Assembly (NCBI GenBank): GCA_022450595.1
Contig: JAKUPT010000010.1
Coordinates: 1 to 60,186, forward strand
Source: Bdellovibrionales bacterium
Lineage (GTDB): Bacteria > Bdellovibrionota > Bdellovibrionia > Bdellovibrionales > UBA1609
Direction: 5' to 3'
DNA length: 60,186 nucleotides
This document shows positions 1-60,186 of this stretch, one piece after another (positions within the stretch are counted from its first letter, which is position 1; each line of letters starts with the position of its first letter). The position numbers and the translations under genes are program-made. Under the pieces are notes generated by a model that saw nothing but the letters and a program-made list of their open reading frames with translations, made no database searches and was not told the origin of the DNA.

Positions 1-1381
1 CAGATGACATTTTGAGTTCAAAACTTGAGTCATCTTTAAAATCCACCTCTACAAAGTGATGAGTTTGATCTTTACCTACAACTTGTGTGGAGTTGGGGTA
101 ACGTGACCAGTGAGAGGGCTCAAGGGCTCCATGAAGAGCACCTGTGGTGATCTCATAGGTCTTTGCATGAAGTTCTGGAATGTCGAGCTTTGACACTTCA
201 AATAGCTTACGAGATGAACTTGCAAACACCACCGGGCTTTCAATTTTATTCACTAGACTTAAAAACTTTTTATAAGACAAAGGGTGACTGCGTCTGAGTG
301 TGGACCAAGGGTGGTAGTTGGCAAAAAATCCTGTGGAAGACAAAAACCAGGTGCTTTGTTGGGTTTTTAAAGCCATTTCTTCCGCCCACTCTAATTGATC
401 TTCTCCAAAGTGGGACTGATTTTTGTTGTAAGCTGCGTCTTTGGTTCTAAAAGATCTGGCGTCTAAAAAGAAAAAGTTATTTCCAGCAAAGTTTAAGTAA
501 TAACTGTTAGCTGGGCCTGTATAAAAGTGACCTTTAATTTCCTGTTGTGGGTAGAAGGCTTTAAAGGTTTTTAAGCTCTCTTTTTTAAACTCAAAATCTG
601 AGCCCACACTTGAAAGGCCGTAGTCTTCTTCCCCCCAAAGGGCAACCACAGGGATCAGGTTGTCTTGATAGTAAAAATCAAGGTTTTGACGTGTTTCAGT
701 GTATCTGTGCCAAATTAAATCCGGATGGGTGGTTTTAAGTGGCAGCTTATCAATCTCATTTGCAATCACCCCGCCGCCTAAAATAAAAATGTAATCAGGT
801 TTTTTACTATAAATCTGAGCCCAGGCTTTGTGTTGCTCCTTTTTAAAATGATCATCTAAGTTTGAGACCATCACCACTTTTGGTTTTTCCTCTTTAAGCT
901 CACGGACTTTAAAGTTTCTCAAGTCAATCAGTTGACCCACTTGGTTGTAAACAATAAGCTGTAACTCTTTATTGACCTCAAGGCCTTCAAAGCGCAGGTT
1001 TTCAGCCTTCCAAGAGGAGTTTTTATTTCTATAGGTGTCTTTGTCTTCAAGTTTATAATTAAAACCCGTTTTTGGATCTAATACTGTGTAATATAATTTT
1101 TGCTGCGAAAGTGACATCACATTAAACTGAGCGGTGCCTGAATGGCTGGGCCCTTGAAGTATGGAGAGCTTTTGAGTTTTTTGATTTTTTTTAGGTTTTA
1201 AAAACCAACAGGCCATACTGGAGCTTTGATTTAAGCAAAGCTGACTGAGCTGATTCTCACGCTCTAAGCTTTTAGGTTTAGTGTTTTCTAAAATGCGATC
1301 CAGCTGCTCGCCACTGTTTTGAATGCCTGTTGAGGCACAACCTGCCATGATTAGACCTAAAATAATTACATGTATTTTCAA
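1..1381 (-). CDS. PhoD-like (alkaline phosphatase D family) lipoprotein with degenerate active site; runs off the window edge
   Basis: Not in the ORF track. Manual translation from TTG at 1381 (RBS AAGGGGG) is open to position 1: MKIHVIILGLIMAGC lipobox, then PDYIFILGGGV, LIPVVALWGEEDYG, FFFLDARSFR, FGEDQLEW, VVFASSSRK and YEITTG, in the PhoD motif order. Confidence 0.8.
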   Translation of the reverse strand, partial: MKIHVIILGLIMAGCASTGIQNSGEQLDRILENTKPKSLERENQLSQLCLNQSSSMACWFLKPKKNQKTQKLSILQGPSHSGTAQFNVMSLSQQKLYYTVLDPKTGFNYKLEDKDTYRNKNSSWKAENLRFEGLEVNKELQLIVYNQVGQLIDLRNFKVRELKEEKPKVVMVSNLDDHFKKEQHKAWAQIYSKKPDYIFILGGGVIANEIDKLPLKTTHPDLIWHRYTETRQNLDFYYQDNLIPVVALWGEEDYGLSSVGSDFEFKKESLKTFKAFYPQQEIKGHFYTGPANSYYLNFAGNNFFFLDARSFRTKDAAYNKNQSHFGEDQLEWAEEMALKTQQSTWFLSSTGFFANYHPWSTLRRSHPLSYKKFLSLVNKIESPVVFASSSRKLFEVSKLDIPELHAKTYEITTGALHGALEPSHWSRYPNSTQVVGKDQTHHFVEVDFKDDSSFELKMSS

Positions 1382-1563
1382 ACTATAGCCCCCTTAAATG
1401 ACTCTATCTATTTTGATGAAAAAAGAGAGCTACCGCAAAGGGGAAAGGTAAATTCAGATCTAAGCCTTAGTGCCTATGTCAGGTTTTCATACAGTTTGAG
1501 AATTTTTTTTATTTTGCTCAGATTTTCAACAATTTTTAAAGCTTTAAGTCTAGTATGACTCTG

Positions 1564-1704
1564 ATGAGGATTTTGGTGTTCTATTTTATCATATTCTATG
1601 TGGCCTTCGTATGGGTGATTCGCCCGTCGACAGAAATATATAACAAACAAGAGTTGAATCAACTGTTGGAGTTTGTGGCTCCAGCTTCACATATGGATTA
1701 CTAA
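1564..1704 (+). CDS. Small membrane protein (46 aa, single N-terminal TM helix)
   Basis: Manual translation MRILVFYFIIFYVAFVWVIRPSTEIYNKQELNQLLEFVAPASHMDY*. The stop lies 4 bp from the convergent stop at 1709. An alternative in-frame ATG is at 1555. Confidence 0.5.
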   Translation: MRILVFYFIIFYVAFVWVIRPSTEIYNKQELNQLLEFVAPASHMDY

Positions 1705-1708
1705 ATTA

Positions 1709-4405
1709 TTATTCAACAACAAGAGTTGGAATATTGATATTGGGCTTGAAACCACTTTGAGCATTATTATTTTCCCCCCAACAAAATAGCTTTTCACTAT
1801 CTATACCGCAGGTGTGATAACTACCTAAGGCAATGGTATTCCAAGCGTTTGAATTGCCGATTTTTTGTGGGACCTCAATATCACTTGTTGATCCGCTGCC
1901 ATTTCCGATCTGACTATAATAGTCTTCTCCCCAGCAAAATAGCTCGCCATTATCAATACCACAACTATGTCCACCACCTGTAGAAATCATACTCCAAGTG
2001 TTTGAACTGCCGATTTTTTGTGGGGCCTCAATATCACTTGTCGAGACATTTCCATTGCCAATTTGACCATTATAGTCTTGCCCCCAACAAAACAGCTCGC
2101 CATTATCAATGCCACAGGTGTGAGAGTTGCCAGCAGAAATTGCAGTCCATGTGTTTGAGCTGCCAATCTTTTGTGGAGCTTCGACATCACTTGTAGTGCC
2201 ACTCCCATTGCCTATTTGCCCAGTAGAGTCCTCTCCCCAACAATACAGTTCACCATTATCAATGCCACAAGTGTGAAATTCATTTGAAGAAATCATACTC
2301 CAAGTGTTCGAGCTGCCAATTTTTTGTGGGGCTTCCACATCACCTGTGAAGCCGCTGCCATTTCCGAGTTGGCCAGCAAAGTCCATACCCCAACAGTAAA
2401 GCTCCCCATTGTCAATACCACAAGTGTGTCCGTTGCCTGTAGAAATCTTACTCCAAGTGTTAGAGCTGCCGATTTTTTGTGGGGATAAAACATCATCAGT
2501 CCAGCCACTGCCATTACCAACTTGACCACTAGAATCTCTTCCCCAACAGTACAGTTCGCCATTATCAATGCCACAGGTGTGAGAGTTACCTGTAGAAATT
2601 GCAGTCCACGTGTTAGATTCGTTAATTTTTTGTGGTACTGGTATATTACCACTGAAGCTACTACCAATTCCTAGTTTTCCAAAACCATTACTACCCCAAC
2701 AGTACAGTTCACCCTTGTCAATGCCACAGGTGTAAGAATCACCAGTGGAAATTATATCCCATGTCTTTGAGTCGCCTACAATTTTTGGGGCATCAATGGA
2801 GCTTGTTGCTTTGCTGCTGTTACCGAGCTGTCCATTATTGTTTCGGCCCCAACAATAGAGTTCATTGTTTTTTATGCCACATGTATGAGTATTACCTGCA
2901 GCAATCATTAACCAATTAGTTGAAGCTCCTAGTCTTGTTGGGGTTTCTACATTGCCTATGGAGGAGTAACCATTACCTAATTGACCAAAATTATCTCCCC
3001 CCCAACAGAAGAGCTCACCATTATCAATACCGCAGGTGTGATAACTACCTAAGGCAATAGCACTCCATGCGTTTGAACTGCCGATTTTTTGCGGAGCTTC
3101 GATATCACTTGTAGATCCACTGCCATTACCTAATCTACCATCACTATCTGCTCCCCAGCAATAAAGCTCACCGTTATCAATGCCACAAGTGTGAGAGCGG
3201 CCTGCTGCAATAGTGCTCCACATGCTTGAGCTGCCAATCTTTTGTGGAGCTTCTATTGCACTTGTACTTCCACTGCCATTACCTATTTGCCCCCTGAAGT
3301 CTACTCCCCAACAAAAAAGCTCACCGTTATCAATGCCACAGGTGTGATAACTACCTAAGGCAATATCACTCCAAGTGTTTGAACTGCCAATCTTTTGTGG
3401 AGTCTCTACATTACTTGAAGAGCCACTGCCATTGCCGACTTGACCATAATTATCTCGTCCCCAACAAAAAAGCTCACCGTTATCAATGCCGCAGGTGTGA
3501 TAACTACCTGAGGCAATAGCATTCCAAGTGCTTGAGCTGCCGATTTTTTGTGCAGATAAAACATCATTAGTCGAGCCACTGCCATTACCAATCTGACCAT
3601 CATTATCAGTCCCCCAGCAGTAAAGTTCGCCACTAGCTATAGCACATGTATGAGAGTTTCCTGTGGAAATTTTATTAAATACTTTTTTTGATTCATAAGC
3701 TCGTAAGTCTAAAAACACATTATCAATATTAGGTTTAAGATTTTTAACAGAAAAACCATAATAAGCTGTATTTGAAAAACTAGAGGAGCTTGGAATGCTA
3801 AAGCTCAGGTCTACTTTATTTGCGCCCTTGACGGCACTGATTTTCCCTTTTGTAGAATATTCTAAGAACGGAAGGGGTGTATCTTCTTGACTAAATAGTT
3901 CGTATTCAACATCTGCTTTAAAAGGTAAAGGCTCAGAAAACTCTACACTGATCTGCTTAGTGTTTCCACCTTTTTGAACAGCTATAGCTTTTTCACTAAA
4001 ACTGTAAGTAATGGCATTGGACCCAGTTATTGTGATTATTTCACTCACTTTAGTTTTTGAACCTTGACTGACTTGCACTTGGTAAGAGCAAGTTGAGGAG
4101 AGCTCAAGCATTGCTTTTACCCCACTAATCACTCCCGTGGTGGAGTCAATACTAAGACCTGTGCAAGTGTTATTAATTAATTGAAATTCAGGGGTTAAAG
4201 AATAAGTTGAAAGTGAACTAGAGCCTGGTGTGTAGTCCACACTGGGTTTACAGTAATAACTTAAATTAACAGGAGCTTTTTCTGAACAGTTAGGATTTAA
4301 TATAAGCTGCTCTTTCTTTTCCAGTGAATCGAACACTGCCGTGCAGCCCATAAAACTAAAGGCAATAATTAGTATAAATGATCTTTTCAAAAAACATACG
4401 GCCAT
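1709..4405 (-). CDS. RCC1/BLIP-II-like beta-propeller repeat lipoprotein (13 x 51-aa repeats) with N-terminal Ig-like domains
   Basis: 13 copies of HTCGIDNGELxCWG..GQxG; lipobox FMGC. Start moved from 4423 to ATG 4405 because a sigma28-like promoter overlaps 4423. Confidence 0.85.
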   Translation of the reverse strand: MAVCFLKRSFILIIAFSFMGCTAVFDSLEKKEQLILNPNCSEKAPVNLSYYCKPSVDYTPGSSSLSTYSLTPEFQLINNTCTGLSIDSTTGVISGVKAMLELSSTCSYQVQVSQGSKTKVSEIITITGSNAITYSFSEKAIAVQKGGNTKQISVEFSEPLPFKADVEYELFSQEDTPLPFLEYSTKGKISAVKGANKVDLSFSIPSSSSFSNTAYYGFSVKNLKPNIDNVFLDLRAYESKKVFNKISTGNSHTCAIASGELYCWGTDNDGQIGNGSGSTNDVLSAQKIGSSSTWNAIASGSYHTCGIDNGELFCWGRDNYGQVGNGSGSSSNVETPQKIGSSNTWSDIALGSYHTCGIDNGELFCWGVDFRGQIGNGSGSTSAIEAPQKIGSSSMWSTIAAGRSHTCGIDNGELYCWGADSDGRLGNGSGSTSDIEAPQKIGSSNAWSAIALGSYHTCGIDNGELFCWGGDNFGQLGNGYSSIGNVETPTRLGASTNWLMIAAGNTHTCGIKNNELYCWGRNNNGQLGNSSKATSSIDAPKIVGDSKTWDIISTGDSYTCGIDKGELYCWGSNGFGKLGIGSSFSGNIPVPQKINESNTWTAISTGNSHTCGIDNGELYCWGRDSSGQVGNGSGWTDDVLSPQKIGSSNTWSKISTGNGHTCGIDNGELYCWGMDFAGQLGNGSGFTGDVEAPQKIGSSNTWSMISSNEFHTCGIDNGELYCWGEDSTGQIGNGSGTTSDVEAPQKIGSSNTWTAISAGNSHTCGIDNGELFCWGQDYNGQIGNGNVSTSDIEAPQKIGSSNTWSMISTGGGHSCGIDNGELFCWGEDYYSQIGNGSGSTSDIEVPQKIGNSNAWNTIALGSYHTCGIDSEKLFCWGENNNAQSGFKPNINIPTLVVE

Positions 4406-4413
4406 CAAATGAG

Positions 4414-4441
4414 TTATCGACATTTTTTAGTTAATTATTAA
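4414..4441 (-). promoter_or_regulatory. sigma28 (FliA)-like promoter
   Basis: TTAA-N16-GTCGATAA on the minus strand upstream of the RCC1-repeat gene. Confidence 0.55.
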
Positions 4442-4466
4442 GATTTAGGCCTAGTTCAAAAATGGT

Positions 4467-4483
4467 TGTATTAAATTGAGACA
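4467..4483. promoter_or_regulatory. 17-bp imperfect palindrome (TGTCTCAA-N-TTGAGACA family) between divergent promoters
   Basis: TGTATTAAATTGAGACA; related boxes at 11069, 17498, 22986 and 45942. Confidence 0.5.
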
Positions 4484-4488
4484 AAGCC

Positions 4489-4516
4489 TCAACTTTCGCC
4501 TGTATCATGACGATAT
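4489..4516 (+). promoter_or_regulatory. sigma28 (FliA)-like promoter
   Basis: TCAA-N16-GACGATAT upstream of the S8 protease. Confidence 0.5.
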
Positions 4517-4540
4517 AGATTTCAACAAAAGGCGTGAGTT

Positions 4541-6082
4541 TTGAGAGTTTCTATTTATTATTTACTAATACTTCCTATTGTGTTTTTGCCTGTGGTTTTT
4601 AACTCCTGTGCAAAAAAACTAAGTATTGATAAAGAGATTTTATATTCTAAAAGCTCTTGTCCAAAACCTGAAAACATTGATCCCATATCACCGACAAGCA
4701 ACAAAATGTCTGCTGCTGCTCAAACGGCTTTTCAAAACTCAAAACTTCAAATTGACCAGGCCTCACATCAAAGTTTTGGCCAGCAAAAACTGACTCAAAA
4801 TGTATTACCAGAAGGTTATAAGCTGTCTCTTATTTTTAAATCTAAATGTTTAAAGATTAATAACTCTAATGTTGCTGATTACTTTAATTTAAATCTTTTA
4901 GACGAGTTAGATAGTTATAAGAACTCCTTTGCTGTGAACTTAAATTTACCACAAAGCATTGATGTGAATGAACTCTCAGAATTATTAAACTCTGATGAGT
5001 GTGTGATGGGGGCCAGTACGAATAAAAAGTACAGTTCGCAATCCCTCCCCTTTTCAGACCCGTACTTTGAAAACCAAAAGCCTTATTTTGATAGCATTGA
5101 GCATGTGCAGGCTTTAGATAAAGTTATAAATTCAGAGGAACTTTCCGGTGCTCTTAATCAAAGTGTGAAAATCGCAGTACTTGATACCGGGGTTGATTAC
5201 AATCATCCTGATTTAAAAAACAATGTGATTCAATTAAACTCAGGTCAGTGGGGCTATAGAGCAAGCTCTGGCTCTGTTGTGGCCGGCGACCCCATGGATC
5301 GCTCCGCAGATGGGCACGGAACTCACGTGGCTGGCATTATTGGCGGTTTAGCCGGCAATGCTGAGGGCGGTACAGGCCTTGCCTACTTTGCTAAAATTTT
5401 AGCCGTGAATGTGTTTGATGATCATGATCAGGGTTATTACGCTTTATCTTCTGATGTGTATAACGGTATTCAAAGAGCCATACAAGAAAATGTGGATATT
5501 ATAAACTTATCTGTTGGGCAGTTCTCAGAAAGCCACAAAGGTGATGCTTCCTATATGCAGGGGCTTTTAGATGCCATCGCCAACAACATACTTGTTGTTA
5601 CAGTGATTGGGAATGACATGGGTGAGTATAACACAGCACAGGTTGATGGAGTGAACTTGACTGTAATTCCAGGAATCTATGGGGCCGCCATGGACGGAGT
5701 TATTACAGTAGCCAGTGTAGATGCAAAGACGAACACACTAAGTAACTTTTCCCTTTATAGTCAGGTTTATGCTGAGATTGCAGCACCAGGGTCTGTTGGA
5801 GAAGGCTCTGCGGACGGCATATACTCAACCACGAAGTCAAATTCATCTTCTGTTCCTTACGGATATATGAAAGGCACATCTATGGCAGCTCCTGTGGTGT
5901 CCTCGGTGGCAGGGCTTGCAGTGGCCATTTTAAAGCATAAAGGACAGGCTTACAGTGTTAAAAACTTAGAGGATCTTTTAAAAATGACGGCTCATAGAAG
6001 TTATAAATTAGATTGTAAAGTTCGAGACAATCAAATTTTGAATTCATTGAATTTGGTAGAATATTTAGAGAGTATTAATTAA
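4541..6082 (+). CDS. S8 subtilisin-family serine protease, lipoprotein
   Basis: Catalytic triad motifs VLDTG, HGTHVAG and GTSMAAP; N-terminal VFNSC lipobox-like sequence. Confidence 0.92.
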   Translation: MRVSIYYLLILPIVFLPVVFNSCAKKLSIDKEILYSKSSCPKPENIDPISPTSNKMSAAAQTAFQNSKLQIDQASHQSFGQQKLTQNVLPEGYKLSLIFKSKCLKINNSNVADYFNLNLLDELDSYKNSFAVNLNLPQSIDVNELSELLNSDECVMGASTNKKYSSQSLPFSDPYFENQKPYFDSIEHVQALDKVINSEELSGALNQSVKIAVLDTGVDYNHPDLKNNVIQLNSGQWGYRASSGSVVAGDPMDRSADGHGTHVAGIIGGLAGNAEGGTGLAYFAKILAVNVFDDHDQGYYALSSDVYNGIQRAIQENVDIINLSVGQFSESHKGDASYMQGLLDAIANNILVVTVIGNDMGEYNTAQVDGVNLTVIPGIYGAAMDGVITVASVDAKTNTLSNFSLYSQVYAEIAAPGSVGEGSADGIYSTTKSNSSSVPYGYMKGTSMAAPVVSSVAGLAVAILKHKGQAYSVKNLEDLLKMTAHRSYKLDCKVRDNQILNSLNLVEYLESIN

Positions 6083-6140
6083 TAAATCAGACAAAACAAT
6101 AGTCAGCTGACTAAATGAATATAAAATACACTTGGTATTC

Positions 6141-6536
6141 TTAAATTAACTTTTCAACAAACTGATCTAGATAATAAAGACGCCCACCCACAAGCTCCAC
6201 ATTTGGAATTTTGCCTTTTAAATGATTTAAGATAAAATCTAAAATATCAGCTTCAGAAATAACGGTACTAGCTTTAAACTCATTGAGGTCTTTTTTTAGA
6301 TTTTTATGATCTAAAAGCCCAATTGTTTGTTTTAAAAAAGGCTTTACGTCAGTGAGATTCACCACAAGGCCTGTTTTTGGATCAATGGAGCCTTTTAAAA
6401 ACACCTCAAAGGTGAAGTTGTGCCCGTAGCCCACAGGGTTATTTTCTGTGTACAAATAGCTACAAGAAAAGGCTATTTTGCGTCTTAATATAAGAGAGGA
6501 AGAATTGGACTCGCTCATAGTCTCAGTTGCTAACAT
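6141..6536 (-). CDS. 6-pyruvoyl-tetrahydropterin synthase/QueD-fold protein, degenerate
   Basis: GHNFTFEVFLKGSIDPKTGLVVNL and LDHKNL are typical of PTPS, but two Zn-binding His residues appear to be replaced by Tyr. Confidence 0.75.
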   Translation of the reverse strand: MLATETMSESNSSSLILRRKIAFSCSYLYTENNPVGYGHNFTFEVFLKGSIDPKTGLVVNLTDVKPFLKQTIGLLDHKNLKKDLNEFKASTVISEADILDFILNHLKGKIPNVELVGGRLYYLDQFVEKLI

Positions 6537-6595
6537 GGGTATTGACTAAAGTCCACTAAGCTAGAATAATATTATTAATGTGAGGGATTTGTCTG

Positions 6596-7564
6596 GTGTT
6601 TAATAAATTAGGTCCAACAGTTATATTAATTACGGGTGTTGCTATTGGTTATGGTTTTAACCACTTTATCAGTGTGGTTGATACTCCTGCTGATCAAACT
6701 GAGAAAAAAGTTGTTGAAAAGCCTCAACCAAAACCGCAAAAGCCAAAAAAGTCGCCTGAAGAGATTTTAATGGCGGACACTCAAAAGTATTGCAATGAGA
6801 ATTTAAATAAGATTCCAGGTCAATTTGCAGCCGATCACTTAAAAAGTATCTGTGAAAAGGTAAAGATTCTTCCCAACTGCACAAGTGTTGAAGGCGACCC
6901 AATCTTTCACATGGAAAAAGAGGGAGTTTCAAAGCGTGGTAAACGCATTTTAGCTTTGTCCTTGATTCATGGAGATGAGTTTCCTTCAGGAACAGTCGCA
7001 TTAAAATGGATGTCACGACTGCTAGATATAGATTCTAGAAATACTTGGCGCGTGATCCCTATTGCCAACCCAGATGGCTGGAAAAAAGGCACTCGGATGA
7101 ATATAAACGGTTTGGATTTAAACCGCAACTTTCCCACCAATGACTGGGATGATATGGCTTTGGATCGTTGGAAGAATCAAAAAAAGTCTGATCCAAGACG
7201 CTACCCCGGGCCTGGTGGTGGCAGTGAGCCTGAAACCAAATGTTTAATTAGCCACATACAACAGTTTAAACCAGACTTTATTATCTCAGTTCATACCCCT
7301 TATGGCATTCTAGATTTTGATGGGCCAGAAATTGATGCCCCTCACTTCTACCCGCTTCAATGGCGCAGGTTTGGAAACTTCCCAGGCAGTCTTGGAAGAT
7401 ACATGTGGAAAGACCGACAAGTGCCTGTGCTAACCATTGAGCTTAAAGGAAATGATGCCATCACTAAACTTGAAGAACTTGATAAGCTTCAAGACATCAC
7501 AGGGCTTGTGGCTATCCGTGCTGATGAAAAGCTCTCTGATAGTGAAAAAAAAAGTAACAACTAA
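6596..7564 (+). CDS. M14 zinc carboxypeptidase (MpaA-like murein peptide amidase) with N-terminal membrane anchor
   Basis: HGDE, NPDG, R-x-N..G-x-DLNRNF, SEPET and SVH motifs. Confidence 0.85.
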   Translation: MFNKLGPTVILITGVAIGYGFNHFISVVDTPADQTEKKVVEKPQPKPQKPKKSPEEILMADTQKYCNENLNKIPGQFAADHLKSICEKVKILPNCTSVEGDPIFHMEKEGVSKRGKRILALSLIHGDEFPSGTVALKWMSRLLDIDSRNTWRVIPIANPDGWKKGTRMNINGLDLNRNFPTNDWDDMALDRWKNQKKSDPRRYPGPGGGSEPETKCLISHIQQFKPDFIISVHTPYGILDFDGPEIDAPHFYPLQWRRFGNFPGSLGRYMWKDRQVPVLTIELKGNDAITKLEELDKLQDITGLVAIRADEKLSDSEKKSNN

Positions 7565-7568
7565 TCTA

Positions 7569-10442
7569 TTATTGTCCAGATCTTAAGTCGGCTGCAAATG
7601 AATTAAGAGCTCCACCTAAAGTGATATAATCTGAATTTTTCTTACGAATAATATAGACTCCACCTGCATATGTGATTTCATCAACCATATCAAGCATGTG
7701 ATTATTTAGAGTTTCTTTAGATAAACTCTCTAAAACTTTCCCCCATGCTACAGTTGAACCATCCGATCGACGTGCAAAAAAGGACGAAGATGTTGGAATA
7801 ATATCCACTATATCCTCAGTCAGTTCACTTGAAACCGGGGATGAATCGGCTCCAAAATTACTATCCCCCCAAGTCACAACACTACCATTAGTTTTAAGAG
7901 CTGCAAAAGCATATAATGAGCCAAAAACCTTTTGCACCCCAGAACTTAGATCGACTCCACTTGAGTCTCCTCCGTAAGCACCATATCCCCAAGATTGCGC
8001 ACTGCCATCAGTTTTAAGGACAACAAAAGCATATTTATTACTAAACACCTTTTGCACTCCAGAGGTTAAGTCAACACCTGTGGAGTCACCACCGTAGGAA
8101 GCATTCCCCCAAGTTACGGCACTTCCATCTGATTTAAGAGCTACAAAAGCATATCCATTAGTAAAAACTTTTTGCACTCCTGAACTTAAATCAACCCCAC
8201 TAGAGTCTCCACCACGTGTGCTACTTCCCCAAGTCACAACGCTGCCGTCAGCTTTAAGTGCGGCAAAGGCCTCATATCCATTAATTATATTTTGCAGACC
8301 AGAACTTAAATCGATACCAGAGGAGTCACCACCCCTGTCGCTTCTTCCCCAAGTCACAGCACTTCCATCAGTTTTAAGTGCCGCAAAGGCATATGAAGAT
8401 TTGAAGATATTTTCAATTCCCGAGCTTAAATCAACAGCACTGGAATCTCCACCACGAGTTACATCACCCCAAGCTACAGCCTGTCCATCTTTATTGAGAG
8501 CTGCAAAAGCAAAATTATTTGAGGATATTGATTTAACATTATTTAAGTTCAAATCTGCACCTTCACTAAGGCCACCATTTCTTGGATCACCCCAAGTCAC
8601 GACACCACCATCTGTTTTTAGTGCGGCAAAGGCATATGTATTACTAAAAATATTTTGAACGTCATTGGATATATCTAATCCTGTTGAATCTGACCCATAA
8701 TCAGCACATCCCCAAGTTTCAATATTTCCATTATCTTTAAGTGCAGCAAAAGCGTACTTAGTGGTAAATATTTTTTGGATACCTGAACTTAGATCAGCAC
8801 CACTGGAATCACAAGTGTAGCCAAAATTACCCCAAGTTACTGCACTCCCATCTGACTTTAAGGCTGCAAAAGAATCCCATGTGCTAAAGACTTCAATAAC
8901 ACCAGAGCTTAAATCAACGCCACTGGAATCAGATCCACTAGTGTTTGAGCCCCATGTGACGACACTCCCGTCTGTTTTTAAAGCCGCAAAAGCTCCTTTA
9001 CTACTAAAAATTTTTTGCACCCCAGTACTTAAATCCACTCCGCTGGAATCTGCTCCAGCCCCGTCACGCCCCCAAGTTACTGCACTACCGTCAGCTTTAA
9101 GTGCCGCAAAAGCTCTGGAAGTGCTGGTTATACTTACAACATTGCTACTTAAATCTACACCACTGGAGTCGCCACCATCGCCATCTTGCCCCCAAGTTAC
9201 GGCACTCCCATCTGATTTTATAGCTGCAAATACATAAGAATTGGCTATAACATCAACTACGCCTCCACTTAAATCCACTCCACTGGAATCGCCACCACTT
9301 AGATTACTACCCCAAGTAACAACACTGCCATCAGTTTTAAGGGCGGCAAAGGCACTATCGGTATTGAAAATGTTTTGTACATTTGAACTCAAATCAACAC
9401 CACTAGAGTCACCACCATTATTTGCATAACCCCAGGTAACAACACTGCCATCATCTTTGAGTGCTGCAAAAGCTCCATAGTTACCAAAAACTTTTATCAC
9501 ATCCGAGTCTATATTAACGCTACTAGAGTCACCTCCGTAGAAATCACTTCCCCAAGTAACTACACTGCCATCTTCTTTGAGTGCAGCAAAAGCGTGATAA
9601 TTATTAAATATATTTACCACTCCCGAGCTTAAATCAACCCCACTAGAGTCCCCGCCATAGCCAGCATCGCCCCAGGTAACTACACTGCCATCAGTTTTCA
9701 AAGCTGCAAAGGCTTTATCTGTAGCAAAAATTTTTACTGTGCTTTTGGCCTTCCTAAATTCATATGTCAACTTAGTATCAATACATGGTAGACTTACTCC
9801 ATTAGTAGTGGCCTTTAGATAAAACTTATAATGGCCCTCTGTCGAAATTTGACTTTCAATATCTCTAAAATCTTGTATGCTCTCAATAGATTTCTCTGCA
9901 ATTTTTTGACTACAACTGGAATCTTTGTAAACAGAGACAGTATCCCCCATATTTAAAAAATCTGTAAAGAGTATTCTAGGAGAGCTGTCTCCAGTTATGT
10001 ATTTTGAACTTATACCCAGACTGAATCCAGGCAGTTTTTTGATATAGGCTTTAAAAATTTTTTCTTCTTCTTTAACTTCGCCTTTAACAGTGGCATTAAT
10101 AATAACTTTAAATTCATAATCTCCAAACTGAGCTTTATCAGGACTCCAACTTAAGTCTCCAGAAGAAGAGTTAAAAAACAAATTATTTATATCACTACAA
10201 GGCTGAGTTTTGCTCACGGAATTATCTAATGTTAGATCATAAAAACATTTGAAGGTGTATTCTAGTTTTGATTTTGAAAGTTTATTTTGACTGCTAATAG
10301 TGACAGGATTATCCAATTCTGCAAAGTAGGCAAAATCGTTGTATTTAGTTAGCGCCAAACTTAAGTTAACCTCATTGCTATTGAAAACAGCCGTGCAGGA
10401 AATATTTAAAAATGATAAAGCTAAAATCAAACGTACAGACAT
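7569..10442 (-). CDS. Beta-propeller repeat lipoprotein (about 17 x 40-aa AFAALKxDGSVVTWG repeats, RCC1/BLIP-II superfamily-like)
   Basis: Repeats visible in the translation; lipobox NISC. Start moved from 10469 to ATG 10442 because a sigma28-like promoter overlaps the upstream codons. Confidence 0.82.
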   Translation of the reverse strand: MSVRLILALSFLNISCTAVFNSNEVNLSLALTKYNDFAYFAELDNPVTISSQNKLSKSKLEYTFKCFYDLTLDNSVSKTQPCSDINNLFFNSSSGDLSWSPDKAQFGDYEFKVIINATVKGEVKEEEKIFKAYIKKLPGFSLGISSKYITGDSSPRILFTDFLNMGDTVSVYKDSSCSQKIAEKSIESIQDFRDIESQISTEGHYKFYLKATTNGVSLPCIDTKLTYEFRKAKSTVKIFATDKAFAALKTDGSVVTWGDAGYGGDSSGVDLSSGVVNIFNNYHAFAALKEDGSVVTWGSDFYGGDSSSVNIDSDVIKVFGNYGAFAALKDDGSVVTWGYANNGGDSSGVDLSSNVQNIFNTDSAFAALKTDGSVVTWGSNLSGGDSSGVDLSGGVVDVIANSYVFAAIKSDGSAVTWGQDGDGGDSSGVDLSSNVVSITSTSRAFAALKADGSAVTWGRDGAGADSSGVDLSTGVQKIFSSKGAFAALKTDGSVVTWGSNTSGSDSSGVDLSSGVIEVFSTWDSFAALKSDGSAVTWGNFGYTCDSSGADLSSGIQKIFTTKYAFAALKDNGNIETWGCADYGSDSTGLDISNDVQNIFSNTYAFAALKTDGGVVTWGDPRNGGLSEGADLNLNNVKSISSNNFAFAALNKDGQAVAWGDVTRGGDSSAVDLSSGIENIFKSSYAFAALKTDGSAVTWGRSDRGGDSSGIDLSSGLQNIINGYEAFAALKADGSVVTWGSSTRGGDSSGVDLSSGVQKVFTNGYAFVALKSDGSAVTWGNASYGGDSTGVDLTSGVQKVFSNKYAFVVLKTDGSAQSWGYGAYGGDSSGVDLSSGVQKVFGSLYAFAALKTNGSVVTWGDSNFGADSSPVSSELTEDIVDIIPTSSSFFARRSDGSTVAWGKVLESLSKETLNNHMLDMVDEITYAGGVYIIRKKNSDYITLGGALNSFAADLRSGQ

Positions 10443-10448
10443 AGGTAC

Positions 10449-10476
10449 TATTCGTCTATTTGCAAGCAATACTTAA
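10449..10476 (-). promoter_or_regulatory. sigma28-like promoter
   Basis: TTAA-N16-GACGAATA. Confidence 0.45.
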
Positions 10477-10552
10477 GGTAAGTTTCTTGTTTTGATACGC
10501 TTTTTTACAGAAAACAGTTAGATCTGATTGTATTTAAATTCAAAGCAATGTT

Positions 10553-11035
10553 TTAAACCTTTAAAGACAGAGTCATCACAAAATCAGCCACAACCTCATC
10601 ACCAAGCTTATCTGGCACAAAGGCATGCACTTTCACATCAAGGTTTTGCCTCTCTTTTGTGGCTTTTGCCACCTCAAGAGCTTTTAAAATTTCAGGGCCC
10701 TGTTTGCAAACAAAGATGGTGTCGCCCTCGGCGCGTTTATAGAAATTGGCTTTCATGGCTTTAAAAGCCAGGCCTTTAGTTTTTCCCATCTTTAAAAGAG
10801 TCTGCATGGCAAGAAGACCTGCGGCACTGTCAGCTCCGGCTGCAAGGACTGCGAAATACATCGAGTTTAAGTGGTTTTTGGTTTTTCGATTAAGAGGAAT
10901 TTTAATTTTACACACATCAGGACTTAGCTCAACCACACTGGGGGAGACATAAGATAACACAGGAATTTTCCAAAACCCAAAAGCCCTAAGAAGTGCTGTT
11001 TGACCTAATGTTTTTAACTTACCAGATTCAATCAT
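10553..11035 (-). CDS. Hotdog-fold thioesterase-like protein (DUF4442/PaaI-like)
   Basis: IPLNRKTKNHLNSMYF..GAD and F-x-KRAEGD..FVC motifs. Confidence 0.8.
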   Translation of the reverse strand: MIESGKLKTLGQTALLRAFGFWKIPVLSYVSPSVVELSPDVCKIKIPLNRKTKNHLNSMYFAVLAAGADSAAGLLAMQTLLKMGKTKGLAFKAMKANFYKRAEGDTIFVCKQGPEILKALEVAKATKERQNLDVKVHAFVPDKLGDEVVADFVMTLSLKV

Positions 11036-11068
11036 ATTACTCCTCCTAAGGCTAATATAGCTTTATTT

Positions 11069-11125
11069 TGTCTCAAATTGAAACAAAAACTCTGGGCTAA
11101 AGTCGTTTCATTTTTGTACCGATAT
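11069..11125 (+). promoter_or_regulatory. 17-bp palindrome plus sigma28-like promoter
   Basis: TGTCTCAAATTGAAACA (11069-11085) followed by TAAA-N16-ACCGATAT (11098-11125). Confidence 0.6.
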
Positions 11126-11132
11126 ATGGTTT

Positions 11133-12089
11133 ATGGATAAAAAAGACCAACAAATTAAATTTTTGATTACCACATTGGCGTTATTTATACTGCCATTAGC
11201 TTTTTTTCAAAACTGCGCAAAGTCAGATGCGGTTTCTCAGCTTAAATCCAGTGCTGGTACCTTATCCGGTGACTTAAGCTCTGGAAGTGTAATCACAAGT
11301 CAGCCACCGGCCGAGCAGGTGATCACACTTGGAGGCTCGACCACTTTGAGTGTCTCGGTTTTAACTGATGAGAGTGTTCAATACCAGTGGTACAAAGATC
11401 AAAACCCGATCTCTCAAGCCCAAAGTTATGAGTTAACTTTAAGTGATTTAAAACAAAGTGACTCTGGTGAGTACTATGTTGAAGTAAAAACTCCTACAAA
11501 AACCTTTAAGTCTAATGTTTCTAAACTAATAGTTACCACCTCTGAGTCTGGAAACTATGTCTCTGCACCGCCAAAAGATATAGAGATTGCAATGAATCAA
11601 ACAGGCCTTCTAACAAGCACTGTTGCAGGCAAGTCTCCTAACTATGTTGTGTGGTACAAAGATGGAGAGGTCATTGCTGAGACCAACCCTTTTTATGTGT
11701 ATCAAGGCAGTGGCAACACCTATAGTTTAAAAGTGCTGGCTGTGAGCCTAAACATTCAAGGCGATTATAGAGTTGAGTATATTTATGATGACGAACAAAT
11801 CGTGAGTCAAACAGCAAAGGTGACCATTAAACCTCTTGTGGGAATCACTCTTGATGATGGTAACTTTGCACGCATTTGGGCGCAACCAGGACACGAACAA
11901 GAAAACTTGAAGGCATACTGCTTAGCCACAGCTAACACGTCTGTGGTGGTCTCATCGACAGTATCAAGCCCCACCTTCTCTCAATATGTGGCTTATGATG
12001 GCAATGAGGATGGTGATGGTCAGTTCAGAATTTTTTCTGCAGGAATGAATGGCGCGCAATTTTACGACAGCATTGTTTGTGGAAATTAA
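11133..12089 (+). CDS. Immunoglobulin (I-set-like) domain lipoprotein
   Basis: FFQNC lipobox; two Ig-like modules (YQWYKD...DSGEYYV and WYKDG...GDYRV). Confidence 0.8.
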   Translation: MDKKDQQIKFLITTLALFILPLAFFQNCAKSDAVSQLKSSAGTLSGDLSSGSVITSQPPAEQVITLGGSTTLSVSVLTDESVQYQWYKDQNPISQAQSYELTLSDLKQSDSGEYYVEVKTPTKTFKSNVSKLIVTTSESGNYVSAPPKDIEIAMNQTGLLTSTVAGKSPNYVVWYKDGEVIAETNPFYVYQGSGNTYSLKVLAVSLNIQGDYRVEYIYDDEQIVSQTAKVTIKPLVGITLDDGNFARIWAQPGHEQENLKAYCLATANTSVVVSSTVSSPTFSQYVAYDGNEDGDGQFRIFSAGMNGAQFYDSIVCGN

Positions 12090-12604
12090 ACTTGTAAAAA
12101 GCTGTGAACTGGCTTGGTGAGTTTGTCTTTACCCTTCAAAGCGCTTATCTGCATTAAAAAATAAGAGCCTAAAACATCAGCCCCCATTTTTAAGCATAGA
12201 CTTTCAGCGGCTTGTGCTGTGCCGCCAGTGGCAAGTATATCATCGATAATGACCACTTTGTCATTTTTAGCAATCGAGCTTGTATGGATTTGAAGTTCAT
12301 CTTCTCCGTACTCTAAACTATATGTTTGAGATTGGGTTTGCCTTGGCAGTTTGCCAGGTTTTCTGGCTAATACCAAACCTACATTTAAGTGCTGAGCAAT
12401 GGCAGCTCCCAATAAAAAGCCGCGGGATTCAATACCGATGAGTTTTGTTGTGTCTTCTGGGATAGCTCTCGCAAAATGCCTAACTAAAGAAACAAAACAC
12501 ACATGGTTTTCAAATATGGGCGTGATGTCTTTAAAGACGATGCCTTTTTTTGGAAAATCAGGCACATCTATAATAAACTCTTCAATTTGTTTTAAATCAA
12601 TCAC
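12086..12604 (-). CDS. apt: Adenine phosphoribosyltransferase
   Basis: PDFPKKGIVFKDITP, ESRGF, RKPGKLP, LEYG and the VIIDDILATGGT PRPP motif. Confidence 0.97.
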   Translation of the reverse strand: MIDLKQIEEFIIDVPDFPKKGIVFKDITPIFENHVCFVSLVRHFARAIPEDTTKLIGIESRGFLLGAAIAQHLNVGLVLARKPGKLPRQTQSQTYSLEYGEDELQIHTSSIAKNDKVVIIDDILATGGTAQAAESLCLKMGADVLGSYFLMQISALKGKDKLTKPVHSFLQV

Positions 12605-12966
12605 TTAGCAAAACTCCACTCTTTAAAGCCAAGTTTTTTAGCTAACTCTAAGTCTTTTTTTGCAATCTCATAAACATTGGCCATGCCGGTGGGAGCGCCA
12701 CAGTTCATTGTGCGCATCAGGCCGTCGTTTCTTTTTTCCATTTTGTAAATCAGGAGTTCTTCCAGTTCAGACTTCATTTCACCAAGACTGATCACCTCTC
12801 CAAGGCCACACTGACGGCTTCCATCGTATTTATACACCCAAACCGTTTCTACATTTGCAGCCTTTGTGTCTTCATTTCCCATATCGGGCTTACGATTGCA
12901 ATTGCCCTGGGTACATCCAACAATAAATATAAAAAATAGTGAAAAAATTAATTTCATAAACATCAT
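12601..12966 (-). CDS. Hypothetical lipoprotein
   Basis: IVGC lipobox; YKYDGSRQC...CGAPTG. Start probably at ATG 12966, overlapping the bamB stop (ATGA). Confidence 0.7.
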   Translation of the reverse strand: MMFMKLIFSLFFIFIVGCTQGNCNRKPDMGNEDTKAANVETVWVYKYDGSRQCGLGEVISLGEMKSELEELLIYKMEKRNDGLMRTMNCGAPTGMANVYEIAKKDLELAKKLGFKEWSFAK

Positions 12967-14081
12967 CTGACTAGTTTTAGGTTCCATAAAATAGCGTCTC
13001 TTGAGATAAAGTAAACATGACCTTGATCTGTGACATTCACTGGGGCGGACACACCAAATCCTGTTGTGTATGTGGCAAGCTTGCGCCCAGTGTGGGCCTC
13101 TAAGGCCACCACATCCGCATCGCTTTCAGTAAACACAATCATGCCTTTGTGAAATACTGGAGTGGAAGCAATGCCTTTTTTGACCTTGTACTCCCATTTT
13201 ATATCACCAGTCTCAGGGCTTACAGCTACCACTTTAGAGTCTGAGGTTGAAACAAAAAGCAAATCTTTATTAAAACCCACTGTAGAAGGGCCACCTACAT
13301 CTACCTTCCAGATCACTTGCCCATTATTGGGGTTGAGTTTGTAAAGGTGACCGTCGTAGTTGGGCAGATATAAAGAGCCCCCTAATAGCAGAGGCTTTGC
13401 GTCCACATCATTGTACTTTAAGCTCGTTGCTAAGTTTTGCTCCCAGATCACAGCCCCTGTGAGCGCATTAAAAGCCATAGCGGCACCATCACTAAAGCCC
13501 ACATAGAGTTTACCGTTTAAAATAGCAGGCTTTGAAGCACCTCTAATGGTAAGCTCTGAGCTTTCAGTTCTTGAGTAGATCCAGCGTTGCTGACCATTAA
13601 AACGATCAAGAGCAATAAGCACATTATTGCCAGTTAAAAAATAAACATTTTGACCAGAAACAATCGGAGCCCCTAAGCCTTCAAAACGAATAGGAGCAGA
13701 CCATTTAGTCTTTCCTGTGTGAATGTCAACGGCGTAGAAAAAGCCATCGTTAGCAGAAAAGTAAAGTATGTTTTTAACAGCCGTTGCTGTAGACTCTACC
13801 CCACCTTTGATGTATTTGCTCCAAATAAGTGTGCCTGTGGTTTTATCAAAGGCTGTAATGCTATCAATAGCATTGCCAATAAACACATACTCATCATGAA
13901 TTAAAGCTTTTGCTTGTTGAAATTTTTTAGAACTTAAGTTGTTAGAGAGCTTGGTGTCTTTCGCCCAAACTCTAGAGAACTTTAACTTTTCTCTTTTTTG
14001 ACAAACTCCAGACTCACAGTTGAGCTTTAAGCTTTGACATCCTAGTGCAAAAAGTATTGTGCCGTACAAAAGTAGCTTCAC
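12963..14081 (-). CDS. bamB: Outer-membrane assembly lipoprotein BamB-like (PQQ-type beta-propeller)
   Basis: ALGC lipobox; repeated A-x-D-x-x-TG-x-x-x-W motifs; directly downstream of a YfgM-like TPR gene, as in the conserved yfgM-bamB order. Confidence 0.78.
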   Translation of the reverse strand: MKLLLYGTILFALGCQSLKLNCESGVCQKREKLKFSRVWAKDTKLSNNLSSKKFQQAKALIHDEYVFIGNAIDSITAFDKTTGTLIWSKYIKGGVESTATAVKNILYFSANDGFFYAVDIHTGKTKWSAPIRFEGLGAPIVSGQNVYFLTGNNVLIALDRFNGQQRWIYSRTESSELTIRGASKPAILNGKLYVGFSDGAAMAFNALTGAVIWEQNLATSLKYNDVDAKPLLLGGSLYLPNYDGHLYKLNPNNGQVIWKVDVGGPSTVGFNKDLLFVSTSDSKVVAVSPETGDIKWEYKVKKGIASTPVFHKGMIVFTESDADVVALEAHTGRKLATYTTGFGVSAPVNVTDQGHVYFISRDAILWNLKLVR

Positions 14082-14094
14082 AAAAAATCCTAAC

Positions 14095-14826
14095 TTAGTT
14101 GTTAATTAATAATACTTTTAAATATTTTTTGGCAGAGGCTCCATACTCAGAATCTGGATACTCTTGAGAGGCCTGCGTAAAAACAGCTTTAGCCTGATCA
14201 AGTTGGTTCATGGCTTGATAGCAAAGTCCTTTTTTAATTAAAGCCTCGCCTTTTAAAAAGCTGACCTGATCTAACTTCTCAACCTTTTCAAAGTTCGCAG
14301 CGGCTTTTTCATAGTTTTCTGACTCCATTTGTAGAGAGCCTAGTTGCAATAATCCCATTGCGTATGGCATCGACTCCTTGTTTAAGCCCTCAAGTTTTTG
14401 CTCAGAAAGCTCAATGGCTTTTTGAATAAAGCCGTTGTCCTTTAAAATATAAACCATATCTAATAGGGCAAAGCCTGCTTGTGGTGTGCCGCTATGAACT
14501 TTATAGACTTCATCAAATTTTGCCAATAACTGACTGGCTTGTTCTTCTGTTAGTTTTTTAGGCTCGGGGGCTTGCGCCTCCTGTTCAACATCAGCCTTTG
14601 GGGCCTCGGGCTTTACCATGGCTTCGTATTGTTTTTCAATGGTATAAAAAGCGTTTGCAGCCTCTTTGTTGGCTTCAGTCTTTATATTGTTAAAAACTCC
14701 ATACCCAATAAGAATAGCTATAAAAGCAAATAAGCCACCTAAAAGTGAGTTCTTATTTTTAACAATAAAGTCTAAGATCTTTTCCGAGCTGATGTTGTTA
14801 TTTTTTGAATCTTTGTTGCTAGTCAC
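14095..14826 (-). CDS. YfgM-like TPR membrane protein
   Basis: N-terminal TM helix, C-terminal TPR-like helices ending in YPDS; adjacent to bamB. Confidence 0.72.
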   Translation of the reverse strand: MTSNKDSKNNNISSEKILDFIVKNKNSLLGGLFAFIAILIGYGVFNNIKTEANKEAANAFYTIEKQYEAMVKPEAPKADVEQEAQAPEPKKLTEEQASQLLAKFDEVYKVHSGTPQAGFALLDMVYILKDNGFIQKAIELSEQKLEGLNKESMPYAMGLLQLGSLQMESENYEKAAANFEKVEKLDQVSFLKGEALIKKGLCYQAMNQLDQAKAVFTQASQEYPDSEYGASAKKYLKVLLINN

Positions 14827-14842
14827 TACTTATATCCTTTGT

Positions 14843-15958
14843 TTACTTTTGACGGTTTGTCATTTCTTTTAAAGTTGAAAATGGACGAGACATACGACCT
14901 TGATGGTGTTGGCGAAGCCCACCGATGTCAGTCAGTCGTCGCTCAGCAAGAACATTGGCTGCCGCTTCAGTTGTGATGTCTTGATCTTTTGCAATCTCAT
15001 AAACTTTTATTAGGTTGTCATAAACTTGCGTGGTTTTAGTTTTTGCACGTTCTGCAGAGTAACCTTCAAGCTCAACAAAGACGTTCATAAGTCCGCCGGC
15101 ATTAATCACATAATCTGGAGCATACAAAATCCCCATCTCTTTTAAAGCACCACCATGACGAGGTTCGGCCAGTTGGTTGTTAGCTCCACCGGCCACCATT
15201 TTACACTTTAAACCTTCAATAGTTTGATCGTTAATAACTGCACCTAGTGCACAAGGGGCAAAAACATCGCATTCAGAGGTTACAATACCCACAGGGTCTT
15301 TAATGTCTGCACCATACTGGTCGGCGTAGCGTTTTACTTTTTCTTTGTCTATATCGGCAATGCTGATTTTAGCTCCCTCTTGGTGTAAAAACTCAACGAG
15401 GTTTGAACCAACATTTCCAAGTCCTTGAACGGCAACGTGCACGTCTTTTAATGAATCTGTGCCAAGCTTATGTTTTACAGTGGCTTTAATGCCCATTAAA
15501 GTTCCATGGGCTGTGTAGGGGCTTGGATCGCCTGAGCCGCCAAACTCTTTTGGAATGCCCGTGACATAGGGAGTTTCCATAAAAATGTACTCCATATCTC
15601 TTACTGTTGTGCCAACATCTTCTGCTGTTATATATAGACCTTGAAGTGAGTTCACGTAGGCGCCAAAAGCTCTAAACATGGCCTCTGTTTTTTTAGTTTT
15701 TGGATCACCGATAATCACAGCTTTTCCGCCACCAAGGTTCAATCCAGCAGCTGCAGCTTTATAAGTCATGCCTTTGGAAAGCCTTAATACATCCACTAAT
15801 GCTTCTTCATCAGATTTGTAGTCCCACATTCTTGTACCACCAAGTGCTGGACCTAATGTGGTGTTATGGATTGCGATAATTGCTTTTAAACCAACATCTT
15901 TATTGCGAATAAATACAACTTCTTCGTGCTCGCCGTGCTTGTCGATAATTTCAAACAT
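14843..15958 (-). CDS. Leu/Val/Phe dehydrogenase (Glu/Leu/Phe/Val dehydrogenase family)
   Basis: GPALGGTR, GMTYK, GGGKAVI, TAEDVG, GDPSP, QGLGNVG, GGANNQL and PDYVINAGG motifs. Confidence 0.95.
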   Translation of the reverse strand: MFEIIDKHGEHEEVVFIRNKDVGLKAIIAIHNTTLGPALGGTRMWDYKSDEEALVDVLRLSKGMTYKAAAAGLNLGGGKAVIIGDPKTKKTEAMFRAFGAYVNSLQGLYITAEDVGTTVRDMEYIFMETPYVTGIPKEFGGSGDPSPYTAHGTLMGIKATVKHKLGTDSLKDVHVAVQGLGNVGSNLVEFLHQEGAKISIADIDKEKVKRYADQYGADIKDPVGIVTSECDVFAPCALGAVINDQTIEGLKCKMVAGGANNQLAEPRHGGALKEMGILYAPDYVINAGGLMNVFVELEGYSAERAKTKTTQVYDNLIKVYEIAKDQDITTEAAANVLAERRLTDIGGLRQHHQGRMSRPFSTLKEMTNRQK

Positions 15959-16087
15959 TGATTCCTCCCCGGTTATATCCCGGTTTAATTTAAAAAAATT
16001 CCATAGTCCTAGGGGAGAATAGAAAAAGAGTTCAGGGCAATCAAGTAAAAACTACCGCATTATAATGTAAGTGATGAAAATTCCAAC

Positions 16088-16522
16088 CTAAAAACAAAAT
16101 AATAAAGAGGCTATTTTTAATGGGAGTTTGTTGCTGTCTTGTTGTTTGATTTTCCTTTCAAAGCTTTCAAAGTTTTGATTTGAGAGGTTTTTAATCCTCT
16201 CAATTTCACTTTTAAGCATTAAAAGCTCATTAGAGCGGCTTGAAAAGCCAAATCTATTTTGCGGGTGCCATTCAGGGTGTTTTTCAATTAAAGCCAAATA
16301 CCATTGAAGACTTCTATAAATATAAGGCGGGACATCCCCTTCTTTTTGCCAACGAGTCAGACTTGAGGGGTCAACTAGTAGTAATTGGGCTAATTGGCGC
16401 TTTGAGAGCCCTAAATCCCCCCTTATTTGATCAATATTACCCACTTTTTTCTCAATAACTGAAGCCTCAGCCTCATATTGCATCTTTAAACTAGATTTTG
16501 ATTTCAAAGACTCTGTTTGCAT
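16088..16522 (-). CDS. XRE-like helix-turn-helix protein with coiled coil and C-terminal hydrophobic tail (possibly truncated by a premature TAG)
   Basis: IRGDLGLSKRQLAQLLLVDPSSLTRW HTH motif. The hydrophobic segment continues in frame past the TAG to 16052. Confidence 0.75.
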   Translation of the reverse strand: MQTESLKSKSSLKMQYEAEASVIEKKVGNIDQIRGDLGLSKRQLAQLLLVDPSSLTRWQKEGDVPPYIYRSLQWYLALIEKHPEWHPQNRFGFSSRSNELLMLKSEIERIKNLSNQNFESFERKIKQQDSNKLPLKIASLLFCF

Positions 16523-16620
16523 AAAAATCCCCTTTTAATAGGTCTAATTTACTTCAGGCGATATCAGGGAGCCTCCATTTAACTTCTGCGTTGCGCAAAA
16601 AATCTTAGCTCTTTTATATA

Positions 16621-16675
16621 TTGATTTAATCATTTTTATATTGAAATAATCAACATATATACTTGATTATATCAT
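16621..16675. promoter_or_regulatory. Three tandem 13-bp palindromes (TTGAT-N3-ATCAA-like), probable operator array
   Basis: TTGATTTAATCAT (16621), TTGAAATAATCAA (16641) and TTGATTATATCAT (16663). Confidence 0.5.
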
Positions 16676-16906
16676 TTTATGTTGCGCATCGTATAATTGT
16701 TAGGATTATAAGTATTTAAAATCATTCAACTTTTCCAGAAAGTGAGCTCCCACACCCTTATTTTCAAAATAAACTGTGACTTATAGTTATAAGTTATAGT
16801 ATTAAATATATGTAATTACTGCATTTATTTATGAGTACAATTGATGCCTTAAGATGGAGCTCAATATTTATGCGGTGCATGCAAAAATAAAATATCACTC
16901 GCGAGG

Positions 16907-17488
16907 TTGATGTGGTGCATTATGAATAGCCGCTACTCTCTTAACAAAACCAAATATTTGCTCGACCCTGAGGTTGAAAAGCTAACCTATCTTTTAAAAA
17001 GCCATATCGATAATGATCGCAGAAACTGTGTATTACTTCTTTTAGCCCTAAATATTGGAGCCAGGGCTCAGGAGCTTTTAAATATTCGCTGGAGTGACAT
17101 CAATGAGTACGACCAAACCGTATTTATTAGAGGCATTAAAAACAGTAACGATCGAGAGCTGCCACTGCCCGACTGGCTTTTTAGAGAATTATTAAAAATC
17201 AAATCAAACCCAGGAAAGCCTCCAAAGCTTGGTGGCGCCCAGCTTAAAATATCCCCTCAATATGTGTTCCCAATAACTTATAATCGCCTGAGGCAAATCT
17301 GGGAGCTTTACAGACCTGTAAATAAAAAGTTTCATGCTTTAAGGCATACATTTGCCATCAGGATCTATAAAAAGACAAAAGACATACGATTATTACAAGT
17401 AGCATTGGGGCACCGAAATATCACTAATACGATGATTTATGCGGACTATGTGTATTCTCAACAGGAGCTCAAAAAATTAATTCTATAA
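16907..17488 (+). CDS. Short tyrosine recombinase (catalytic domain only, FimB/FimE-like size)
   Basis: GAR (R), GIK (K), HALRH, LGH and TMIY (Y) are all present. The start may be ATG 16922. Confidence 0.9.
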   Translation: MMWCIMNSRYSLNKTKYLLDPEVEKLTYLLKSHIDNDRRNCVLLLLALNIGARAQELLNIRWSDINEYDQTVFIRGIKNSNDRELPLPDWLFRELLKIKSNPGKPPKLGGAQLKISPQYVFPITYNRLRQIWELYRPVNKKFHALRHTFAIRIYKKTKDIRLLQVALGHRNITNTMIYADYVYSQQELKKLIL

Positions 17489-17640
17489 GTAAATTAAAGT
17501 CTCAATTTAATACACTTTAAAGTGACATATTACGCTTTGCAACTGTACTTCCTTTAAACATCTCAAATCCAATAAATAAACAAAGTTTATTATATTCTCA
17601 TTTTGATACGATGAGATCAAATCTATTTGCTTTTCAATGA

Positions 17641-17657
17641 TTGGTACACACTGTGCT
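17641..17657 (+). promoter_or_regulatory. sigma54-like promoter
   Basis: TTGGTACACACTGTGCT (GG-N10-GC), about 30 bp upstream of the ATG. Confidence 0.45.
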
Positions 17658-17685
17658 CATTTAATACATAAAAAGGAGTGATAAA

Positions 17686-18429
17686 ATGAAGGGAATAATT
17701 ATAACAATATGTTTATGTCTAATGACAGCCTCAACAGCTTTTGGTTTTGAGAAAGACGACGCCAAGAGCTTTGATTTAAATTTCTCAATGGATGAGCTAT
17801 TATTTATGAAATGGGCACTTACTACTGATAAAACTACAGTTGAGGGGCTCCCAACACAGGAACAGATTGATTTGTTTAAAAAAGATACAAACAGCAAAGA
17901 TTTTTATATAAGTACAAGATCCAGTGATGTTATCTCTTGTTCAACAAAAAAAGAACCAAAAACTTGTAAGATCATTGATGAAATAGCTGATGGAAAAAAT
18001 GCTTATGATTTTATTAAAGTAAATGTGGAAAAGAAACTTACACTTACACAAGTTAATGATTTAATAGAGTTGGCCCGTCCTGTTATAGAAAGATATAACA
18101 AAAAAAGTGAAGGTTATTTGAAATATTCAAAAGTTTATAATGGCCGAAAATACACATGTGTATACGAGAAATTTTATGGTGAAATTGGAGATGGACCATA
18201 TTTTGACAGAGATTGTAAAGCACACGAAATAACTTCTAAAAATAGTATTGATAGAGAGATTTACAAACATACAATTGAAAGAGCTCTTAATCCTGAGATA
18301 TATGCCAAAGAACATGGCCTAAAATCAATCCGGGTTCATTCTAGCAGTGTTCACTTATCATCTTCTACTAGACCAAGATATGATTACAAGAATCCTAAAA
18401 CTTTTGAGGAAAGTATTGGAATAAGATAA
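17686..18429 (+). CDS. Secreted hypothetical protein
   Basis: RBS AAGGAG; signal peptide MKGIIITICLCLMTASTAFG; paired Cys residues. Confidence 0.75.
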   Translation: MKGIIITICLCLMTASTAFGFEKDDAKSFDLNFSMDELLFMKWALTTDKTTVEGLPTQEQIDLFKKDTNSKDFYISTRSSDVISCSTKKEPKTCKIIDEIADGKNAYDFIKVNVEKKLTLTQVNDLIELARPVIERYNKKSEGYLKYSKVYNGRKYTCVYEKFYGEIGDGPYFDRDCKAHEITSKNSIDREIYKHTIERALNPEIYAKEHGLKSIRVHSSSVHLSSSTRPRYDYKNPKTFEESIGIR

Positions 18430-18445
18430 TTTCAGTTTAAACACT

Positions 18446-18487
18446 AAAAGCAAGAAATCATTTTAAAAACCATGTTTCTTGCTTTTT
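18446..18487 (+). terminator. Intrinsic terminator-like hairpin
   Basis: 12-bp inverted repeat AAAAGCAAGAAA / TTTCTTGCTTTT. Confidence 0.55.
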
Positions 18488-18572
18488 ATATTAAGATTGT
18501 TTTTTTGAAACAAAAATTGTCACACAATTTTTGTCACTTAAACAGTAAACAAGACTATAAACAAATACAGCC

Positions 18573-18588
18573 AGGCATAATTAATGCA
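18573..18588 (+). promoter_or_regulatory. sigma54-like promoter
   Basis: AGGCATAATTAATGCA (GG-N10-GC). Confidence 0.45.
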
Positions 18589-18627
18589 AATGTATCATAT
18601 TAAAATATAACGAGAGGGCTTTTAATT

Positions 18628-19062
18628 ATGAAGTATCTTATTTTTCTTTCAATATCTTTAATGTTAGTGGCTTGCACAGACAAAAATGAAAACTCAAAAT
18701 CAGAACAAAAAAAGCCTAATATAACGATCAACAACGTAGATCAAAAGACTCCGAAGACGATTTGGGAAATGAACTATGAAATAATCCAAAATGCTCCCCC
18801 GGTAGCATCAGCTCCTGGTTATCCTGGACCTAAAACTAATAAGAAAGATTATTTATCAACACTAAATCAGTTACACTTAGAAGAGAATAATGAACTTAAA
18901 GAATTACGTAATGAGTTGGTAAAACTAGTAAATCAAGCTGCTCCTGCCGGTGAAGATAAATATATTTATATCATGCCTGAGATGAAGAGTCTTTTTCATA
19001 CACTAAGAAATAAGATCAAAAAAGAGATCTACGAGGATATAGTTGCTAATTCAAAAAAATGA
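18628..19062 (+). CDS. Hypothetical lipoprotein
   Basis: LVAC lipobox; RBS GAGAGGG. Confidence 0.72.
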   Translation: MKYLIFLSISLMLVACTDKNENSKSEQKKPNITINNVDQKTPKTIWEMNYEIIQNAPPVASAPGYPGPKTNKKDYLSTLNQLHLEENNELKELRNELVKLVNQAAPAGEDKYIYIMPEMKSLFHTLRNKIKKEIYEDIVANSKK

Positions 19063-19271
19063 TATCATTATTTGCGGCTTTAACTGGTTATAAAGATATT
19101 TAATTTATTATTTTTAATTAAGATTGCCTGCGTGAAAGACACATTATCAACATACATATAGATGTCTTCTGAAACGCCGCTATTTGCCCAATCTAATAGG
19201 TAAGCAAACTGTAATTCTGCTCACCGGAAATATGCTTATTTTCCACTAGCGCTAAAAAAAATCTCTGGGAT

Positions 19272-22200
19272 TTATAGTTCATCTGCCCCGACATCCCAAG
19301 GCACACTTCGATTCGACCCTTCTATATCGATTGAAAATGGGAAGCTTGCATCACCGGAAAGGTCAGTACCAGCTCCTACCTGATCAGAGCTAGATCCCTG
19401 AATACGCAGATCATCGTTGGTGAAGTCTCCGTCGTCTGAAAAACTAACAAATAATTCACTTGTGGTTTGAGATGTTAAAAAACTATTCGCTCCAAAGTTT
19501 GTGGGCATAACAACATCTGTAATGTTGTAATCAGAGTCAGCATGCAATTGGAGAGTTCTTTTGCAACTATTTACATTACACTGTAGCGCCAAGGTATTTT
19601 TTAATATCATATTGCCCTCTTCGTGATTAAATCCATAGAGACTCCTAATAGTGGTGGTGTTATAAATACGCATAAAACCTCCACTTACTCTATAAAATAT
19701 CGCAGAAGAATAGCCCGCAATAATATTGTTTATTGAAAAACACTCACCACATCCAACAATAGACATTCCATTATTTCCCTGCCCAGCACTTCCTGAAAAG
19801 ATAAAGAGGTTATTTTTAATATAATGCTGACTATAATAATCGTCACTAGAGTTAACGTAAATCCCGTCAGCTGAACTATTTCCTGGTGATTGAACATATA
19901 TCTGCAGCCCCTCAATAATACTATTGTTAGCACTCATAATAATAGGTGTTGTGTCGGTGGTAACAATACGTACCGCAGAGGTGCTCCAAGCCCCAACATG
20001 TCGCTGGCTTACTCCCACTTCGGTGGGTGAAGAAGGGGCAAATAAATGAATATGATTAGCTCTAGTTGTTTTCCAACCAACATTAAAATTAACCCCCTCG
20101 CTAAACACAGCATCGTTGTAAAGAGCAAGGTGCCAGACTTCATCCGTACCAGTGAGTACAGATATATCTCGATCACCGGAGCCGTCAAAGCTGCGCAAAG
20201 CAAGGTCAATTCCAGTATTTTCAATTTGATTCTCAGCATCGGCTAAGGATGTATAAGACCTATAGATCGACCAGTCGGTATCAGATGTTGTCGCTACTGG
20301 GGTTCCACCCAAGCTGTTTTTTACAACAAACTGAGTTGATGAAACTCGAGAGTGAATAAATGCAATAGCATCAACAGTATTGGCTCCACTGCCATTACCC
20401 CCGCCATCAGAATCATACTGAATAGCATCCCCTACTCCTACGTTATCAGGCAAAGGGCTTGAAAATACTGCCGTCGATGCACTTATTGACATGGCATTTG
20501 CTCCGCCTACAGCTAAGGCCGAAGTGCTGCCGTATCCAACCGACCTATAAAAATGCACAGGATTAGGAAGGGGAAATGATTTGTTCAAAGGATCAGGGTC
20601 TGCCGTATCTGGGTCCGCAGCAATTGTGCGCACTTTTATAGTATCTCCTGGGTTATATCCTGCCGGAAGAGTTCTTATATCTGCGGTGAAAGCCTTAAAA
20701 CTCCTTGTCATTACAACAGAATTTCCCGTCTGCGGATCACAACCAGGGTTATCGGTATAATTGCAGTAATAAAAGGTAACTCTGACATCTAAATCGATAT
20801 CGCGTGTGGACTGCGCAGCGATCGAAAAACTATCCGTGTCCAACTTGTGAACCACTAACCCGTTCAACTGAATGTCGGTTAACCTAATGGTTGCATTTTG
20901 TGGCGACTGATAAACCCCCTCGGGGTCAGTGACAATCACACGTAGGTTTAGATAATCATTAGGGTCATTCGGCATCGTCAATCCTGTCACTGAAGCTACA
21001 TAGTTTGCCCCAGTAAGAGTCATTGCAGCCGATGAGCCAGCTTCTGGGTTACAACCAGGACTATCGGTCTCGTTACAATACCAAACTGTGGCCGCTGAGT
21101 TGGTCTCGGGGTCACCAGAACTTGGAACACTGATTTCAAAGCTTGTTCCAGTGGCTCTGACGAGTTCAATTGGAGAAAGAACTACTTGAGCAAGAGGAAC
21201 AGTGCCTGTTTTGGGTGAGTCGATAGAACCATTTGGATCTGATGCAACCGCCGCCACTGACATAAGATCAGCCTCATCGTTAGGTGCTGTAAGACCCGAG
21301 ACTGTCGCAGTGAAGGTTGTACCAGTTCGATTCATCAAAACAGATGTCCCTGTGGTAGTAGGATCACACCCAGGACTGTCAGTCACATTGCAGTAATAAA
21401 GAGTGACAGAGCCGTTTTGTTCTAAATCTCCTTTTGATGGCACTGTTGCAGTGAAACCTGCTTTGGTCTGAGCACTAAAGGTAAGACCATCTAAATCCAA
21501 AGCTGTGCCATCTAGTGTTACTGTCGATGATATTGGGCTGTTTGAAGTTCCATTTGTATCCGTTGCTACAGCCCGAATATTAAATACATCAGTTGGAGAA
21601 GTTAGTCCTGAAATAGTCACAGTATAGGAAGAGCTACCTCTAGTCATGGCAGAAGAGGCTCCCGCACTAGGGTCACAACCTGGCACTTCACTAGCATTAC
21701 AATAGAAAAGATTGACGGAGCCATTAGTATTCATATCACCGGTAAAATCCACTGAGGCATCAAAGGCGCTTGAGGTGATATTACTAGCTGCTAAATTGCT
21801 AATTGATAGAGAGTATATACTTAAAGTTGTTGTAGTGCTCTGAGGAGAGCCACTAGAGCCATCTGTATCGGATGCAACTACTCGTATATTAAAAGTATCC
21901 CCTTCGTCATTGGGCGAACTGAGAGAACTTATGCTGGCAGTATAGCTAGATGTACCTTTAGTCATTGCCACACTAACTCCAGTACTTACTGGATCACAAG
22001 CTGGAGCGTCGGTTGAATTACAATAATAAAGTGTCGTATTACCATTTGTATTTTCATCGCCATTAAAGTCGACACTGACGTCGAAAGAGTTGTTAGTCAC
22101 ATTACTTATAAGTAAATTACTAAGAGACAAAGAATAGGTTTTTAATGTCACAGTTGAGCTGAGTGGTGACCCCATAGTGCCATCAGGGTCCTGTGCTATG

Positions 22201-22910
22201 AGCTCAATGTTCAACACATCTGCTTCATCATAAGGAGAGGATAATGAAGTAATGCTTGCACTAAATTTTGATGCTCCTTTAATCATATTTATTGAAGATC
22301 CCACACTGCTTGGGTCACAACCAGGAGTGTCGGTATTATTACAATAATAAAGAACAGCGGAGCCATTTTCATTAAAATCACCAAAAAAATCACCCGTAAC
22401 ATCAAAAGAATTATTAGTAATATTTGATATTGTTAGGTTCGAAATAGACAGCCCTTCTTCACTTAGTAGCTGAAAACTCCCTGTAAAACGAGTTGGACTA
22501 TCTTTATCTATATCTGTGATATCTATAATGTAATTAAAAGAATCTTCAGGATCATTAGGAGAACTTAAATTACTTATAAGACCTGAAAAAGTGCTACTGC
22601 TTGTTCGTATTAGATTTAAAGAGACACCAGTCTTAGCATCACAACCAGGAGTATCTGTATTGTTGCAATAAAAAAACTTAGCTGTAGCATTTGAATTTAA
22701 ATCACCAGTATAATTAATATCAACTTTTAAAGAGTCTGATGTCAGGACAGTTATGCTGTGGTTTTCAACAGATATCTTATCATTGGCTAGATACCCTTCT
22801 TGTATCTTACCAATACTACCACCGCAAGCGACTAAGAAAAAAGGAGTAGTAACGCTTACAAAACAATGGAATAACCTTAAAATATACGTACAATAATTAC
22901 AGGCATTCAC
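19272..22910 (-). CDS. Large surface lipoprotein/adhesin: 7 x ~105-110-aa repeats plus a C-terminal beta-helix-like domain
   Basis: LVAC lipobox; seven [YFW]YCNx[TS][DE]xPxC[DN] repeats; C-terminal DIEG..R...WDVGADE motif like those ending pectin-lyase-fold surface proteins. Confidence 0.78.
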   Translation of the reverse strand: MNACNYCTYILRLFHCFVSVTTPFFLVACGGSIGKIQEGYLANDKISVENHSITVLTSDSLKVDINYTGDLNSNATAKFFYCNNTDTPGCDAKTGVSLNLIRTSSSTFSGLISNLSSPNDPEDSFNYIIDITDIDKDSPTRFTGSFQLLSEEGLSISNLTISNITNNSFDVTGDFFGDFNENGSAVLYYCNNTDTPGCDPSSVGSSINMIKGASKFSASITSLSSPYDEADVLNIELIAQDPDGTMGSPLSSTVTLKTYSLSLSNLLISNVTNNSFDVSVDFNGDENTNGNTTLYYCNSTDAPACDPVSTGVSVAMTKGTSSYTASISSLSSPNDEGDTFNIRVVASDTDGSSGSPQSTTTTLSIYSLSISNLAASNITSSAFDASVDFTGDMNTNGSVNLFYCNASEVPGCDPSAGASSAMTRGSSSYTVTISGLTSPTDVFNIRAVATDTNGTSNSPISSTVTLDGTALDLDGLTFSAQTKAGFTATVPSKGDLEQNGSVTLYYCNVTDSPGCDPTTTGTSVLMNRTGTTFTATVSGLTAPNDEADLMSVAAVASDPNGSIDSPKTGTVPLAQVVLSPIELVRATGTSFEISVPSSGDPETNSAATVWYCNETDSPGCNPEAGSSAAMTLTGANYVASVTGLTMPNDPNDYLNLRVIVTDPEGVYQSPQNATIRLTDIQLNGLVVHKLDTDSFSIAAQSTRDIDLDVRVTFYYCNYTDNPGCDPQTGNSVVMTRSFKAFTADIRTLPAGYNPGDTIKVRTIAADPDTADPDPLNKSFPLPNPVHFYRSVGYGSTSALAVGGANAMSISASTAVFSSPLPDNVGVGDAIQYDSDGGGNGSGANTVDAIAFIHSRVSSTQFVVKNSLGGTPVATTSDTDWSIYRSYTSLADAENQIENTGIDLALRSFDGSGDRDISVLTGTDEVWHLALYNDAVFSEGVNFNVGWKTTRANHIHLFAPSSPTEVGVSQRHVGAWSTSAVRIVTTDTTPIIMSANNSIIEGLQIYVQSPGNSSADGIYVNSSDDYYSQHYIKNNLFIFSGSAGQGNNGMSIVGCGECFSINNIIAGYSSAIFYRVSGGFMRIYNTTTIRSLYGFNHEEGNMILKNTLALQCNVNSCKRTLQLHADSDYNITDVVMPTNFGANSFLTSQTTSELFVSFSDDGDFTNDDLRIQGSSSDQVGAGTDLSGDASFPFSIDIEGSNRSVPWDVGADEL

Positions 22911-22943
22911 AGATTAAACCTTTCAAAACAACACACTTATTAC

Positions 22944-23002
22944 TTATCGACTAAAAATCGCTGTAACCTTAGAATAGTGAGCTTATGTGTCAAATTTATA
23001 CA
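22944..23002 (-). promoter_or_regulatory. sigma28-like promoter plus upstream 17-bp palindrome
   Basis: TAAG-N16-GTCGATAA (22944-22971, minus strand) and TGTGTCAAATTTATACA (22986-23002). Confidence 0.55.
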
Positions 23003-23173
23003 GTAATATTTATGAAATTTAATATCATAAATATAAATTTAAAAATAAATTGAGTTTAGAATAGGTAGGCAACATTTCTGTACCATATTGAGATATAAAT
23101 ATGAATTATGTGTAGAGGAATAGAGTGTGGGCAAAATCACATTAAAGAAGTTTTTTAATCTCGTTAATATGAA

Positions 23174-25954
23174 CTAGTAAAACATAAATCTACAACTCAT
23201 TCCTACATTTTGATTTTCATGAATAACCTTTATTGCGTCATCAAAATACGGTCTATAGCTTTGATCCATAGAGCTTACATGTTCTTTAAAAGCTGTACGA
23301 AACTGACTAGTACCATGCTCATAGTATTTTATAAACTTATCCCATACATCCATGTCCGGAGAATTTAAAACATATGGCATCAATGACAAAACTTGTTTGG
23401 ATCTAATGTCTGTTTTAACAACTATATCAAAAATCTCATAATGCTTCATAATTTCAAAGGCATTTATAAACTCAGTTTTGTTATTTCTTTCGTATTTATT
23501 TAAATTGTCTATAAAAAGTCTTAAATAGTGTTGGGAGCTAAACATATCTTTTCGGTATAAATCCCTTAACCTAATTGTGAGCTCTTCAAATAAGTCAGTT
23601 CCAACTAAGTATCCAGACAATGAAAAGAGCACATTGTTCCAGCTTTGATGTTTACTTTGAGATAAATGAAATTCATGATCAATAATATTTAAAATTCTTA
23701 CCGCCTGCATTTTAAGTGGATCATTATTATTAAGTTTTAATGCATCTATAAAAACACTTTCTAAAAAGTAATTATTGGGAGTATTAATTGTAGTTTTCTC
23801 AGCGTTTTTTCTTACTGACTCAAGCCATTTGTCAAAAAAATCCTCTGAAAACATCAACCTAAGCATATCAATTGAAATAATTTTGAAAAGGTAGTCTTCA
23901 ACTTTTTCATACAAATTATATTCTGTAATAATTTTTAATTTATCAGCTAACTTTGTTATGTCTTTTTCAAACTCAATAACCTTAGATAAATACTCTGCAT
24001 CAATAATATCTTTATAGTTTTTTACTACATATTTAAAGAATCTGTCTTTATTTTTAGCTTTGCTATCATGAAGAATTTCTTCAATATTAACAAGTAGAGT
24101 GGTGAAATCCATCACTCCAGTACTATAGCTTTCTTTTAGATTATGAATATCTAAGTCTTTAACAAGTCTAATGGCATTTTTTGTTTTATCTTCGCTCGAT
24201 TTTATAAATCGTGAGACTCTTTGAATACCAACACTTTGATAGTGCTTAAAGGCTTCATGATCGATTTGTGATTTTAAAACGTATAAGACCTTTAAAAAAT
24301 AAAGAGCTTTTTGATATTCTGTTGGAGGTTGAGGTTGAATTTTGTCTCTATCTTTTTTTGGTACTCTCCAAACAAAAGGCTTATAATTACCTTTGTTATT
24401 ATGAATATGTCCATCTTTTTCACTAAAAGAAGAACTCCATGCAGATAAAGAATATAATCTATTTTCTGGTGATATCACATAAAGCTCTGAATGATTTTTG
24501 TTAAAGACAACAAAAGATTTATAGCCAAGCTTTTGAGCCAAAATCTTTCCTCTTAGAGCTGTATCCCGACAGTCATTAGCACAACCCAACACATCATCGT
24601 TTGCTAATAGTTTTATAACATCTAGCTTATGAGTTTTTGAGGCCTCAGCCTTTAATCCAACTAAAATTGGCAAAGCCGCCTTCATTTGTTCATTGAAGCT
24701 TGTATATCTTAACTTTAAATCATTAGCTACAATATCTAAGAAAACACTGACTTCAGAATTAAAATCTAGAAACATTTTAGGATGTTGACCGCCATGTGAT
24801 TGGCTACCATCAATAATCATATAATGTTCTAATTTATCTAAAGACTGTAATCGCTTTGGAATCTCTCTTTCTAATGTACTTAGTGTATGTGTATTTCTTT
24901 TAAAATAATCCATCCAATATGAAGTTGGTCTGGTTATTTTTCTAGATGAGACTTTTCTCTCAAGAGAAGTTTCAATAAATTCAGCAAGCTTTGGGATATT
25001 GAATTTTTCATATATATCAATTGCATAGCTAGGTTTCGTGCTTTCTATTAAAGATTTTGTTAAAATTTTATTCATTCTTTGCAAGATATAATGAAGACTA
25101 TTTCTATCCAAATCAGCCTCAGTGACTGAGTTTAGATAGTCTGTAATAATTTTTTTAACCAAATCATCTGACTGAACATCACCTTTTAATTCGTATCTTG
25201 CCAGGTTAGCAATATACTTTACAGCGGAAACGATTTCAGGATTTTTGCCGGCCTTTGCTAAAGCAGTTTCAGAATGATTTTCTGAATGAAAGTAGTAGTT
25301 TGTTTCTTTCAAAAAAGCGTCCAAATAAGATTTTCCATCAGGGGTATTTTTGGTTCTCACATCGTAAAGTGAGGGATATTTTTTTGATAGTTTTTTGTTA
25401 AGTGGTAACACTCTTATCATTCCACTAGAAATGGCATCAGTGTTTTGTTGGTTAATATTTTTGTTTTCAAAAATTCCACGATCATTTTCATAATGAAGTG
25501 ATACAGTTTCCCATCTCGTTTTTCCCTCAACAACCTCTGGAAAATGCTCCTTCAGCTCTTCAACTAAGTTATTTCTGATTTCATGTGTGGCATCAACCGC
25601 AATATCAACATCTGAAATATGACTTAAAAGATGCCTTGAAAAGCTTTTTGGAAGTCCTGTTGCTCTTTTATTACCTTTTTTTCTCTCTAGATATTCATGA
25701 ACAGCAGATACAATCTGATGTGCGGCCCCACCGTAAATATAGATGGGCATAGATCTAGGCGTCCAATAAGTGGAGTCTTTATCGTGTTGTTTATTATTTT
25801 CTGATAAAAACTTTTTAATGATTTCAGCTTCTTGAGTTTTCGATAAGTACTCTAAAACCGCATCTTCAAGAACCACACTCTCAAGTCGAACTCTGTCGAT
25901 GGCAAAAACATTTATTGATAAAATTGTTATTATAAAAAACAACAGACTTTTCAT
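23174..25954 (-). CDS. Secreted protein with nucleotidyltransferase-like (CCA/poly(A) polymerase head-like) N-domain and possible transglutaminase-like domain
   Basis: Signal peptide MKSLLFFIITILSINVFA; IYIYGG...SDVDIAVD; NDCRDTA...NHSELYV; C-terminus SCRFMFY. Confidence 0.6.
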   Translation of the reverse strand: MKSLLFFIITILSINVFAIDRVRLESVVLEDAVLEYLSKTQEAEIIKKFLSENNKQHDKDSTYWTPRSMPIYIYGGAAHQIVSAVHEYLERKKGNKRATGLPKSFSRHLLSHISDVDIAVDATHEIRNNLVEELKEHFPEVVEGKTRWETVSLHYENDRGIFENKNINQQNTDAISSGMIRVLPLNKKLSKKYPSLYDVRTKNTPDGKSYLDAFLKETNYYFHSENHSETALAKAGKNPEIVSAVKYIANLARYELKGDVQSDDLVKKIITDYLNSVTEADLDRNSLHYILQRMNKILTKSLIESTKPSYAIDIYEKFNIPKLAEFIETSLERKVSSRKITRPTSYWMDYFKRNTHTLSTLEREIPKRLQSLDKLEHYMIIDGSQSHGGQHPKMFLDFNSEVSVFLDIVANDLKLRYTSFNEQMKAALPILVGLKAEASKTHKLDVIKLLANDDVLGCANDCRDTALRGKILAQKLGYKSFVVFNKNHSELYVISPENRLYSLSAWSSSFSEKDGHIHNNKGNYKPFVWRVPKKDRDKIQPQPPTEYQKALYFLKVLYVLKSQIDHEAFKHYQSVGIQRVSRFIKSSEDKTKNAIRLVKDLDIHNLKESYSTGVMDFTTLLVNIEEILHDSKAKNKDRFFKYVVKNYKDIIDAEYLSKVIEFEKDITKLADKLKIITEYNLYEKVEDYLFKIISIDMLRLMFSEDFFDKWLESVRKNAEKTTINTPNNYFLESVFIDALKLNNNDPLKMQAVRILNIIDHEFHLSQSKHQSWNNVLFSLSGYLVGTDLFEELTIRLRDLYRKDMFSSQHYLRLFIDNLNKYERNNKTEFINAFEIMKHYEIFDIVVKTDIRSKQVLSLMPYVLNSPDMDVWDKFIKYYEHGTSQFRTAFKEHVSSMDQSYRPYFDDAIKVIHENQNVGMSCRFMFY

Positions 25955-25984
25955 AATATTCCCCTAAACACATAACCCTTAATA

Positions 25985-28900
25985 TTATTGAAATAACGAA
26001 ATACACTTCCCCGCGGATCTTCCGCTGTCAACACTCATAAGATTAAAAAATGCCCGTGTTTTATTCACATTTTCTATTTTTGGAGATGTTTTTTTGTACT
26101 TTGTCATCATTATCTTTTCAAACTGCTGTTGAGAAATCTCACCGTTTTTCATTAAACGCTCTACGATTTTTTCAACAAACTCCCACTTTTCACTCAGCTC
26201 ATATATCGCGATCTCTGTGGCCTGCTTAAAAAGCTCTTCACTTTTTTTAAGCATTTGTGGACTTAATCTAAAGTTTTGTTGATCATTATTCGATACCATT
26301 GGCAGCTCTGATATAAATTCTGGAAAGATCCCATATTCGGTGATAGCTGATTTAATAATAGATCTTGCCATTTGAACATCTTGCCTCATTCCTGCATCAG
26401 CCTCAAATCCGGCCATTTGCTGTGAAATGCTACCTGCAAGTAGACCTGCCACTCTGTACAGTACACTGTTTTGAGTCACTGAGGGACTTCCCGGCATTGG
26501 GGTGTATCTTGCGTATCCAAGATAGTGCCCTCGTCCAACTATGGTGATAAAAGCCAATTTTTGGTTGGTGTATTTCGGGTTGTTAACCACAGCGTGACCG
26601 GCCTCATGAAAGCTTGTTAATTTAGCTTGATCTTTGGATTGAAGATGAATGACATCGGCAAAGTCAGTCACTTCAACGGAGACTGTATCTATCACTTTGC
26701 CTTTGTTGTTTTTAATATTAGCAACAATTTCTACCTTTCTTTCGTAGTTTGTTACATCTTCAATAAAAGGCTTGTTAGGCATATTGTCTTTAATTTCTAA
26801 ATTTATAGTTGCATCGGTTAACTGGTGGGACATCAACTTAATTCGAGCTTTTACAATGGTCGATGTAAGCTGAGATTCAATCACACTTCTTAAGCTTCTA
26901 GCCCCCTTGTCGTGAGTGAAAAACACACGTCCAAGAGTCTTTTCAAACTCTTTGTCATAATTAATTTTAATTTCTTGTTCTTTTAGTTTTTCGTGAATAG
27001 GTGATAAAAATTTTGGAGCAATGTATTCTGCAACTACCTCGCGCGTCAGTGGCTTCATTAAAATCACATCTAGCATTCGACCTAAAAAGGCTTCTGGAAC
27101 TCCACTTTCAAGAAGCAACTTATGAAGAGTTGACTGCTTTCGGCTATGATCCCAAATAGTCAGTCGTATATCATCGGCAGCCACACCCTTAAATAAATTT
27201 TCACCATCATTACCTGTAAAAATAAATACATGCTTTGAAAGGTCATACACTTTACCTGTAGCTGTAGATTCCCAACGCCTTTCGTCTGTGATTTCATACA
27301 TCTCTTTAAACAGTTCATCTTTTAAGGCTTTATTATTTCCACCCATATTAGAGGCTTCATCAAATAAAAGCACACCGCCTTCTGGGTTTGAAATTAAATA
27401 CCTTTCAAATTGCCCAGCCTTATCACCACTGACATAACCTGGAGGCGGGTTAAATACTTTATTAAAGTCCCCTTCAAACCTAATGGTTCCTAAGTTAATA
27501 AATCCTGTTCTATTGCTTGAACCATAAAGGGTTTCTGCTAAGGCTTTGGCAGTTTCTGACTTCCCTGTTCCTGTAGACCCAATAAGAAATAAGCTCATAG
27601 CTCTTTGGCGTTCTTGAGAATCTCCAATATGAGAGATAACCGCTTCACTGATTTTTTGGATCATTTCATTTTGTCCAAAAATTTTATTACTCATATTTTT
27701 ATGAAGATTTTCAATAATATTTAATATGCTCTTGTCTTGAAGTGGGTCTGTCACAGGCTTTGCTGGAGCATCTATTTTAGTCAATTCTGTATCATTGTTT
27801 GAAACCACAAATTTTTGATCTTGATAGCTGATATCTACTTTAATGTCTTCGCCCCTGTCTACTACATGCTCTGCAATAGATAATTTTATGTCAGTTAAGA
27901 TTCTTTCCATTGAGCGAATAATAGGCCTGGCCCCATATTCACTGTTGTAATTATGGTTCACTAAAATTTCTATGACCTCTTTGTCGATTCTTAATTCAAT
28001 GCCCGTGTCATATTTAAATCGACTAACGATCTCATTGAGATAATTCACAGCAATGTGCTCTGCAGAGGTTTTATTTAATGGAGCTGCAACTGTAAAAATG
28101 TCTATACGGTTTTTAATTTCTGGTGGAAGCTTTCCTTGATCCCCATAGTTACCGCTACTCTTGTGGTCTACCATCTCTTTTAAGCTGTCAGAGGTCATTT
28201 TTCCTAAAAAGTTGCGCATTTCAGACTCAGTCCAAGATTCCCAAGACTTTGGAAAGATCATGTCCACACTTCTGTTTGAAGTCATAATAAAAAGAAGATT
28301 TTTAACGTGACGGACCTTACCATCACCACCAGTTATTATACCTCTGTCTTGTAGCTCCATAATCCTTTGTAAGTGATCTGGATGCATCTTCTCAATTTCG
28401 TTAATAAGAACGATACCGCCCTTTCCTCCACGGCCAGGGTCGTCTATCCACTCTATAAACTGTCCAGACGTCTTTTGAGAAGATTCAATACCATTTGGGG
28501 CACCAAACAAGCTGTTGCCTTCAAATCCACCTTTAGAGAGTTCATTGCCGTTGATTTCAAAAAAGGCCCCTCGATTGTTTAACACAATCTCGCTCAAACT
28601 TTGCCCCAGGTAGGTTTTACCAGTTCCCGTAGTTCCTACTATATAAACCGAGGCCACGTTTTTATTTCTTGATTGAAGAAGTCCCGAGTAGGCGTTAAGA
28701 ACGTCTTTATTCATTCTCTCTTGGCCCACAACTTTTTCATTTAGCTTTGCTTCCACCTGATTAAAGAACTTAAAAAACTCAGAAAAGTTATTTGGGTCAA
28801 CAGGAAGACTGTAATACTCTCGTACAATTTCAGAGAGCTCATTTTTACCAATTTCTTTAATGGCTTCATCAGAGGTGGTCGAGTTTCTAATGGCAATGGA

Positions 28901-30148
28901 TTCAAGGATTTTAATGCTTCCATCTACTTTACCGTTGTTTGGAAGAAGTTTTAATGAGTCCTCAATCACTCGATCTATGATCTCTTCTTGAAACCTCACC
29001 CCATGGCGCCTTTCAACCTTAGTGATCCAGGTGTCGTAAAGTATCTGTTTCACTCTGTCATTTGGAAGCTCTTCAACACCAACTTGTTTGACTCGTCTTA
29101 AAAAAGCCTTATTGTCCTTAAAAGCCAAATTGAACTCTTCAGAGGTCGAAGCAAATATAAACTTTAAATTGCCTTGTGATTCTAGATAGCGTTTTAATGC
29201 TTCAACTTGGGCTTTTTCTAAAGTGTGAACTTCATCAATAAAAATAGCGATGGGTTGCTTAAGCTCTTTTTGAGCCGCTGAAACGGCCTCGACATACATT
29301 TCAATAGCTGCAGCCTGCGAGGCACTGTCGTTGGATTTTGCTAGAGTTGAAATCTTTGCCGGTGTGGTTTCAATGACTGTTAAGTCTTTTAAACTTTCAA
29401 AAGATCGGTTTTTAGGAAGCTGGTTATTAAATGAGATCTCATCAATTGCAACAGCAATGGAAGTTTTACCTACACCTGCTGGCCCTACAAGCACAGGGTT
29501 ACGACCTTTAATTCTTGCTAACACCTCAAGTGTTTGCATCACCTCTTTGTCACGACCTACAGTGGGAATGTATTCGTTGGCGGCCTTTTTCTCTAAAGCC
29601 TCATCACGCAAAAAGCCAACGGTACCCTCTAAGATAACTTCACCAAATTTTAAAGAGGCTATTTTGTCTTTTATAGAGGCATCTTCTGAAACCAATGAAG
29701 ACATACTTGTAAGCTCATATTGAGGTGAGTTTTGTAACCGGCTTTTTAAGTTATCAACTGCCGTATGAATAAACTGAACACCTTTTTGATCAGCAAGCTT
29801 TCCTTCAGAATTGGCAGCTTCAAATCTTTCAATCAGATCGGAGATTTTTCCTGAAGTTTCAGCATTGATAAAATGATTTAATGAATCAAAGGCTGCAGAA
29901 AGAATAAAACTATTAAGTTTTTTATTATTATTAACACTTTTAAGTTGTGTTTCGACGATTGTGACAACTTTGTCATAAACTTCAAAATACTTATAACTTT
30001 CAAGTGTTTTAAGTGTTTCACTAACAACTACGGCATCGGTATTTCCTAAGTTGGAAATAACATCTCTAACTTCATAAAGTTTTTCCTGTGAAGCCTGTAA
30101 TTGAAAACAAAAGATCGTTGCTATAATAAAGCAAGACAATATACGCAT
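25985..30148 (-). CDS. Signal-peptide-bearing triple AAA+ (ClpA/B-like) ATPase fused to an FtsH-type M41 zinc protease
   Basis: Walker A motifs GPAGVGKT, GTTGTGKT and GSTGTGKS; Walker B motifs IFIDE, VLINE and LLFDE; sensor-2 GARP/GARS; HEAGH. Start ATG 30148 (RBS GGGGTG) gives MRILSCFIIATIFCFQLQA. Confidence 0.85.
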   Translation of the reverse strand: MRILSCFIIATIFCFQLQASQEKLYEVRDVISNLGNTDAVVVSETLKTLESYKYFEVYDKVVTIVETQLKSVNNNKKLNSFILSAAFDSLNHFINAETSGKISDLIERFEAANSEGKLADQKGVQFIHTAVDNLKSRLQNSPQYELTSMSSLVSEDASIKDKIASLKFGEVILEGTVGFLRDEALEKKAANEYIPTVGRDKEVMQTLEVLARIKGRNPVLVGPAGVGKTSIAVAIDEISFNNQLPKNRSFESLKDLTVIETTPAKISTLAKSNDSASQAAAIEMYVEAVSAAQKELKQPIAIFIDEVHTLEKAQVEALKRYLESQGNLKFIFASTSEEFNLAFKDNKAFLRRVKQVGVEELPNDRVKQILYDTWITKVERRHGVRFQEEIIDRVIEDSLKLLPNNGKVDGSIKILESIAIRNSTTSDEAIKEIGKNELSEIVREYYSLPVDPNNFSEFFKFFNQVEAKLNEKVVGQERMNKDVLNAYSGLLQSRNKNVASVYIVGTTGTGKTYLGQSLSEIVLNNRGAFFEINGNELSKGGFEGNSLFGAPNGIESSQKTSGQFIEWIDDPGRGGKGGIVLINEIEKMHPDHLQRIMELQDRGIITGGDGKVRHVKNLLFIMTSNRSVDMIFPKSWESWTESEMRNFLGKMTSDSLKEMVDHKSSGNYGDQGKLPPEIKNRIDIFTVAAPLNKTSAEHIAVNYLNEIVSRFKYDTGIELRIDKEVIEILVNHNYNSEYGARPIIRSMERILTDIKLSIAEHVVDRGEDIKVDISYQDQKFVVSNNDTELTKIDAPAKPVTDPLQDKSILNIIENLHKNMSNKIFGQNEMIQKISEAVISHIGDSQERQRAMSLFLIGSTGTGKSETAKALAETLYGSSNRTGFINLGTIRFEGDFNKVFNPPPGYVSGDKAGQFERYLISNPEGGVLLFDEASNMGGNNKALKDELFKEMYEITDERRWESTATGKVYDLSKHVFIFTGNDGENLFKGVAADDIRLTIWDHSRKQSTLHKLLLESGVPEAFLGRMLDVILMKPLTREVVAEYIAPKFLSPIHEKLKEQEIKINYDKEFEKTLGRVFFTHDKGARSLRSVIESQLTSTIVKARIKLMSHQLTDATINLEIKDNMPNKPFIEDVTNYERKVEIVANIKNNKGKVIDTVSVEVTDFADVIHLQSKDQAKLTSFHEAGHAVVNNPKYTNQKLAFITIVGRGHYLGYARYTPMPGSPSVTQNSVLYRVAGLLAGSISQQMAGFEADAGMRQDVQMARSIIKSAITEYGIFPEFISELPMVSNNDQQNFRLSPQMLKKSEELFKQATEIAIYELSEKWEFVEKIVERLMKNGEISQQQFEKIMMTKYKKTSPKIENVNKTRAFFNLMSVDSGRSAGKCISLFQ

Positions 30149-30489
30149 AATCACCCCAATAATTATTTTTATATCCCTCAACATCTTGGTATTGAAATCT
30201 ATGCATATATAAGTCAAGTGCTAGAAATTTAGTAATAATGAAATTCTTATATTTGAATGTAATTATGTAAGTAGAAGCTTAGGTAAAATTTAATCATAAC
30301 AAGCCGTTCTCGACACTAAATCTATCAATCAGAGTACTTATTAAGCAATCTTGATAACTTTTTACAAAATTGTATAAAAAGCATTTTTATCATCTATTAA
30401 AAGTGAACTTAAAGAAGAATCAGCTAATAGAAGTATATAAATATTATAGGGATAAGTTGGATTGTAAAATTGACTAGATGTAGGAATGT

Positions 30490-31365
30490 TTACTTCTTAT
30501 TTGTTTTAAGAAACTCTGGCACCTTTAAAGGAATAAAGTCTTTAATTAGTTTTCGGATTGAATTAATTAAATTAAATCTTCTATACCAAACAAGTTTACT
30601 CAATTGCTGATCTGCGGTTTTATAACCTTCATCAATAAGTTTTTTCTTATTGGCTGAGTTATCAAACAGGCTATATTTACTTAAATCTAAAGAGATCTTG
30701 ATGTCGGCCAATCTCACTTGTTCCTTTGTTCTGGAGTCAATGGCAATATCTATGGCATTTCCAACAACAGTAAATATATCCATGGGTTTTTGGTATTCAT
30801 TAACTCCATTTAAATCTACAGCCACAGTAATTCCAGCTCCCATATTTTTTACGGCTGCTACGGGTACATTTTGAGTGATGCCCCCGTCAACAAGCAGTCT
30901 CCCCTCATGCTCAACAGGTGTAAATACTCCAGGCACAGCAACGGAGGCACAGACAGCCGGTATGAGCTTTCCTTTTTTAAAAATAACAGACTCCCCTGAT
31001 GTGATGTCTGTAGTGCAAATAGCTAGAGGGATTTTTGCATCTTCAATATTTACATCTCCAATATCATTTAAAAGCATTTGTTTTATAGAGTCTGTGCTTA
31101 CAAATCCTCTTTTGTCTAAATTAAGCTTAAAAACACTTTTAGCTTTTAAACGCTCACCAAGCTGATCTATCTCATCTAAATTTTTCCCAAAGGCATAGTA
31201 GCTGGCTACAATAGCTCCGACACTGGTGCCTGATATGTAAGAAATGTTTATATTTTTGTCGTCAAAAGCTCTTAGCACACCTATATGCGCAAGACCTTTA
31301 GCAGCTCCCCCGCCGAGGGCAAGACCGATTTTTTTATTAAACGGATTAAAAGATAGTTTTTCCAT
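30490..31365 (-). CDS. Patatin-like phospholipase (RssA/NTE family)
   Basis: GGGAAKG, GTSVG and DGG motifs. Confidence 0.92.
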   Translation of the reverse strand: MEKLSFNPFNKKIGLALGGGAAKGLAHIGVLRAFDDKNINISYISGTSVGAIVASYYAFGKNLDEIDQLGERLKAKSVFKLNLDKRGFVSTDSIKQMLLNDIGDVNIEDAKIPLAICTTDITSGESVIFKKGKLIPAVCASVAVPGVFTPVEHEGRLLVDGGITQNVPVAAVKNMGAGITVAVDLNGVNEYQKPMDIFTVVGNAIDIAIDSRTKEQVRLADIKISLDLSKYSLFDNSANKKKLIDEGYKTADQQLSKLVWYRRFNLINSIRKLIKDFIPLKVPEFLKTNKK

Positions 31366-31556
31366 AGCCTCAGTATACAGAAATTAAAGATACATTTCTT
31401 GATATTGTTTTTTTATCAAAAATATTACAAGGGCAGGTTCTTTAGATATTTTGCTATTACTAATCTAAAAAACCTTTAAACTTTAAACAATATATGAATT
31501 TCATATTTTAAAGAGGCATAAATATTATGTTACATTATAAAGAATCAATGATTTAA

Positions 31557-31979
31557 TCAGAAAGGTTTAAAAACAGCTAATAAAATAATAATTATTAAAA
31601 GCGGAGTGGGCCACTCATTGCGAATGCGGCACTGCTTAGAGTTCAAATAGACATTATCCTCTTTAAACTTCAGTCTCACACGGTTGATGTAAGCAGTATA
31701 AACAATCAAAGCGACTATTAAAACAAGCTTTACATGCATCCACCCGGACCACAGCCAATGATCTTGAATATAAAGAAGAATACTGCCGTTAATAACAGTG
31801 AAGTACATAGAAGGCATTGTGATGTATTTATATAGCCTCATTTCCATGACTTTTAACAGGTCGGTAATGTCTTTATTGTCTTTGTTTTCAGCATGGTATA
31901 CGAACAGGCGAAACATATAAAAAAGCCCGGCAAACCAGGTCACCATTCCTATCAGATGAAAGGCTTTAAACCACAACAC
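31557..31979 (-). CDS. hemJ: Protoporphyrinogen IX oxidase HemJ
   Basis: WFKAFH..WFAGLFY..RLFVYH, WMHVKL, NEWP and the KPF C-terminus. Confidence 0.9.
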   Translation of the reverse strand: MLWFKAFHLIGMVTWFAGLFYMFRLFVYHAENKDNKDITDLLKVMEMRLYKYITMPSMYFTVINGSILLYIQDHWLWSGWMHVKLVLIVALIVYTAYINRVRLKFKEDNVYLNSKQCRIRNEWPTPLLIIIILLAVFKPF

Positions 31980-31980
31980 A

Positions 31981-33519
31981 TCAATCTCCAGAACAATTCA
32001 TAACAATGGGCAAGTGATCGCTCATCACTTCTGTGAGTGAGCTGTAATTGCCTGATTGAAAGTTTAAAATAAACTTTTCATAATAATCAGTTAGCTCTTT
32101 ATCCAGGTACTCTCTGTCAAACAACTCGTTATTGTCTTCATCTTTTCGTTCAATAAAGTCTTTAAGAGTCATCCCAAAAAACGTGACAGAGTCAGGTTTG
32201 CTATCTAAAAAGTAATCTTTAAGCTCACCTTTTGAAGAAATCGCATTCATTTTTCCATGAAAGTCTTTAAGGTACTCTAAGTAGTCCTCACTGGATTCAT
32301 CTTCTTCTGGATCAATAAAATTATAGGCGTGGGCACTTTCAGCGTCACAAAAGTCTATGCGGTCCGTATCAAAGATAAAATGATCATAGCTGCTGGCAAG
32401 ACCACTGTCTCCGTAGGTTGTAGGGGTATCGACAAAAATATTATAATCGCCTAAGCCCCAATGACTTCTAAACAACAATCTCCAGTAGTAGGCGTAATCG
32501 TCACCAGATTCATACTGAGTGGGCAAGTTAAAATCACCCAGCCACATAATGTTTTTATGTTGATCGTCTAAGCTTCTTTGACGTATGTACTCTGCAATAC
32601 GGCCTGCCACAATAGACATTTCAAAGTAGCGAGAAGTTTCAAATTTTGAATTCAGCATATCTTCAATTTGTATAAGGTCTTCTTCATCTTCAAAGTCTTC
32701 GAATTGTTTTTTAAAGTAATAACGTCTCAGATCCGTTAAAAAGATACTTCTATAAGCCCCAAATCGAGTGTGCATAGCGACCACAGTCATATTGTTGTTG
32801 CCCACTTTAAATTCTGACGCAAACACTCCACGTGCTACATACTCCACAAACCGGTTGTGTAAGTTGTCGTTTTTAGTTTCAAGATTTACATAACAAGACT
32901 TGCCTTCATACTCGCACAAAGGAGTTTCAATATTTTTGACCTTACTGGCTCGATAGTAGATACCAATGGTCTCTCTGTTGGTGTAGTTGCCCGTTGGGTG
33001 TGAACCAATGGTTAAAGACCAGCTAGGATCCAACTTTTGAAGCTCTTCTAGTAGAATTAAATAAGCTGGCAACACAAAAACATCAGCGTATTTTTTGATT
33101 TCTTCAGGGTTTTCAGAGTTCTTTAAAATGGTCATCAGCCTTCTATTTAACTTTTGTGTGGGGCTGCTTTGACCAGGGCTCATAATTTCAAGCACTGAAA
33201 CTATATCCCACTGATTAAACATCTTGGCCATTAGGGTGAGGTTTTTATAGGGCCTAGCTCCTAGTTTTAAACTATTAAGGCTTGCCACTTTTACCTCGGC
33301 GTCTGAGGCATAAGATGACTCCTGACTTTCATAGGTGATCCCTGAATTCTCCTCAAAACTTGTGGGACAATCCCAATCTTTTGAGGTTTGAATTTGATAG
33401 ATCTCACAAACTATGTAGGCTTCATAAAGCCAATAGTCATCTTTGTAGTCATCGTAATTTTTAATAAATTCTGAGGCTTGAAGAAATTGAAATAAGAAGA
33501 CAAAAATAAATAGACCCAT
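31981..33519 (-). CDS. Secreted endonuclease/exonuclease/phosphatase (DNase I-like) family protein
   Basis: Signal peptide; DIVSVLEI, MHTRFG, LGDFN, YDHF and SDHLPI motifs. ATG 33519 follows GGGAG. Confidence 0.8.
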   Translation of the reverse strand: MGLFIFVFLFQFLQASEFIKNYDDYKDDYWLYEAYIVCEIYQIQTSKDWDCPTSFEENSGITYESQESSYASDAEVKVASLNSLKLGARPYKNLTLMAKMFNQWDIVSVLEIMSPGQSSPTQKLNRRLMTILKNSENPEEIKKYADVFVLPAYLILLEELQKLDPSWSLTIGSHPTGNYTNRETIGIYYRASKVKNIETPLCEYEGKSCYVNLETKNDNLHNRFVEYVARGVFASEFKVGNNNMTVVAMHTRFGAYRSIFLTDLRRYYFKKQFEDFEDEEDLIQIEDMLNSKFETSRYFEMSIVAGRIAEYIRQRSLDDQHKNIMWLGDFNLPTQYESGDDYAYYWRLLFRSHWGLGDYNIFVDTPTTYGDSGLASSYDHFIFDTDRIDFCDAESAHAYNFIDPEEDESSEDYLEYLKDFHGKMNAISSKGELKDYFLDSKPDSVTFFGMTLKDFIERKDEDNNELFDREYLDKELTDYYEKFILNFQSGNYSSLTEVMSDHLPIVMNCSGD

Positions 33520-33572
33520 ACCCACTCCCAATAAAAATATCTATTGGGAGCTTCTGGGAGTCAAATTTAAAA

Positions 33573-33803
33573 TTATTTTTGTAAACTGTCTAAATCACGT
33601 GTAAAGCTTGATTTTTTATCCGCCACGCGTTTGTACTGTTTATTGGCTTTTACAGCATCACTGTCATGTATCATTTGAGTGACTTCATTTTTAAGCTGCT
33701 TTTCTTTTTTAACTGAATCTTCAATCATATTATGGAAGTCAATTTTACCAGCAGCAAAAGCCTGTGATCCTATAAGAGTTATTACTACAATTAGTGTTTT
33801 CAT
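33573..33803 (-). CDS. Small secreted protein
   Basis: Start reassigned to MKTLIVVITLIGSQAFA (RBS AGGGG), a clear signal peptide. Confidence 0.75.
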   Translation of the reverse strand: MKTLIVVITLIGSQAFAAGKIDFHNMIEDSVKKEKQLKNEVTQMIHDSDAVKANKQYKRVADKKSSFTRDLDSLQK

Positions 33804-33831
33804 ATCTATTCCCCTTTTTACCCTTATATAG

Positions 33832-33848
33832 AGCAAGGCTGATGCCAA
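33832..33848 (-). promoter_or_regulatory. sigma54 promoter
   Basis: TTGGCATCAGCCTTGCT, a near-consensus -24/-12 site. Confidence 0.7.
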
Positions 33849-34010
33849 CTCTATAGGCTCTATAGGGCCTGTAAAGGGGCTTAAGCTCCAAACACATTAA
33901 ACAGTTCCATGACATTTTAACGCCCGCATAGCTTGTTTTACATCTGTCAATTTTTTATACAATCGAATAGGCGTTGATTTTTAGCCCTATGTCGTTTACC
34001 TCTTAGCGTC

Positions 34011-34595
34011 ATGATTACAGCAAAAAAACACCTATTTATTAAACTAAGAGAAGTCCCTGAGGCTGGAAAGTCCTATAGTTTTTCTCAGGATGATACAGTT
34101 CTAGCGGATGAGCTCAAAGATATACTAAAAAACAACCCCTTCCAGGCAGATTTCACTATTCAGCCAATGGGAGATGAGGCCTATCATATCTCAGGCTCAA
34201 TTAAAGCCAAAATGAACCTCACCTGTGCCCTATGTGCCATTGAGTTTCCGTTTGAGGTGTATGAAAAAATCAATGAAATCTTATATATAGATAAAAAACA
34301 CCACTCTAGGAAAGAAAAGCAAGGTCGCGCCAACCATATCTCAGACTACAAAGAGGGCGGAGCTTTTTGCACAGAGCTTCACAAAGATGAGCTCAATGTG
34401 GCAGAGTTTTTACATGAACTGATTGCTGTGGCTGAACCTCCCTACCCTATGGGAAAGCCTGATTGTGAAACTTCTTGTGAAAATTATCAAAAAGCTGTGG
34501 AAAAAGGGCTTTTTAAGCCTCACGACCAAATAGATGAAGACTCAGCAGAGAAATCTCCCTTTGCGGTGCTCAAAGATTTGAAATTAAACAGTTGA
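34011..34595 (+). CDS. yceD: YceD/DUF177 family protein
   Basis: CALC motif and C-terminal SPFAVLKDLK; located directly upstream of rpmF. Confidence 0.85.
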   Translation: MITAKKHLFIKLREVPEAGKSYSFSQDDTVLADELKDILKNNPFQADFTIQPMGDEAYHISGSIKAKMNLTCALCAIEFPFEVYEKINEILYIDKKHHSRKEKQGRANHISDYKEGGAFCTELHKDELNVAEFLHELIAVAEPPYPMGKPDCETSCENYQKAVEKGLFKPHDQIDEDSAEKSPFAVLKDLKLNS

Positions 34596-34659
34596 TTTTA
34601 GCCAATTTTTAGATATTAATGTGGACTTTATTAAAATTTAATTAAAAAGGATAAGAACT

Positions 34660-34839
34660 ATGGCCAGTCCAAAGAGTAAAATTTCCCGTTCAAAAAGAGG
34701 CATGAGAAGAGCTCATACGGCCTTAAAGCGTACAACTACAATTCAGTGCGACAACTGTGGAGCTGTTGCCCAGCCTCATAAAGTTTGCGTATCATGTGGT
34801 TACTACAAGGGCAAAGAAGTCCTCGTAGCACGCGATTAA
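34660..34839 (+). CDS. rpmF: 50S ribosomal protein L32 (Zn-ribbon type)
   Basis: Not in the ORF track (59 aa). [19 protein letters not shown]...CDNC...[12 protein letters not shown]. Confidence 0.96.
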
Positions 34840-34871
34840 GTTTAGATAAAAACCCAACTGGAGGGGATTAT

Positions 34872-35876
34872 ATGGCAAACTTGGCCCAGCTTTATAAAAC
34901 ACGCATCAAGGGTACAGGGTCTTATCTGCCGGATAAGCTTTTAACAAACAAAGATTTAGAAAAAATGATGGATACCAGTGACGAATGGATCACCGAGCGC
35001 ACTGGTATTAAAGCCCGTCATATCGCAGCCGACGATCAAGCCACAAGTGATCTTGGTGTCATTGCTGCTCAAAGAGCCCTAGAGAACGCCAATGTCGATG
35101 TCAGTGAAATCGACATGATCTTATTTGCCACTGTCACACCTGACTACTTGATGCCTAACACAGCTTGTATGCTTCAGCAAAAACTAGGAGCTCCAAACTG
35201 TGTGGCCATGGACTTATCTGCTGCTTGTTCAGGTCTTATTTACGCCTTATCTATTGCAGACCAATTTATTAAAACCGGTAACAAAAAAAATATTTTAGTG
35301 GTTGGAGCTGAAGTTTTAACCCGCTTTATTGATTATGAAGATCGTACCACTTGCATCTTGTTTGGTGACGGAGCTTCTGCGGTTGTTGTAGGTCCTAGCG
35401 AAGAAGGGCAAGACTCAGACATCTACTCTCACCACTTATACGCTGAAGGGCAACTTGGGGACTTACTAATTCTTCATGGTGGCGGCTCAAAACATCCTCC
35501 AAGACAGCACACTGTTGATCAAAAACTTCACTATGTTGATATGAACGGACGCGATATTTTTAAAAACGCCGTTCGCACTATGGGCAGATGTGCTATTGAG
35601 GCCATTGAACACAACAAAATGACTCCAGATCAAATTGACTGGATGGTTCCCCATCAGGCCAACATTAGAATTATTGAGGCCACAGCAAAGCAGGCTAAAT
35701 TTCCTATGGAAAAAGTGATTGTAGAAATTGAAGATGTTGGCAACACATCTGCGGCCACAGTGGGCATTGCCTTAGATCGCGCCATTCAAAAAGGTAAAAT
35801 TCAACGAGGACAAAACGTATTACTTGCCGCCTTTGGTGGAGGACTCACCAGCGGAAGCTTATTAATGAGGTATTAA
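34872..35876 (+). CDS. fabH: 3-oxoacyl-ACP synthase III
   Basis: DTSDEWITERTGI, AACSG, HQANIRI and GNTSAA motifs. True start is ATG 34872 after GGAGGGG. Confidence 0.96.
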   Translation: MANLAQLYKTRIKGTGSYLPDKLLTNKDLEKMMDTSDEWITERTGIKARHIAADDQATSDLGVIAAQRALENANVDVSEIDMILFATVTPDYLMPNTACMLQQKLGAPNCVAMDLSAACSGLIYALSIADQFIKTGNKKNILVVGAEVLTRFIDYEDRTTCILFGDGASAVVVGPSEEGQDSDIYSHHLYAEGQLGDLLILHGGGSKHPPRQHTVDQKLHYVDMNGRDIFKNAVRTMGRCAIEAIEHNKMTPDQIDWMVPHQANIRIIEATAKQAKFPMEKVIVEIEDVGNTSAATVGIALDRAIQKGKIQRGQNVLLAAFGGGLTSGSLLMRY

Positions 35877-35877
35877 T

Positions 35878-36846
35878 ATGATCACGGCTCTTTTTCCCGG
35901 ACAAGGCAGTCAATATGTGGGAATGGGCAAGTTTTTGTATGACAACTTTAAATCCACCAAGCTTTTATTTGAAGAAGCCAGTGATCATTTAAAGTTGGAC
36001 TTTAAAAAACTTTGCTTTGACGGTCCCGATGAAGACTTACAACTCACTGAAAATACTCAACCCGCCATTGTATTAGTCAGCGTAGCCACCTATTATTCTG
36101 TTTCTGACAACTTTGATGTTCAACCCCATTTTTTTGCTGGCCATTCTGTGGGGGAATACTCAGCCTGTGTGGCTGCAAATAGCCTAGATTTTAAAGATGC
36201 CATTAAGGCTGTTAAAATTCGTGGAAAAGCTATGCAAGAAGCCGTTCCTGTTTGTGTGGGTGGCATGACAGCTGTTATGGGCTTAAGTCTTGAACAAGCC
36301 ACTCTTCTTTGTGATTGGGTTAAAAAAAACACTGATAAAATTGTAGAGCCTGCTAACGACAATTGCCCAGGGCAGATTGTTTTAAGTGGTCATAAAAAAG
36401 CTCTAGATTGGATGGCTGAAAACTTTAAAGTGGAAAATTTATTTACCCACAACCCTCCAAAGCGAGTTAAGTTTATCCCTTTAAAAGTAAGTGCCCCTTT
36501 TCATTGTAGTTTAATGAATCCAGCACAAGAAAAAATGAAAATCACACTTTCAAGTATGAATTTTAAATCTCCACAATCAGCTTTGTTGCAAAATGTAAAA
36601 GCCCAAACTGTAAATGACTCCAGTGAGATTCAAAAAAATCTTGTAGAACAAGTTTCAGGGGTTGTAAGATGGACCCAAACGATTAATGAAGCTCACTCAC
36701 AAGGCTCAAAGTACTTTATAGAATTTGGCGACAGTAAGGTTTTAAGTGGGTTAAATAAAAAAATAAACTCAGAGCTTAAAACCTTTAACTTACAAAGCTT
36801 AGAGGATATCAAAAATTTAGAGCAAAACTTAAGAGAGGTTTTATGA
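35878..36846 (+). CDS. fabD: Malonyl-CoA:ACP transacylase
   Basis: FPGQGSQ, GHSVGEY and VSAPFH motifs. Confidence 0.96.
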   Translation: MITALFPGQGSQYVGMGKFLYDNFKSTKLLFEEASDHLKLDFKKLCFDGPDEDLQLTENTQPAIVLVSVATYYSVSDNFDVQPHFFAGHSVGEYSACVAANSLDFKDAIKAVKIRGKAMQEAVPVCVGGMTAVMGLSLEQATLLCDWVKKNTDKIVEPANDNCPGQIVLSGHKKALDWMAENFKVENLFTHNPPKRVKFIPLKVSAPFHCSLMNPAQEKMKITLSSMNFKSPQSALLQNVKAQTVNDSSEIQKNLVEQVSGVVRWTQTINEAHSQGSKYFIEFGDSKVLSGLNKKINSELKTFNLQSLEDIKNLEQNLREVL

Positions 36847-37592
36847 TCTTTGCAGAAAGACACAAGGACAAGTGTTATCTAGTGACCGGTGGCAGTCGTG
36901 GCATTGGAGCTAAAATTGCGGAACTATTAGCAGCCGAAGGAGCACGTGTAGCGATCACTTATTCCTCAAGCGCTGCCAAAGCAGAAAATGTACTTGCCGG
37001 CTTAAGAGGCGAAAATCACCGAATGGTACAAATGAAATTGCAAGACGCAGAAAGTGTTCAAGCCGCTTTTAAAAGTGTTTTGGAGGATTTTGGCCAACTT
37101 GATGGTTTAGTGAATAATGCCGGTATTACAAAAGACCAAATATTACTTAGAATGAAAGATGAAGAGTTTGAAGAGGTCATTGAAACCAACCTTAAAGGCA
37201 CATATCTTTGCACCAAACTTGCTATGAAGCCCATGATGAAAAAGCGCTACGGCAGCATTGTGAACGTGACCAGTGTGATTGGACAGATGGGAAACGCCGG
37301 GCAGTCCAACTACGCTGCCTCAAAAGCAGGCATTGAGGGCTTTACCAAGGCCATTGCCAGAGAGGTGGCCTCAAGAAATATTCGTCTTAATTGTGTGGCC
37401 CCAGGCCTTATTCAAACCGATATGACCGGACAATTGTCTGAAGACGTAAAACAACAGATGTTAGATGAAATCCCACTGGCCCGTTGGGGCACACCTGAGG
37501 ATGTGGCACGAGCGGTAAGTTTTTTGCTTAGCGATGAAGCTTCATATGTCACTGGACAAACCTTAAGTGTTAATGGTGGAATGTACATGTAA
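36843..37592 (+). CDS. fabG: 3-oxoacyl-ACP reductase
   Basis: TGGSRGIG, NNAGIT and YAASK motifs. Confidence 0.96.
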   Translation: MIFAERHKDKCYLVTGGSRGIGAKIAELLAAEGARVAITYSSSAAKAENVLAGLRGENHRMVQMKLQDAESVQAAFKSVLEDFGQLDGLVNNAGITKDQILLRMKDEEFEEVIETNLKGTYLCTKLAMKPMMKKRYGSIVNVTSVIGQMGNAGQSNYAASKAGIEGFTKAIAREVASRNIRLNCVAPGLIQTDMTGQLSEDVKQQMLDEIPLARWGTPEDVARAVSFLLSDEASYVTGQTLSVNGGMYM

Positions 37593-37634
37593 TTTAAATT
37601 TTAAAACAAAAAACAAATAGATAAAGGAAATGTT

Positions 37635-37865
37635 ATGCAAGACAAAATTACAAAAATTATTGAAGAGCAACTTGGTGTTGAATCAGATCGTATTAAGCCA
37701 GAGGCGTCTTTTATTGATGACCTTGGTGCAGACAGCTTAGATATTGTTGAGCTTGTAATGGCAATGGAAGAAGAGTTTGAAATTGAAATTCCAGACGAAG
37801 ATGCTGAAGGCTTAAAAACAGTTCAAGATGTTATGAGTTATCTGCAAAATAAAGGTAAAGCTTAA
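37635..37865 (+). CDS. acpP: Acyl carrier protein
   Basis: [14 protein letters not shown] motif. Confidence 0.98.
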
Positions 37866-37897
37866 TTTACCCTTATAATTTTTTGAAATTTGAATAG

Positions 37898-37932
37898 GCC
37901 TGACAGTTTCAATAAAATTGTCAGGCTTTTTT
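37898..37932 (+). terminator. Intrinsic terminator after acpP
   Basis: GCCTGACA...TGTCAGGC followed by TTTTTT. Confidence 0.8.
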
Positions 37933-37953
37933 ATATGAACTCGGAGGTTTCAG

Positions 37954-39234
37954 GTGGCTGACTTTCTAAAAGACAATATTTACTTAAAAACCCAAAAGCC
38001 GCAAAGGCGTGTTGTGGTCACAGGCATGGGAATTCTTTCCCCTGTTGGTAACTCTGTTTTAGAAAGCTGGGAGAATGTGATTGCGGGTAAAAGTGGTATA
38101 GATAAAATCACCGCCTTTGATGCCTCGTCTTACAGCTCTCAAATTGCCGGGGAAGTAAAAAACTTTAACCCTGAGGACTTTATACATAAAAAAGAACTTA
38201 AAAAAATGGACCGTTTTATTCAACTCTCCATTGCTGCCTCCATGCAGGCCTGGAAAGACTGCGGTCTTGATATTAGTGAAGAGCTTTGTGAAAAAACAGG
38301 TGTAATTATTGGTGTGGGCATGGGGGGACTTCCTCAAATTGAAATACAACATTCTATACAAGTAGACAGAGGCCCCAATCGTATCTCGCCCTTTTTTATC
38401 CCCTCAGTGATCACAAATTTAGCAGCAGGACAAGTTAGTATTAAATATGGATTCAATGGCCCAAACTACTCAGTGACCAGTGCCTGTGCTAGTAGCAATC
38501 ACTCCATTGGTGATGCTTATAGGTTTATACGAGATGGTGTGTGTGATGTAATGCTGGCTGGAGGTGCTGAAAGCACCATTTGTCCTATGGCCGTTGGCGG
38601 CTTTGCAGCTATGAAGGCTTTATCCACACGAAATGAACAGCCAAGCCTAGCCTCTAGGCCTTGGGATCAAAACCGAGACGGCTTTGTTTTAGCCGAAGGA
38701 GCTGCCACACTTATCCTTGAAGATTACGAGCATGCTGCCAGACGTGGAGCAAAAATATACGCAGAAGTATCAGGCTACGGCTTAAGTGCAGACGCCCATC
38801 ATATGACCTCACCTGCACCTCAAGGCAAAGGCGCGGCTCACGCTATGCGAATGACCTTAAATGATGCTCAAATCAAGCCAGAAGAAATAGACTATATCAA
38901 TGCCCACGGTACAAGCACACCTACAGGAGATGGTCTTGAGTGTGAAGCGGTAAAGTCTGTCTTTAAAGAGCATGCAAAAAACCTAATGGTTAGCAGTACA
39001 AAAAGTATGACAGGCCACGCACTGGGTGCCGCCGGAGCCTTAGAGTCAGTGTTTAGCATCATGGCCTTAGAGACAGGTGTTATTCCACCAACAATTAATT
39101 TGGATGAACCAAGCCCTGAGTGTGATTTAGACTTTGTACCTCTTAAGGCAAAACAAAAACAAATCAAACATGCGTTAAATAACAGCTTTGGTTTTGGTGG
39201 CACGAATGCTTGTATTTTATTTTCTAAAATATAA
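37954..39234 (+). CDS. fabF: 3-oxoacyl-ACP synthase II
   Basis: SACAS, NAHGTST, TGHALGA and NSFGFGGTN motifs. Confidence 0.97.
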   Translation: MADFLKDNIYLKTQKPQRRVVVTGMGILSPVGNSVLESWENVIAGKSGIDKITAFDASSYSSQIAGEVKNFNPEDFIHKKELKKMDRFIQLSIAASMQAWKDCGLDISEELCEKTGVIIGVGMGGLPQIEIQHSIQVDRGPNRISPFFIPSVITNLAAGQVSIKYGFNGPNYSVTSACASSNHSIGDAYRFIRDGVCDVMLAGGAESTICPMAVGGFAAMKALSTRNEQPSLASRPWDQNRDGFVLAEGAATLILEDYEHAARRGAKIYAEVSGYGLSADAHHMTSPAPQGKGAAHAMRMTLNDAQIKPEEIDYINAHGTSTPTGDGLECEAVKSVFKEHAKNLMVSSTKSMTGHALGAAGALESVFSIMALETGVIPPTINLDEPSPECDLDFVPLKAKQKQIKHALNNSFGFGGTNACILFSKI

Positions 39235-39235
39235 A

Positions 39236-40900
39236 TTAAATATTGCACTTAATTCTTAATGCTGCTTTGACATCTGTACCATTGAGCTTTCTTGAACAAC
39301 AAAATCTAGCTTTTTGTATTTCAAAACTAGCGGACTGGATCATTTGTTTAACTCTTAAAACATTATCTTTAAGTAAGTAAGAAGACTCTTCATTAATACA
39401 GTTCTTTTGATTTGGAGCATTAATACCTCTGTAACAAACATTACCAAGCTCACCATTAGACTTAACCTGAACAGCACTTGGTATTCCATGAATATCATTA
39501 TTTAAAAATCCATTAGGATTTAATATGTCAATTGAGGTTATATCTCCATTATTGTTTGAATTTACTTTTAATTTTAGTTTATTTTTTGAAAGTACGACTT
39601 CGTTATTTGTGCATTTGTCCACTTGAGGAGCTTTTTGTGAATCTTCAAAGTTTTTCTCTAAGATTGAACAGGTGTATTGTTCATTTTTTAAAGCATGTTC
39701 TTGTTGTTCCCATGGCATATTAAGAAAATCAATAAATTTAGGTGTTAATGCCTCAACGGGCTTACAGCCTCCATCTCCTTTAATCCAATCATGATGTCCT
39801 AGTGTTTCCGAGCATCCAATACCTTTGCCAGCAAAAAACAAGCCCACACCATCTGCGGCCATCATTAATTTCATTCCCGCCTTTGAAGCTAGTAGTCTTA
39901 AAACTTCAGTGAGCGTTTTTTTTGTTCCAGTTATAGATTTATGAAGTATTGACATAGCACTTAACTGCTTTGAAGAGAACTTAACTTTAAGTTTCTCTTT
40001 TTGAGAGTCTAAAAGCATACTGAATTTTATAGCTCTATACTGATATGTATTTGGTGGAGTATATTCTAAACCTTTTACAATGTGTTTATATCTTTTTTCT
40101 AAAGCTGCAGCTAATTCTCTTTCCTTAGGTTCTTTCATAAACTCGCTGGCTAATTGCATTTTTCGCCCAAATTCTTCTTCAGAAACTGGCGACATTCCTC
40201 TATCTACAAAGTCTGCGACGTTCTCTAAAAGTTTTAATAGTTTTCTTTTTCTTTGAAGTTCCTTTTTGTACTCAGTGGACATATTTTCAGTCTCTTGAAG
40301 ACCAATCACTTCATAAGCACGTTGCATATACTTTTCATCAATAGCGTTGAGTTTATCAATGGTGGGACGATCAATGGAGCGCTGGTATCCAGAATAAAGC
40401 TTTTTATAAAATTGCTCTTTATCATCAGCCATCGCAAGCCCAGATATCTTAGCTCTATCATGCTCAGCTAAAGCAAGGTTTACCTGTTGTTCTGTAAGGC
40501 CATCAAAAACTTCTGGATACATTTTTAACAATTCTAAACCAAGTTTTTTGACTCTCTTTCTGTGAAGTTGGGTATGGTGATAAAAATCCTCAATGGAGTT
40601 AACATATTGATTTGAAAGTATGCCTTTAACATCTTTCAATTGATCTAAAGTCTTTCTTGCAGCAACGGTCATTGGACTCACTAAAGACATTTTTTTTTCA
40701 TTTCCGCAACAGCTTTCAGCCTCTGATACTTTATTATCTTTATTAATTTCTTTATGAAAAACCATACGCTGACAATCTTTTAATGAAATGGAATTAGCAC
40801 ATGAAATCTCTGTAGATAGGTGTTGAATTTTTTTAGGCGCATAAAGCATATCGCAGGTTTCAGCAAATATATGGGGGAATATAAATAATAAGATCAGCAT
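39236..40900 (-). CDS. Secreted protein with HD-domain-like motifs and Cys-rich termini
   Basis: Short signal peptide; HTQLH...LAEHDRAK...VADFVDRG pattern (H..HD..D). Confidence 0.55.
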   Translation of the reverse strand: MLILLFIFPHIFAETCDMLYAPKKIQHLSTEISCANSISLKDCQRMVFHKEINKDNKVSEAESCCGNEKKMSLVSPMTVAARKTLDQLKDVKGILSNQYVNSIEDFYHHTQLHRKRVKKLGLELLKMYPEVFDGLTEQQVNLALAEHDRAKISGLAMADDKEQFYKKLYSGYQRSIDRPTIDKLNAIDEKYMQRAYEVIGLQETENMSTEYKKELQRKRKLLKLLENVADFVDRGMSPVSEEEFGRKMQLASEFMKEPKERELAAALEKRYKHIVKGLEYTPPNTYQYRAIKFSMLLDSQKEKLKVKFSSKQLSAMSILHKSITGTKKTLTEVLRLLASKAGMKLMMAADGVGLFFAGKGIGCSETLGHHDWIKGDGGCKPVEALTPKFIDFLNMPWEQQEHALKNEQYTCSILEKNFEDSQKAPQVDKCTNNEVVLSKNKLKLKVNSNNNGDITSIDILNPNGFLNNDIHGIPSAVQVKSNGELGNVCYRGINAPNQKNCINEESSYLLKDNVLRVKQMIQSASFEIQKARFCCSRKLNGTDVKAALRIKCNI

Positions 40901-41029
40901 TTATTAATTATACTAAATATTTCTATACTTACTAAATATTTAATTATTTTTTATTTTTAGCTGTATAAAGTTTTAACAGATCTAAAGTTCTTAAACAGTA
41001 AGATGTAATTTAAAGCGTTAAGCGACTAA

Positions 41030-42157
41030 TTAATTTTTTACAGACTCAATAGCCTCAAGTCTATTACAAAGCCCTGGATACGACCTAATGGAGCGTTGAA
41101 CATCTGCCCGCCTGCAATGAATGTTATCCTCCGTAGTACCATGAAGTTTAATTAAAGCTCTTCTTAAATCATTCTTTGAAAAACCGGCTTTTATTAAAAT
41201 TTCAGCTCCAACAACATCGGCCTCAATTTCAATGACAGGTGTCTTTTGAGCAAACTCGTGTAGGATCATATTAAGATGAGTTTGTTCATCCACTTGCCTG
41301 TAAAATTCATGCTTCTTACCTGTGACTATCCATAATAGCCACTCCATTGTTAGTTGGCCAAAATGACGACTGCCAGATGCTATTAACTGACCTAAAGTTT
41401 TTAAACTATGACCTCTATCTCCATGAGCAATTTCGTGGGCTAAGATTGCTCTTAAGGCATCAGGGTCTTCTTGCAAATCCTCATACAGAGCCGTAGAAAT
41501 AAAAACAGAACATCCGGTATTAAATGCATTTTTAAAGTCTAGCTCTACTAGATAAGCCTGGTAACAGTCCTGCATGCCGTAATCATAGCTATGGTATTTG
41601 ATCTCATCTAAAAGATCATTGAGATGTCTGTTTTGTTTAAAATACTTAGTGCTTTCCTTACCTCTAAGAGCTGCGTCGGCCATACCAAGAGCCATTTTGT
41701 GCTCTTCAATGGCTTGATGACCTTTTAGTCTTTCTAGGTTCTTCCAAATTTGAAAAATAAAATTTTCGTAACCTACTTTTAAAAAAGCAGGAATGTCAGA
41801 CAAGTATCTATAGGTGGTGGGGTGCTGGGACTGATAGTACTCATGGGTGTTTAATAAAGTTTTGTCAAATTTAGGCTTTAAAGACTTATAGGAGTCATAG
41901 GCAAGATCTGCAACATCAGAGCCTAGATAGTTATAATACAAAGAGTAGCCTTTAATGATTTTAGGCTGAAGCTTTGTTTTAAACTCATGTCCCCAATAAA
42001 ACTTAACAAATTCCACTCTAGGAGCAATGAATTCTGACACCTGTTCATATTTTTCAAACACCTGGCCTTGAAGTTTCTCCCAAAAACCAAGTTCTTTTGC
42101 AGATAAATTTAAGCTTGTAAACATTAAGAAAAATACAACAGCAAATCTCATCATCAC
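41030..42157 (-). CDS. Secreted M48-family zinc metallopeptidase
   Basis: Signal peptide; NAF, ILAHEIAH and EIEAD motifs. Confidence 0.8.
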   Translation of the reverse strand: MMMRFAVVFFLMFTSLNLSAKELGFWEKLQGQVFEKYEQVSEFIAPRVEFVKFYWGHEFKTKLQPKIIKGYSLYYNYLGSDVADLAYDSYKSLKPKFDKTLLNTHEYYQSQHPTTYRYLSDIPAFLKVGYENFIFQIWKNLERLKGHQAIEEHKMALGMADAALRGKESTKYFKQNRHLNDLLDEIKYHSYDYGMQDCYQAYLVELDFKNAFNTGCSVFISTALYEDLQEDPDALRAILAHEIAHGDRGHSLKTLGQLIASGSRHFGQLTMEWLLWIVTGKKHEFYRQVDEQTHLNMILHEFAQKTPVIEIEADVVGAEILIKAGFSKNDLRRALIKLHGTTEDNIHCRRADVQRSIRSYPGLCNRLEAIESVKN

Positions 42158-42385
42158 CCCCCCAGTGAAAAAATAAAATTACCCGCAGACTGATGCTTGA
42201 GCCAATAAATGCTGTAAAAGCATTGATTTGAATTAATTTTATGAAGCTTATTTTGAAAAAAAGATGTTTATTGAGCTTAAAAACTCATCATCATAAGTTT
42301 TATCTATAAAAATAATAACCAATTCTTCTTGACCTTCACTGGGTAAGTTCGCTGAAATGAGTTTATAACAACAAGGAGTCTATCT

Positions 42386-42922
42386 ATGAAATACCTAATT
42401 TTATTTTTGAGTGTGTTAATAATCAGCTGCCAACACCACTCCCCTAAATCTTCAAAAGACTGGACAAAGGGATCTTGGGGTGACACTGAATACTCAATGT
42501 ATAAAGGCTTATATTTTTCAGGTCAGCCAGATATGGAAGAGCTAGAACAGGCCATTACAGATGACAACATAAAGGCCATTGTAAACTTAAGACCAAAAAG
42601 CGAAGATCCTAAAGTTTTTGAAAACGAGCTTGAGCTTGCTGGCAAAAAAAATGTGGCTTACTACAACATCCCAATTGATGGCTCAAAAGAGCTTGATAAA
42701 AAGCAAATGGACAAGATTGAAACCGTTGTCAGAAAACACCACAAGAATAAAGAAAATGTCATCATACATTGCAGTTCAGGGCAAAGAGCCATGACATGGT
42801 TTGCGGTTCACCTTATCGAGCACCACAAAATGAGTTTAGATAAAGGTTTAAAACTTTCAGAAAAAGGTGGCCTAGAAAAAGACGGCTTAAAAGAAAAAGT
42901 GAGAACTTACTTTAAAAAGTAA
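42386..42922 (+). CDS. DUF442/BLH-like sulfurtransferase or phosphatase-fold lipoprotein
   Basis: IISC lipobox; SGQP, IVNLR and HCSSGQR motifs. Confidence 0.78.
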   Translation: MKYLILFLSVLIISCQHHSPKSSKDWTKGSWGDTEYSMYKGLYFSGQPDMEELEQAITDDNIKAIVNLRPKSEDPKVFENELELAGKKNVAYYNIPIDGSKELDKKQMDKIETVVRKHHKNKENVIIHCSSGQRAMTWFAVHLIEHHKMSLDKGLKLSEKGGLEKDGLKEKVRTYFKK

Positions 42923-42987
42923 AAACAAGCCCTGCTAGATGTTCTAATGGGTCTGTAAATAATTTTGTGTTTTGTTGACGAAGCCAG

Positions 42988-43014
42988 AAGGCTAGTCAGA
43001 AATTGCTAGCCTTT
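42988..43014. terminator. Hairpin between convergent genes
   Basis: AAGGCTAG...CTAGCCTT. Confidence 0.5.
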
Positions 43015-43037
43015 ATAAATAATATTTAAATTTAAAT

Positions 43038-43478
43038 CTAGTTTTGATTAATCCACTCTATAGGCTCACCTTTGAACTCAATTCCTTTTCTATCAATCGA
43101 GAAGGGAGTAATAGAAATACCCTCACTGGAAGGGCTCATTACAAACCCGTTTATTGACTCCACATTTATTTTTTGACTTGAAGCATACTTTGTTGTTGTA
43201 CTTCTAATTGAGTCTCCGATCCATTCTAATTTCAAAAACTGATTTTGCGAAACATTTATTGGTGATGTTATAATTCTTTCGATACCGTCTATTTGAAGGT
43301 ATTCAGCGCCGTTTTCATGCTCAACAGTGATAGCATTACAATCATACTGCACTATTTTTTGAATTGAACCAGTTTCATCATTTAAATAGGTACCCTGAAA
43401 ACTTGTACATTCGTTCGCGTTTGCAAACACAATATTTGTTAACAGCAGCCCTATACATGCAAATAAAAGATTTTTCAT
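43038..43478 (-). CDS. Secreted hypothetical beta-rich protein
   Basis: Signal peptide MKNLLFACIGLLLTNIVFA; RBS GAGG. Confidence 0.72.
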   Translation of the reverse strand: MKNLLFACIGLLLTNIVFANANECTSFQGTYLNDETGSIQKIVQYDCNAITVEHENGAEYLQIDGIERIITSPINVSQNQFLKLEWIGDSIRSTTTKYASSQKINVESINGFVMSPSSEGISITPFSIDRKGIEFKGEPIEWINQN

Positions 43479-43702
43479 AGTACCTCTAATGTTTATATCT
43501 ACTGGATAATAACATTTTACTAGCTTTGCTGAGCGAGTTTTTGATCTAGGCTGTAATCATTTCTTGCATGTATAAAGACTAGACAAAAAACACGTAACTG
43601 CATGGAATAACATGCTTTTTTAGACCTAAAAACCAATATGATAGGAGTCCTAATATTTGGCACTTTAGTATATCTATAGATCTAATTCGCGCCAATATTG
43701 TT

Positions 43703-43864
43703 TATTCAAAAGAAAAGGTTGATTATTTAATCAGCTCTTCAGTTAACAGCTTAGTGATTAAAGGTGCTGACCATGGGCTTGATATTGATACAGACCTTAT
43801 TCGTTCATTAGATGAGATGAAGAATATCATTTCTAAAACACTAGAGTTTGTTAAAAAGGAATAA
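43703..43864 (+). pseudogene. 3-prime remnant of an alpha/beta-hydrolase-like gene
   Basis: Frame YSKEKVDYLISSSVNSLVIKGADHGLDIDTDLIRSLDEMKNIISKTLEFVKKE* with no upstream ATG. GADH resembles the catalytic His loop. Confidence 0.45.
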
Positions 43865-44431
43865 ATAATATGAAGTTGAAAAATACCTCATTTACTTGAA
43901 TATCTGACCTCCTCACAGATATGGCAACACTATGATCGGAAATTAATATATAATTTAAAGTTGGGTATAAACTGCAAGTTACCCACCTCCTGAAGATTTT
44001 TTCCACAGATGGCCTAGCCCCGCTTAAAGCCGGAGAGGCCTAAAGCTGTAAAATGTCAGCGAAAAGGGTCATAATTCAATATGCTTTACCAGAACTTACC
44101 TTTGAACAGGTTTGTGGATTCTCTGAGAATGATGCTCAATTATAGCTTGTGAAAGATGAAGGAACTCGTTGGTCTAACAAGCTTCCATGACCAAGGACAG
44201 ATAAAATAAACATCAAAATTCTGGTCAAGTTTCTTTGAGATAATAGCCATTCCAGTGAAAATGTCAGGGTGAGAAATCTCTTGCCCCGATGGGAAAAATT
44301 AGCTCGAGATTTGGGGTGCAAGAAGTGACGGCGCTCACTCATACACAAAATTCCGTACAGTCTCGTTCTAATCTCTGCAGGGCTATCTTATGACTTTTAA
44401 AGTTTTAATTAGTATATTTTCATACAAATTA

Positions 44432-45877
44432 TTATTTATTATGTACTAAATATCCATTTGCATAGTACGTATGACTGCGATCATCATCCGGACTAACTGG
44501 TGATCCATAAGCGGCCTCTAGTTTTAAATTGTACACTGTCAAACTTTGATTCCTTATTTGAATAGCATCAGAGTACTCTAATAATTCTGTTCGGTTTTCT
44601 ATACGAATTAACTGATCACCTAAGCCTAAAGCTCCATCCACAATAAATTTATTATGCTCTAAGAATGTTGCTACCGGATTAAAAGACTTCCATTCTTCAT
44701 CTCCTGTATTAGGATTGACAGTTTTCACCGGATGCTCTGAAGTTATAAAGTGGTTGTCGTCATTAAAGGAGTGTAAATATCTATCTCCCAGAGGAACTCT
44801 TTCAATTCCTACCACTTCATTAATGGCTCCACCTTGACCTAATACCAAGTCACCAATTTTAACTTTGGAAATAACAACTTCACTCACCCCATCGGCCATA
44901 AGGATTTTGGTTTCAGCGGTAAAACAACTGCTACCGGCACCACCACCTGAACCCGGATCATGGCGACATCCTGGAGGCCCTCCGGAAATTTTACCATCGT
45001 TACATCTGTATTTTCCACTTCCGCCGCCAGTGTAACGACCACTACAGTGTCTATGATAAGTTTTTGAACTTTCGCCATGTTTTATTGAAATAGTACCGCT
45101 TCTAGTTCTTACATTATTACAATGCCTATAGCATGTTTCAGTTTTTCCATAAATTTTTCCAGAATCACAGTATCCAGCCTTATAGCAAATTTTAGTTCTA
45201 CTATCATAGGGAGTCCTATAACTTTCATTGTGTTCAACAACTTTTTTTGCATCTTTAACAAATCCACAAGATACATGATTTAAAGCAGAACACTTCTCAG
45301 TGCCGTCACTTTGCTTCGTATATTTTCCATCTAAAGTTTCACACATTTGTTTTTTTGTAATTTCAGGCTCTTTAGCACAACTTAAAATTTCTCTAGTTGT
45401 GGGATCTACCGTTAAAAGCACAGTTCCGGCCTGTTGGGGTTTTAGCTCTCCACCTATGAGTTGAACTCTTGGCTTGAAAGTCACCATAAGGTCGGCCTTA
45501 TACTGGTCAGATGTTCCTTGCCTAGATGAATCCTCAATATAAACTCTAGCAATATCTAGATTTTGATCATATTGCTCGCCAGATTTTAATACACGTCCAT
45601 CTTGAAGTCGGAATGTTAAATCCATTCCGTCACCACCGGGGCGTGCTTTTGAGTGATCATAACGTTGCGTGGTACCAGTGATCGCATATTCACATGTGTC
45701 TTCAACAGAAATCATTGTTTGAAGCTCATTAATCAGTACAAAGCTCGACATTTTAACTTCTGTTCTTTTGGTGGCTTTAGTTGACATGACCATCATTTGA
45801 GACAGACCCAGTGTTACAACAGATGTTAGCCCTACCGCCACCATCACCTGAATTAAACTCATTCCTTTATTATTCAT
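44432..45877 (-). CDS. Type IV pilin-like protein with Cys-rich domain and C-terminal Hint (intein-like) domain
   Basis: Class III signal MNNKG/MSLIQVMVAVGL; Hint motifs CFTAETKI, TSEHP, VYNL and YYANGYLVHNK*. Confidence 0.85.
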   Translation of the reverse strand: MNNKGMSLIQVMVAVGLTSVVTLGLSQMMVMSTKATKRTEVKMSSFVLINELQTMISVEDTCEYAITGTTQRYDHSKARPGGDGMDLTFRLQDGRVLKSGEQYDQNLDIARVYIEDSSRQGTSDQYKADLMVTFKPRVQLIGGELKPQQAGTVLLTVDPTTREILSCAKEPEITKKQMCETLDGKYTKQSDGTEKCSALNHVSCGFVKDAKKVVEHNESYRTPYDSRTKICYKAGYCDSGKIYGKTETCYRHCNNVRTRSGTISIKHGESSKTYHRHCSGRYTGGGSGKYRCNDGKISGGPPGCRHDPGSGGGAGSSCFTAETKILMADGVSEVVISKVKIGDLVLGQGGAINEVVGIERVPLGDRYLHSFNDDNHFITSEHPVKTVNPNTGDEEWKSFNPVATFLEHNKFIVDGALGLGDQLIRIENRTELLEYSDAIQIRNQSLTVYNLKLEAAYGSPVSPDDDRSHTYYANGYLVHNK

Positions 45878-46016
45878 AGGCTCTCACTTTTTAAAGATTC
45901 AATTTTATATCAGAATGACTGGTGGTTTTCTAAATAAGGAACATCTCAACATGATACAGAAATACGGTGTTTTTTGATTAAAATTTTGTTAGGCTAATTT
46001 TTAGGAGATCAAGACA

Positions 46017-46466
46017 ATGTCATTATTTTTTCAAACCATATATATCGCTTCAGATCATGCCGGATTTGACTTAAAATCAAAGGTTCTCCAGCACTTTAAA
46101 GACCTGCCCCTAGTGGACTTAGGATGCCCTAATAAAGAGCGAGTAGATTACCCAGATTATGCTCACAAATTAGTGCAAAAGATTGCTTTAGAGCCCTCGG
46201 ATTCGGCAACATTTAAATCTATGGGTATTTTGATCTGTGGATCTGGACAAGGGGTGGCCATGGCTGCTAATAAAGAAGCTCATATAAGGGCGGCCCTTTG
46301 TTGGAATAAAGAAAGTGCTGAGCTTTCAAGGCTTCACAACAATGCCAATATATTATGCCTTGGTGAGCGATTGATTGAAGAAAAAACAGCCCTTGAAATT
46401 ATAGATGTGTTTTTTAAAACTCAATTTGAAGGCGGAAGACACGCTGATAGAGTAAAAAAGATTTAA
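46017..46466 (+). CDS. rpiB: Ribose-5-phosphate isomerase B
   Basis: ASDHAG, DYPDY, CGSGQG, HNNAN and FEGGRH motifs. Confidence 0.96.
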
Positions 46467-46477
46467 AAGGAACGTAT

Positions 46478-47710
46478 ATGGATTATTTAAAATCGACTGA
46501 TGAACAAATTTTTAATCTCATTGAAAAAGAAACTGCGAGGCAAGAGTTTGGCTTAGAGATGATCGCCTCTGAAAACTACACCTCTAAGGCTGTAATGGAA
46601 GCTCAAGGTTCGGTGTTAACCAATAAATACGCTGAAGGCTATCCTGGTAAGCGCTACTATGGTGGATGTGAGTTTGTTGATGAGATCGAGCAGCTTGCTA
46701 TAGATCGTGCAAAAGAGTTATTTAAAGCCGAACATGCAAATGTGCAACCCCATTCCGGCTCTCAAGCCAATATGGCGGTTTATTTGGCCGAACTCAAAGC
46801 CGGTGACACGGTGATGGGCATGGACTTATCCCATGGTGGACACCTCACGCACGGCTCCCCAGTAAACTTTAGTGGCATGCTCTTTAATGCGTGCAGCTAC
46901 GGACTGAATTCTGAAACGGAACTGCTTGATTACGACAACATTATGGATGTGGCTAAAAAAAATAAACCGCAACTAATAATTGCTGGCTACAGTGCATACC
47001 CTAGATTTTTAGACTTTGAAAAGTTTAAAGAAATCGCAGACTCTGTTGGTGCAAAACTATTAGTGGATATGGCGCACTTTGCCGGTCTTGTGGCCTCAGG
47101 GCACCACCCTTCTCCGGTTGAGTATGCAGATTACATCACTACCACCACTCATAAAACCCTAAGAGGCCCCAGAGGGGGAATGATTTTATGCAAAGAGGAG
47201 CATGCAAAAAAACTCAACTCTAGAATTTTCCCAGGCATTCAAGGCGGTCCACTGGAGCACGTTATCGCTGCCAAAGCGGTTGCCTATAAAGAGGCTCTAA
47301 GTGAGGACTTTAAAACTTATATTGATCAAGTGATTAAAAACGCCAAAGTTTTAGGTGAAACATTATCTGAAAAAGGAATCAAACTTGTCAGTGGTGGAAC
47401 AGACAACCACTTGCTTTTGATTGATCTTTCAAACAGAGAAATCACAGGTAAAGACGCCGAGATCGCACTAGGACATGCTGGCATAACTGTGAACAAAAAC
47501 ACTGTTCCCAATGAAAAAAGAAGCCCATTTGTTACCAGTGGAATACGCGTTGGAACACCAGCTCTGACCACTCGTGGCATGAAAGAAGAGCAGATGAAAA
47601 CCATTGGTGATTGGATTGCTTCGGTGATTGATAATGCCTCGAATGAAGACAAACTTCGTGAAATTAAAACTGACGTAGAGAACCTTTGTAAGGACTTTCC
47701 TCTGTATTAA
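46478..47710 (+). CDS. glyA: Serine hydroxymethyltransferase
   Basis: [19 protein letters not shown] and [14 protein letters not shown] motifs. Confidence 0.98.
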
Positions 47711-47728
47711 TACTCACTTTTGCTTTTC

Positions 47729-47756
47729 TAAAGCCCAGCTTTTGAAAAGCCGATAA
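47729..47756 (+). promoter_or_regulatory. sigma28 (FliA) promoter
   Basis: TAAA-N16-GCCGATAA, with a consensus -10 element. Confidence 0.72.
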
Positions 47757-47800
47757 GCCTAGTAATAGATTCCTTTGAAATCTGTTGCTAGGATAAAGAT

Positions 47801-48331
47801 ATGAATATAAAAACAGCTGTGCTTTTTATTTTAGTTTTTCTCATCTCTGCTTGTTCGCATCTAAATATGCCGGCCTATAAAAAGCCAGCTCATTATAACT
47901 CATACAGTGCTCACAGTTACAGCTCTGGAGAGCTTGAGCTGATCTGGCCCATTGAAAGAGCAAGGCTCACACAGCCTTTTGCGCCTCCTGCAAACCCTAA
48001 ACATGATGGTATTGACTTAGCAGCTCCTCTAGGAACAAAGATATTTGCAGCCCACTCTGGGCGCGTGATTTTTGCCGGAAGAAAGTACCGTGGATACGGT
48101 AAAATGATTATTTTAAAATACAACAACTCCTATGCCACGCTCTACGCTCACTTACATAAAATTCATGTAAAGCGAGGCGACTGGGTTAAGGTCGGAGACA
48201 CCATTGCGGCCATGGGAAGCACTGGTAGATCCACCGGAGTGCACTTGCATTTTGAAGTTTTAAGAAACAAAATTCCAGTAAACCCACTGGCTTATTTAGA
48301 TCAAAGCTATATCAAAGTTGCTGACAAGTAA
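47801..48331 (+). CDS. M23 family peptidoglycan endopeptidase lipoprotein
   Basis: ISAC lipobox; HDGID, YAHL and HLHFE motifs. Confidence 0.92.
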   Translation: MNIKTAVLFILVFLISACSHLNMPAYKKPAHYNSYSAHSYSSGELELIWPIERARLTQPFAPPANPKHDGIDLAAPLGTKIFAAHSGRVIFAGRKYRGYGKMIILKYNNSYATLYAHLHKIHVKRGDWVKVGDTIAAMGSTGRSTGVHLHFEVLRNKIPVNPLAYLDQSYIKVADK

Positions 48332-48370
48332 TTATAATAAATAAAACAACTAAATCACTGAAGTACCAAA

Positions 48371-48442
48371 CTACAACTACAACTACAACTACAACTACAA
48401 CTACAACTACAACTACAACTACAACTACAACTACAACTACAA
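48371..48442. repeat. Hexanucleotide microsatellite (CTACAA)12
   Basis: Twelve perfect tandem copies counted directly. Confidence 0.97.
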
Positions 48443-48481
48443 AAATAGTAACCCGGAATTTTCAAAGGTGAATCATTAAAT

Positions 48482-48517
48482 AAAAAAAAAGAGCCCACAT
48501 TTTCATGCAGGCTCTTT
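48482..48517 (-). terminator. Intrinsic terminator for the minus-strand OMP gene
   Basis: AAAGAGCC...GGCTCTTT hairpin, with a T9 tail on the minus strand. Confidence 0.7.
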
Positions 48518-48553
48518 GCGCGCTGTTAGACTCCCCTATAGCAAAGGGAGAAT

Positions 48554-49477
48554 TTAAATTTTCATTTTTAAATATATATTGTACGAGATGTTACTAAAGA
48601 TGGCGTCTTTATCCACTTGCCAAAGCTTGAAACGATCACCAGAGTTAAAGTCATAGGTCTGCTTCACATATGGGTTGATTGTAAACACCCCAATGTCATA
48701 CTCAAAACCTGTATCTAACTGCCCTAAAAGCTCTGGAGCCTCATCTAAACCTTTTTTGTAATAAAAGTCTTGATACAGTCTTGTGTACAAAAAGAAGTCG
48801 TCGTTAACTACATATTCTGTAGTCAGCTCATTGGTAAAACGCGTTCTATCATCTTTAAGAGAGCTTTCATAAATGTAGTACCTAGAGACTAAAGCATAAG
48901 ACAGTTTCCACTTTCCTGTATCTAAAAATGGAAAGATCAAATAGGCTCTTGATTGCCAGTTTTTATCTTCATAATCAATATCTCCCAATGGCATATAGTG
49001 ACGGGCCATAAAGTGCATCTTTTGCCCAAACACAGTAGCCGCATTGGCTTTAAAATACACAAAGGCAAGATCTGTGGGCTTAGCACCGGCTTCTAATTGT
49101 TGACCAAACATCTCGTCTTCAGAGTATCTGGAGGCGATATATTGCCTTACTTGAAGACTGCCACCATGATCAAATTTGTAACCAACAGCGGCGTATCCTA
49201 GCCCTGTGGTGCCCTTATAATCTCCGTAATTGACAGTGTTTGCAGATAAAAAGGTCTCTTGAGTAAGTCTAAAGCCCCATTTACTCTTTTGTCTGTCGTA
49301 CATCGAGCTCTCAAGCGAGCTTGAGCCGGTCTCTGAAAGTGGTGCCTTATTTTCAGAAGCAATGCTTGAAATCGCCACAAAGGTTGATGGTTCTATTTGA
49401 GCTTGTTGTTGATTTTGTGCAGACGCTAGGCTGCTAGATACACCGATGGCTAGAATCCATCCCAGATAAAACTTCAT
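48554..49477 (-). CDS. Putative outer-membrane beta-barrel protein
   Basis: Signal peptide from ATG 49477; alternating aromatic/hydrophobic strands; C-terminal YNIYLKMKI. Confidence 0.6.
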   Translation of the reverse strand: MKFYLGWILAIGVSSSLASAQNQQQAQIEPSTFVAISSIASENKAPLSETGSSSLESSMYDRQKSKWGFRLTQETFLSANTVNYGDYKGTTGLGYAAVGYKFDHGGSLQVRQYIASRYSEDEMFGQQLEAGAKPTDLAFVYFKANAATVFGQKMHFMARHYMPLGDIDYEDKNWQSRAYLIFPFLDTGKWKLSYALVSRYYIYESSLKDDRTRFTNELTTEYVVNDDFFLYTRLYQDFYYKKGLDEAPELLGQLDTGFEYDIGVFTINPYVKQTYDFNSGDRFKLWQVDKDAIFSNISYNIYLKMKI

Positions 49478-49751
49478 GCTTCCCCCCACTAAGTCTTAAA
49501 GGCTCATCCCCATAAACCTTTTATTCCTAGACCTTAGATATGCCATGAAATTTTTACTTTTAGAAATGAAAAACTTATCAAAACATAGACGTAACAATTC
49601 TGTTACCAAAACTAATTTATATAAAATTCAATTATTTCAATAATTTATAAATTTGAAACAAATTTACACTGAAATTTTATAACAAAACTCTAACCCACCA
49701 AAACGCACTGTACCAAAAGGTACGGACTACCTAAAGGGGGGGGGAGAGTAA

Positions 49752-50873
49752 TTATATTTTTAAGCTAATGATTAGTAAATAAAGAGTACTTTCTGGAGCA
49801 AATGGCTCAAAGGACTTTCCTTGATTTGAACTATAGCTAAACTCATATTCTGCAATTGGAATTACACCTAAAAAATCAGTTATAGGAATATAAGCCTCAA
49901 AACCTAATTCTAAGGTGTCTTTAAAATCTAAAGGATCTTCCCAGTTTAACTCATCTGTACCAGCATTAAATTTTGTACCTGTATGATAAAATTTATTTTT
50001 AATAAGTGCATATAAAATTGGATCAATAAAGCTAAAACCTTTATAATTAACACCAACTTTATTAGCAAAACTGGAAGCTTCTTGCCCTAACTCATCTTCT
50101 GTGTAAAACCAAAATCTTGTTTCAAGTTCATACAAAAAATTCCAGTTAGATTGCATAATTGGTTTTGTAAAAGTTAAATAGTTTCTCCATTGAATTTTAC
50201 CAATCTTTCTATGTTCTTCTTTAAATGGTAAATAGAGCCTTGAGTGCCATTCAAATTCAACATCTGAAAAAACAATTCCAAAGTTTTTCTTTAAACCCAT
50301 CCTAAAGTCACCAAGCTCATTATCAACATCTTCATCAAAGCTTGTGTGATAAGATTGAGCAAAATACGTGGTTACATCATCTGAATAGGCAAATTCAAAA
50401 CCAGTAATATGTTCTGTTACAACGGAACTCAATCCATTTTCGTTATAATCTTTTCCAATCGTGAGGTTTTCTCCAGAATAGGTGAAATTAAACTTTTCCA
50501 TATCTTTTTGAAAAAGGCCATACTCCCCAACCTGAAATCCACCTCGCTCAGAGGAAGCTGGAGGCGTTAAAATATCTGGATTTGCCGTTTTTCTAACTCT
50601 TTTGTCAGCTTTCACAGGTAGTTCTTCAAAGGCCGGCTCCATAACAGTGGCCTTTGGGCTATTTACGGACTCCGCGTTGACTTGGGATTCAAGACCTTGT
50701 TCTGAATCATCAGATGAAGTTTCACTGGAACTTAATTCTTCAGCTTTAGTAGACGTATTAGCTTCTTCAGCACTCTGCTCTTCCACAACCTCTTCAACGG
50801 GAGCAACTTCAGTTTGTTGAGCAAAAGTCATATGACCAATTAAAAGCAGGATCAAAGGGAATAATCTTAGCAT
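49752..50873 (-). CDS. Putative outer-membrane beta-barrel protein with acidic N-terminal extension (paralog of its neighbour)
   Basis: Signal peptide; Glu/Ser-rich segment; RLYLP, RNYL and TRFW match RHYMP, RAYL and SRYY in the neighbour. Confidence 0.6.
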   Translation of the reverse strand: MLRLFPLILLLIGHMTFAQQTEVAPVEEVVEEQSAEEANTSTKAEELSSSETSSDDSEQGLESQVNAESVNSPKATVMEPAFEELPVKADKRVRKTANPDILTPPASSERGGFQVGEYGLFQKDMEKFNFTYSGENLTIGKDYNENGLSSVVTEHITGFEFAYSDDVTTYFAQSYHTSFDEDVDNELGDFRMGLKKNFGIVFSDVEFEWHSRLYLPFKEEHRKIGKIQWRNYLTFTKPIMQSNWNFLYELETRFWFYTEDELGQEASSFANKVGVNYKGFSFIDPILYALIKNKFYHTGTKFNAGTDELNWEDPLDFKDTLELGFEAYIPITDFLGVIPIAEYEFSYSSNQGKSFEPFAPESTLYLLIISLKI

Positions 50874-51091
50874 TTTTCACCTCATTTAAGTTCTGAGCAC
50901 TTTCTCATGGGTTTTTGGCATTTAAAAGATTCAAGGACCTTATTTATAATAATTACAGTGAGTTAGATGGCATTCCTCATCTAAATTTTGCCTGATTTTA
51001 GGGCTATCCTAATAAACTTATAAAAGCCTGAAAAAAGACATTGAATACCACCCTAGGCTTTTTTACATTAGTAGCTTTTAAAGGAGAATAG

Positions 51092-53080
51092 ATGTCATCA
51101 AAAATGCTTGTAACAACTGCCTTGCCCTACGCCAATGGAGACATTCATATCGGCCACATCCTTGAACACATTCAAGCAGACATCTGGTGCAGATTTCACC
51201 GCATGCAAGGCATCGACTGCCGCTTTTTTTGTGCCGACGACACCCACGGCACCCCAATCATGGTTAGTGCCCAGGCTCAAAACATCACTCCAGAACAGCT
51301 TATTGCAAAAAGTTACGACAACCACTACAGAGACCTTACAGGCTTTTTAGTTGAGTACGATAACTACTACACCACTAACTCTGAAGAAAACAAACAGCTC
51401 ATTTATGAAATCTATGAGGCTTTAAAAAACAAAAACCACATTGAGACTAAAACCATTCAACAAGCCTACTGTGAACACGACAAAATGTTTTTACCAGATC
51501 GTTTTGTTAAGGGCACTTGCCCTAAGTGTGGTGCAAAAGAGCAGTTTGGTGATGCTTGTGAGGTGTGCTCTCATACATACAGCACAGCAGAACTTAAAGA
51601 TTCATACTGTACGCTTTGCAAAAACCCACCCACACAAAAACAAAGTGAACACTTGTTTTTTAAGCTTGGTGACTTTCAAGACTTTTTAAAAGCTTGGGTG
51701 AAAGATCACACTCAAAGTGAAATCTCAAACAAACTAAACGAATGGCTCGATCAAGACTTAAAAAGTTGGGACATCTCACGTGACAAACCCTATTTTGGAT
51801 TTGAAATCCCAGGCTATAAAGAAAAGTACTTCTATGTTTGGGTGGACGCCCCTGTGGGTTACATGGCCAGCACCTTAAACTGGTGTAACAAAAACGATCA
51901 AAACTTTGCGGACTGGTGGAAAAATAAAGACACTAAAATTTACCACTTTATTGGAAAAGACATTGTTTACTTTCACACGCTATTTTGGCCAGCCATGCTT
52001 GAGGCTTCAGGCTTTAACACTCCTGAAAAAGTATTTGTGCACGGATTTGTAAAAGTTAACGGCGAGAAGATGAGTAAATCTAAAGGCACTTTCATTAATG
52101 CTAAAACCTTTTTAAATCATTTAAGTCCTGAGTATTTGCGCTACTACTACGCCAGCAAATTAAGCCTAAATGTGGATGACTTAGATTTAAATTTAAATGA
52201 CTTTATGAGCCGCGTGAACTCCGAGCTTGTAGGAAAAATTACCAACCTTGCCTCTCGTGGAGCTCAAATGCTTGGCAAGCGTTTAGATGGCATAGTGGTT
52301 CCTTTGAAATCTAAAGAGGCCAAAGAGTTAGTCCAAATGGCGCAATCAAAATCTGAGATCATTGCAAAAGCCTACACAGATTTAAACTTTCACAAAGCCC
52401 TTACTGAAATTAGAACTATTGCTGATGAGGCCAACAAGTACTTTGATCAAAAACAACCTTGGAACCTGATTAAAGAAGATCCGGAGAGCACAAAAGAGGT
52501 TCTTTCAGCCATTATCAATGTGTTTAGAATCATCACCATTTACTTAAAACCCGTGCTTCCAAGCTACGCCTTGCAAGTGGAAAAACTATTTAATGACAAG
52601 CCCTACACTTGGGACGACACCAAGCACTTACTAGAGAACAAAAAAATTAATGAGTACACTCACCTAATGGGTAGAATTGATAAAAAGGCCATAGATGCAA
52701 TGATTGAAGAAGAAAAATCACAAACCAAAGAAAAACCTAAAAAAACAGAAAACTTTATTGAGATCGATGACTTTTTAAAAGTCGACCTAAGAGTGGGTTT
52801 AGTAGAAATTGTTGAGCCTGTTGAAGGCGCTGATAAACTGCTTAAACTTATCATTGATCTTGGCCCCATGGGTAAAAAACAAGTCTTTGCCGGCATTAAG
52901 TCCAATTACAGTGAAGAGACCTTAAAAGGAAAGCTGGTGGCCACAGTGGTCAACTTAAAACCTAGAAAGATGAAGTTTGGCGTCAGTGAAGCCATGGTTC
53001 TTGCCGGCAGTGGAAAAAAAGGCGGCCCCCGAGTGCTACTTCCTGATGGAGAGCTTAAACCTGGAGATAAAATTAAGTAA
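51092..53080 (+). CDS. metG: Methionyl-tRNA synthetase with C-terminal tRNA-binding domain
   Basis: ALPYANGDIHIGH, Zn knuckles, KMSKS and the DLRVG...NLKPRKM OB domain. Confidence 0.98.
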   Translation: MSSKMLVTTALPYANGDIHIGHILEHIQADIWCRFHRMQGIDCRFFCADDTHGTPIMVSAQAQNITPEQLIAKSYDNHYRDLTGFLVEYDNYYTTNSEENKQLIYEIYEALKNKNHIETKTIQQAYCEHDKMFLPDRFVKGTCPKCGAKEQFGDACEVCSHTYSTAELKDSYCTLCKNPPTQKQSEHLFFKLGDFQDFLKAWVKDHTQSEISNKLNEWLDQDLKSWDISRDKPYFGFEIPGYKEKYFYVWVDAPVGYMASTLNWCNKNDQNFADWWKNKDTKIYHFIGKDIVYFHTLFWPAMLEASGFNTPEKVFVHGFVKVNGEKMSKSKGTFINAKTFLNHLSPEYLRYYYASKLSLNVDDLDLNLNDFMSRVNSELVGKITNLASRGAQMLGKRLDGIVVPLKSKEAKELVQMAQSKSEIIAKAYTDLNFHKALTEIRTIADEANKYFDQKQPWNLIKEDPESTKEVLSAIINVFRIITIYLKPVLPSYALQVEKLFNDKPYTWDDTKHLLENKKINEYTHLMGRIDKKAIDAMIEEEKSQTKEKPKKTENFIEIDDFLKVDLRVGLVEIVEPVEGADKLLKLIIDLGPMGKKQVFAGIKSNYSEETLKGKLVATVVNLKPRKMKFGVSEAMVLAGSGKKGGPRVLLPDGELKPGDKIK

Positions 53081-53817
53081 TGAGAAAGATCAAACAACTT
53101 TACCTTTACTTAAAACAATTAGAACAAGTGCTTAGACTTCGAAGCTTAAGCGATGAAGAGCTATCGGTTTTAAAACAAAAACTAAGCGACAGTGAAAACG
53201 AACATGTTGTGGCTTTAACTCGTATGGTTCAACCTAACATGAACGAGCGCGACTTTTACAACCTGATGGTGCCCATTGAAAGATTACTAGATGTAACACC
53301 TGAAGATGAAAGCTTTGAAGTCACTCACAAAGACGCCACAAACAAAAAAGCCGCCACAGCGCCTGTCGTGTTTATACTTGATCATTTAAGATCTGCGTAC
53401 AATGTGGGTTCTATTTTTAGAACGGCCGAGTTTTTTAATTTAGAAAAAATCATTTGCACCGGCTACACGGCCACTCCGGATTCTTCTAAAGTGAAAAAAA
53501 CCGCCATGGAGAGTGCTGAAAATGTTCAGTGGGCCTATGAAAAAGACACCCTTAAAGCCATTAAAAATTTAAAAGATCAGGGCTACAACATTTACGCTTT
53601 AGAGACTTCAAGCAATGCTTCTAACCTTAACACCTCTCGCATTGAATTTCCTTGTGCATTTGTTTTAGGCAATGAGCGCTTTGGTCTTTTAAAAGAAGTA
53701 TTATGTTACACAGACAGAACATTTTTTATTCCTCAACGAGGTAAAAAGAACTCCTTAAATGTCAGTGTCTGTTCTGGCATTGTTGCCAACGAAGTGGTTC
53801 AGCAGTGGACATCGTAA
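53080..53817 (+). CDS. SpoU/TrmH-family RNA 2'-O-methyltransferase
   Basis: NVGSIFRTA, GNERFG and SLNVS motifs. Confidence 0.9.
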   Translation: MRKIKQLYLYLKQLEQVLRLRSLSDEELSVLKQKLSDSENEHVVALTRMVQPNMNERDFYNLMVPIERLLDVTPEDESFEVTHKDATNKKAATAPVVFILDHLRSAYNVGSIFRTAEFFNLEKIICTGYTATPDSSKVKKTAMESAENVQWAYEKDTLKAIKNLKDQGYNIYALETSSNASNLNTSRIEFPCAFVLGNERFGLLKEVLCYTDRTFFIPQRGKKNSLNVSVCSGIVANEVVQQWTS

Positions 53818-54572
53818 TTAAGCCCATAGGCACTTTTCACTGCGACTTTAAATACAAACAAGATATGCCAAGACAAGGTGTACTCAATCAAACCTCAAAA
53901 GGGGTGGTGAAACTTCATCTTGAAAACGCACCTCAATGCCTTGAGGGGCTAGAGGGCTTCTCACATATATGGTTGATTTACACTTTTCACCAAAATCAAA
54001 ACTGGAAGCCTATGGTGAGCCCTCCAAGAATTCACCCTAAAAAAGTTGGAGTGCTGGCCTCAAGAGCTCCCTATCGCCCCAACCAAATTGGTATGAGCTT
54101 GGTAAAGCTTGAAAAGGTTCTTAACGACAGTCTTGAGGTCAGCGAGTTTGATTTGCTTGATCAAACACCTATTATAGACATCAAACCCTATATTCATTAC
54201 TCAGACTCTAGAGACAATAGCAAGCAAGGATGGTTGATTAATGAAGACAGCTATAAGATTAAATTTACAACTAAAGCCAAAGAACAAGCTCAGTGGATTT
54301 TACAAAATGCTGACTTAGATTTTTATCAAATTGCATACACACAACTATCCACTCAACCTTTTAATGAAAAAATAAAAAGGTTAGAAAAATTAGAGGATCA
54401 CTATATTTTAAAATATCGCACTTGGAGAATTAATTTTAAAGAATCAGAGGATGGCTCAATTGAAGTTCTAGGCTTTAATTCTGGATACAAAAGTGAAGAA
54501 TTAAATTCTTCTCATGATAAGTATTCAGATAAAGCTATACACAAAAGATTTTTAAATAAATTTAATAACTAA
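53805..54572 (+). CDS. tsaA: tRNA (N6-threonylcarbamoyl-A37)-N6-methyltransferase TrmO
   Basis: PRQG, GLEGFSHIWLIY.FH, RAPYRPNQIG and TPIIDIKPY motifs. Confidence 0.92.
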   Translation: MDIVIKPIGTFHCDFKYKQDMPRQGVLNQTSKGVVKLHLENAPQCLEGLEGFSHIWLIYTFHQNQNWKPMVSPPRIHPKKVGVLASRAPYRPNQIGMSLVKLEKVLNDSLEVSEFDLLDQTPIIDIKPYIHYSDSRDNSKQGWLINEDSYKIKFTTKAKEQAQWILQNADLDFYQIAYTQLSTQPFNEKIKRLEKLEDHYILKYRTWRINFKESEDGSIEVLGFNSGYKSEELNSSHDKYSDKAIHKRFLNKFNN

Positions 54573-54664
54573 TTATCTATTTGTTGAACATCTCAAACCA
54601 GATAATCAAATAGATATTTAGAACTAAGTTTAATGCTTAAAATAACAAGATGAATGCATATTTA

Positions 54665-55639
54665 TTAAAATGAAACATTTAATCCAATTTGAGACCTATG
54701 AGCCGAGCTATCTTGACCATTCACATCTTTTAAGGAATGTCTAAGGTTCACAAAGAGTTGAATTCTTGGTTTAAATTTATATTTATAGGTAAAAACTAAA
54801 TTCTGCCCAAGTTCATCATAAATGGTTTGTTGTAAATTGTATTGAGCAGGGCTTTTAGAATCGTAGTAGTTTAATAAGAAGTAACCATAGGAGTTTTTAT
54901 TTTCTATGCCTACAGCATAGCCTCCCTCTCTAGGAGCATCATTGATCATGGTTTGCAGATATTCTAAAGTTAAAGCTGAATTTAATGGTAATATATGTTT
55001 ATAACTAAATCTTTGAGTAGAAAAGTTTAACCTCTCTGAAAAGTCATAACCTAAAGTATGATCATTAGTTGTTACATACTTAAAGCTCATTCTAGTAAAA
55101 TTTAGCTTATGCTGCTTAAACCTGTCAAAAGTGTCTGGGTTAGATAAAGGGTCAGTCTCACCAATCAGAAGTGAGGCAAAAAACTGGTCAGTATTTAAGT
55201 CTAAGCTAAAAGATAAATTATTATAAGTATCACCATTGATGGAATACACACCATCAAGTGTGCTAGAGGCTCTGTTGCTCACGGAGCCAAGCCGGACTTT
55301 ATAGTCAAAAATATCTGTATTGGATTGATAAAAAATGTGCAAACGCTTTAAATAGAAAGAATCATCAAACTCAGTATTACGGTCAACATCCACACCAGTG
55401 TTCATCCATGAAGAGCTGTAACTTTCTGAAGACAATAGCCCCGCTTTTAAACCCCAATTTTCATTGGCCTTTAAGGTGGTAAAAACTTTGAACCGGTATT
55501 GAAGTTGATTATGAGTGGTCTGCCCTTGAGCATTAGCTTGGCTTCTATACCTCATGCCTACAGTTGAACCGTCAAATAGGATTTCAGCGGAATGGGCTGT
55601 AAAAGAAGCAAAAATTAACGATAAAAGAACAAACTTCAT
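54665..55639 (-). CDS. Putative outer-membrane beta-barrel/porin
   Basis: Signal peptide; amphipathic strands; C-terminal IGLNVSF beta-signal. Confidence 0.7.
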   Translation of the reverse strand: MKFVLLSLIFASFTAHSAEILFDGSTVGMRYRSQANAQGQTTHNQLQYRFKVFTTLKANENWGLKAGLLSSESYSSSWMNTGVDVDRNTEFDDSFYLKRLHIFYQSNTDIFDYKVRLGSVSNRASSTLDGVYSINGDTYNNLSFSLDLNTDQFFASLLIGETDPLSNPDTFDRFKQHKLNFTRMSFKYVTTNDHTLGYDFSERLNFSTQRFSYKHILPLNSALTLEYLQTMINDAPREGGYAVGIENKNSYGYFLLNYYDSKSPAQYNLQQTIYDELGQNLVFTYKYKFKPRIQLFVNLRHSLKDVNGQDSSAHRSQIGLNVSF

Positions 55640-55725
55640 AAATAACCTCCGTCAGAAACTTAGATTATTGTATAGCTAATGAAATTTTCCTAGAAGAGAT
55701 CGGGTTTTACAACATGCATTACCAG

Positions 55726-56247
55726 CTATTTATGAAGTCGATGACCTTGTTCAGATAGGTCCATGATTTCCATCACAAGAAAGTCAATGTCACGGTATGA
55801 GATCTTTTGATTTTTTTTATAGGCTTTAATGTCTTGAGTGATGACTTCATGAAGGTTTTTATACAAATGCACAATTTCTGCAACGGCCTCGTTTGACTTT
55901 TTATGTTGCTCACTACCTTTTATAATACCACCCATTGTCCAAGAGCCATCTTTATTTTCTAAAATTAAAGTAAAAGCTTTAATTATAGCTTGAGATGATT
56001 TTTCCGCTCTCAGCAATAACTCATAGCCAAGCTCTGCTGATTTTTTAGACATTTGCTTTTCATAGATCTGTTCTCTGGAAAAGCCTATAAGCTCCTTAAA
56101 AGCCCAATGATGTTTCATCACCTGATTCATCAGTCTGGCAACTTTTTGATTAGGGGGAGTTTTAATATCAAAACTTGAACTACAGTTTAAGGCATAAGAC
56201 TTTATGCTTGATAAAAATATAAGTGCTACAAAAAAAACTTTCCCCAT
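55726..56247 (-). CDS. Secreted helical protein (possibly cytochrome b562-like)
   Basis: Start reassigned to MGKVFFVALIFLSSIKSYA (RBS GGGGG); helical body ending in SEQGHRLHK. Confidence 0.55.
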   Translation of the reverse strand: MGKVFFVALIFLSSIKSYALNCSSSFDIKTPPNQKVARLMNQVMKHHWAFKELIGFSREQIYEKQMSKKSAELGYELLLRAEKSSQAIIKAFTLILENKDGSWTMGGIIKGSEQHKKSNEAVAEIVHLYKNLHEVITQDIKAYKKNQKISYRDIDFLVMEIMDLSEQGHRLHK

Positions 56248-56371
56248 ATCATTCCCCCAAGACCAGTGCTCTTTATAAGAAAACATAGGGCAAAGTTGGA
56301 TAGTTTGCTTATTAAATGAAGAAAATTCATTGCTGTATAAGAATCTCATTTTAAATAAATAATTGATTATT

Positions 56372-57565
56372 TTAATAATTAACCCCAAAAAACTTATTTC
56401 TCCAAGCTGTAAATTGGCTTAGGTTTCCTATCATTGTGTAATTTCGGTAAGGGTCTTCATTATATACTTTTAATCTAACAAGGTTATATTCATATATTGA
56501 ATCTATAAAATTAGAATCTTTTAAAAGATAAACCTCTTTTTTGAGATTATCCAAAACATAACTGCCTTGATTAGAATGTACGACCAAGACCATATGTGCC
56601 ACTGAACGCCCGTTGGAATCTACAAATACATATTTAAGACTCATATCGTCTAAATTGAAACCTAAGCTTAAAAGTGTGATCAATTTTGCGTAAGCAAAGT
56701 CCTCACAATCCCCAGCTCTTTTTTCAAGCATTTCAAATGGTGTGGCATGATAATCTTCAACCCCCCAGGTCAACTCATCAGACTGATAAGTGACAACCGA
56801 AAACATGTTGTTAACAGCATTTAAAATATGAAGTTCATTTTTTATACTTATCGTAGAATATAGATTTATCTTATTTAACCAGTATTTAATTACAGGGTTA
56901 TTTTTATTATAACTATTTTTATGGTTATAATATGTGATTTCAAAAATTGAGCTCATTATATAATCAATAAATTGTTTATTTTTTTTATCACTCATGCCGT
57001 AATAATCATTAATATCTTTGACTAATGATAATGACTTCTTCGCATCAAATTTTATCATCAATGAAAGAAGTTTAAAAATAAGTTTCTCACGGTACATAAA
57101 CAGATCATAAATTTGTTTGGCATAATCGTTATAAGCGGTAATCTCTTTATTCACTAATTTTTTTATATCTTTATAAGATATATCATACCAACACCTAATA
57201 GCCCGATAATTTGAATCATCGTAACTTAAACAATGTGCTACTCTTAAGTTATGTTTTTTTGCAAACTGATTAAAATCCCCACGAGAAATTGAAATTTTGT
57301 CTGTAATTTTGTTGATGTTTAAAATAAAATTAGCAATCTCGTTGAAACTCATAACTGGAATATCATAGGTATTTTTAAAATACCAAAATGGTGAGTTGTA
57401 TAGCTTGATTTGACTTTCTGTATGAGGATATAAACTTTGCTTTGGCACTTTTAAAGACTTTAAAGAATTACTTTTCATTAAAGCCTGCGCATTAATATTA
57501 AAAAGTACTATAGATACAATAAATAAAATTTTCCATCTTTTTATTTTAACAGTCATTTTGAACAC
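56372..57565 (-). CDS. Transglutaminase-like cysteine peptidase (BTLCP/LapG-like) with N-terminal extension
   Basis: WGVEDYHATP, GDCEDFAYAK, AHMVL and VLDN (C-H-D triad); signal peptide. Confidence 0.88.
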   Translation of the reverse strand: MFKMTVKIKRWKILFIVSIVLFNINAQALMKSNSLKSLKVPKQSLYPHTESQIKLYNSPFWYFKNTYDIPVMSFNEIANFILNINKITDKISISRGDFNQFAKKHNLRVAHCLSYDDSNYRAIRCWYDISYKDIKKLVNKEITAYNDYAKQIYDLFMYREKLIFKLLSLMIKFDAKKSLSLVKDINDYYGMSDKKNKQFIDYIMSSIFEITYYNHKNSYNKNNPVIKYWLNKINLYSTISIKNELHILNAVNNMFSVVTYQSDELTWGVEDYHATPFEMLEKRAGDCEDFAYAKLITLLSLGFNLDDMSLKYVFVDSNGRSVAHMVLVVHSNQGSYVLDNLKKEVYLLKDSNFIDSIYEYNLVRLKVYNEDPYRNYTMIGNLSQFTAWRNKFFGVNY

Positions 57566-57639
57566 CTTTCAAATAGCTTGACGTTTTTTGTCCTTTTCCC
57601 TTGAAAAGCCTCCCTTTCAGGCCTTTCACGGTATTAAAA

Positions 57640-57655
57640 GGCAATAAACTTGCCA
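57640..57655 (-). promoter_or_regulatory. sigma54-like promoter (palindromic)
   Basis: TGGCAAGTTTATTGCC (GG-N10-GC) upstream of the BTLCP gene. Confidence 0.55.
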
Positions 57656-57672
57656 TTTGCTTGGTGCTTTTA

Positions 57673-59451
57673 TTATTGATGGATTTCTTTTAAAAACAAC
57701 TCTCCATACTTTTCCCACTTACTCTCCCCCACGCCATGAACAAGCAGCATTTGATCTTTATTTTCTGGTTTGATGTAACACATATCCTGTAGTGTTTTAT
57801 CGTTAAAAACGATATAAGGCGGAACCTTGTATTCATCAGCAATAGACTTTCTTAAAACACGTAGCTTTTCAAAAAGCTCTTGATCAATGTCAGTATCAAA
57901 AGTTTTTTTAGATTTTTTAATCACTTTTTGATTCTTTTTAAATGGTTTTAAATAAACTTTGGTTTTGCCCGTTAAAACCGACCTGCAATCTTCAGTAAGA
58001 GACAAGATGTTAAACTCCCAGTCCTTAATGCGAATAAGCCCTTTGACTAACACCTGCCTTAAAATAGCATTCCACTGACTTTTTGAATACTCTTTACCTA
58101 TTCCATGAACGGATAAGCTGTCATGACCTAAATTGACAAGTTTTTCATTTCTAGAGCCCCTTAGCACATCTATGATATGTGTGGGGCCAAACCTCTGTCC
58201 TGTTCGGTAAATGGTCGACAATAGTTTTTGCACATCTTCTGTGGCATCCCATGTCTCTTGAGGCTCCGTGCACACATCACAATAACCACATGGCTCTGGA
58301 TAGTTTTCATTAAAGTACTCAAGTAAGACTTGCCTTCTACACTTTAATGCTTCGCAGAGCCCCAGCATGGCATCTAACTTTTGACGAGCAATTTTTTTAT
58401 ATGCTTCACTAGCCTCAGTCATTTCAAGCATGCTGGCAAGCCTAACAATATCAGACAACCCATACACCATCCAAGCATCAGCCGGTGCTCCATCACGTCC
58501 CGCACGACCGGTTTCTTGATAGTAAGACTCAATGCTTTTAGGCATATCTAAATGGGCCACAAATCGCACATCAGGCCGGTCAATACCCATCCCAAAAGCA
58601 ATTGTAGCCACAACGATTATGTTTTCTTCATAAGTAAACCGGTGTTGGTTCTCGGCTCTTAATTTAGCTGGAAGGCCAGCATGATAACTAACAGCATTGT
58701 AACCCAATCCTTGCAATTGATCGGTAATACGCTCTACTTTTTTTCGACTCAAGCAATAGACAATACCTGTTTGGTTTTCATGATTGTTTTTTATAAACTC
58801 ATCAAGTTGTTTGATTTCATTTTTTTTATCATAAATCATGTATTTAATATTGGGCCGGTCAAAACCTGAAACAAAAAGCTTTGGCTGCTTTAATTCCAAT
58901 TGCTTACAAATATCTTGTTGAGTCTTTTTGTCAGCAGTGGCCGTTAGAGCCATCCATGAGCAGTTGTTAATATGCTGTCTAAGCTGAGGAAGTTTTGTGT
59001 ATTGTGGACGGAACTCATGTCCCCACTGTGATACGCAGTGAGCCTCATCAATGGCCACTAATGACACTTCAATGTTTTTAAGGGTGTTTAAAAAAGAAGA
59101 GTTTAAAAGTCCCTCAGGAGCTACATATAAAATTTTGAGCTCTTTATTTACAAGCTTTTCTTCAATGTCTCTTCTTTGTGCAATCGGAAGACTAGAGTTT
59201 AAGTATTCTGCCGCCACCCCTAAGTCTTTTAAAGTTAATACTTGATCTTGCATTAATGAAATCAAAGGAGATACCACAATAGTTAAACCAGGAAGAGCCA
59301 GCGCTGGCACTTGATAGCAAAGTGATTTACCACCGCCGGTGGGCATTATTCCCAAAACATCTTTTCCGCTCAGTGCTGCATCAATGATTTCTTTTTGAGA
59401 AAGGCGAAAGTCTTTATAACCAAATGTTTCTTTTAAAATTTTATTAAGCAT
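57673..59451 (-). CDS. recQ: ATP-dependent DNA helicase RecQ
   Basis: MPTGGGKS, DEAHCVSQWGHEFRP, QETGRAGRDG, Zn-binding RQC and HRDC domains. Confidence 0.98.
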   Translation of the reverse strand: MLNKILKETFGYKDFRLSQKEIIDAALSGKDVLGIMPTGGGKSLCYQVPALALPGLTIVVSPLISLMQDQVLTLKDLGVAAEYLNSSLPIAQRRDIEEKLVNKELKILYVAPEGLLNSSFLNTLKNIEVSLVAIDEAHCVSQWGHEFRPQYTKLPQLRQHINNCSWMALTATADKKTQQDICKQLELKQPKLFVSGFDRPNIKYMIYDKKNEIKQLDEFIKNNHENQTGIVYCLSRKKVERITDQLQGLGYNAVSYHAGLPAKLRAENQHRFTYEENIIVVATIAFGMGIDRPDVRFVAHLDMPKSIESYYQETGRAGRDGAPADAWMVYGLSDIVRLASMLEMTEASEAYKKIARQKLDAMLGLCEALKCRRQVLLEYFNENYPEPCGYCDVCTEPQETWDATEDVQKLLSTIYRTGQRFGPTHIIDVLRGSRNEKLVNLGHDSLSVHGIGKEYSKSQWNAILRQVLVKGLIRIKDWEFNILSLTEDCRSVLTGKTKVYLKPFKKNQKVIKKSKKTFDTDIDQELFEKLRVLRKSIADEYKVPPYIVFNDKTLQDMCYIKPENKDQMLLVHGVGESKWEKYGELFLKEIHQ

Positions 59452-59557
59452 TAAAGTTCTTTTGCCAACAGATGAGCTTCAAATCAAGTGTATTCCTAGC
59501 AATTTATAACTGATGCTCTGCATTTGCAGCTATTAGTTGAGAGTGCTACCATTAGTC

Positions 59558-60186
59558 ATGTTTAAAATATTAATTCTACTCTCTGTTGCCTTAATTTCAT
59601 GCACAAAAGATCCGAGAACCCTCGAAGACATTCAGAAATCGAATGAGCTTATTATTGGCACAAGAAACTCCCCAACCACCTATTATCAAAACCGTGATGG
59701 CCAATATGTGGGCTTTGAACACGATATGGCCACAGCCTTTGCAAAGCACCTAGGCATTAAGCCTAAGTTTAAAGTCTACGACTCCACTCAACAAATTCTA
59801 GACGCAATAAGGCTTAATAAAATTGATCTAGCTGCAGCTGGCCTTTCTCAAACAGAAACTAGAAAAGAGGAGTTTTTATTTTCAGACAGCTATAAAAGTG
59901 TGGAGCAAAATCTGGTTTGCAGAAAAGGCATTAGAATTAATGAGCCTAGTGATATTAAAAACTATGAGATCATTGTTCCAAAAGGTACAAGCTACATACA
60001 GTCTTTAAACAAATACAAAAAACAAAACAAAGATGTAAGCTGGAAAGTCAAAAAATCTACTTCAACAGTAGAACTATTAAGACAAGTTGGTGAAGAGACT
60101 ATAGACTGCACCGTGGCCGACTCGCCGATCACGGCAATTATTAGGCGCTACTACCCAGACATTTCTATTGTAATGAATGTCGGCCC
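59558..60186 (+). CDS. mltF: Membrane-bound lytic murein transglycosylase MltF-like (N-terminal SBP domain; partial)
   Basis: Not in the ORF track. MFKILILLSVALISC...TRNSPTTYY...GFEHDMA..FA..LG...DLAAAGL, open to the window end. Confidence 0.75.
   Translation, partial: MFKILILLSVALISCTKDPRTLEDIQKSNELIIGTRNSPTTYYQNRDGQYVGFEHDMATAFAKHLGIKPKFKVYDSTQQILDAIRLNKIDLAAAGLSQTETRKEEFLFSDSYKSVEQNLVCRKGIRINEPSDIKNYEIIVPKGTSYIQSLNKYKKQNKDVSWKVKKSTSTVELLRQVGEETIDCTVADSPITAIIRRYYPDISIVMNVG

Follow-up and report, generated by a model that had tools for sequence, protein, structure and literature searches.

A two-gene locus of a Bdellovibrionota bacterium encoding exported-type NTP-dependent enzymes with a shared terminal cysteine tag, candidate effectors for another cell's cytoplasm

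The locus and its two gene products

The locus lies within the window, that is, the whole stretch of 60,186 nucleotides analysed, from whose first letter all positions are counted (Table 1). A sequence-only reading had placed here, within the same boundaries, two co-oriented genes 30 bp apart, one encoding AAA+ ATPases with a protease and the other a nucleotidyltransferase-like domain, both products having related C-terminal cysteine endings; each of these points was borne out. Read from the DNA, both genes run on the minus strand, separated by positions 25955–25984, and their products end in GKCISLFQ and MSCRFMFY, each followed by a stop codon, so that either protein closes with Cys-x-x-[L/M]-Phe-x. 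A G-rich Shine-Dalgarno-like stretch precedes the ATG of both genes, and a search of the spacer for a terminator-like site on the minus strand returned none. The promoter-like site upstream of gene 1 is a consensus match only, the scanned region containing 27 such sites versus 30 expected in shuffled sequence. An AAA+/M41 gene is followed by a nucleotidyltransferase gene in 11 of 70 loci, with a tiny gap in at least seven, and the same gene order recurs in genomes G034 and G028. Every titled locus and source-named relative belongs to a Bdellovibrionota metagenome-assembled genome or carries an older label of that group. A two-gene operon of a Bdellovibrionota bacterium is the best explanation of this arrangement, and the source organism is probably a predator of the Bdellovibrio group.

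Table 1. Features of the two-gene locus and its flanking regions
Feature	Coordinates	Strand	Remarks
Upstream intergenic region, AT-rich	30149..30489	-	one promoter-like site at 30468-30440; G-rich Shine-Dalgarno-like stretch before ATG at 30148
Gene 1	25985..30148	-	1387 aa; exported-type triple-AAA+ / M41 protease fusion (signal-peptide-like start)
Gene 1, residues 1-20, signal-peptide-like	30089..30148	-	M-R, 13 hydrophobic residues, Q-L-Q-A-S
Gene 1, AAA+ module 1, ~residues 185-430, ClpA/B D1-like	28859..29596	-	Walker A G222, G225, G227, K228 invariant
Gene 1, AAA+ module 2, ~residues 480-770, AAA_2 and ClpB_D2-small	27839..28711	-	Walker A G505-K511 invariant
Gene 1, AAA+ module 3, ~residues 805-1117	26798..27736	-	Walker A G857-K863 and Walker B D930-E931 invariant
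Gene 1, Peptidase_M41, residues 1170-1346	26111..26641	-	HEAGH; H1181, E1182, H1185 invariant
Gene 1, terminal tag C-I-S-L-F-Q, C1382-Q1387	25988..26005	-	C1382 sole cysteine of mature protein 1
Intergenic spacer, 30 bp	25955..25984	-	Shine-Dalgarno-like AGGGGA ahead of gene 2 ATG
Gene 2	23174..25954	-	926 aa; nucleotidyltransferase-family protein, exported-type (signal-peptide-like start)
Gene 2, residues 1-18, signal-peptide-like	25901..25954	-	ends V-F-A
Gene 2, class II nucleotidyltransferase head and neck, residues 68-340	24935..25753	-	G75, G76, D115, D117, E149 invariant
Gene 2, second part, residues 361-920	23195..24874	-	no assigned domain; mostly helical in poor AF2 model
Gene 2, terminal tag C-R-F-M-F-Y, C921-Y926	23177..23194	-	read from DNA

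At their N-termini, both proteins show the n-, h- and c-region order of a Sec signal peptide, with M-R or M-K followed by 12–13 hydrophobic residues and these by small ones. The segment of protein 1 holds C6 and C14, its only cysteines besides C1382, and the database protein P0153, 95% identical, starts at the same methionine. In a full-length hydropathy scan of both proteins, no further 19-residue window reached a mean of 1.6 or more. By this crude hydropathy rule, applied throughout to crude longest-ORF calls, both N-termini resemble Sec signals that would be cleaved, the charge bias being that of an N-in orientation and a second membrane segment being absent; Sec-type signal peptides had been supposed at first reading.

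Protein 1 is predicted to be a self-contained unfoldase-protease, in which three Clp/Hsp100-type AAA+ rings feed an FtsH-type M41 zinc protease. The protease part scores 72.3 bits against Peptidase_M41 (PF01434, cut-off 29.9), the best NCBIfam stretch in module 3 is ClpV/TssH-like D2, and the Walker B position of module 2 reads N-E, with E584 invariant, where D-E is usual. Across an alignment of 12 sequences sharing 26–45% identity, C1382 is invariant alongside the Walker and HExxH residues. The resemblance to FtsH lies in the single-chain combination of unfoldase and protease, the M41/HExxH part directly following an AAA+ module with a GYV-type pore-loop sequence. However, FtsH has one FtsH-type module and two transmembrane helices, whereas protein 1 has three Clp/Hsp100-type modules, one short signal-peptide-like segment in the hydropathy scan, and the terminal single-cysteine tag. 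The FtsH model TIGR01241 gives 61 bits against a cut-off of 600, its match being confined to residues 1171–1340, and the ATPase part matches the ClpA, ClpB and ClpV models instead. With these, its best family matches, protein 1 shares D1-like and D2-like modules, ClpB_D2-small, and Walker A and B motifs, although it stays far below their curated cut-offs (ClpA 258 vs 993 bits, ClpB 247 vs 1232, TssH 243 vs 885) and adds a third AAA+ module, a covalently fused protease and a signal-peptide-like start. Its relatives are named in their sources only as “AAA family ATPase” or “ClpA/ClpC”.

Protein 2 is predicted, chiefly from a structural model, to be a class II (CCA-adding or poly(A)-polymerase-like) nucleotidyltransferase with a long tail, catalysis being likewise a prediction. 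Residues 68–340 were modelled by AF2 at pLDDT 77.4 and contain an invariant GG...DxD in the alignment. Foldseek searches of this part against the PDB placed tRNA nucleotidyltransferases and CCA-adding enzymes at the top (E 4e-5 to 1e-3), with 17 matches at E ≤ 0.001, TM-scores of only 0.36–0.43 and 9–17% identity to the structural matches. Searched over its whole length against Pfam, the protein matched no model at E ≤ 0.1, including those of poly(A)-polymerase type. The predicted head-and-neck fold and the GG...DxD carboxylates are thus shared with CCA-adding enzyme and bacterial poly(A) polymerase I, from which protein 2 is set apart by an insert of about 40 residues between GG and DxD, by the signal-peptide-like start and by the cysteine tag; moreover, ankyrin, FGE-sulfatase-like or hydrolase modules occur variably in its family. 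The second half is harder to define. Residues ~455–500 form a candidate papain/transglutaminase-like Cys...His core and hold the only internal cysteines, C458 and C462; the Atlas leads to Transglut_core are weak (scores below 0.9), and the single-sequence AF2 model has a pLDDT of 51, falling below 50 in the lead region. BLAST of this half against the proteome of the genome itself and against 150 members of the family gave no homologues, a PDB sequence search nothing below E 0.2, and Pfam at E ≤ 10 no relevant family. A word-based search with the whole protein returned protein 2 alone, and the family surfaced through genome searches and a profile.

The cysteine tag in this genome and among relatives

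The ending shared by the two proteins recurs well beyond the operon. In a set of 2711 crude ORFs of at least 100 residues, the pattern C..[LM]F.?$ is found at the C-terminus of 22, where composition would predict 0.33 and the frequency of the same word inside the proteins 0.44. The cysteine occupies position -5 in nine of these and -6 in 13, and no other distance up to 60 residues from the end has more than two cases. A signal-peptide-like start is present in 19 of the 22 versus 1042 of the 2711 overall (Fisher p 4.7e-6). The motif is thus about 50-fold more frequent at C-termini than expected, and the check proposed at first reading, an enrichment of the CxxLF ending among secreted proteins, turned out positive for signal-peptide-like ORFs. 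Two of the 22, an AbiEii and an arginase protein, are without such a start and may be chance matches. Chance as the origin of the tag as a whole is ruled out by the excess over expectation together with the fixed cysteine position. The tag leucine uses six different codons and the DNA to either side is unrelated, which makes this a motif of protein, not of DNA; a DNA repeat or a terminator at the gene ends is discarded on the same grounds.

An equivalent form exists at the other end of the chain. C-x-x-[LIVM]-F occurs in the first 25 residues past the hydrophobic core of 45 proteins, as against 0–5 in each of eight later windows. Once lipobox and membrane cases are taken out, about 34 proteins are left, which, with the 22 C-terminal cases, brings the tagged, exported-type proteins of this genome to about 56. 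In most carriers the tag cysteine is the sole cysteine. Outside the tag, the cysteine frequency of C-tagged proteins is 0.0007 (none at all in 16 of 20), in comparison with 0.0083 in other signal-peptide-like ORFs and 0.0107 in the remainder. Tagged genes do not cluster significantly in islands, 20 lying within 10 kb of another versus 15.7 ± 4.4 at random.

Conservation among relatives follows the same lines. In the AAA+/M41 family, 108 of 114 long relatives have a cysteine within their last 20 residues, 65 have the strict C..[LIVM][FLY] form (0.1 expected) and 95 a signal-peptide-like start. The nucleotidyltransferase family comprises 644 cluster representatives; among the best 150 of these, 50 carry the strict tag at the C-terminus, 26 at the N-terminus and none at both. 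A signal-peptide-like start is present in 132, all but 12 of which (120) have a cysteine at one or other end. A third family, of exported RNase II/R-like (RNB) proteins, combines signal peptide and tag in all eight close relatives, the tag cysteine being the only one of the mature protein, whereas canonical RNase R-like matches (n = 112) have a median of seven cysteines. CxxLF$ is the abbreviated version, seen in one lineage, of a looser C-x-x-[LIVM]-[FLY]-x(0-10) tail. Dense use of the tag is nevertheless patchy: samples of 400 kb from three related genomes contained no strict C-terminal tag and 0–1 N-terminal ones, with about seven expected at the density of this genome, and one of the three, G006, had about four looser C..LL tails. 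Profiling the tag across genomes as a DNA pattern was uninformative, as the 88–279 matches here, next to 58–138 for control patterns, swamp the 10–20 or so true sites.

The earlier expectation of cytoplasmic-type domains is also supported, in a scan that covered the tagged proteins alone: most of the carriers to which a function can be given are enzymes of cytoplasmic substrates, either NTP-dependent or acting on nucleic acids. Those above Pfam cut-offs include M41/AAA+, ABC1 kinase, AbiEii nucleotidyltransferase, RNB, ParB-like nuclease and RelA_SpoT proteins, in addition to Amidoligase_2, Peptidase_C1_2, arginase and two alpha/beta hydrolases. As 33 of the 54 tagged proteins scanned match no Pfam family at E ≤ 0.01, this bias rests on about a dozen proteins.

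Comparison with known signals and secretion systems

Searches of Pfam, NCBIfam and the literature found no matching sorting signal, and full-text literature searches found no description of the tag motif or of exported AAA+/M41 fusions. Several known signals resemble the tag in part. Like the CaaX box of eukaryotic prenylation, which some Legionella effectors have borrowed, it consists of a C-terminal cysteine and hydrophobic residues on effector-like proteins; however, its cysteine never stands at -4 (0 of 22) and lies even further in among relatives, it has an equivalent N-terminal form, and its carriers bear Sec-type signal peptides. The RxLR and PEXEL motifs of oomycetes and Plasmodium, respectively, share the layout, in that many effectors of diverse kinds are marked by a short linear sequence a few residues past a signal peptide, but the tag is bacterial, unrelated in sequence, based on one cysteine and able to stand at the C-terminus. 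LPXTG, PEP-CTERM, GlyGly-CTERM and MYXO-CTERM are likewise short conserved terminal motifs on many exported proteins of one proteome. In those cases, though, a transmembrane helix and then a basic cluster come after the motif, in contrast to the 0–12 residues that follow the tag, which can moreover be N-terminal. NCBIfam sorting-signal models matched none of eight tails at E ≤ 10, these models being perhaps too long for 45-residue queries.

The N-terminal form also differs from a lipobox, [LVI][ASTVI][GAS]-C, since the residues ahead of its cysteine are mostly Q, S, K, E, N or V; it must be added that the N-tagged set was kept only after exclusion of lipobox matches. The C-terminal signal of outer-membrane beta-barrels, in which an aromatic last residue closes a barrel of alternating hydrophobic residues, is a poor counterpart too: only nine of the 22 tagged ORFs end in Phe, the other 13 varying (Q in four, Y in three, R, W, G and others), the tag sits on AAA+, nucleotidyltransferase and RNB enzymes, and an N-terminal form exists. 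A parallel to the proposed role of the tag is offered by nuclease bacteriocins such as pyocin G, which have an inner-membrane translocation domain (PMC9040868), a shared element that brings exported cytotoxic enzymes to the target cytoplasm; theirs is a folded domain, whereas the tag is a motif of 5–6 residues.

Regarding the secretion systems of this assembly, which is 97% complete, a search for the TssC sheath of type VI systems returned none, and FHIPEP is represented by a single, probably flagellar protein. Type IV secretion was set aside as a route, as the TrbI matches sit among recombinase, relaxase-type and FtsK-type genes, in clusters that resemble integrative conjugative elements. Four secretins are present. 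No receptor, carrier or dedicated gene was found for the tag.

A possible delivery route and its alternatives

The same tag on about 56 proteins and hundreds of relatives points to an undescribed protein-delivery signal. The periplasm has no ATP, and the chemistry of both enzymes is best explained as making sense only where NTPs, RNA and folded proteins exist. The two proteins may thus be Sec-exported, tagged effectors meant for the cytoplasm of another cell, an explanation that, taken whole, we put at slightly better than even. This agrees with the proposal of the sequence-only reading that they are two-step-secreted effectors, which draws support from the N-termini, the motif enrichment and the domain content, export and delivery themselves being what we infer from these. 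According to this explanation, the Sec system would carry the proteins to the periplasm, where, having no other cysteines, they would form no disulfide bonds and could be threaded through a second channel. If the tag is helical, the side chains of Cys, Leu/Met (+3) and Phe (+4) would point the same way, and this Cys-x-x-L-F face could dock on a putative shared receptor, carrier or translocon, probably via the free thiol, whereby the proteins would be sorted for exit from the producer and for passage to another cell, either bacterial prey or a eukaryotic host. Once in an ATP-containing interior, the protease would degrade proteins and the nucleotidyltransferase would tail or modify RNA, and the tagged RNase II/R-like, RelA/SpoT-like, kinase and nuclease proteins would act alongside, as their domain content suggests. 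A more specific version is offered tentatively, as a guess with the odds against it: an undescribed Bdellovibrionota route in which either chain end forms a covalent thiol link (mixed disulfide) to a shared carrier or translocon that threads unfolded, otherwise cysteine-free enzymes into another cell's cytoplasm, the tag being the label of the complete cytoplasm-directed effector set.

It has long been asked how periplasmic and epibiotic predators such as Bdellovibrio, for which we know of no injection system, move enzymes out of their periplasm and into another cell's interior. If the delivery explanation is true, a sequence-readable tag would provide a direct list of cytoplasm-acting effectors, here some 56 proteins, most of them without known function, among which a secreted unfoldase-protease as well as RNA-modifying and RNA-degrading enzymes. 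The tag peptide, a Cys-to-Ser mutant and thiol trapping would be handles for finding the machinery, and possible uses include a portable cargo-delivery tag in engineered predators and new antibacterial enzyme activities.

Delivery is, however, not the only function that a terminal cysteine could serve. A single, conserved cysteine adjoining hydrophobic residues, and working tether-like at either end, would also suit an anchor, the lone thiol being acylated or disulfide-bonded to an envelope protein, with Leu-Phe helping to seat it in the membrane, and the enzymes being kept on the producer's outer membrane, surface or vesicles to act after contact or fusion. A paralogous lipoprotein family of this genome, in which the lipidated lipobox cysteine is followed by T-[AS]-V-F and thus by the same C-x-x-[LIVM]-F spacing, speaks for such an anchor, but it is one evolutionary observation, the residues ahead of the N-terminal tag cysteine are unlike a lipobox, and we know of no bacterial enzyme that S-acylates a C-terminal cysteine; the anchor is judged unlikely. 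Lower still we rate a tag aimed at a eukaryotic host, which supposes an association of the organism, or of its lineage, with a protist in whose cytosol the terminal cysteine is S-palmitoylated or prenylated and so directed to host membranes. Legionella, Salmonella and Pseudomonas effectors exploit host lipidation of terminal cysteines, and many N-tagged members of the nucleotidyltransferase family have ankyrin repeats, kinase-like and patatin proteins exist here, and some genomes with the same family are small (1.2–1.6 Mb). Against this stand the -5 or -6 position of every C-terminal tag cysteine, away from that of CaaX, the habit of the Bdellovibrio group to prey on bacteria, the failure to find type III, effector-type type IV or type VI systems in this assembly, and the RelA/SpoT-like, RNB, ParB-nuclease and FtsH-type domains, which suit bacterial targets at least equally.

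A similarly low probability is given to a safety or quality-control device in the producer, in which a mixed disulfide of the lone thiol, or recognition of the hydrophobic end by a protease or chaperone of the periplasm, would hold dangerous enzymes in check, or clear them away, up to the moment of release. Active tagged enzymes would indeed harm the producer, no immunity genes were noticed adjoining the tagged genes, and periplasmic PDZ proteases read hydrophobic C-termini. An N-terminal tag, however, cannot serve as a free C-terminus, the presence of one tag across enzymes with unrelated active sites makes a direct active-site plug unlikely, and most tagged enzymes would idle in the ATP-free periplasm anyway. 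Finally, the hydrophobic N-termini might be uncleaved anchors, in which case the enzymes would stay on the cytoplasmic side of the producer's membrane, with a local role for the terminal cysteine there; FtsH-type proteases are normally membrane-anchored with their domains in the cytoplasm, which would supply ATP. This we regard as very improbable, because a single short hydrophobic segment of 12–13 residues, preceded by positive charge, would place most of the chain outside the cytoplasm. Extreme cysteine depletion with a lone terminal cysteine is, moreover, unlike cytoplasmic proteins (1.07% Cys in non-signal ORFs), and small residues occupy positions -1 and -3 after the hydrophobic core in most carriers.

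A one-cysteine tag across the proteome and in three families

The new and interesting object in this genome (G000; 3.06 Mb in 156 contigs, 97% complete) is a short one-cysteine tag of the C-x-x-[LIVM]-F type, rather than the gene pair alone in which it was noticed. The sequence-only reading had ascribed a shared terminal cysteine motif to two adjacent genes, one for a triple AAA+/M41 protease fusion (protein 1) and one for a class II nucleotidyltransferase-family protein (protein 2), and their endings are indeed GKCISLFQ and MSCRFMFY, respectively. When the proteome is scanned (2711 crudely called ORFs, i.e., the longest frames of at least 100 aa with overlaps removed), the word C..[LM]F.?$ occurs in 22 ORFs, where composition predicts 0.33 and the rate of the word inside proteins 0.44. 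Its cysteine stands 5 or 6 residues from the C-terminus in every case, and elsewhere in the last 60 residues no position has it more than twice. Signal-peptide-like starts, as judged by a simple hydropathy rule, are enriched among these ORFs as that reading had anticipated (19/22 vs 1042/2711 of all ORFs; p 4.7e-6). An N-terminal form also exists: C-x-x-[LIVM]-F lies within the first 25 residues past the hydrophobic core in 45 proteins, a count that drops to 0-5 per window in the eight windows further on, and about 34 are left once lipobox lipoproteins and membrane proteins are removed. All six codons are used for the tag leucine and the DNA on either side shows no relationship, which places the conservation in the protein.

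The tag cysteine is generally the only one. Mature protein 1, about 1367 residues long, has C1382 as its sole cysteine, and 16 of 20 C-tagged proteins carry none besides the tag. Outside the tag, cysteine frequency is 0.0007 in C-tagged ORFs; other ORFs with signal-peptide-like starts reach 0.0083 and all remaining ORFs 0.0107. Among relatives it is 0.0007 for those of protein 1 (n=95) and 0.0013 for those of protein 2 (n=132). The existence of the tag, its position rules and its single-thiol nature are firmly established.

Three unrelated families conserve the tag. Among 114 long relatives of the AAA+/M41 fusion, 108 have a cysteine within the last 20 residues and 65 the strict word (0.1 expected); 95 have a signal-peptide-like start, several of the rest being truncated sequences. 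A profile search for the nucleotidyltransferase family returned 644 cluster representatives, and in the best 150 of these the strict tag is C-terminal in 50, just after the signal peptide in 26 and at both ends in none. Representatives with a folded ankyrin or FGE-sulfatase-like C-terminal domain (30 scanned against Pfam) carry it N-terminally. Finally, in an exported RNase II/R-like family, all 8 close relatives combine a signal peptide with the tag as sole mature cysteine; for 112 canonical RNase R-like hits the median cysteine count is 7, and a start of this kind is missing. Relatives show a looser version of the tag, C-x-x-[LIVM]-[FLY] with 0-10 residues after it (12 in one tail), and CxxLF$ is the short form belonging to the lineage of the window. 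Heavy use of the tag is patchily distributed among relatives: three related genomes, each sampled over 400 kb, had no strict C-terminal tags and 0-1 N-terminal ones, and about four looser C..LL tails occur in one of the three.

The tag was also compared with known signals. As a CaaX box it was rejected, since the defining features are absent (the cysteine being 5 or 6 residues from the end), and lipobox, sortase-type C-terminal and beta-barrel signals were likewise discarded because their defining features are lacking. In its layout the tag comes closest to RxLR/PEXEL, motifs of eukaryotic parasites. No description of it was found in the full-text literature outside subscription papers and supplements.

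The AAA+/M41 and nucleotidyltransferase gene pair

The two minus-strand genes lie where they had been placed, 30 bp apart, with no terminator-like site between them on that strand and a G-rich Shine-Dalgarno-like stretch before each ATG. Gene 1 can also be read as a longer TTG-started frame, but two things favour the ATG at 30148: a ribosome-binding-like stretch precedes it, and its Met is also the first residue of a database protein with 95% identity.

Protein 1 begins with M-R, 13 hydrophobic residues and Q-L-Q-A-S, and continues with three AAA+ modules, of which the first two match ClpA/ClpB best and the third a ClpV-like D2, in every case with scores far under curated cut-offs; a Peptidase_M41 domain with HEAGH closes it. 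In an alignment of 12 sequences (26-45% identity), the Walker A loop of every module, the acids of Walker B in modules 2 and 3, and the residues of HExxH are invariant. In module 2, residues 583-584 at Walker B are Asn-Glu instead of the usual Asp-Glu, with the Glu invariant in relatives; such a ring may still bind ATP yet be poor at hydrolysing it.

Protein 2 opens with M-K, 12 hydrophobic residues and N-V-F-A, and matches no Pfam family. Its residues 68-340 can be aligned with relatives, which are multi-copy in related genomes, and G75, G76, D115, D117 and E149 are invariant. When compared with the PDB, the AF2 model made from that alignment (pLDDT 77) resembles CCA-adding enzymes and tRNA nucleotidyltransferases (TM-scores around 0.4, with 17 hits at E <= 0.001), and on the strength of the model protein 2 is a divergent class II nucleotidyltransferase. 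Residues 361-920, otherwise without assignment, offer only a lead towards a papain/transglutaminase-like Cys...His core around C458/C462. The domains of both proteins belong to known superfamilies, yet both fail family-level membership: protein 1 falls far under the cut-offs of FtsH and ClpA/B, and the nucleotidyltransferase of protein 2 is covered by no Pfam model.

An AAA+/M41 gene precedes the nucleotidyltransferase gene in 11 of 70 loci taken around genes of the latter family, with a gap of a few tens of bases in at least 7 of the 11, and this order recurs in the related genomes G034 and G028. In G034, the nine residues N-R-C-A-D-L-L-S-G end the AAA+/M41 protein and recur just past the signal peptide of its nucleotidyltransferase neighbour, which therefore represents one tag at opposite ends within one operon. 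In G028, a 1677-aa signal-peptide-like protein with a C-terminal tag lies directly upstream of a tagged nucleotidyltransferase protein; a tagged M41-type C-terminus just before it (L071, same stretch) makes this a three-gene tagged cluster. In a third relative, G008 (L041, L042, L045 and L046), the nucleotidyltransferase family is expanded, with nine matches listed; the copies, some of them truncated, have transposase-like ORFs and an ankyrin-repeat-like ORF around them. All titled loci and source names point to Bdellovibrionota MAGs, labelled Bdellovibrionales, Pseudobdellovibrionaceae, Bacteriovoracaceae, Oligoflexia or, in older usage, 'Deltaproteobacteria'/'Proteobacteria'. The genome of the window has its family or order in common with the carrier genomes and most likely belongs to this phylum as well.

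Location of features in the window and in other stretches
Stretch	Coordinates	Strand	Feature
Window	25985-30148	-	Gene 1, ORF of 1387 aa
Window	23174-25954	-	Gene 2, ORF of 926 aa
Window	27839-28711	-	AAA+ module 2 of protein 1
Window	31981-33531	-	516-aa signal-peptide-like protein, upstream of operon
Window	30490-31365	-	Patatin-like phospholipase, upstream of operon
Window	19272-22910	-	1212-aa predicted lipoprotein, directly downstream of operon
Window	16907-17488		193-aa phage-integrase-family ORF
Window	16000-26000		Low-GC stretch
Window	1709-4423	-	Large lipobox lipoprotein
Window	7569-10469	-	Large lipobox lipoprotein
G034, L037	6154-10455		AAA+/M41 gene
G034, L037	10459-13629		Adjoining nucleotidyltransferase gene
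G028, L039	6110-13716		1677-aa protein and tagged nucleotidyltransferase protein
G000, C79 (L211)	9000-28999		Integrative-conjugative-element-like cluster
G000, C86 (L212)	12000-31000		Integrative-conjugative-element-like cluster

Contents of the tagged set and possible roles of the tag

Pfam was scanned with 54 of about 56 tagged proteins (proteins 1 and 2 separately), and for 33 of these it returned no family at E <= 0.01. Above cut-off are an M41 with AAA+ paralogue, an ABC1 atypical kinase (plus a weak M48 match), AbiEii nucleotidyltransferase, arginase, RNB, ParB-like nuclease, RelA_SpoT, Amidoligase_2, Peptidase_C1_2 (bleomycin-hydrolase type) and two alpha/beta hydrolases; a protein kinase and, twice, CYTH match weakly. 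Domains of cytoplasmic type, as had been expected, thus prevail: most Pfam-annotated tagged proteins have NTPs, RNA, DNA or folded proteins of the cytoplasm as substrates, in small numbers and with tagged proteins alone scanned, and none belongs to a typical wall-degrading or outer-membrane family. The association of the tag with enzymes of this type bearing predicted signal peptides appears firm, small as the annotated numbers are.

The periplasm has no ATP pool, and narrow translocons handle disulfide-bonded proteins poorly. We infer that proteins 1 and 2 and other tagged proteins are Sec-exported effectors, which, kept cysteine-free, would remain threadable. The single terminal thiol would lie with Leu and Phe on one helical face (i, i+3, i+4) and mark the protein for a common step of sorting or delivery, as a tag for docking or for covalent handover. 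The tag would work at either terminus but is never present at both, a pattern that suits a modular handle more than an element of a fold. Once inside the target cell, protein 1 would serve to unfold and degrade proteins, and protein 2 would tail or modify RNA. Since 3' tailing of RNA promotes exonucleolytic decay in bacteria, protein 2 may cooperate with the tagged RNase II/R-like enzyme. Bdellovibrio is reported to encode nucleases with predicted export sequences, for which nucleic acid of the prey was the hypothesised target (PMC3593177), and in B. bacteriovorus a 20-residue Sec signal alone reportedly brings a reporter to the supernatant (PMC12622784).

The single thiol could instead anchor the proteins to a membrane or surface, which we consider unlikely though worth keeping in mind; that it serves as a substrate for host lipidation in a eukaryote is less probable again, and a safety or quality-control latch is equally improbable. 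That tagged enzymes stay cytoplasmic, membrane-anchored in the producer, is very improbable indeed; neither protein 1 nor protein 2 has a further membrane-like segment beyond the N-terminus. The effector reading is therefore supported by tag statistics, conservation and signal-peptide-like starts as far as sequence reaches, the function of the tag being the conjectural part.

Queries for secretin, TssC, FHIPEP and TrbI yielded no recognised injection machine in the 97% complete assembly. It encodes four secretins, no TssC that could be found and one FHIPEP protein, which is probably flagellar; its TrbI hits fall within two clusters (L211 and L212) of recombinase, Replic_Relax, FtsK-type, TraC (TraC/VirB4-type), TrbL and TrbI genes.

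Surroundings of the operon

The operon may lie in or beside an acquired island, given the low GC (0.31-0.34 vs about 0.38-0.40 elsewhere) and the nearby phage-integrase-family ORF. Upstream, the patatin-like phospholipase lacks an obvious signal peptide and the 516-aa protein has no Pfam family. The predicted downstream lipoprotein (lipobox L-V-A-C), also without a Pfam family, carries repeats of about 95 aa, seven in tandem and each holding a paired-cysteine Y-C-N-x-T-D-x-P-G-C-D-P motif, as well as a long C-terminal region. Large paralogous lipobox lipoproteins occur elsewhere in the window and on contigs C7, C13, C108 and C142 of the same genome; in these, T-[A/S/N]-V-F comes directly after the lipidated Cys, which reproduces the C-x-x-[LIVM]-F spacing of the tag on true lipoprotein signals.

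Follow-up and report, generated by a model that had tools for sequence, protein, structure and literature searches.

The Gene and Its Domain Order

The window analysed (60,186 nucleotides) derives from a marine Bdellovibrio-like bacterium of the Bdellovibrionota; its closest SHMT match outside the source's own population showed 76% identity, with no cultured close relative among the matches. Among the best 120 SHMT matches, all those bearing an organism name were Bdellovibrionaceae or Bdellovibrionales MAGs except one given just as 'bacterium', and the nearest Atlas cluster was Bdellovibrionota. On the minus strand, which the initial annotation had not given, lies one intact open reading frame of 1387 amino acids, confirming the earlier observation. 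The frame covers 25985..30217 if counted from the first TTG; the start was placed at the ATG at 30148, which lies shortly after a GGGGTG stretch and is used also by the homologue P0002 (96% identical). The encoded chain consists of a signal peptide, N-domain, D1, D2a, D2b, linker, M41 domain, and C-terminal tag, and a second gene begins 30 nt past the stop codon (Table 1). All motifs listed in the initial annotation were found in the translation, and the set goes far beyond chance expectation.

Table 1. Features of the target gene and its downstream neighbour.
Feature	Residues	Positions	Strand	Motifs (residue)	Basis or remark
Whole gene		25985..30148	minus		1387 codons + stop; ORF list, translation, Pfam, NCBIfam, start as in P0002
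Sec-type signal peptide (predicted)	1-21	30086..30148	minus		M-R, 13-residue hydrophobic core, L-Q-A then S
N-domain, all-helical, HEAT/ARM-like, not Clp_N	22-190	29579..30085	minus		AF2 model
D1, ClpA-type AAA+	191-465	28754..29578	minus	GRDKE 198; Walker A GPAGVGKT 222; Walker B IFIDE 302; Arg pair FLRR 349	Pfam, NCBIfam, alignment with the genome's ClpA and ClpB
D2a, Clp-D2-type + D2-small domain	466-800	27749..28753	minus	VGQE 474; Walker A GTTGTGKT 505; pore loop GAPNGIE 549; Walker B LINEIE 581; sensor-2 GARP 739	AAA_2 497-684, ClpB_D2-small 691-766
D2b, second Clp-D2-type module	801-1110	26819..27748	minus	FGQNE 824; Walker A GSTGTGKS 857; pore loop PPGYV 902; Walker B LFDEAS 928; sensor-2 GARS 1082	Pfam, motifs, model matches
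Beta-strand linker, D2b to M41	1111-1165	26654..26818	minus		DSSP on model
Peptidase_M41 domain	1166-1352	26093..26653	minus	HEAGH 1181-1185 (nt 26594-26608); GMRQD 1253	Pfam, VIA-align, conservation
C-terminal tag C-I-S-L-F-Q	1382-1387	25988..26005	minus		C1382 kept in 24/25
Downstream gene, 926-aa exported protein (predicted), tag C-R-F-M-F-Y		23174..25954	minus		Sequence

An assembly chimera, a concern raised with the initial annotation, or a decaying pseudogene is almost certainly not the explanation of this frame. The window was drawn from a 156-contig assembly and run X1 covers the gene merely as six short contigs, but contigs X2 (8,638 b) and X5 (38,635 b), which come from two other studies, each carry the whole gene and span window positions 25500-30696 unbroken with 90-95% likeness. 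X2 contained zero indels within the frame, and X5 a single +1/-1 pair, spaced by 11 nt, within the C-terminal tail. In addition, the frame has no internal stops, its catalytic residues are invariant, 149 representative relatives share the M41 part, and an identical domain order was found in more than 90 long relatives.

AAA+ Modules and the M41 Domain

Pfam detected AAA_2 (1.3e-27), AAA (1.1e-21), ClpB_D2-small (1.2e-18), and Peptidase_M41 (6.2e-20; 72.3 bits against a cut-off of 29.9) in the target. The ClpA model TIGR02639 aligned over residues 185-752 (258 against an equivalog cut-off of 993) and the FtsH model over residues 1171-1340 (61 bits against a cut-off of 600). Together with the fold model of residues 800-1387 (pLDDT 89.2), these matches bore out the proposal that a ClpA-type D1, a pair of Clp-D2-type modules, and a genuine M41 domain are joined in a single chain. 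The annotation was right on this module order, while it omitted the non-Clp N-domain, signal peptide, Cys tag, and conserved neighbour.

In the alignment A1 (25 rows), the D1 Walker A Lys (23/25), Walker B Asp (24/25) and Glu (23/25), and the Arg pair (24/25) were conserved, D1 being missing or misaligned in rows P0022 and P0024. The pore-loop Tyr is replaced in the target (LAKS 269), a loss that had escaped the initial annotation, and the pore position was never aromatic: S in 16, G in 3, I, T, and A in 1 each, and a gap in 3. No ClpP-docking loop was seen when the target was aligned with ClpA and ClpB of its own genome.

The description of the middle module, D2a, as partly disabled holds only in part. 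Its pore loop lacks an aromatic residue family-wide (I, V, or L at the pore position across A1), and Asn replaces the Walker B Asp at position 583 in 19 of 25 sequences (Asp in the other 6). On the other hand, the Walker A Lys, catalytic Glu, sensor-1 Asn, Arg finger, and sensor-2 Arg (K511, E584, N625, R681, and R741) were invariant (25/25). D2b retains the PPGYV loop, as had been noted, with Y at the pore position in 13, F in 7, and another residue in 5 of the 25 sequences, and K863, D930, E931, N980, R1024, and R1084 were invariant in A1. The best matches of its model were HSP101 of PTEX (6e10_1, Z 22.1), ClpA (1ksf_X, Z 20.9), and, using Foldseek, ClpB NBD2 (4lj8, E 3.2e-17); HSP101 was the top structural match, but ClpA and ClpB were tied with it within about 1.5 Z. 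D2b is the sole ring with an aromatic pore loop; this module, which adjoins the protease, is probably the main gripping motor.

The initial annotation had further proposed that the machine was built by duplicating D2. Taken literally, as a cytoplasmic machine with a recent D2 duplication, a disabled middle ring, and a captured M41 domain, this history is very unlikely. The tandem pair of AAA_2-type modules and the Asn and Tyr-less pore loop of D2a fit such an origin; however, D2a and D2b share 25% identity, and each scored higher against the D2 of the genome's own ClpB (97.1 and 85.1 bits, respectively) than against the other (55.1 and 56.6). In a quick tree they formed two old, separate clades, D2a grouping with canonical Clp D2 and D2b outside under a midpoint root, the rooting serving for drawing only, and a recent duplication was therefore unsupported. 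The occurrence of D2b-M41 in single-module relatives, the invariance of the remaining D2a catalytic residues with Asp in 6/25, and the signal peptides predicted in the family (see below) also argue against it.

D2b is joined to the protease by three strands assigned by DSSP (model residues 315-322, 340-347, and 353-360, corresponding to protein residues 1114-1159). The C-terminal domain indeed modelled as M41: VIA-align matched it with FtsHi (8xks_A, Z 18.1, 203 aligned) and the FtsH protease domain (2di4_B, Z 16.2, rmsd 3.3, 165 aligned of a 175-residue chain). H1181, H1185, and the third zinc ligand D1257 (within GMRQD) were each conserved in 24/25 and E1182 in 25/25, and the ATPase sites of all three modules and the HEXXH...D zinc site are conserved.

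The AF2 model of the N-domain (m6fb0f703d6fa; pLDDT 83.3, pTM 0.70) was matched by VIA-align with importin-4 (5xah_A, Z 12.1), the HEAT-like PH0542 (2db0_B, Z 12.0), and CpcE/F (5n3u_B, Z 11.0), a Z range (11.0-12.1) that is weak for helical repeats, and Foldseek gave zero matches with this model at E<=0.001. The domain is likely to be a platform binding a substrate or partner.

Family Distribution, Predicted Export Signals, and the C-Terminal Cysteine Tag

Full-length relatives numbered 24 at E<=1.5e-120, the next level being ordinary ClpC at 1e-44, while the 149 relatives of the M41 part (E<=1e-10) were mostly 1100-1650 aa in length. Among 93 relatives of at least 900 aa, at least three P-loops were found in 47, two in 41, and one in 5. 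Of 301 genomes sampled from the phylum, 31 carried D2b-M41, and this frequency, about one in ten, indicates that the gene is not core to predation.

Signal peptides were called by our own heuristics on the sequence. By this measure, an N-terminal hydrophobic run is present in 88 of the 109 long members; its median length of 13 aa falls short of a typical membrane helix, it ends at median position 23, and small-x-small sites follow it. Net charge was higher before than after the run in 73/88 (means: 2.1 K/R before and 2.1 D/E after), which predicts an N-in, body-out orientation. The signal-peptide region holds the only hydrophobic 19-residue window in the target, and an additional one was found in just 4/110 members. 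Cys was approximately 12-fold depleted in the family bodies (0.08% vs 0.97% genome-wide), 54/110 of which had none. Almost the entire family appears, by these heuristics, to carry a signal peptide that looks cleavable and to lack a second membrane helix.

Alternatively, the hydrophobic stretch may be an uncleaved anchor of an FtsH-like inner-membrane protease that faces the producer's cytoplasm in a housekeeping or regulatory role. ATP is assured in the cytoplasm only, FtsH, the nearest M41 enzyme, is itself membrane-anchored and cytoplasm-facing, the calls are heuristic, and the flank charges of the target are weak and indecisive (one Arg before the core; two K/R and three D/E after). Nevertheless, we regard an anchor as unlikely: the runs are short and precede small-x-small sites, the charge bias points outward, nearly all members lack a second helix that would return the body inside, and ordinary ClpA, ClpB, and Lon and an FtsH fragment are already encoded in the genome. 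Cys depletion and a tail tag common to many signal-peptide proteins also fit export.

The Cys residues of the target are at positions 6, 14, and 1382 only, and C1382 would be the single Cys of the mature chain. It opens a tail of the C-[KR]-x-L-F type, a region with confidence below 50 in the fold model. In the genome, C-x-x-[LMVI]-[FWY]-(x) forms the C-terminus of 27 ORFs (11 + 16), the expectation being 0.71 per offset, while the same motif at each of 13 other offsets tested gave 0-2 ORFs. Signal-peptide-like N-termini were found in 20/27 tagged ORFs (a crude predictor with a 38% background rate), and 20/27 had no other Cys. Among the long relatives, a Cys motif within the last 14 residues was common, not universal (42/93). 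Tagged genes adjoin the orthologues in relatives, and homologues of the downstream gene lay beside orthologues at 3/6 of the relatives' loci examined (alignment A4).

The downstream protein matched no Pfam, NCBIfam, or PDB family; a nucleotidyltransferase-like fold was a weak lead to which further checks gave no support. Domains linked to ATP or nucleic acids occur in other tagged exported proteins: an ABC1 kinase-like domain in the one beside the G028 orthologue and PNK3P in one of the source genome.

A preprint (10.1101/2023.06.07.544157) describes a signal resembling the target tag, in which otherwise unrelated exported proteins of one lineage share a short stretch at the C-terminus with an invariant Cys. 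As set out there, that signal combines three parts (Cys motif, membrane helix, and Arg cluster) and is paired with Rce1-like CPBP proteases, whereas the tag found here has just 4-5 residues after the Cys. No PF02517 gene was found in the source genome (97%-complete).

Comparison with Known Systems and Proposed Function

FtsH, like the target, combines an AAA+ motor and an M41 zinc protease in a single chain with HEXXH and a downstream Asp ligand, and its whole chain aligned with D2b and M41 (7tdo_A, Z 16.7, 397 aligned). However, FtsH is built with a pair of membrane helices at its N-terminus, a lone AAA module of the classic clade, and a body in the cytoplasm, whereas the target has one short N-terminal hydrophobic stretch, three Clp-type modules (the M41-adjoining one being AAA_2), and a beta linker. 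ClpA, ClpC, and ClpB, of class I Hsp100, share the D1 + D2 tandem with its Walker, sensor, and Arg-finger residues, and the D2 folds of the target are nearest to ClpB NBD2 and ClpA D2; the target differs in its HEAT-like N-domain in place of Clp_N, third module, lost pore Tyr in D1 and D2a, in-chain protease, and signal peptide. Lon is also a self-contained unfoldase-protease, and its AAA+ domain was among the structural matches (7sxo_A, Z 16.3), but it is cytoplasmic with one AAA+ ring and a Ser-Lys protease. To our knowledge, no characterised AAA+ protease has this mix of a Sec signal peptide, no other membrane helix, and a single tail Cys.

The target resembles a ClpA-like two-ring unfoldase (D1 + D2a) fused ahead of a one-ring protease unit (D2b + M41), and is predicted to form a self-contained metalloprotease of new architecture that depends on ATP; the explanation as a whole, with export and prey included, we hold as an even call. 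By homology with Clp/Hsp100 and FtsH, a hexamer with four stacked tiers would be expected. Substrate recruitment would fall to the N-domain, ahead of the ATPase and protease modules, unfolding and threading to the three ATPase rings, with D2b as the main grip, and cleavage to the M41 chamber.

Plasmodium HSP101 of PTEX is a ClpB-type Hsp100 with a signal peptide that acts outside the parasite's plasma membrane; unlike the target, it is a eukaryotic two-ring protein that lacks a protease domain and belongs to a membrane translocon. On a reading of this kind, the target would be an exported unfoldase or translocation motor and not a bulk protease, drawing proteins through a membrane or out of it, for example at the prey inner membrane, with M41 clipping secondary; in our judgement this reading is rather improbable. 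Its appeal lies in HSP101 as the best D2b match, membrane-protein extraction by FtsH itself, the high pulling force that three rings suggest, and the lack of aromatic pore loops in two of them, a feature unexpected in a pure threading protease. Conservation of HEXXH and the Asp ligand in 24/25, on the other hand, indicates that proteolysis is under selection, neither a membrane segment in the target nor a translocon partner near its gene was found, and the structural match, shared with ClpA and ClpB, reflects the general Hsp100 fold. In phytoplasmas, FtsH paralogues are predicted, in one report, to have AAA+ M41 active sites facing the host cytoplasm and degrading host proteins, with conflicting topology predictions (PMC6981957); as presented there, they differ from the target in their ordinary FtsH architecture, membrane anchoring, and residence of the bacteria inside host cells.

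The export signal and Cys tail tag suggest that the self-contained protease proposed here probably acts outside the cytoplasm of its producer, and these, with the N-domain and conserved neighbour, change the likely place of action. The signal peptide would be cleaved, and the chain exported and sorted by its C-terminal tail. The phytoplasma FtsH and the secreted Hsp100 of PTEX serve as precedents. Against this reading, the bacterial periplasm has no ATP, and the ATPase sites would be useless if export ended there. The route is also demanding: a 150-kDa subunit would have to pass two or three membranes before assembling into a hexamer, with no linked secretion system. The gene is an extra, as ClpA, ClpB, Lon, and an FtsH fragment are present in the genome as well. 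With evenly balanced confidence, we propose an exported, self-contained ATP-dependent protease acting at a site outside the producer's cytoplasm that is supplied with foreign ATP. This site is most likely in or at the cytoplasm of a prey cell, the predatory lifestyle being deduced from taxonomy only, and prey proteins would be digested there with prey ATP.

Reality, family extent, and catalytic sites of the three-ring protein

The target, a three-ring AAA+ protein with a Peptidase_M41 domain, was encoded in a single open frame on the minus strand (25985-30217), in which the ATG at 30148 gave 1387 residues (ORF listing and translation); a GGGGTG stretch was located upstream of this ATG, at which the 96% identical homologue P0002 starts as well. 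Every motif listed in the initial annotation was present in the protein, and Pfam recognized a classic AAA/P-loop region (residues ~197-360), AAA_2 (497-684), ClpB_D2-small (691-766), a second AAA_2/Torsin-like region (from ~804), and Peptidase_M41 (PF01434), the last over profile positions 3-191 of 191 and with 72.3 bits (gathering threshold, 29.9). These domains, together with alignments to the ClpA, ClpV, and FtsH models (see below), therefore established that the module pattern is real and beyond chance. An assembly chimera, a doubt raised originally, was ruled out because the whole gene was found inside single contigs of two other studies: the Logan contigs X2 (8,638 bases) and X5 (38,635 bases) each spanned 25500-30696 unbroken with 90-95% likeness. 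X2 contained no indels inside the ORF, and in X5 a single +1 and a single -1 indel, separated by 11 nt, compensated each other in the C-terminal tail of the ORF; in X1, the run that best matched this DNA, the gene was covered by six short pieces only. The probability that the protein is an artefact is practically negligible.

With a word-indexed search, the full-length relatives numbered 24 (27-96% identity, lengths of 1054-1514 aa, all at E≤1.5e-120), and the next scores were those of ordinary ClpC/ClpB at 1e-44. An exhaustive HMMER search using residues 1100-1387 matched 1267 proteins with E≤0.001; of these, 149 reached ≤1e-10 and 20 reached ≤1e-30. Among the 150 best matches, most had a length of 1100-1650 aa and matched at the C-terminus, and the family size was set at ≥149 clusters at 50% identity. 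Relatives are filed in databases as, for example, "AAA family ATPase" or "ClpC", and no description of the family was found in the literature searched. One long match (locus L001) was rejected as an AAA-M41 fusion, since an FtsH gene and, after it, a ClpA-like gene are separate there. It came from a profile scan of genome contigs with the family alignment, in which the matches listed were mainly ordinary FtsH, with patterns catching HEAGHA.

The modules are summarized in the table. The N-domain model had a pLDDT of 83.3, and its best structural matches were HEAT/ARM proteins: importin-4 (Z 12.1), PH0542 (Z 12.0), and CpcE/F (Z 11.0). Since Z scores of 11-12 are weak for helical repeats, the domain is named HEAT/ARM-like and no more; Foldseek with this model gave no match at E≤0.001. 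Clp_N (PF02861) was not among the best 25 of 41 Pfam matches for the target and was absent from the precomputed domain lists of the homologues P0002-P0025, whereas nearly all listed ordinary Clp matches have it; as modelled, the N-domain is not Clp_N. The model of residues 800-1387 (pLDDT 89.2, pTM 0.82) began with an Hsp100 D2 fold (PTEX HSP101, Z 22.1; ClpA, Z 20.9; ClpB NBD2 on the D2b part, Foldseek E 3.2e-17). As had been supposed, the C-terminal domain modelled as M41: 8xks_A (Z 18.1) and the FtsH protease domain 2di4_B (Z 16.2, rmsd 3.3, 165 residues aligned of a 175-residue chain). The whole FtsH chain 7tdo_A aligned across D2b and M41 (Z 16.7, 397 aligned). The zinc site combined HEAGH with a downstream acidic residue, D1257, which, from FtsH structures, we take to be the third zinc ligand. 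Since the Pfam score, HEXXH with the acidic ligand, and the fold all agree, the target is a true Peptidase_M41 member.

Features of the target, related genes, and the surrounding window (C, contig of the source genome G000; L, locus in a genome; other G-numbers, relatives)
Feature	Position (strand)	Properties	Conservation (rows of the 25-row alignment A1)
Target gene	25985-30148 (-)	1387 residues	
Signal-peptide-like segment	residues 1-21	M-R, 13-residue core, L-Q-A then S (own heuristics)	
N-domain	residues 22-190	all-helical solenoid in the model	
D1	residues 191-465	aligns with D1 of the genome's own ClpA and ClpB	Lys 23, Asp 24, Glu 23, Arg-Arg 24
D2a	residues 466-800	G-A-P-N-G-I against G-A-P-P-G-Y in ClpA/ClpB; Walker B N-E	Lys, Glu, sensor-1 Asn, Arg 681, Arg 741 all 25; Walker B first residue Asn 19/Asp 6; pore position Ile 4, Val 12, Leu 7, gap 2
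D2b	residues 801-1110	P-P-G-Y-V and D-E kept	Lys, Asp, Glu, Asn, both Arg all 25; pore position Tyr 13, Phe 7, other 5
Beta linker	residues ~1111-1165	joins D2b to M41 (model)	
M41	residues 1170-1346	HEAGH at 1181-1185	His 24, Glu 25, His 24, Asp 24
Neighbour gene	23174-25954 (-)	926 aa; predicted signal peptide; same tail	
Homologues of the neighbour's N-terminal domain	L111:12159-15329; L113:110-2734; L112:5819-7027		
Second, very divergent paralogue	G000:C71:37002-41042 (+)	1346 aa; signal peptide; two AAA+ modules; HEAGH; tail ends C-K-S-L-F; Cys only in signal peptide and tag	
Tagged kinase-like protein (G028)	L113:2683-7716 (-)	1677 aa; signal peptide; ABC1/UbiB kinase-like domain	
Tagged PNK3P protein (L109)	G000:C128:1887-2636	249 aa; signal peptide; polynucleotide 3'-phosphatase domain	
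ICMT-family genes	G000:C107:146-415; G000:C123:7510-7683	isoprenylcysteine carboxyl methyltransferase-like	
RCC1-repeat and immunoglobulin I-set genes	1709-4423 (-); 7569-10469 (-); 11133-12089 (+)	two large RCC1-repeat proteins, one I-set protein	
Phage-integrase-family ORF	16907-17488 (+)	193 aa; ~2 kb from the gene group	
Lipoprotein-like gene	19272-22910 (-)	1212 aa; start L-V-A-C-G-G; no Pfam family	
Low-G+C segment	22001-26000	G+C 0.31-0.32, ~0.38 elsewhere	
Patatin-like phospholipase gene	30490-31365 (-)	upstream of the target; no signal peptide; 341-nt AT-rich spacer between	
Hint-domain ORF	44432-45877 (-)	481 aa; Hint (homing-endonuclease-associated) match at residues 318-360	

In the alignment used for residue counts, D1 was missing or misaligned in P0022 and P0024. 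Because the Walker, sensor, and Arg residues were conserved, all three rings appear able to bind and hydrolyse ATP. The middle module had been described at first as partly disabled; its Walker B N-E and lack of a pore Tyr agree with this, but its other catalytic residues were kept in 25 of 25 rows, and D2a is perhaps slowed rather than dead. A canonical gripping pore loop was found only in D2b, the ring adjoining the protease: where ClpA and ClpB of this genome read K-Y-R, the D1 loop has A-K-S and an insert of six residues, and an aromatic residue occupies the pore position in 0 of 25 rows. No ClpP-docking [IL]-G-[FL] loop was seen by eye in D2a or D2b at the place where the genome's own ClpA has T-L-G-I-H. 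The alignment shows a conserved single chain, in which three Clp-type modules and the M41 site are predicted to be catalytically intact.

Relation to known AAA+ proteins and origin of the chain

Against the FtsH model (TIGR01241), the target scored 61.1 bits (cut-off of 600), and only residues 1171-1340 matched. FtsH has two N-terminal transmembrane helices with a cytoplasmic body, and a single classic-clade AAA module beside M41, whereas the target has only one hydrophobic window (heuristic) and an AAA_2/Clp-D2-type module at this place, with three modules in all. The scores were also below the Hsp100 equivalog cut-offs: ClpA, 258.3 against 993; ClpB, 247.4 against 1232; ClpV, 243 against 885. 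The ClpA model (TIGR02639) covered residues 185-752 with its positions 175-713 (of 734), and the ClpV model aligned to residues 809-1117. Similar to ClpA/B/C, the target has tandem D1 and D2 modules with intact Walker A/B, sensors, and Arg fingers; however, those proteins have aromatic pore-1 loops in D1 (K-Y-R) and D2 (G-Y-V-G), and in the target such a loop is confined to D2b (Tyr or Phe in 20 of 25 rows). It differs from ClpA/B in its N-domain, pore loops, and score, resembles ClpA in the first two rings, and, as in FtsH or Lon, joins an unfoldase and a protease in one chain. To our knowledge, no characterized AAA+ protease has three ATPase rings and a protease in one chain. The source genome also encodes ordinary ClpA, ClpB, and Lon, and an FtsH fragment.

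The nearest ESM Atlas cluster was from Bdellovibrionota (1292 aa, 68 members, M41 in 99%). M41 was also joined to AAA_2 or ClpB_D2-small in other unnamed Atlas clusters, of which those from Campylobacterota and Pseudomonadota were 787-943 aa long and those of 581-722 aa were largely from phages. Since these clusters are outside the phylum, Clp-D2-type M41 proteases may extend beyond it.

The initial annotation explained the chain by duplication of D2 and capture of M41. Although D2a and D2b are both of Clp-D2 type, a recent duplication was not borne out: they were 25% identical, scored 55.1 and 56.6 bits with each other but 97.1 and 85.1 bits with D2 of the genome's own ClpB, and fell into separate clades. 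In a quick maximum-likelihood IQ-TREE analysis of 87 modules (SH-aLRT support), the groups were canonical Clp D2 (18 rows, support 99), D2a (31 rows, 99), and D2b together with single-module proteins (100); under the midpoint root, used for drawing only, D2a grouped with canonical Clp D2. In its literal form, the duplication model is very improbable. The 93 representatives of ≥900 aa contained three or more P-loops in 47 cases, two in 41, and one in 5. The two-P-loop members sampled with a D2-module HMM consisted of D2a, D2b, and M41 without D1, and P0225 and P0232, two of the five members with one P-loop, had the D2b type alone. The simplest reading of these sequences is a D2b-M41 core, in front of which a ClpA-like D1-D2a unit was fused, or else a later loss of D1 in some lines.

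Export signals, C-terminal cysteine, and tagged proteins

Since a crude signal-peptide predictor had a background rate of 38%, more weight was placed on our own heuristics of run length, charge, and hydropathy. By these heuristics, residues 1-21 of the target look like a cleavable (SPase I) Sec signal peptide, with a positive n-region, an h-region within the usual 7-15 residues, a small-x-small site, and no membrane helix after it. An N-terminal hydrophobic run was present in 88 of 109 long family members, with a median of 13 residues and an end at median position 23. The mean numbers of Lys/Arg and Asp/Glu per 15 residues were 2.1 and 0.25 before the run, and 1.2 and 2.1 after it; of the 88, net charge before the run exceeded that after it in 73, matched it in 10, and was below it in 5. 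Such a run might instead hold a cytoplasm-facing protease to the membrane, but a further hydrophobic 19-residue window was found in only 4 of 110 members, and in the target the sole one was residues 1-19. There is therefore no FtsH-like second helix to bring the body back into the cytoplasm, and this anchored form is considered unlikely. The target contained Cys only at positions 6 and 14 (signal peptide) and 1382. Cys made up 0.08% of family bodies, compared with 0.97% for the ORFs of the genome and 0.31% for 96 ordinary Clp homologues, and 54 of 110 members had Cys-free bodies. These export signals had been overlooked at first; with the C-terminal tag, they could make the target more than a variation on known kinds.

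C1382, within the C-terminal C-I-S-L-F-Q, was kept in 24 of 25 rows. Among 2367 crude ORFs of ≥150 aa in the source genome, C-x-x-[LMVI]-[FWY] was located at the very end of 11 and one residue short of the end in 16 (27 in total), against an expectation of ~0.71 per offset and 0-2 seen at each of 13 other offsets; the consensus was C-[KR]-x-L-F-(x), also with [LM] at the fourth place. Twenty of the 27 carriers were signal-peptide-like by the crude predictor (~23 by eye), and 20 had no other body Cys. The motif was found in the last 14 residues of 42 of 93 long family representatives, and in 6 of 7780 internal windows. This tag looks like an undescribed sorting or attachment signal of the lineage.

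According to a preprint, known Cys-bearing C-terminal sorting signals are tripartite (Cys motif, membrane helix, and Arg-rich cluster) and pair with cognate Rce1-like CPBP proteases (10.1101/2023.06.07.544157). In contrast to the MYXO-CTERM type, the target tail has just 4-5 residues after Cys, and no Rce1-like gene (PF02517) was matched in the source genome (97% complete); a myxosortase-type signal was rejected on both grounds. Two ICMT-family genes were present, but 5 of 14 control genomes matched this family as well, and nothing was concluded from it about the Cys tail.

The tag carriers included the target, its neighbour, the C71 paralogue, and the loci L097-L110, and several carriers were clustered. 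Five of the 16 motif-plus-one-residue carriers were scanned with Pfam, and 4 had a named family: the target, PNK3P, arginase, and AbiEi-like. The tagged arginase and AbiEi-like proteins lacked the signal peptide that the PNK3P protein has. In the relative G028, four consecutive large genes carried the tail, one of them with an ABC1 kinase-like domain.

The neighbour gene began 30 nt downstream of the target, and of six loci examined in relatives, three had a homologue of its N-terminal domain near the target orthologue: directly downstream (G034), two genes downstream (G028), and adjacent and divergent (G008). The protein had no sequence match in Pfam, NCBIfam, or PDB. A nucleotidyltransferase-like fold is only hinted at: the sequence contains G-G...D-x-D-like motifs, the Atlas structural matches were PolyA_pol/CCA enzymes with TM of 0.24-0.31, below the tool's bar. 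Profile comparison by hhalign with the two PolyA_pol-family enzymes of this genome did not support it (probability of 0.1-0.2%).

The window was chromosomal, containing fab genes, SHMT, MetRS, and RecQ. Among the best 120 matches of SHMT, the organism-named ones were all Bdellovibrionaceae/Bdellovibrionales MAGs (73-75% identity), except one labelled "bacterium", and the datasets carrying this DNA were mostly marine metagenomes, with no RNA dataset among those listed. Strong target orthologues were found in 6 of 40 close relatives, and D2b-M41 at E≤1e-40 in 31 of 301 sampled phylum genomes (25 of 258 high-quality ones). The integrase ORF and the drop in G+C may mark an acquired island. The lipoprotein-like protein contained approximately seven repeats with Y-C-N-x-T-D-x-P-G-C-D and had a 1005-aa paralogue on contig C89. 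RCC1-repeat and immunoglobulin I-set domains are commoner in eukaryotes. In a promoter/terminator scan of 22700-31600, counts equalled the shuffled expectation (33 against 34.5, and 4 against 3.9).

Proposed site of action and significance

By homology, the target would assemble into a hexamer of stacked rings and thread substrates into the M41 chamber. The signal peptide, missing second helix, Cys depletion, and shared tail together argue that it leaves the cytoplasm. Since ATP is absent from the periplasm and selection on the ATP sites is strong, the target should act at a place that offers foreign ATP. The prey cell would most simply be this place for a Bdellovibrionota bacterium, and the kinase-like and polynucleotide-phosphatase domains of other tagged exported proteins point to it as well. 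We give about an even chance to export followed by action on foreign ATP, most simply in prey. An exported pulling motor would share the same signals and rings, with a minor role for the protease, of which the catalytic residues are nevertheless kept; this is quite unlikely.

As a more tentative proposal, which we consider possible but doubtful, the target may belong to a class of Sec-exported effectors with a lone C-terminal Cys in a C-[KR]-x-L-F tail, delivered into prey and working on the victim's ATP. Many tagged effectors would then need ATP or act on nucleic acids: the AAA+ protease, the kinase-like protein, the PNK-type phosphatase, and perhaps the nucleotidyltransferase-like neighbour. 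The unique Cys may be a covalent sorting handle (a lipid, thioester, or disulfide tether) releasable in the reducing prey cytoplasm. If the effector-class reading is true, the four-tier protease would be the predator's imported proteasome, liquefying the prey proteome.

All characterized AAA+ proteases known to us (FtsH, Lon, ClpXP/AP, HslUV, and the proteasome) act in the same compartment in which the producing cell makes its ATP. The family was not described in a review of BALO secreted enzymes, which contained none of the terms ATP-dependent, AAA, FtsH, or Clp. The family with this architecture and these export signals comprises at least 149 clusters and occurs in approximately 1 in 10 sampled phylum genomes. 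It raises the questions of whether a bacterium can export an ATP-driven degradation machine run on another cell's ATP, what is gained mechanically from three stacked rings, two of them without aromatic pore loops, and whether the single-Cys tail is a new sorting or attachment signal. The family would offer structural biology a natural four-tier AAA+ machine, and could offer predator biology a handle on the digestion of prey cytoplasm.

Follow-up and report, generated by a model that had tools for sequence, protein, structure and literature searches.

A-type BIL domains end in His-Asn, have no +1 nucleophile and are described as giving mainly cleavage products (PMC4031507, PMC7765530), and the splicing reported for them goes by aminolysis of the thioester (PMC4031507). 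The BIL2 domain of Tetrahymena forms a K(epsilon-NH2)-C-terminus isopeptide, and its N-terminal flank is reported to be joined to several substrates without ATP (PMC8616854 section 2.4). The BIL review passages considered here assign no physiological role to bacterial BIL domains. Modular type IV pilins, of which 264 architectures are given in PMC8179133, carry grafted modules that are described as binding domains or peptidases, e.g., vWA, lectin, S74 and M26, and the bulky ones are modelled to fit only at the filament tip (PMC8179133). The tip complex of type IV filaments is described as capped by a subunit without Glu5 (PMC10191384). Type IV pili are reported to be needed for prey invasion by the named relatives of the lineage considered here (PMC4237445, PMC3983030). 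The words “Hint” and “intein” have no occurrence in the main text of PMC8179133, and a search of its supplementary text for 12 Hint-related identifiers gave only one architecture row, IPR012902-PF07591, with one protein, in Dataset S1. A literature search of titles and abstracts found no paper on a pilin-Hint pairing.

The window, i.e., the whole stretch of 60,186 nt that was analysed, contains an open reading frame on the minus strand with this pairing (Table 1). All features of the pilin-Hint layout described in the initial annotation are found in the translated minus-strand ORF. The annotation gave no strand, and its placement of Cys1 at 44926 fits the minus-strand codon of Cys318. The MNNKG leader precedes MSLIQVMVAVGL, with Gln and not Glu at mature position +5. 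The two Cys-rich repeats, VEHNESYRTPYDSRTKICYKAGYCDSGKIYG and IKHGESSKTYHRHCSGRYTGGGSGKYRCNDGKISG, follow the pattern H-x-E-S ... C-x-x-G-K-I-x-G, and the Gly/Ser stretch GSGGGAGSS forms residues 309-317. The Hint motifs in the ORF are Cys318, T379-S-E-H382, VYNL (residues 448-451) and H479-N480, followed by K481 and the stop codon. Thus the domain is complete and terminal, with no +1 Cys/Ser/Thr, as had been proposed, and its fold is backed by the AlphaFold2 model. That model of the 481-aa protein (pLDDT 86.7) separates the alpha1 helix, the sheet, a disordered linker and the Hint domain at the boundaries listed in the table.

Table 1. Features of the minus-strand ORF, with positions in the window
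Feature	Position	Strand	Basis
Whole ORF, 481 aa and stop; prepilin-type modular protein with C-terminal BIL/Hint domain	44432..45877	minus	
Leader peptide MNNKG, residues 1-5; predicted prepilin-peptidase cut after Gly5	45863..45877	minus	sequence; cleavage predicted
Hydrophobic N-terminus MSLIQVMVAVGLTSVVTLGLS and long alpha1 helix, residues 6-57; Gln10 is mature +5	45707..45862	minus	AlphaFold2 helix 8-57
Globular pilin-like core, residues 58-173; four-stranded antiparallel sheet 107-169	45359..45706	minus	AlphaFold2 pLDDT >90
C-x3-(G/D)G-x-Y...C hairpin and two Cys-rich beta modules, residues 174-304; strain-variable	44966..45358	minus	
Flexible linker RHDPGSGGGAGSS, residues 305-317, ending in invariant Ser317 (-1)	44927..44965	minus	pLDDT <50 at 305-315
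Putative A-type BIL (Hint) domain, residues 318-480	44438..44926	minus	fold, profile, invariant residues
Cys318 codon	44924-44926	minus	
Thr379	44741-44743	minus	
His382	44732-44734	minus	
His479-Asn480	44438-44443	minus	
Lys481 (+1 residue, sole “C-extein”) and stop codon	44432..44437	minus	

The Hint domain was compared with known domains by Pfam, by fold and by sequence profile. Pfam Hom_end_hint matches residues 318-360 (E 3.5e-8, 34.1 bits, cut-off 32.1), and weaker Pfam matches of the 481-aa protein are to Vint (E 0.004) and Hint_2 (E 0.054). Against the solved structures of BILs, inteins and Hedgehog, the model of the domain scores Z 10-18.7. Tetrahymena BIL2 (6tmm) is matched at Z 18.7, rmsd 2.7 and 144 aligned residues, and the Clostridium thermocellum BIL (2lwy) at Z 16.6, rmsd 1.8 and 130 aligned residues; Foldseek also gives a BIL match (E 3.6e-9, probability 1.00). 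In the profile comparison, BIL2 is found at E 1.4e-16 (profile positions 3-143) and the C. thermocellum BIL at E 8.8e-14; the named intein structures among the profile matches listed have E 4.5e-9 or weaker. The profile alignment also shows a WKS motif common to the Hint domain and BIL2. By modelled fold and by sequence profile, the Hint domain is thus closest to BIL domains.

Residues S317, C318, E381, H382, P383, H479, N480 and K481 are invariant in all 12 family members, at least 90% of which also have T379. In a 19-sequence Hint alignment (A4), which drew on 16 of 32 pattern-search loci and left out the CPR loci (e.g., L029), T63, H66 and His-Asn never vary, and at least 90% of the sequences retain C2. 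The Hint domain agrees with an A-type BIL in every sequence feature that defines the class. It does not agree with an intein: the +1 residue is Lys, the “C-extein” is a single residue, and the host protein is fast-evolving and non-conserved.

The end of the protein is a conserved one. HNK or HNKP closes all five Hint copies in the genome, all of which belong to the pilin-Hint family, and a Hint-less query retrieved 8 Hint-bearing relatives with complete C-termini, every one of which has the same HNK-type end. Thus the possibility raised initially that a longer gene was recently cut short at HNK is ruled out. Lys is at +1 in 49 of 77 Hint C-terminal motifs among the stored proteins, and at +1 or +2 in 73 of 77, a count for which the search method may favour Lys; the +1 Lys of the 32 pattern-search loci and of the 19-sequence Hint alignment is there by construction of the search pattern. 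The +1 Lys is, at the level of sequence, a signature of what is here called the BIL-Lys Hint subfamily. The BIL-Lys module is also internal in some proteins, with long tails after it.

The fusion is not confined to a single gene, as it recurs in four intact paralogs of the same genome and in metagenomic relatives. Given this recurrence, and the matches of the Hint fold to solved structures, the pilin-Hint architecture is more than chance. A body without the domain also exists: the Hint-less paralog (C4 copy) stops at the junction, ...NSSCMVLGG-stop. Codon-based dN/dS was affected by saturation (paralog dS >1, some undefined), and only the contrast between the C12 and C148 paralogs is quoted here, with dN 0.08 and dS 1.28 in the Hint part, and dN 0.69 and dS 1.76 in the body. 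Thus strong purifying selection acts on the Hint part, whereas the body diverges fast. The DNA identity of paralogs in a global alignment is uninformative, with unrelated regions already at about 0.64. That the paralogs recently exchanged the Hint cassette by gene conversion was considered and rejected, since the closest pair still has a Hint dS of 1.28. With at least five members, the paralogs resemble a set of surface or adhesin subunits that has diversified.

These observations bear on two further readings of the Hint domain. It may be retained as a non-catalytic module that the pilin displays at its C-terminus for structure or adhesion, in keeping with the binding modules commonly grafted on modular pilins (PMC8179133). 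However C1, TxxH and HN are invariant across paralogs with saturated synonymous sites, a disordered Gly/Ser linker precedes Cys1, and the Hint-less paralog exists; this reading is very improbable. Even less credible is a remnant of a polymorphic-toxin (PT-HINT) gene that has lost its toxin, or a degenerate intein. PF07591 has weak matches in some relatives (P0078, E 8.7e-4; P0084, E 2.4e-3), and the IPR012902-PF07591 architecture listed once in Dataset S1 of PMC8179133 would be in line with such an origin, but PF07591 has no match at E<=1 on the 481-aa protein, and in the intact paralogs and relatives the stop always falls 1-4 residues after HN. There is no +1 nucleophile, homing endonuclease or interrupted conserved host protein as a degenerate intein would have, and the strong purifying selection on the Hint part opposes both origins. 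Nor is a toxin or immunity ORF present downstream: the 953 bases 3′ of the stop codon hold only same-strand ORFs of 47-70 aa, in agreement with the initial annotation, which had seen no toxin there.

No Rfam match or tRNA was found around the gene, including these 953 bases. A promoter and terminator scan was no better than shuffled sequences (12 vs 9.8 and 2 vs 1.4, respectively), and no compositional anomaly was found, with a local GC of 0.32-0.46 against 0.376 genome-wide.

The N-terminal side of the protein has the layout of a class III signal peptide, i.e., a short basic leader, Gly at -1 and approximately 20 hydrophobic residues. The body belongs to a family of 80 clusters at E<=0.001, with the canonical prepilin consensus GFSLIEV. 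Among 66 aligned rows of this family (alignment A3), the column of Gly5 is Gly in at least 90%, mature +5 is E in 37 and Q in 24, and Cys62 and Cys167 are invariant. Pfam N_methyl (PF07963) has E 0.11 and 12.5 bits on the 481-aa protein, below the cut-off of 21.2, but 12 of 40 scanned relatives in the body family pass this cut-off (e.g., P0100 with 34.3 and P0090 with 32.2). The ESM Atlas leads are Bdellovibrionota N_methyl clusters at 0.87-0.89, all below 0.9. A Foldseek search with the body only gave no match at E<=0.001. The best match in a body-only VIA fold search has Z 4.1, and pilins or pseudopilins make up 17 of the 50 matches listed, at Z 3.1-3.9. A pilin is thus suggested by the N-terminal motif, by the relatives that pass N_methyl and by the topology of the model.

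Gln at +5 is confined in this genome to the pilin-Hint family and one other ORF; Glu5 is retained by the major pilin and the T2SS pseudopilins. By analogy with the capping subunit of type IV filaments, the missing Glu5 is what a subunit of the tip or cap might show. However this loss may also reflect lost polymerisation, the class III signal then serving as an inner-membrane anchor or export signal of a periplasmic or surface protein that is no filament subunit, with a BIL domain that would still cleave itself. The sub-threshold N_methyl score and the weak fold matches of the body are in accord with this, as are the near restriction of Gln5 to one family and the solitary position of the genes: all paralog loci are outside pilus operons, with rpiB, glyA, M48 and M23 peptidases and a phosphatase as neighbours. 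Minor, non-core pilins, however, are often encoded away from pilus operons. The wider family has the canonical GFSLIE prepilin consensus, the AlphaFold2 model has a lollipop topology of alpha1 and sheet, and a tip-capping subunit is normally without Glu5 (PMC10191384). A protein outside the filament is therefore regarded as unlikely, though not negligibly so.

The genome has the machinery that a pilin would use: prepilin peptidase (PF01478) at two loci (G000:C22 with 81.5 bits, and C96 with 46.9 bits), four secretins, a major pilin and a pseudopilin cluster. In 40 genomes of the same family or order no Hint-fused homolog was found, and body-only matches were found in three. Thus the pilin-Hint protein is not a core pilus component.

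Strain variation is concentrated in the Cys-rich stalk. A comparison with the 96%-identical strain variant P0002 shows no differences within core residues 58-173, and 12 substitutions and a 3-aa gap within residues 174-277. In metagenome contigs, nucleotide differences cluster at 45048-45358, and the copy number of the Cys-rich module differs among relatives (P0084; L035). A relation of the stalk to complement-control (sushi) modules was considered, but the matches have only Z 4-4.9 and rmsd 6-7 A and were treated as noise.

The best explanation, to which a probability of roughly 0.55 is given, is a minor pilin of modular, tip-type build, from a marine Bdellovibrionales-type bacterium, that loses its BIL domain by self-cleavage at Ser317|Cys318. 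Insertion into the inner membrane would be directed by the class III signal peptide, prepilin peptidase would remove MNNKG, and the body, stalk and BIL domain would, from the topology, fold in the periplasm. An N-to-S acyl shift at Ser317-Cys318 would then form a thioester, and its resolution would release the BIL domain and leave the pilin and stalk with a new C-terminus; cyclisation of Asn480 would free Lys481. We infer the BIL cleavage step because the catalytic residues are fully conserved and BIL relatives have measured activities. The mature subunit, with its bulky stalk and without Glu5, would probably sit at the tip of a type IV filament and present the variable stalk. By default the thioester is taken to end in simple self-cleavage, the BIL then being a C-terminal pro-domain that is removed, and transfer to an amine is the main alternative. 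It should be noted that the N_methyl score below cut-off, the result of the body fold search, the lack of a pilus operon and the absence from 40 genomes count against this reading, and that Cys318 would have to stay reduced in an oxidising periplasm beside a Cys-rich stalk. Moreover the strict conservation of His-Asn-Lys is not explained by N-terminal cleavage alone, as in Hedgehog, and thus the C-terminal junction, perhaps the Lys, would have a further role.

The main alternative would be a covalent ligation, in which the Ser317 thioester is resolved by an amine, not water, and an isopeptide or peptide bond is formed from the C-terminus of the stalk. The acceptor may be Lys481, a Lys in some other protein of the pilus or envelope, or a Lys or other amine on the prey surface, and the tip would be chemically reactive. 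The ligation proposed in the initial annotation has a precedent that was not named there, as the closest solved relative, BIL2, forms isopeptides (PMC8616854 section 2.4), and the splicing described for A-type BILs is itself an aminolysis of the thioester (PMC4031507). The +1 Lys is invariant in the 12 family members and in the 8 relatives found with the Hint-less query, His-Asn is strictly kept, and WKS is common to BIL2. However BIL products in vitro are mostly those of cleavage (PMC4031507), Asn cyclisation would set free a lone Lys that would be lost by diffusion, and the BIL-Lys module also precedes long tails, so that the Lys may be a mere junction residue. Ligation is for now an unlikely outcome. 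A particular form of it, and a somewhat more doubtful one, is a latent thioester at the end of a variable, adhesive tip stalk: amine attack on contact would weld the tip to its partner and eject the BIL. The amine could come from a Lys of a prey outer-membrane protein, from another pilus or envelope protein, or from Lys481 acting as a relay.

Binding modules are the main cargo known from modular pilins, and the module grafted here appears, from its conserved residues, to be catalytically intact. The family offers a well-defined case, open to experiment, to work on modular pilins and on BIL domains alike, with the paralogs, the Hint-less copy and the strain variants as natural controls. If the domain only trims itself, self-removal would be a new maturation step of a pilus subunit. 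If the stalk is transferred to an amine, a pilus tip would be attached covalently without the help of an enzyme. Gram-positive pili carry thioester adhesins, and welding on contact, if true, would be a Gram-negative, pilin-borne counterpart of these and of the enzyme-free conjugation of the BIL2 type, as well as the first physiological role of BIL domains in bacteria. The BIL-Lys module is also found on outer-membrane beta-barrel proteins and in tandem arrays, in many phyla, and these occurrences, as sequences, suggest a wider, unstudied system of envelope-protein processing.

Among known systems, Hedgehog/Hog (PDB 1AT0) has in common with the present protein a terminal Hint module (fold Z 15.6); the Hog module cuts at its Cys1 and passes the N-terminal product on to an acceptor. 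However the present protein ends one residue past the Hint core, keeps the intein-type His-Asn and is less similar in sequence to Hedgehog than to BILs; Pfam Hint (PF01079) has no match at E<=1 on the 481-aa protein. Since there is no sterol-recognition region after the Hint domain, the analogy to Hedgehog proposed at the outset, with a sterol or small molecule as the adduct, is weak. The pilin-Peptidase_S74 proteins also have a C-terminal self-cleaving module on a pilin-like carrier, although fold and chemistry are unrelated. The S74 domain is an intramolecular folding chaperone that is cleaved off. One member of the same body family has Peptidase_S74 (P0108, E 3.8e-16), and Dataset S1 of PMC8179133 lists 29+4 S74-pilin proteins.

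A-type BILs (Amitai et al. 2003; Dassa et al. 2004; PDB 2LWY) have the same Hint fold, N-terminal Cys, TxxH and C-terminal His-Asn, the same lack of a +1 Cys/Ser/Thr, and a similar setting in non-conserved, variable, exported bacterial proteins (PMC4031507, PMC7765530). In contrast to these, the present domain is fused to a prepilin-type protein at the extreme C-terminus, with a single conserved Lys as its only “C-extein”. Its subfamily has the signature ...(Y/F)ANGYLVHNK with FVTAEHPF, and is detected by Pfam only via Hom_end_hint/Vint. BIL2 of the Tetrahymena thermophila BUBL (PDB 6TMM/6Y75) is the best structural and sequence match, with Cys1, His-Asn and WKS in common; however BIL2 is eukaryotic and flanked by ubiquitin-like domains, whereas the flank here is a pilin stalk. 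The modular type IV pilins PilB and PilC of Streptococcus sanguinis (Raynaud et al. 2021) likewise have a non-pilin module grafted at the pilin C-terminus. Thus the pilin-Hint fusion combines two known kinds, modular pilins and BIL domains.

The initial annotation had described this gene as a prepilin fused to a terminal Hint domain; its span is confirmed as an ORF of 481 aa, and every sequence feature named there was found in the translation. A Pfam scan detected Hom_end_hint above the cut-off at the start of the Hint domain (E 3.5e-8), with Vint and Hint_2 weaker, and N_methyl below threshold (E 0.11, 12.5 vs 21.2 bits). NCBIfam matches were all weak and concerned PilV, pseudopilin and ComGE models at the N-terminus of the protein, and the intein N-terminus. 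An AlphaFold2 model built from a 44-sequence alignment is confident (mean pLDDT 86.7). Translation and model show a protein that begins with a class III signal peptide and continues with a pilin-like core, a disulfide-rich stalk that varies (residues 174-304), a flexible linker and a bacterial intein-like (BIL) domain with all catalytic positions.

Features of the pilin-BIL gene, its surroundings and its copies elsewhere in the genome (G000)
Feature	Position	Strand	Remark
Pilin-BIL gene	window 44432-45877	minus	481 aa
Leader			MNNKG, then MSLIQVMVAVGL...; Gln instead of Glu at mature position +5
N-terminal helix	residues 8-57		AlphaFold2; 50 residues
Antiparallel sheet	residues 107-169		AlphaFold2; four strands
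Cys-rich repeats			two
Small beta-rich Cys modules	residues 185-299		AlphaFold2
Disordered segment	residues 305-315		AlphaFold2
Linker GSGGGAGSS	residues 309-317
Cys318 codon	window 44924-44926	minus
Compact C-terminal domain	residues 318-480		AlphaFold2
Thr-x-x-His	residues 379-382		Hint motif
VYNL	residues 448-451		Hint motif
His-Asn	residues 479-480		then a single Lys and stop
M48 peptidase	window 41030-42157	minus	signal-like N-terminus
DSP-type phosphatase	window 42386-42922	plus	best Pfam match Tc-R-P, E 1.1e-8
50-base stretch	window 43990-44039		in 953-base gap 3' of the pilin-BIL gene
M23 peptidase	window 47801-48331	plus
(AACTAC) x 12.3, perfect	window 48369-48442		between M23 peptidase gene and next gene
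Intact copies (four)	C2, C12, C148, C3		C2, this gene; C12, 456 aa from start matching P0005; C148, 412 aa; C3, 426 aa
C139 copy	G000:C139:1-792	plus	begins at contig end; frameshift needed between body and Hint frames
C4 copy	G000:C4:465-1274	plus	Hint-less body, ...NSSCMVLGG-stop at body/Hint junction; same protein as P0076

The model predicts domain 318-480 unambiguously as a Hint fold. Its top structural match is Tetrahymena BIL2 (VIA Z 18.7, rmsd 2.7, 144 aligned; Foldseek E 3.6e-9), followed in VIA by the Clostridium thermocellum BIL (Z 16.6), the gp41-1 intein (Z 15.8) and Hedgehog (Z 15.6). A 19-sequence profile of the subfamily also placed BIL2 first (E 1.4e-16), with the C. thermocellum BIL at E 8.8e-14 and named intein structures listed at E 4.5e-9 or weaker. 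A-type BILs are described as ending in His-Asn without a +1 nucleophile, and as mostly undergoing cleavage, with splicing at times via thioester aminolysis (PMC4031507, PMC7765530, in part); every sequence feature of this type is present in domain 318-480. An intein is ruled out by the absence of both a +1 Cys/Ser/Thr and a real C-extein, a Hog domain by the absent sterol-recognition region, and a pretoxin HINT by the absent toxin.

The concern that the HNK-stop might be a recent truncation is dismissed, since paralogs and relatives terminate alike. A Hint HMM run on the 3.06-Mb genome (156 contigs) found five Hint domains, all of the pilin-BIL family and all ending in HNK or HNKP; the frameshift in the C139 copy could mean that it is a pseudogene or that the assembly is wrong there. 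For five of the six copies, the nearest contig end is at most ~3 kb away. The eight Hint-bearing relatives with complete C-termini that were found with a Hint-less query have Lys at +1, then at most 3 residues. Among all proteins collected, which were gathered by words shared with the query so that the counts are not unbiased, Lys directly follows His-Asn in 49/77 Hint C-terminal motifs and lies at +1 or +2 in 73/77; the pattern used to find the 32 GTDB loci with this subfamily included HNK, so the same holds for Lys counts there. Residues S317, C318, E381, H382, P383, H479, N480 and K481 are invariant in a 12-sequence alignment. In the closest paralog pair (C12/C148) the Hint domain has dN 0.08 and dS 1.28, and the body dN 0.69 and dS 1.76; purifying selection on the Hint domain is therefore strong while the body diverges. 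The paralogs are old, as synonymous sites are saturated.

The Hint-less body (residues 1-316) was searched against 1.84 billion representatives and retrieved 80 clusters at E<=0.001, with residues ~1-200 common to all and variable C-termini. An alignment of 66 rows gives the canonical GFSLIEV as the N-terminal consensus, with Gly in the Gly5 column of at least 90% of rows and no variation at Cys62 or Cys167. N_methyl was found at E<=0.01 in 22 of 40 scanned relatives, and above the cut-off in 12. Glu occupies +5 in 37 rows, and Gln does so in 24; a Hint domain occurs in 13 of the Gln rows plus the query itself, and in two Glu rows, P0030 and the truncated P0095. The genome encodes two A24 prepilin peptidases, four secretins and 14 ORFs with a prepilin motif, among which Glu5 is present in the major-pilin-like and pseudopilin-cluster ORFs and Gln5 is restricted to the five copies of the pilin-BIL family and one other ORF. 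A body-only AlphaFold2 model (pLDDT 91.9) had no Foldseek match at E<=0.001 and a best VIA Z of 4.1, with pilins or pseudopilins in 17 of the 50 matches listed. On these grounds the protein is here called prepilin-type and pilin-like at the family level. Two relatives with this body carry other C-terminal modules: Peptidase_S74 in P0108 (E 3.8e-16) and two collagen IV C4/NC1 domains in P0142 (E 7.4e-32). Peptidase_S74 is a self-cleaving intramolecular chaperone.

Among named GlyA relatives, the closest (73-75% identity) come from MAGs of Bdellovibrionaceae or Bdellovibrionales, and ESM Atlas leads point in this direction too. Forty genomes belonging to the same family or order yielded no Hint-fused homolog and, in three cases, body-only matches. 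A prepilin N-terminus was present in only 2 of the 29 GTDB loci examined (of 32), one from a Planctomycetia MAG and one from a Bdellovibrionales MAG, the latter an ORF of 1008 aa that has five Cys-rich repeats and ends in HNK. In marine metagenomes, at least half of the gene's sampled words occur in 7 runs from 4 studies.

Strain-variant contigs match window 44365-46600 and diverge just 3' of the stop; 3' of position 44365, the sequence of other strains is unrelated to the window. Against the strain variant P0002 (96% identity), residues 1-173 are unchanged at the amino-acid level, 174-277 have 12 substitutions and a 3-residue gap, and the Hint domain has two differences. This concentration marks the stalk, by sequence comparison, as the variable part, presumably exposed. 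The GlyA variants P0149 (95% identity) and P0150 (93%) share their "longest contig" values, 3421 and 4279, with P0004 and P0003, respectively, pilin-BIL variants of 66% (aligned part) and 76% identity, which suggests that each pair lies on the same short contig. If so, synteny is kept and the pilin-BIL gene is evolving much faster than its neighbour glyA.

The neighbourhood is made up of housekeeping and secreted-enzyme genes: rpiB, divergent like glyA, and genes for an M48 peptidase, an M23 peptidase and a DSP-type phosphatase; none is a pilus gene, and the other pilin-BIL paralogs are likewise solitary. Tc-R-P, the best Pfam match of the phosphatase, is a polymorphic-toxin-system phosphatase. 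The hexanucleotide repeat is a candidate slipped-strand (phase-variation) tract. The 50-base stretch has copies of 84% identity close to the ends of two further contigs (G000:C96:28-77 and G000:C13:58219-58268), and is therefore a short dispersed repeat.

BIL domains with Lys right after the terminal His-Asn (BIL-Lys) are also found on other proteins. Nine OMP_b-brl (PF13505) outer-membrane beta-barrel proteins (P0014-P0017, P0020, P0021, P0024, P0026, P0028), named "outer membrane immunogenic protein" in their sources, carry one at the C-terminus that terminates exactly in ...YLVHNK-stop. In P0014, ~40 residues resembling the first strand of another barrel stand between the barrel end ...GVSWKF and the BIL domain. 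P0011, P0012, P0013 and P0068 have two or three tandem domains with spacers of Lys and Gly-rich linkers, e.g. ...VHNK-GGGGGGGAGN-CFTAET.... At four alpha- and gammaproteobacterial loci (L016, L022, L024, L027) BIL-Lys is internal and the ORFs end in a common tail, ...A-I-x-x-G-W-(E/Q/S), and this tail may point to a conserved partner segment at the C-terminus.

In the proposed mechanism, prepilin peptidase would take off the leader, the parts would fold in the periplasm, an N-to-S acyl shift would occur at Ser317-Cys318, and resolution of the thioester would sever the BIL domain. The mature subunit may be located at the filament tip, because a type 4 filament tip complex is capped by a subunit without Glu5 (PMC10191384, in part) and bulky modular pilins are argued to fit only there (PMC8179133, in part). 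Hydrolysis is taken as the default outcome for the thioester, with the BIL as a self-removing pro-domain, because BILs in vitro are reported to give mainly cleavage products (PMC4031507, in part) and because P0108 carries another self-cleaving C-terminal module; pilin-S74 architectures are frequent in Dataset S1 of PMC8179133. However, His-Asn-Lys is strictly kept though N-terminal cleavage alone needs none of it, and BIL2, the nearest solved relative, is described as conjugating to other proteins through Lys-epsilon isopeptide bonds (PMC8616854, section 2.4). Both points argue against a pure pro-domain, so the covalent ligation proposed in the initial annotation is kept as an unlikely but live alternative to hydrolysis.

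Modular pilins are a known kind of protein (PMC8179133), and BIL domains are likewise known. "Hint" and "intein" are absent from the main text of PMC8179133, and its supplementary text, searched with 12 Hint-related identifiers, contained one (IPR012902-PF07591, a single protein) and none of the other 11. No pilin-Hint fusion was found described in the literature searched full-text, where matches were judged on titles and abstract starts. Bürglin 2008 (PMC2362128, in part) notes secreted bacterial proteins that form a separate group and end in a Hint-like domain. What is rated here as new is the lineage-restricted paralogous pilin-BIL family, with a terminal BIL-Lys signature common to other envelope proteins.
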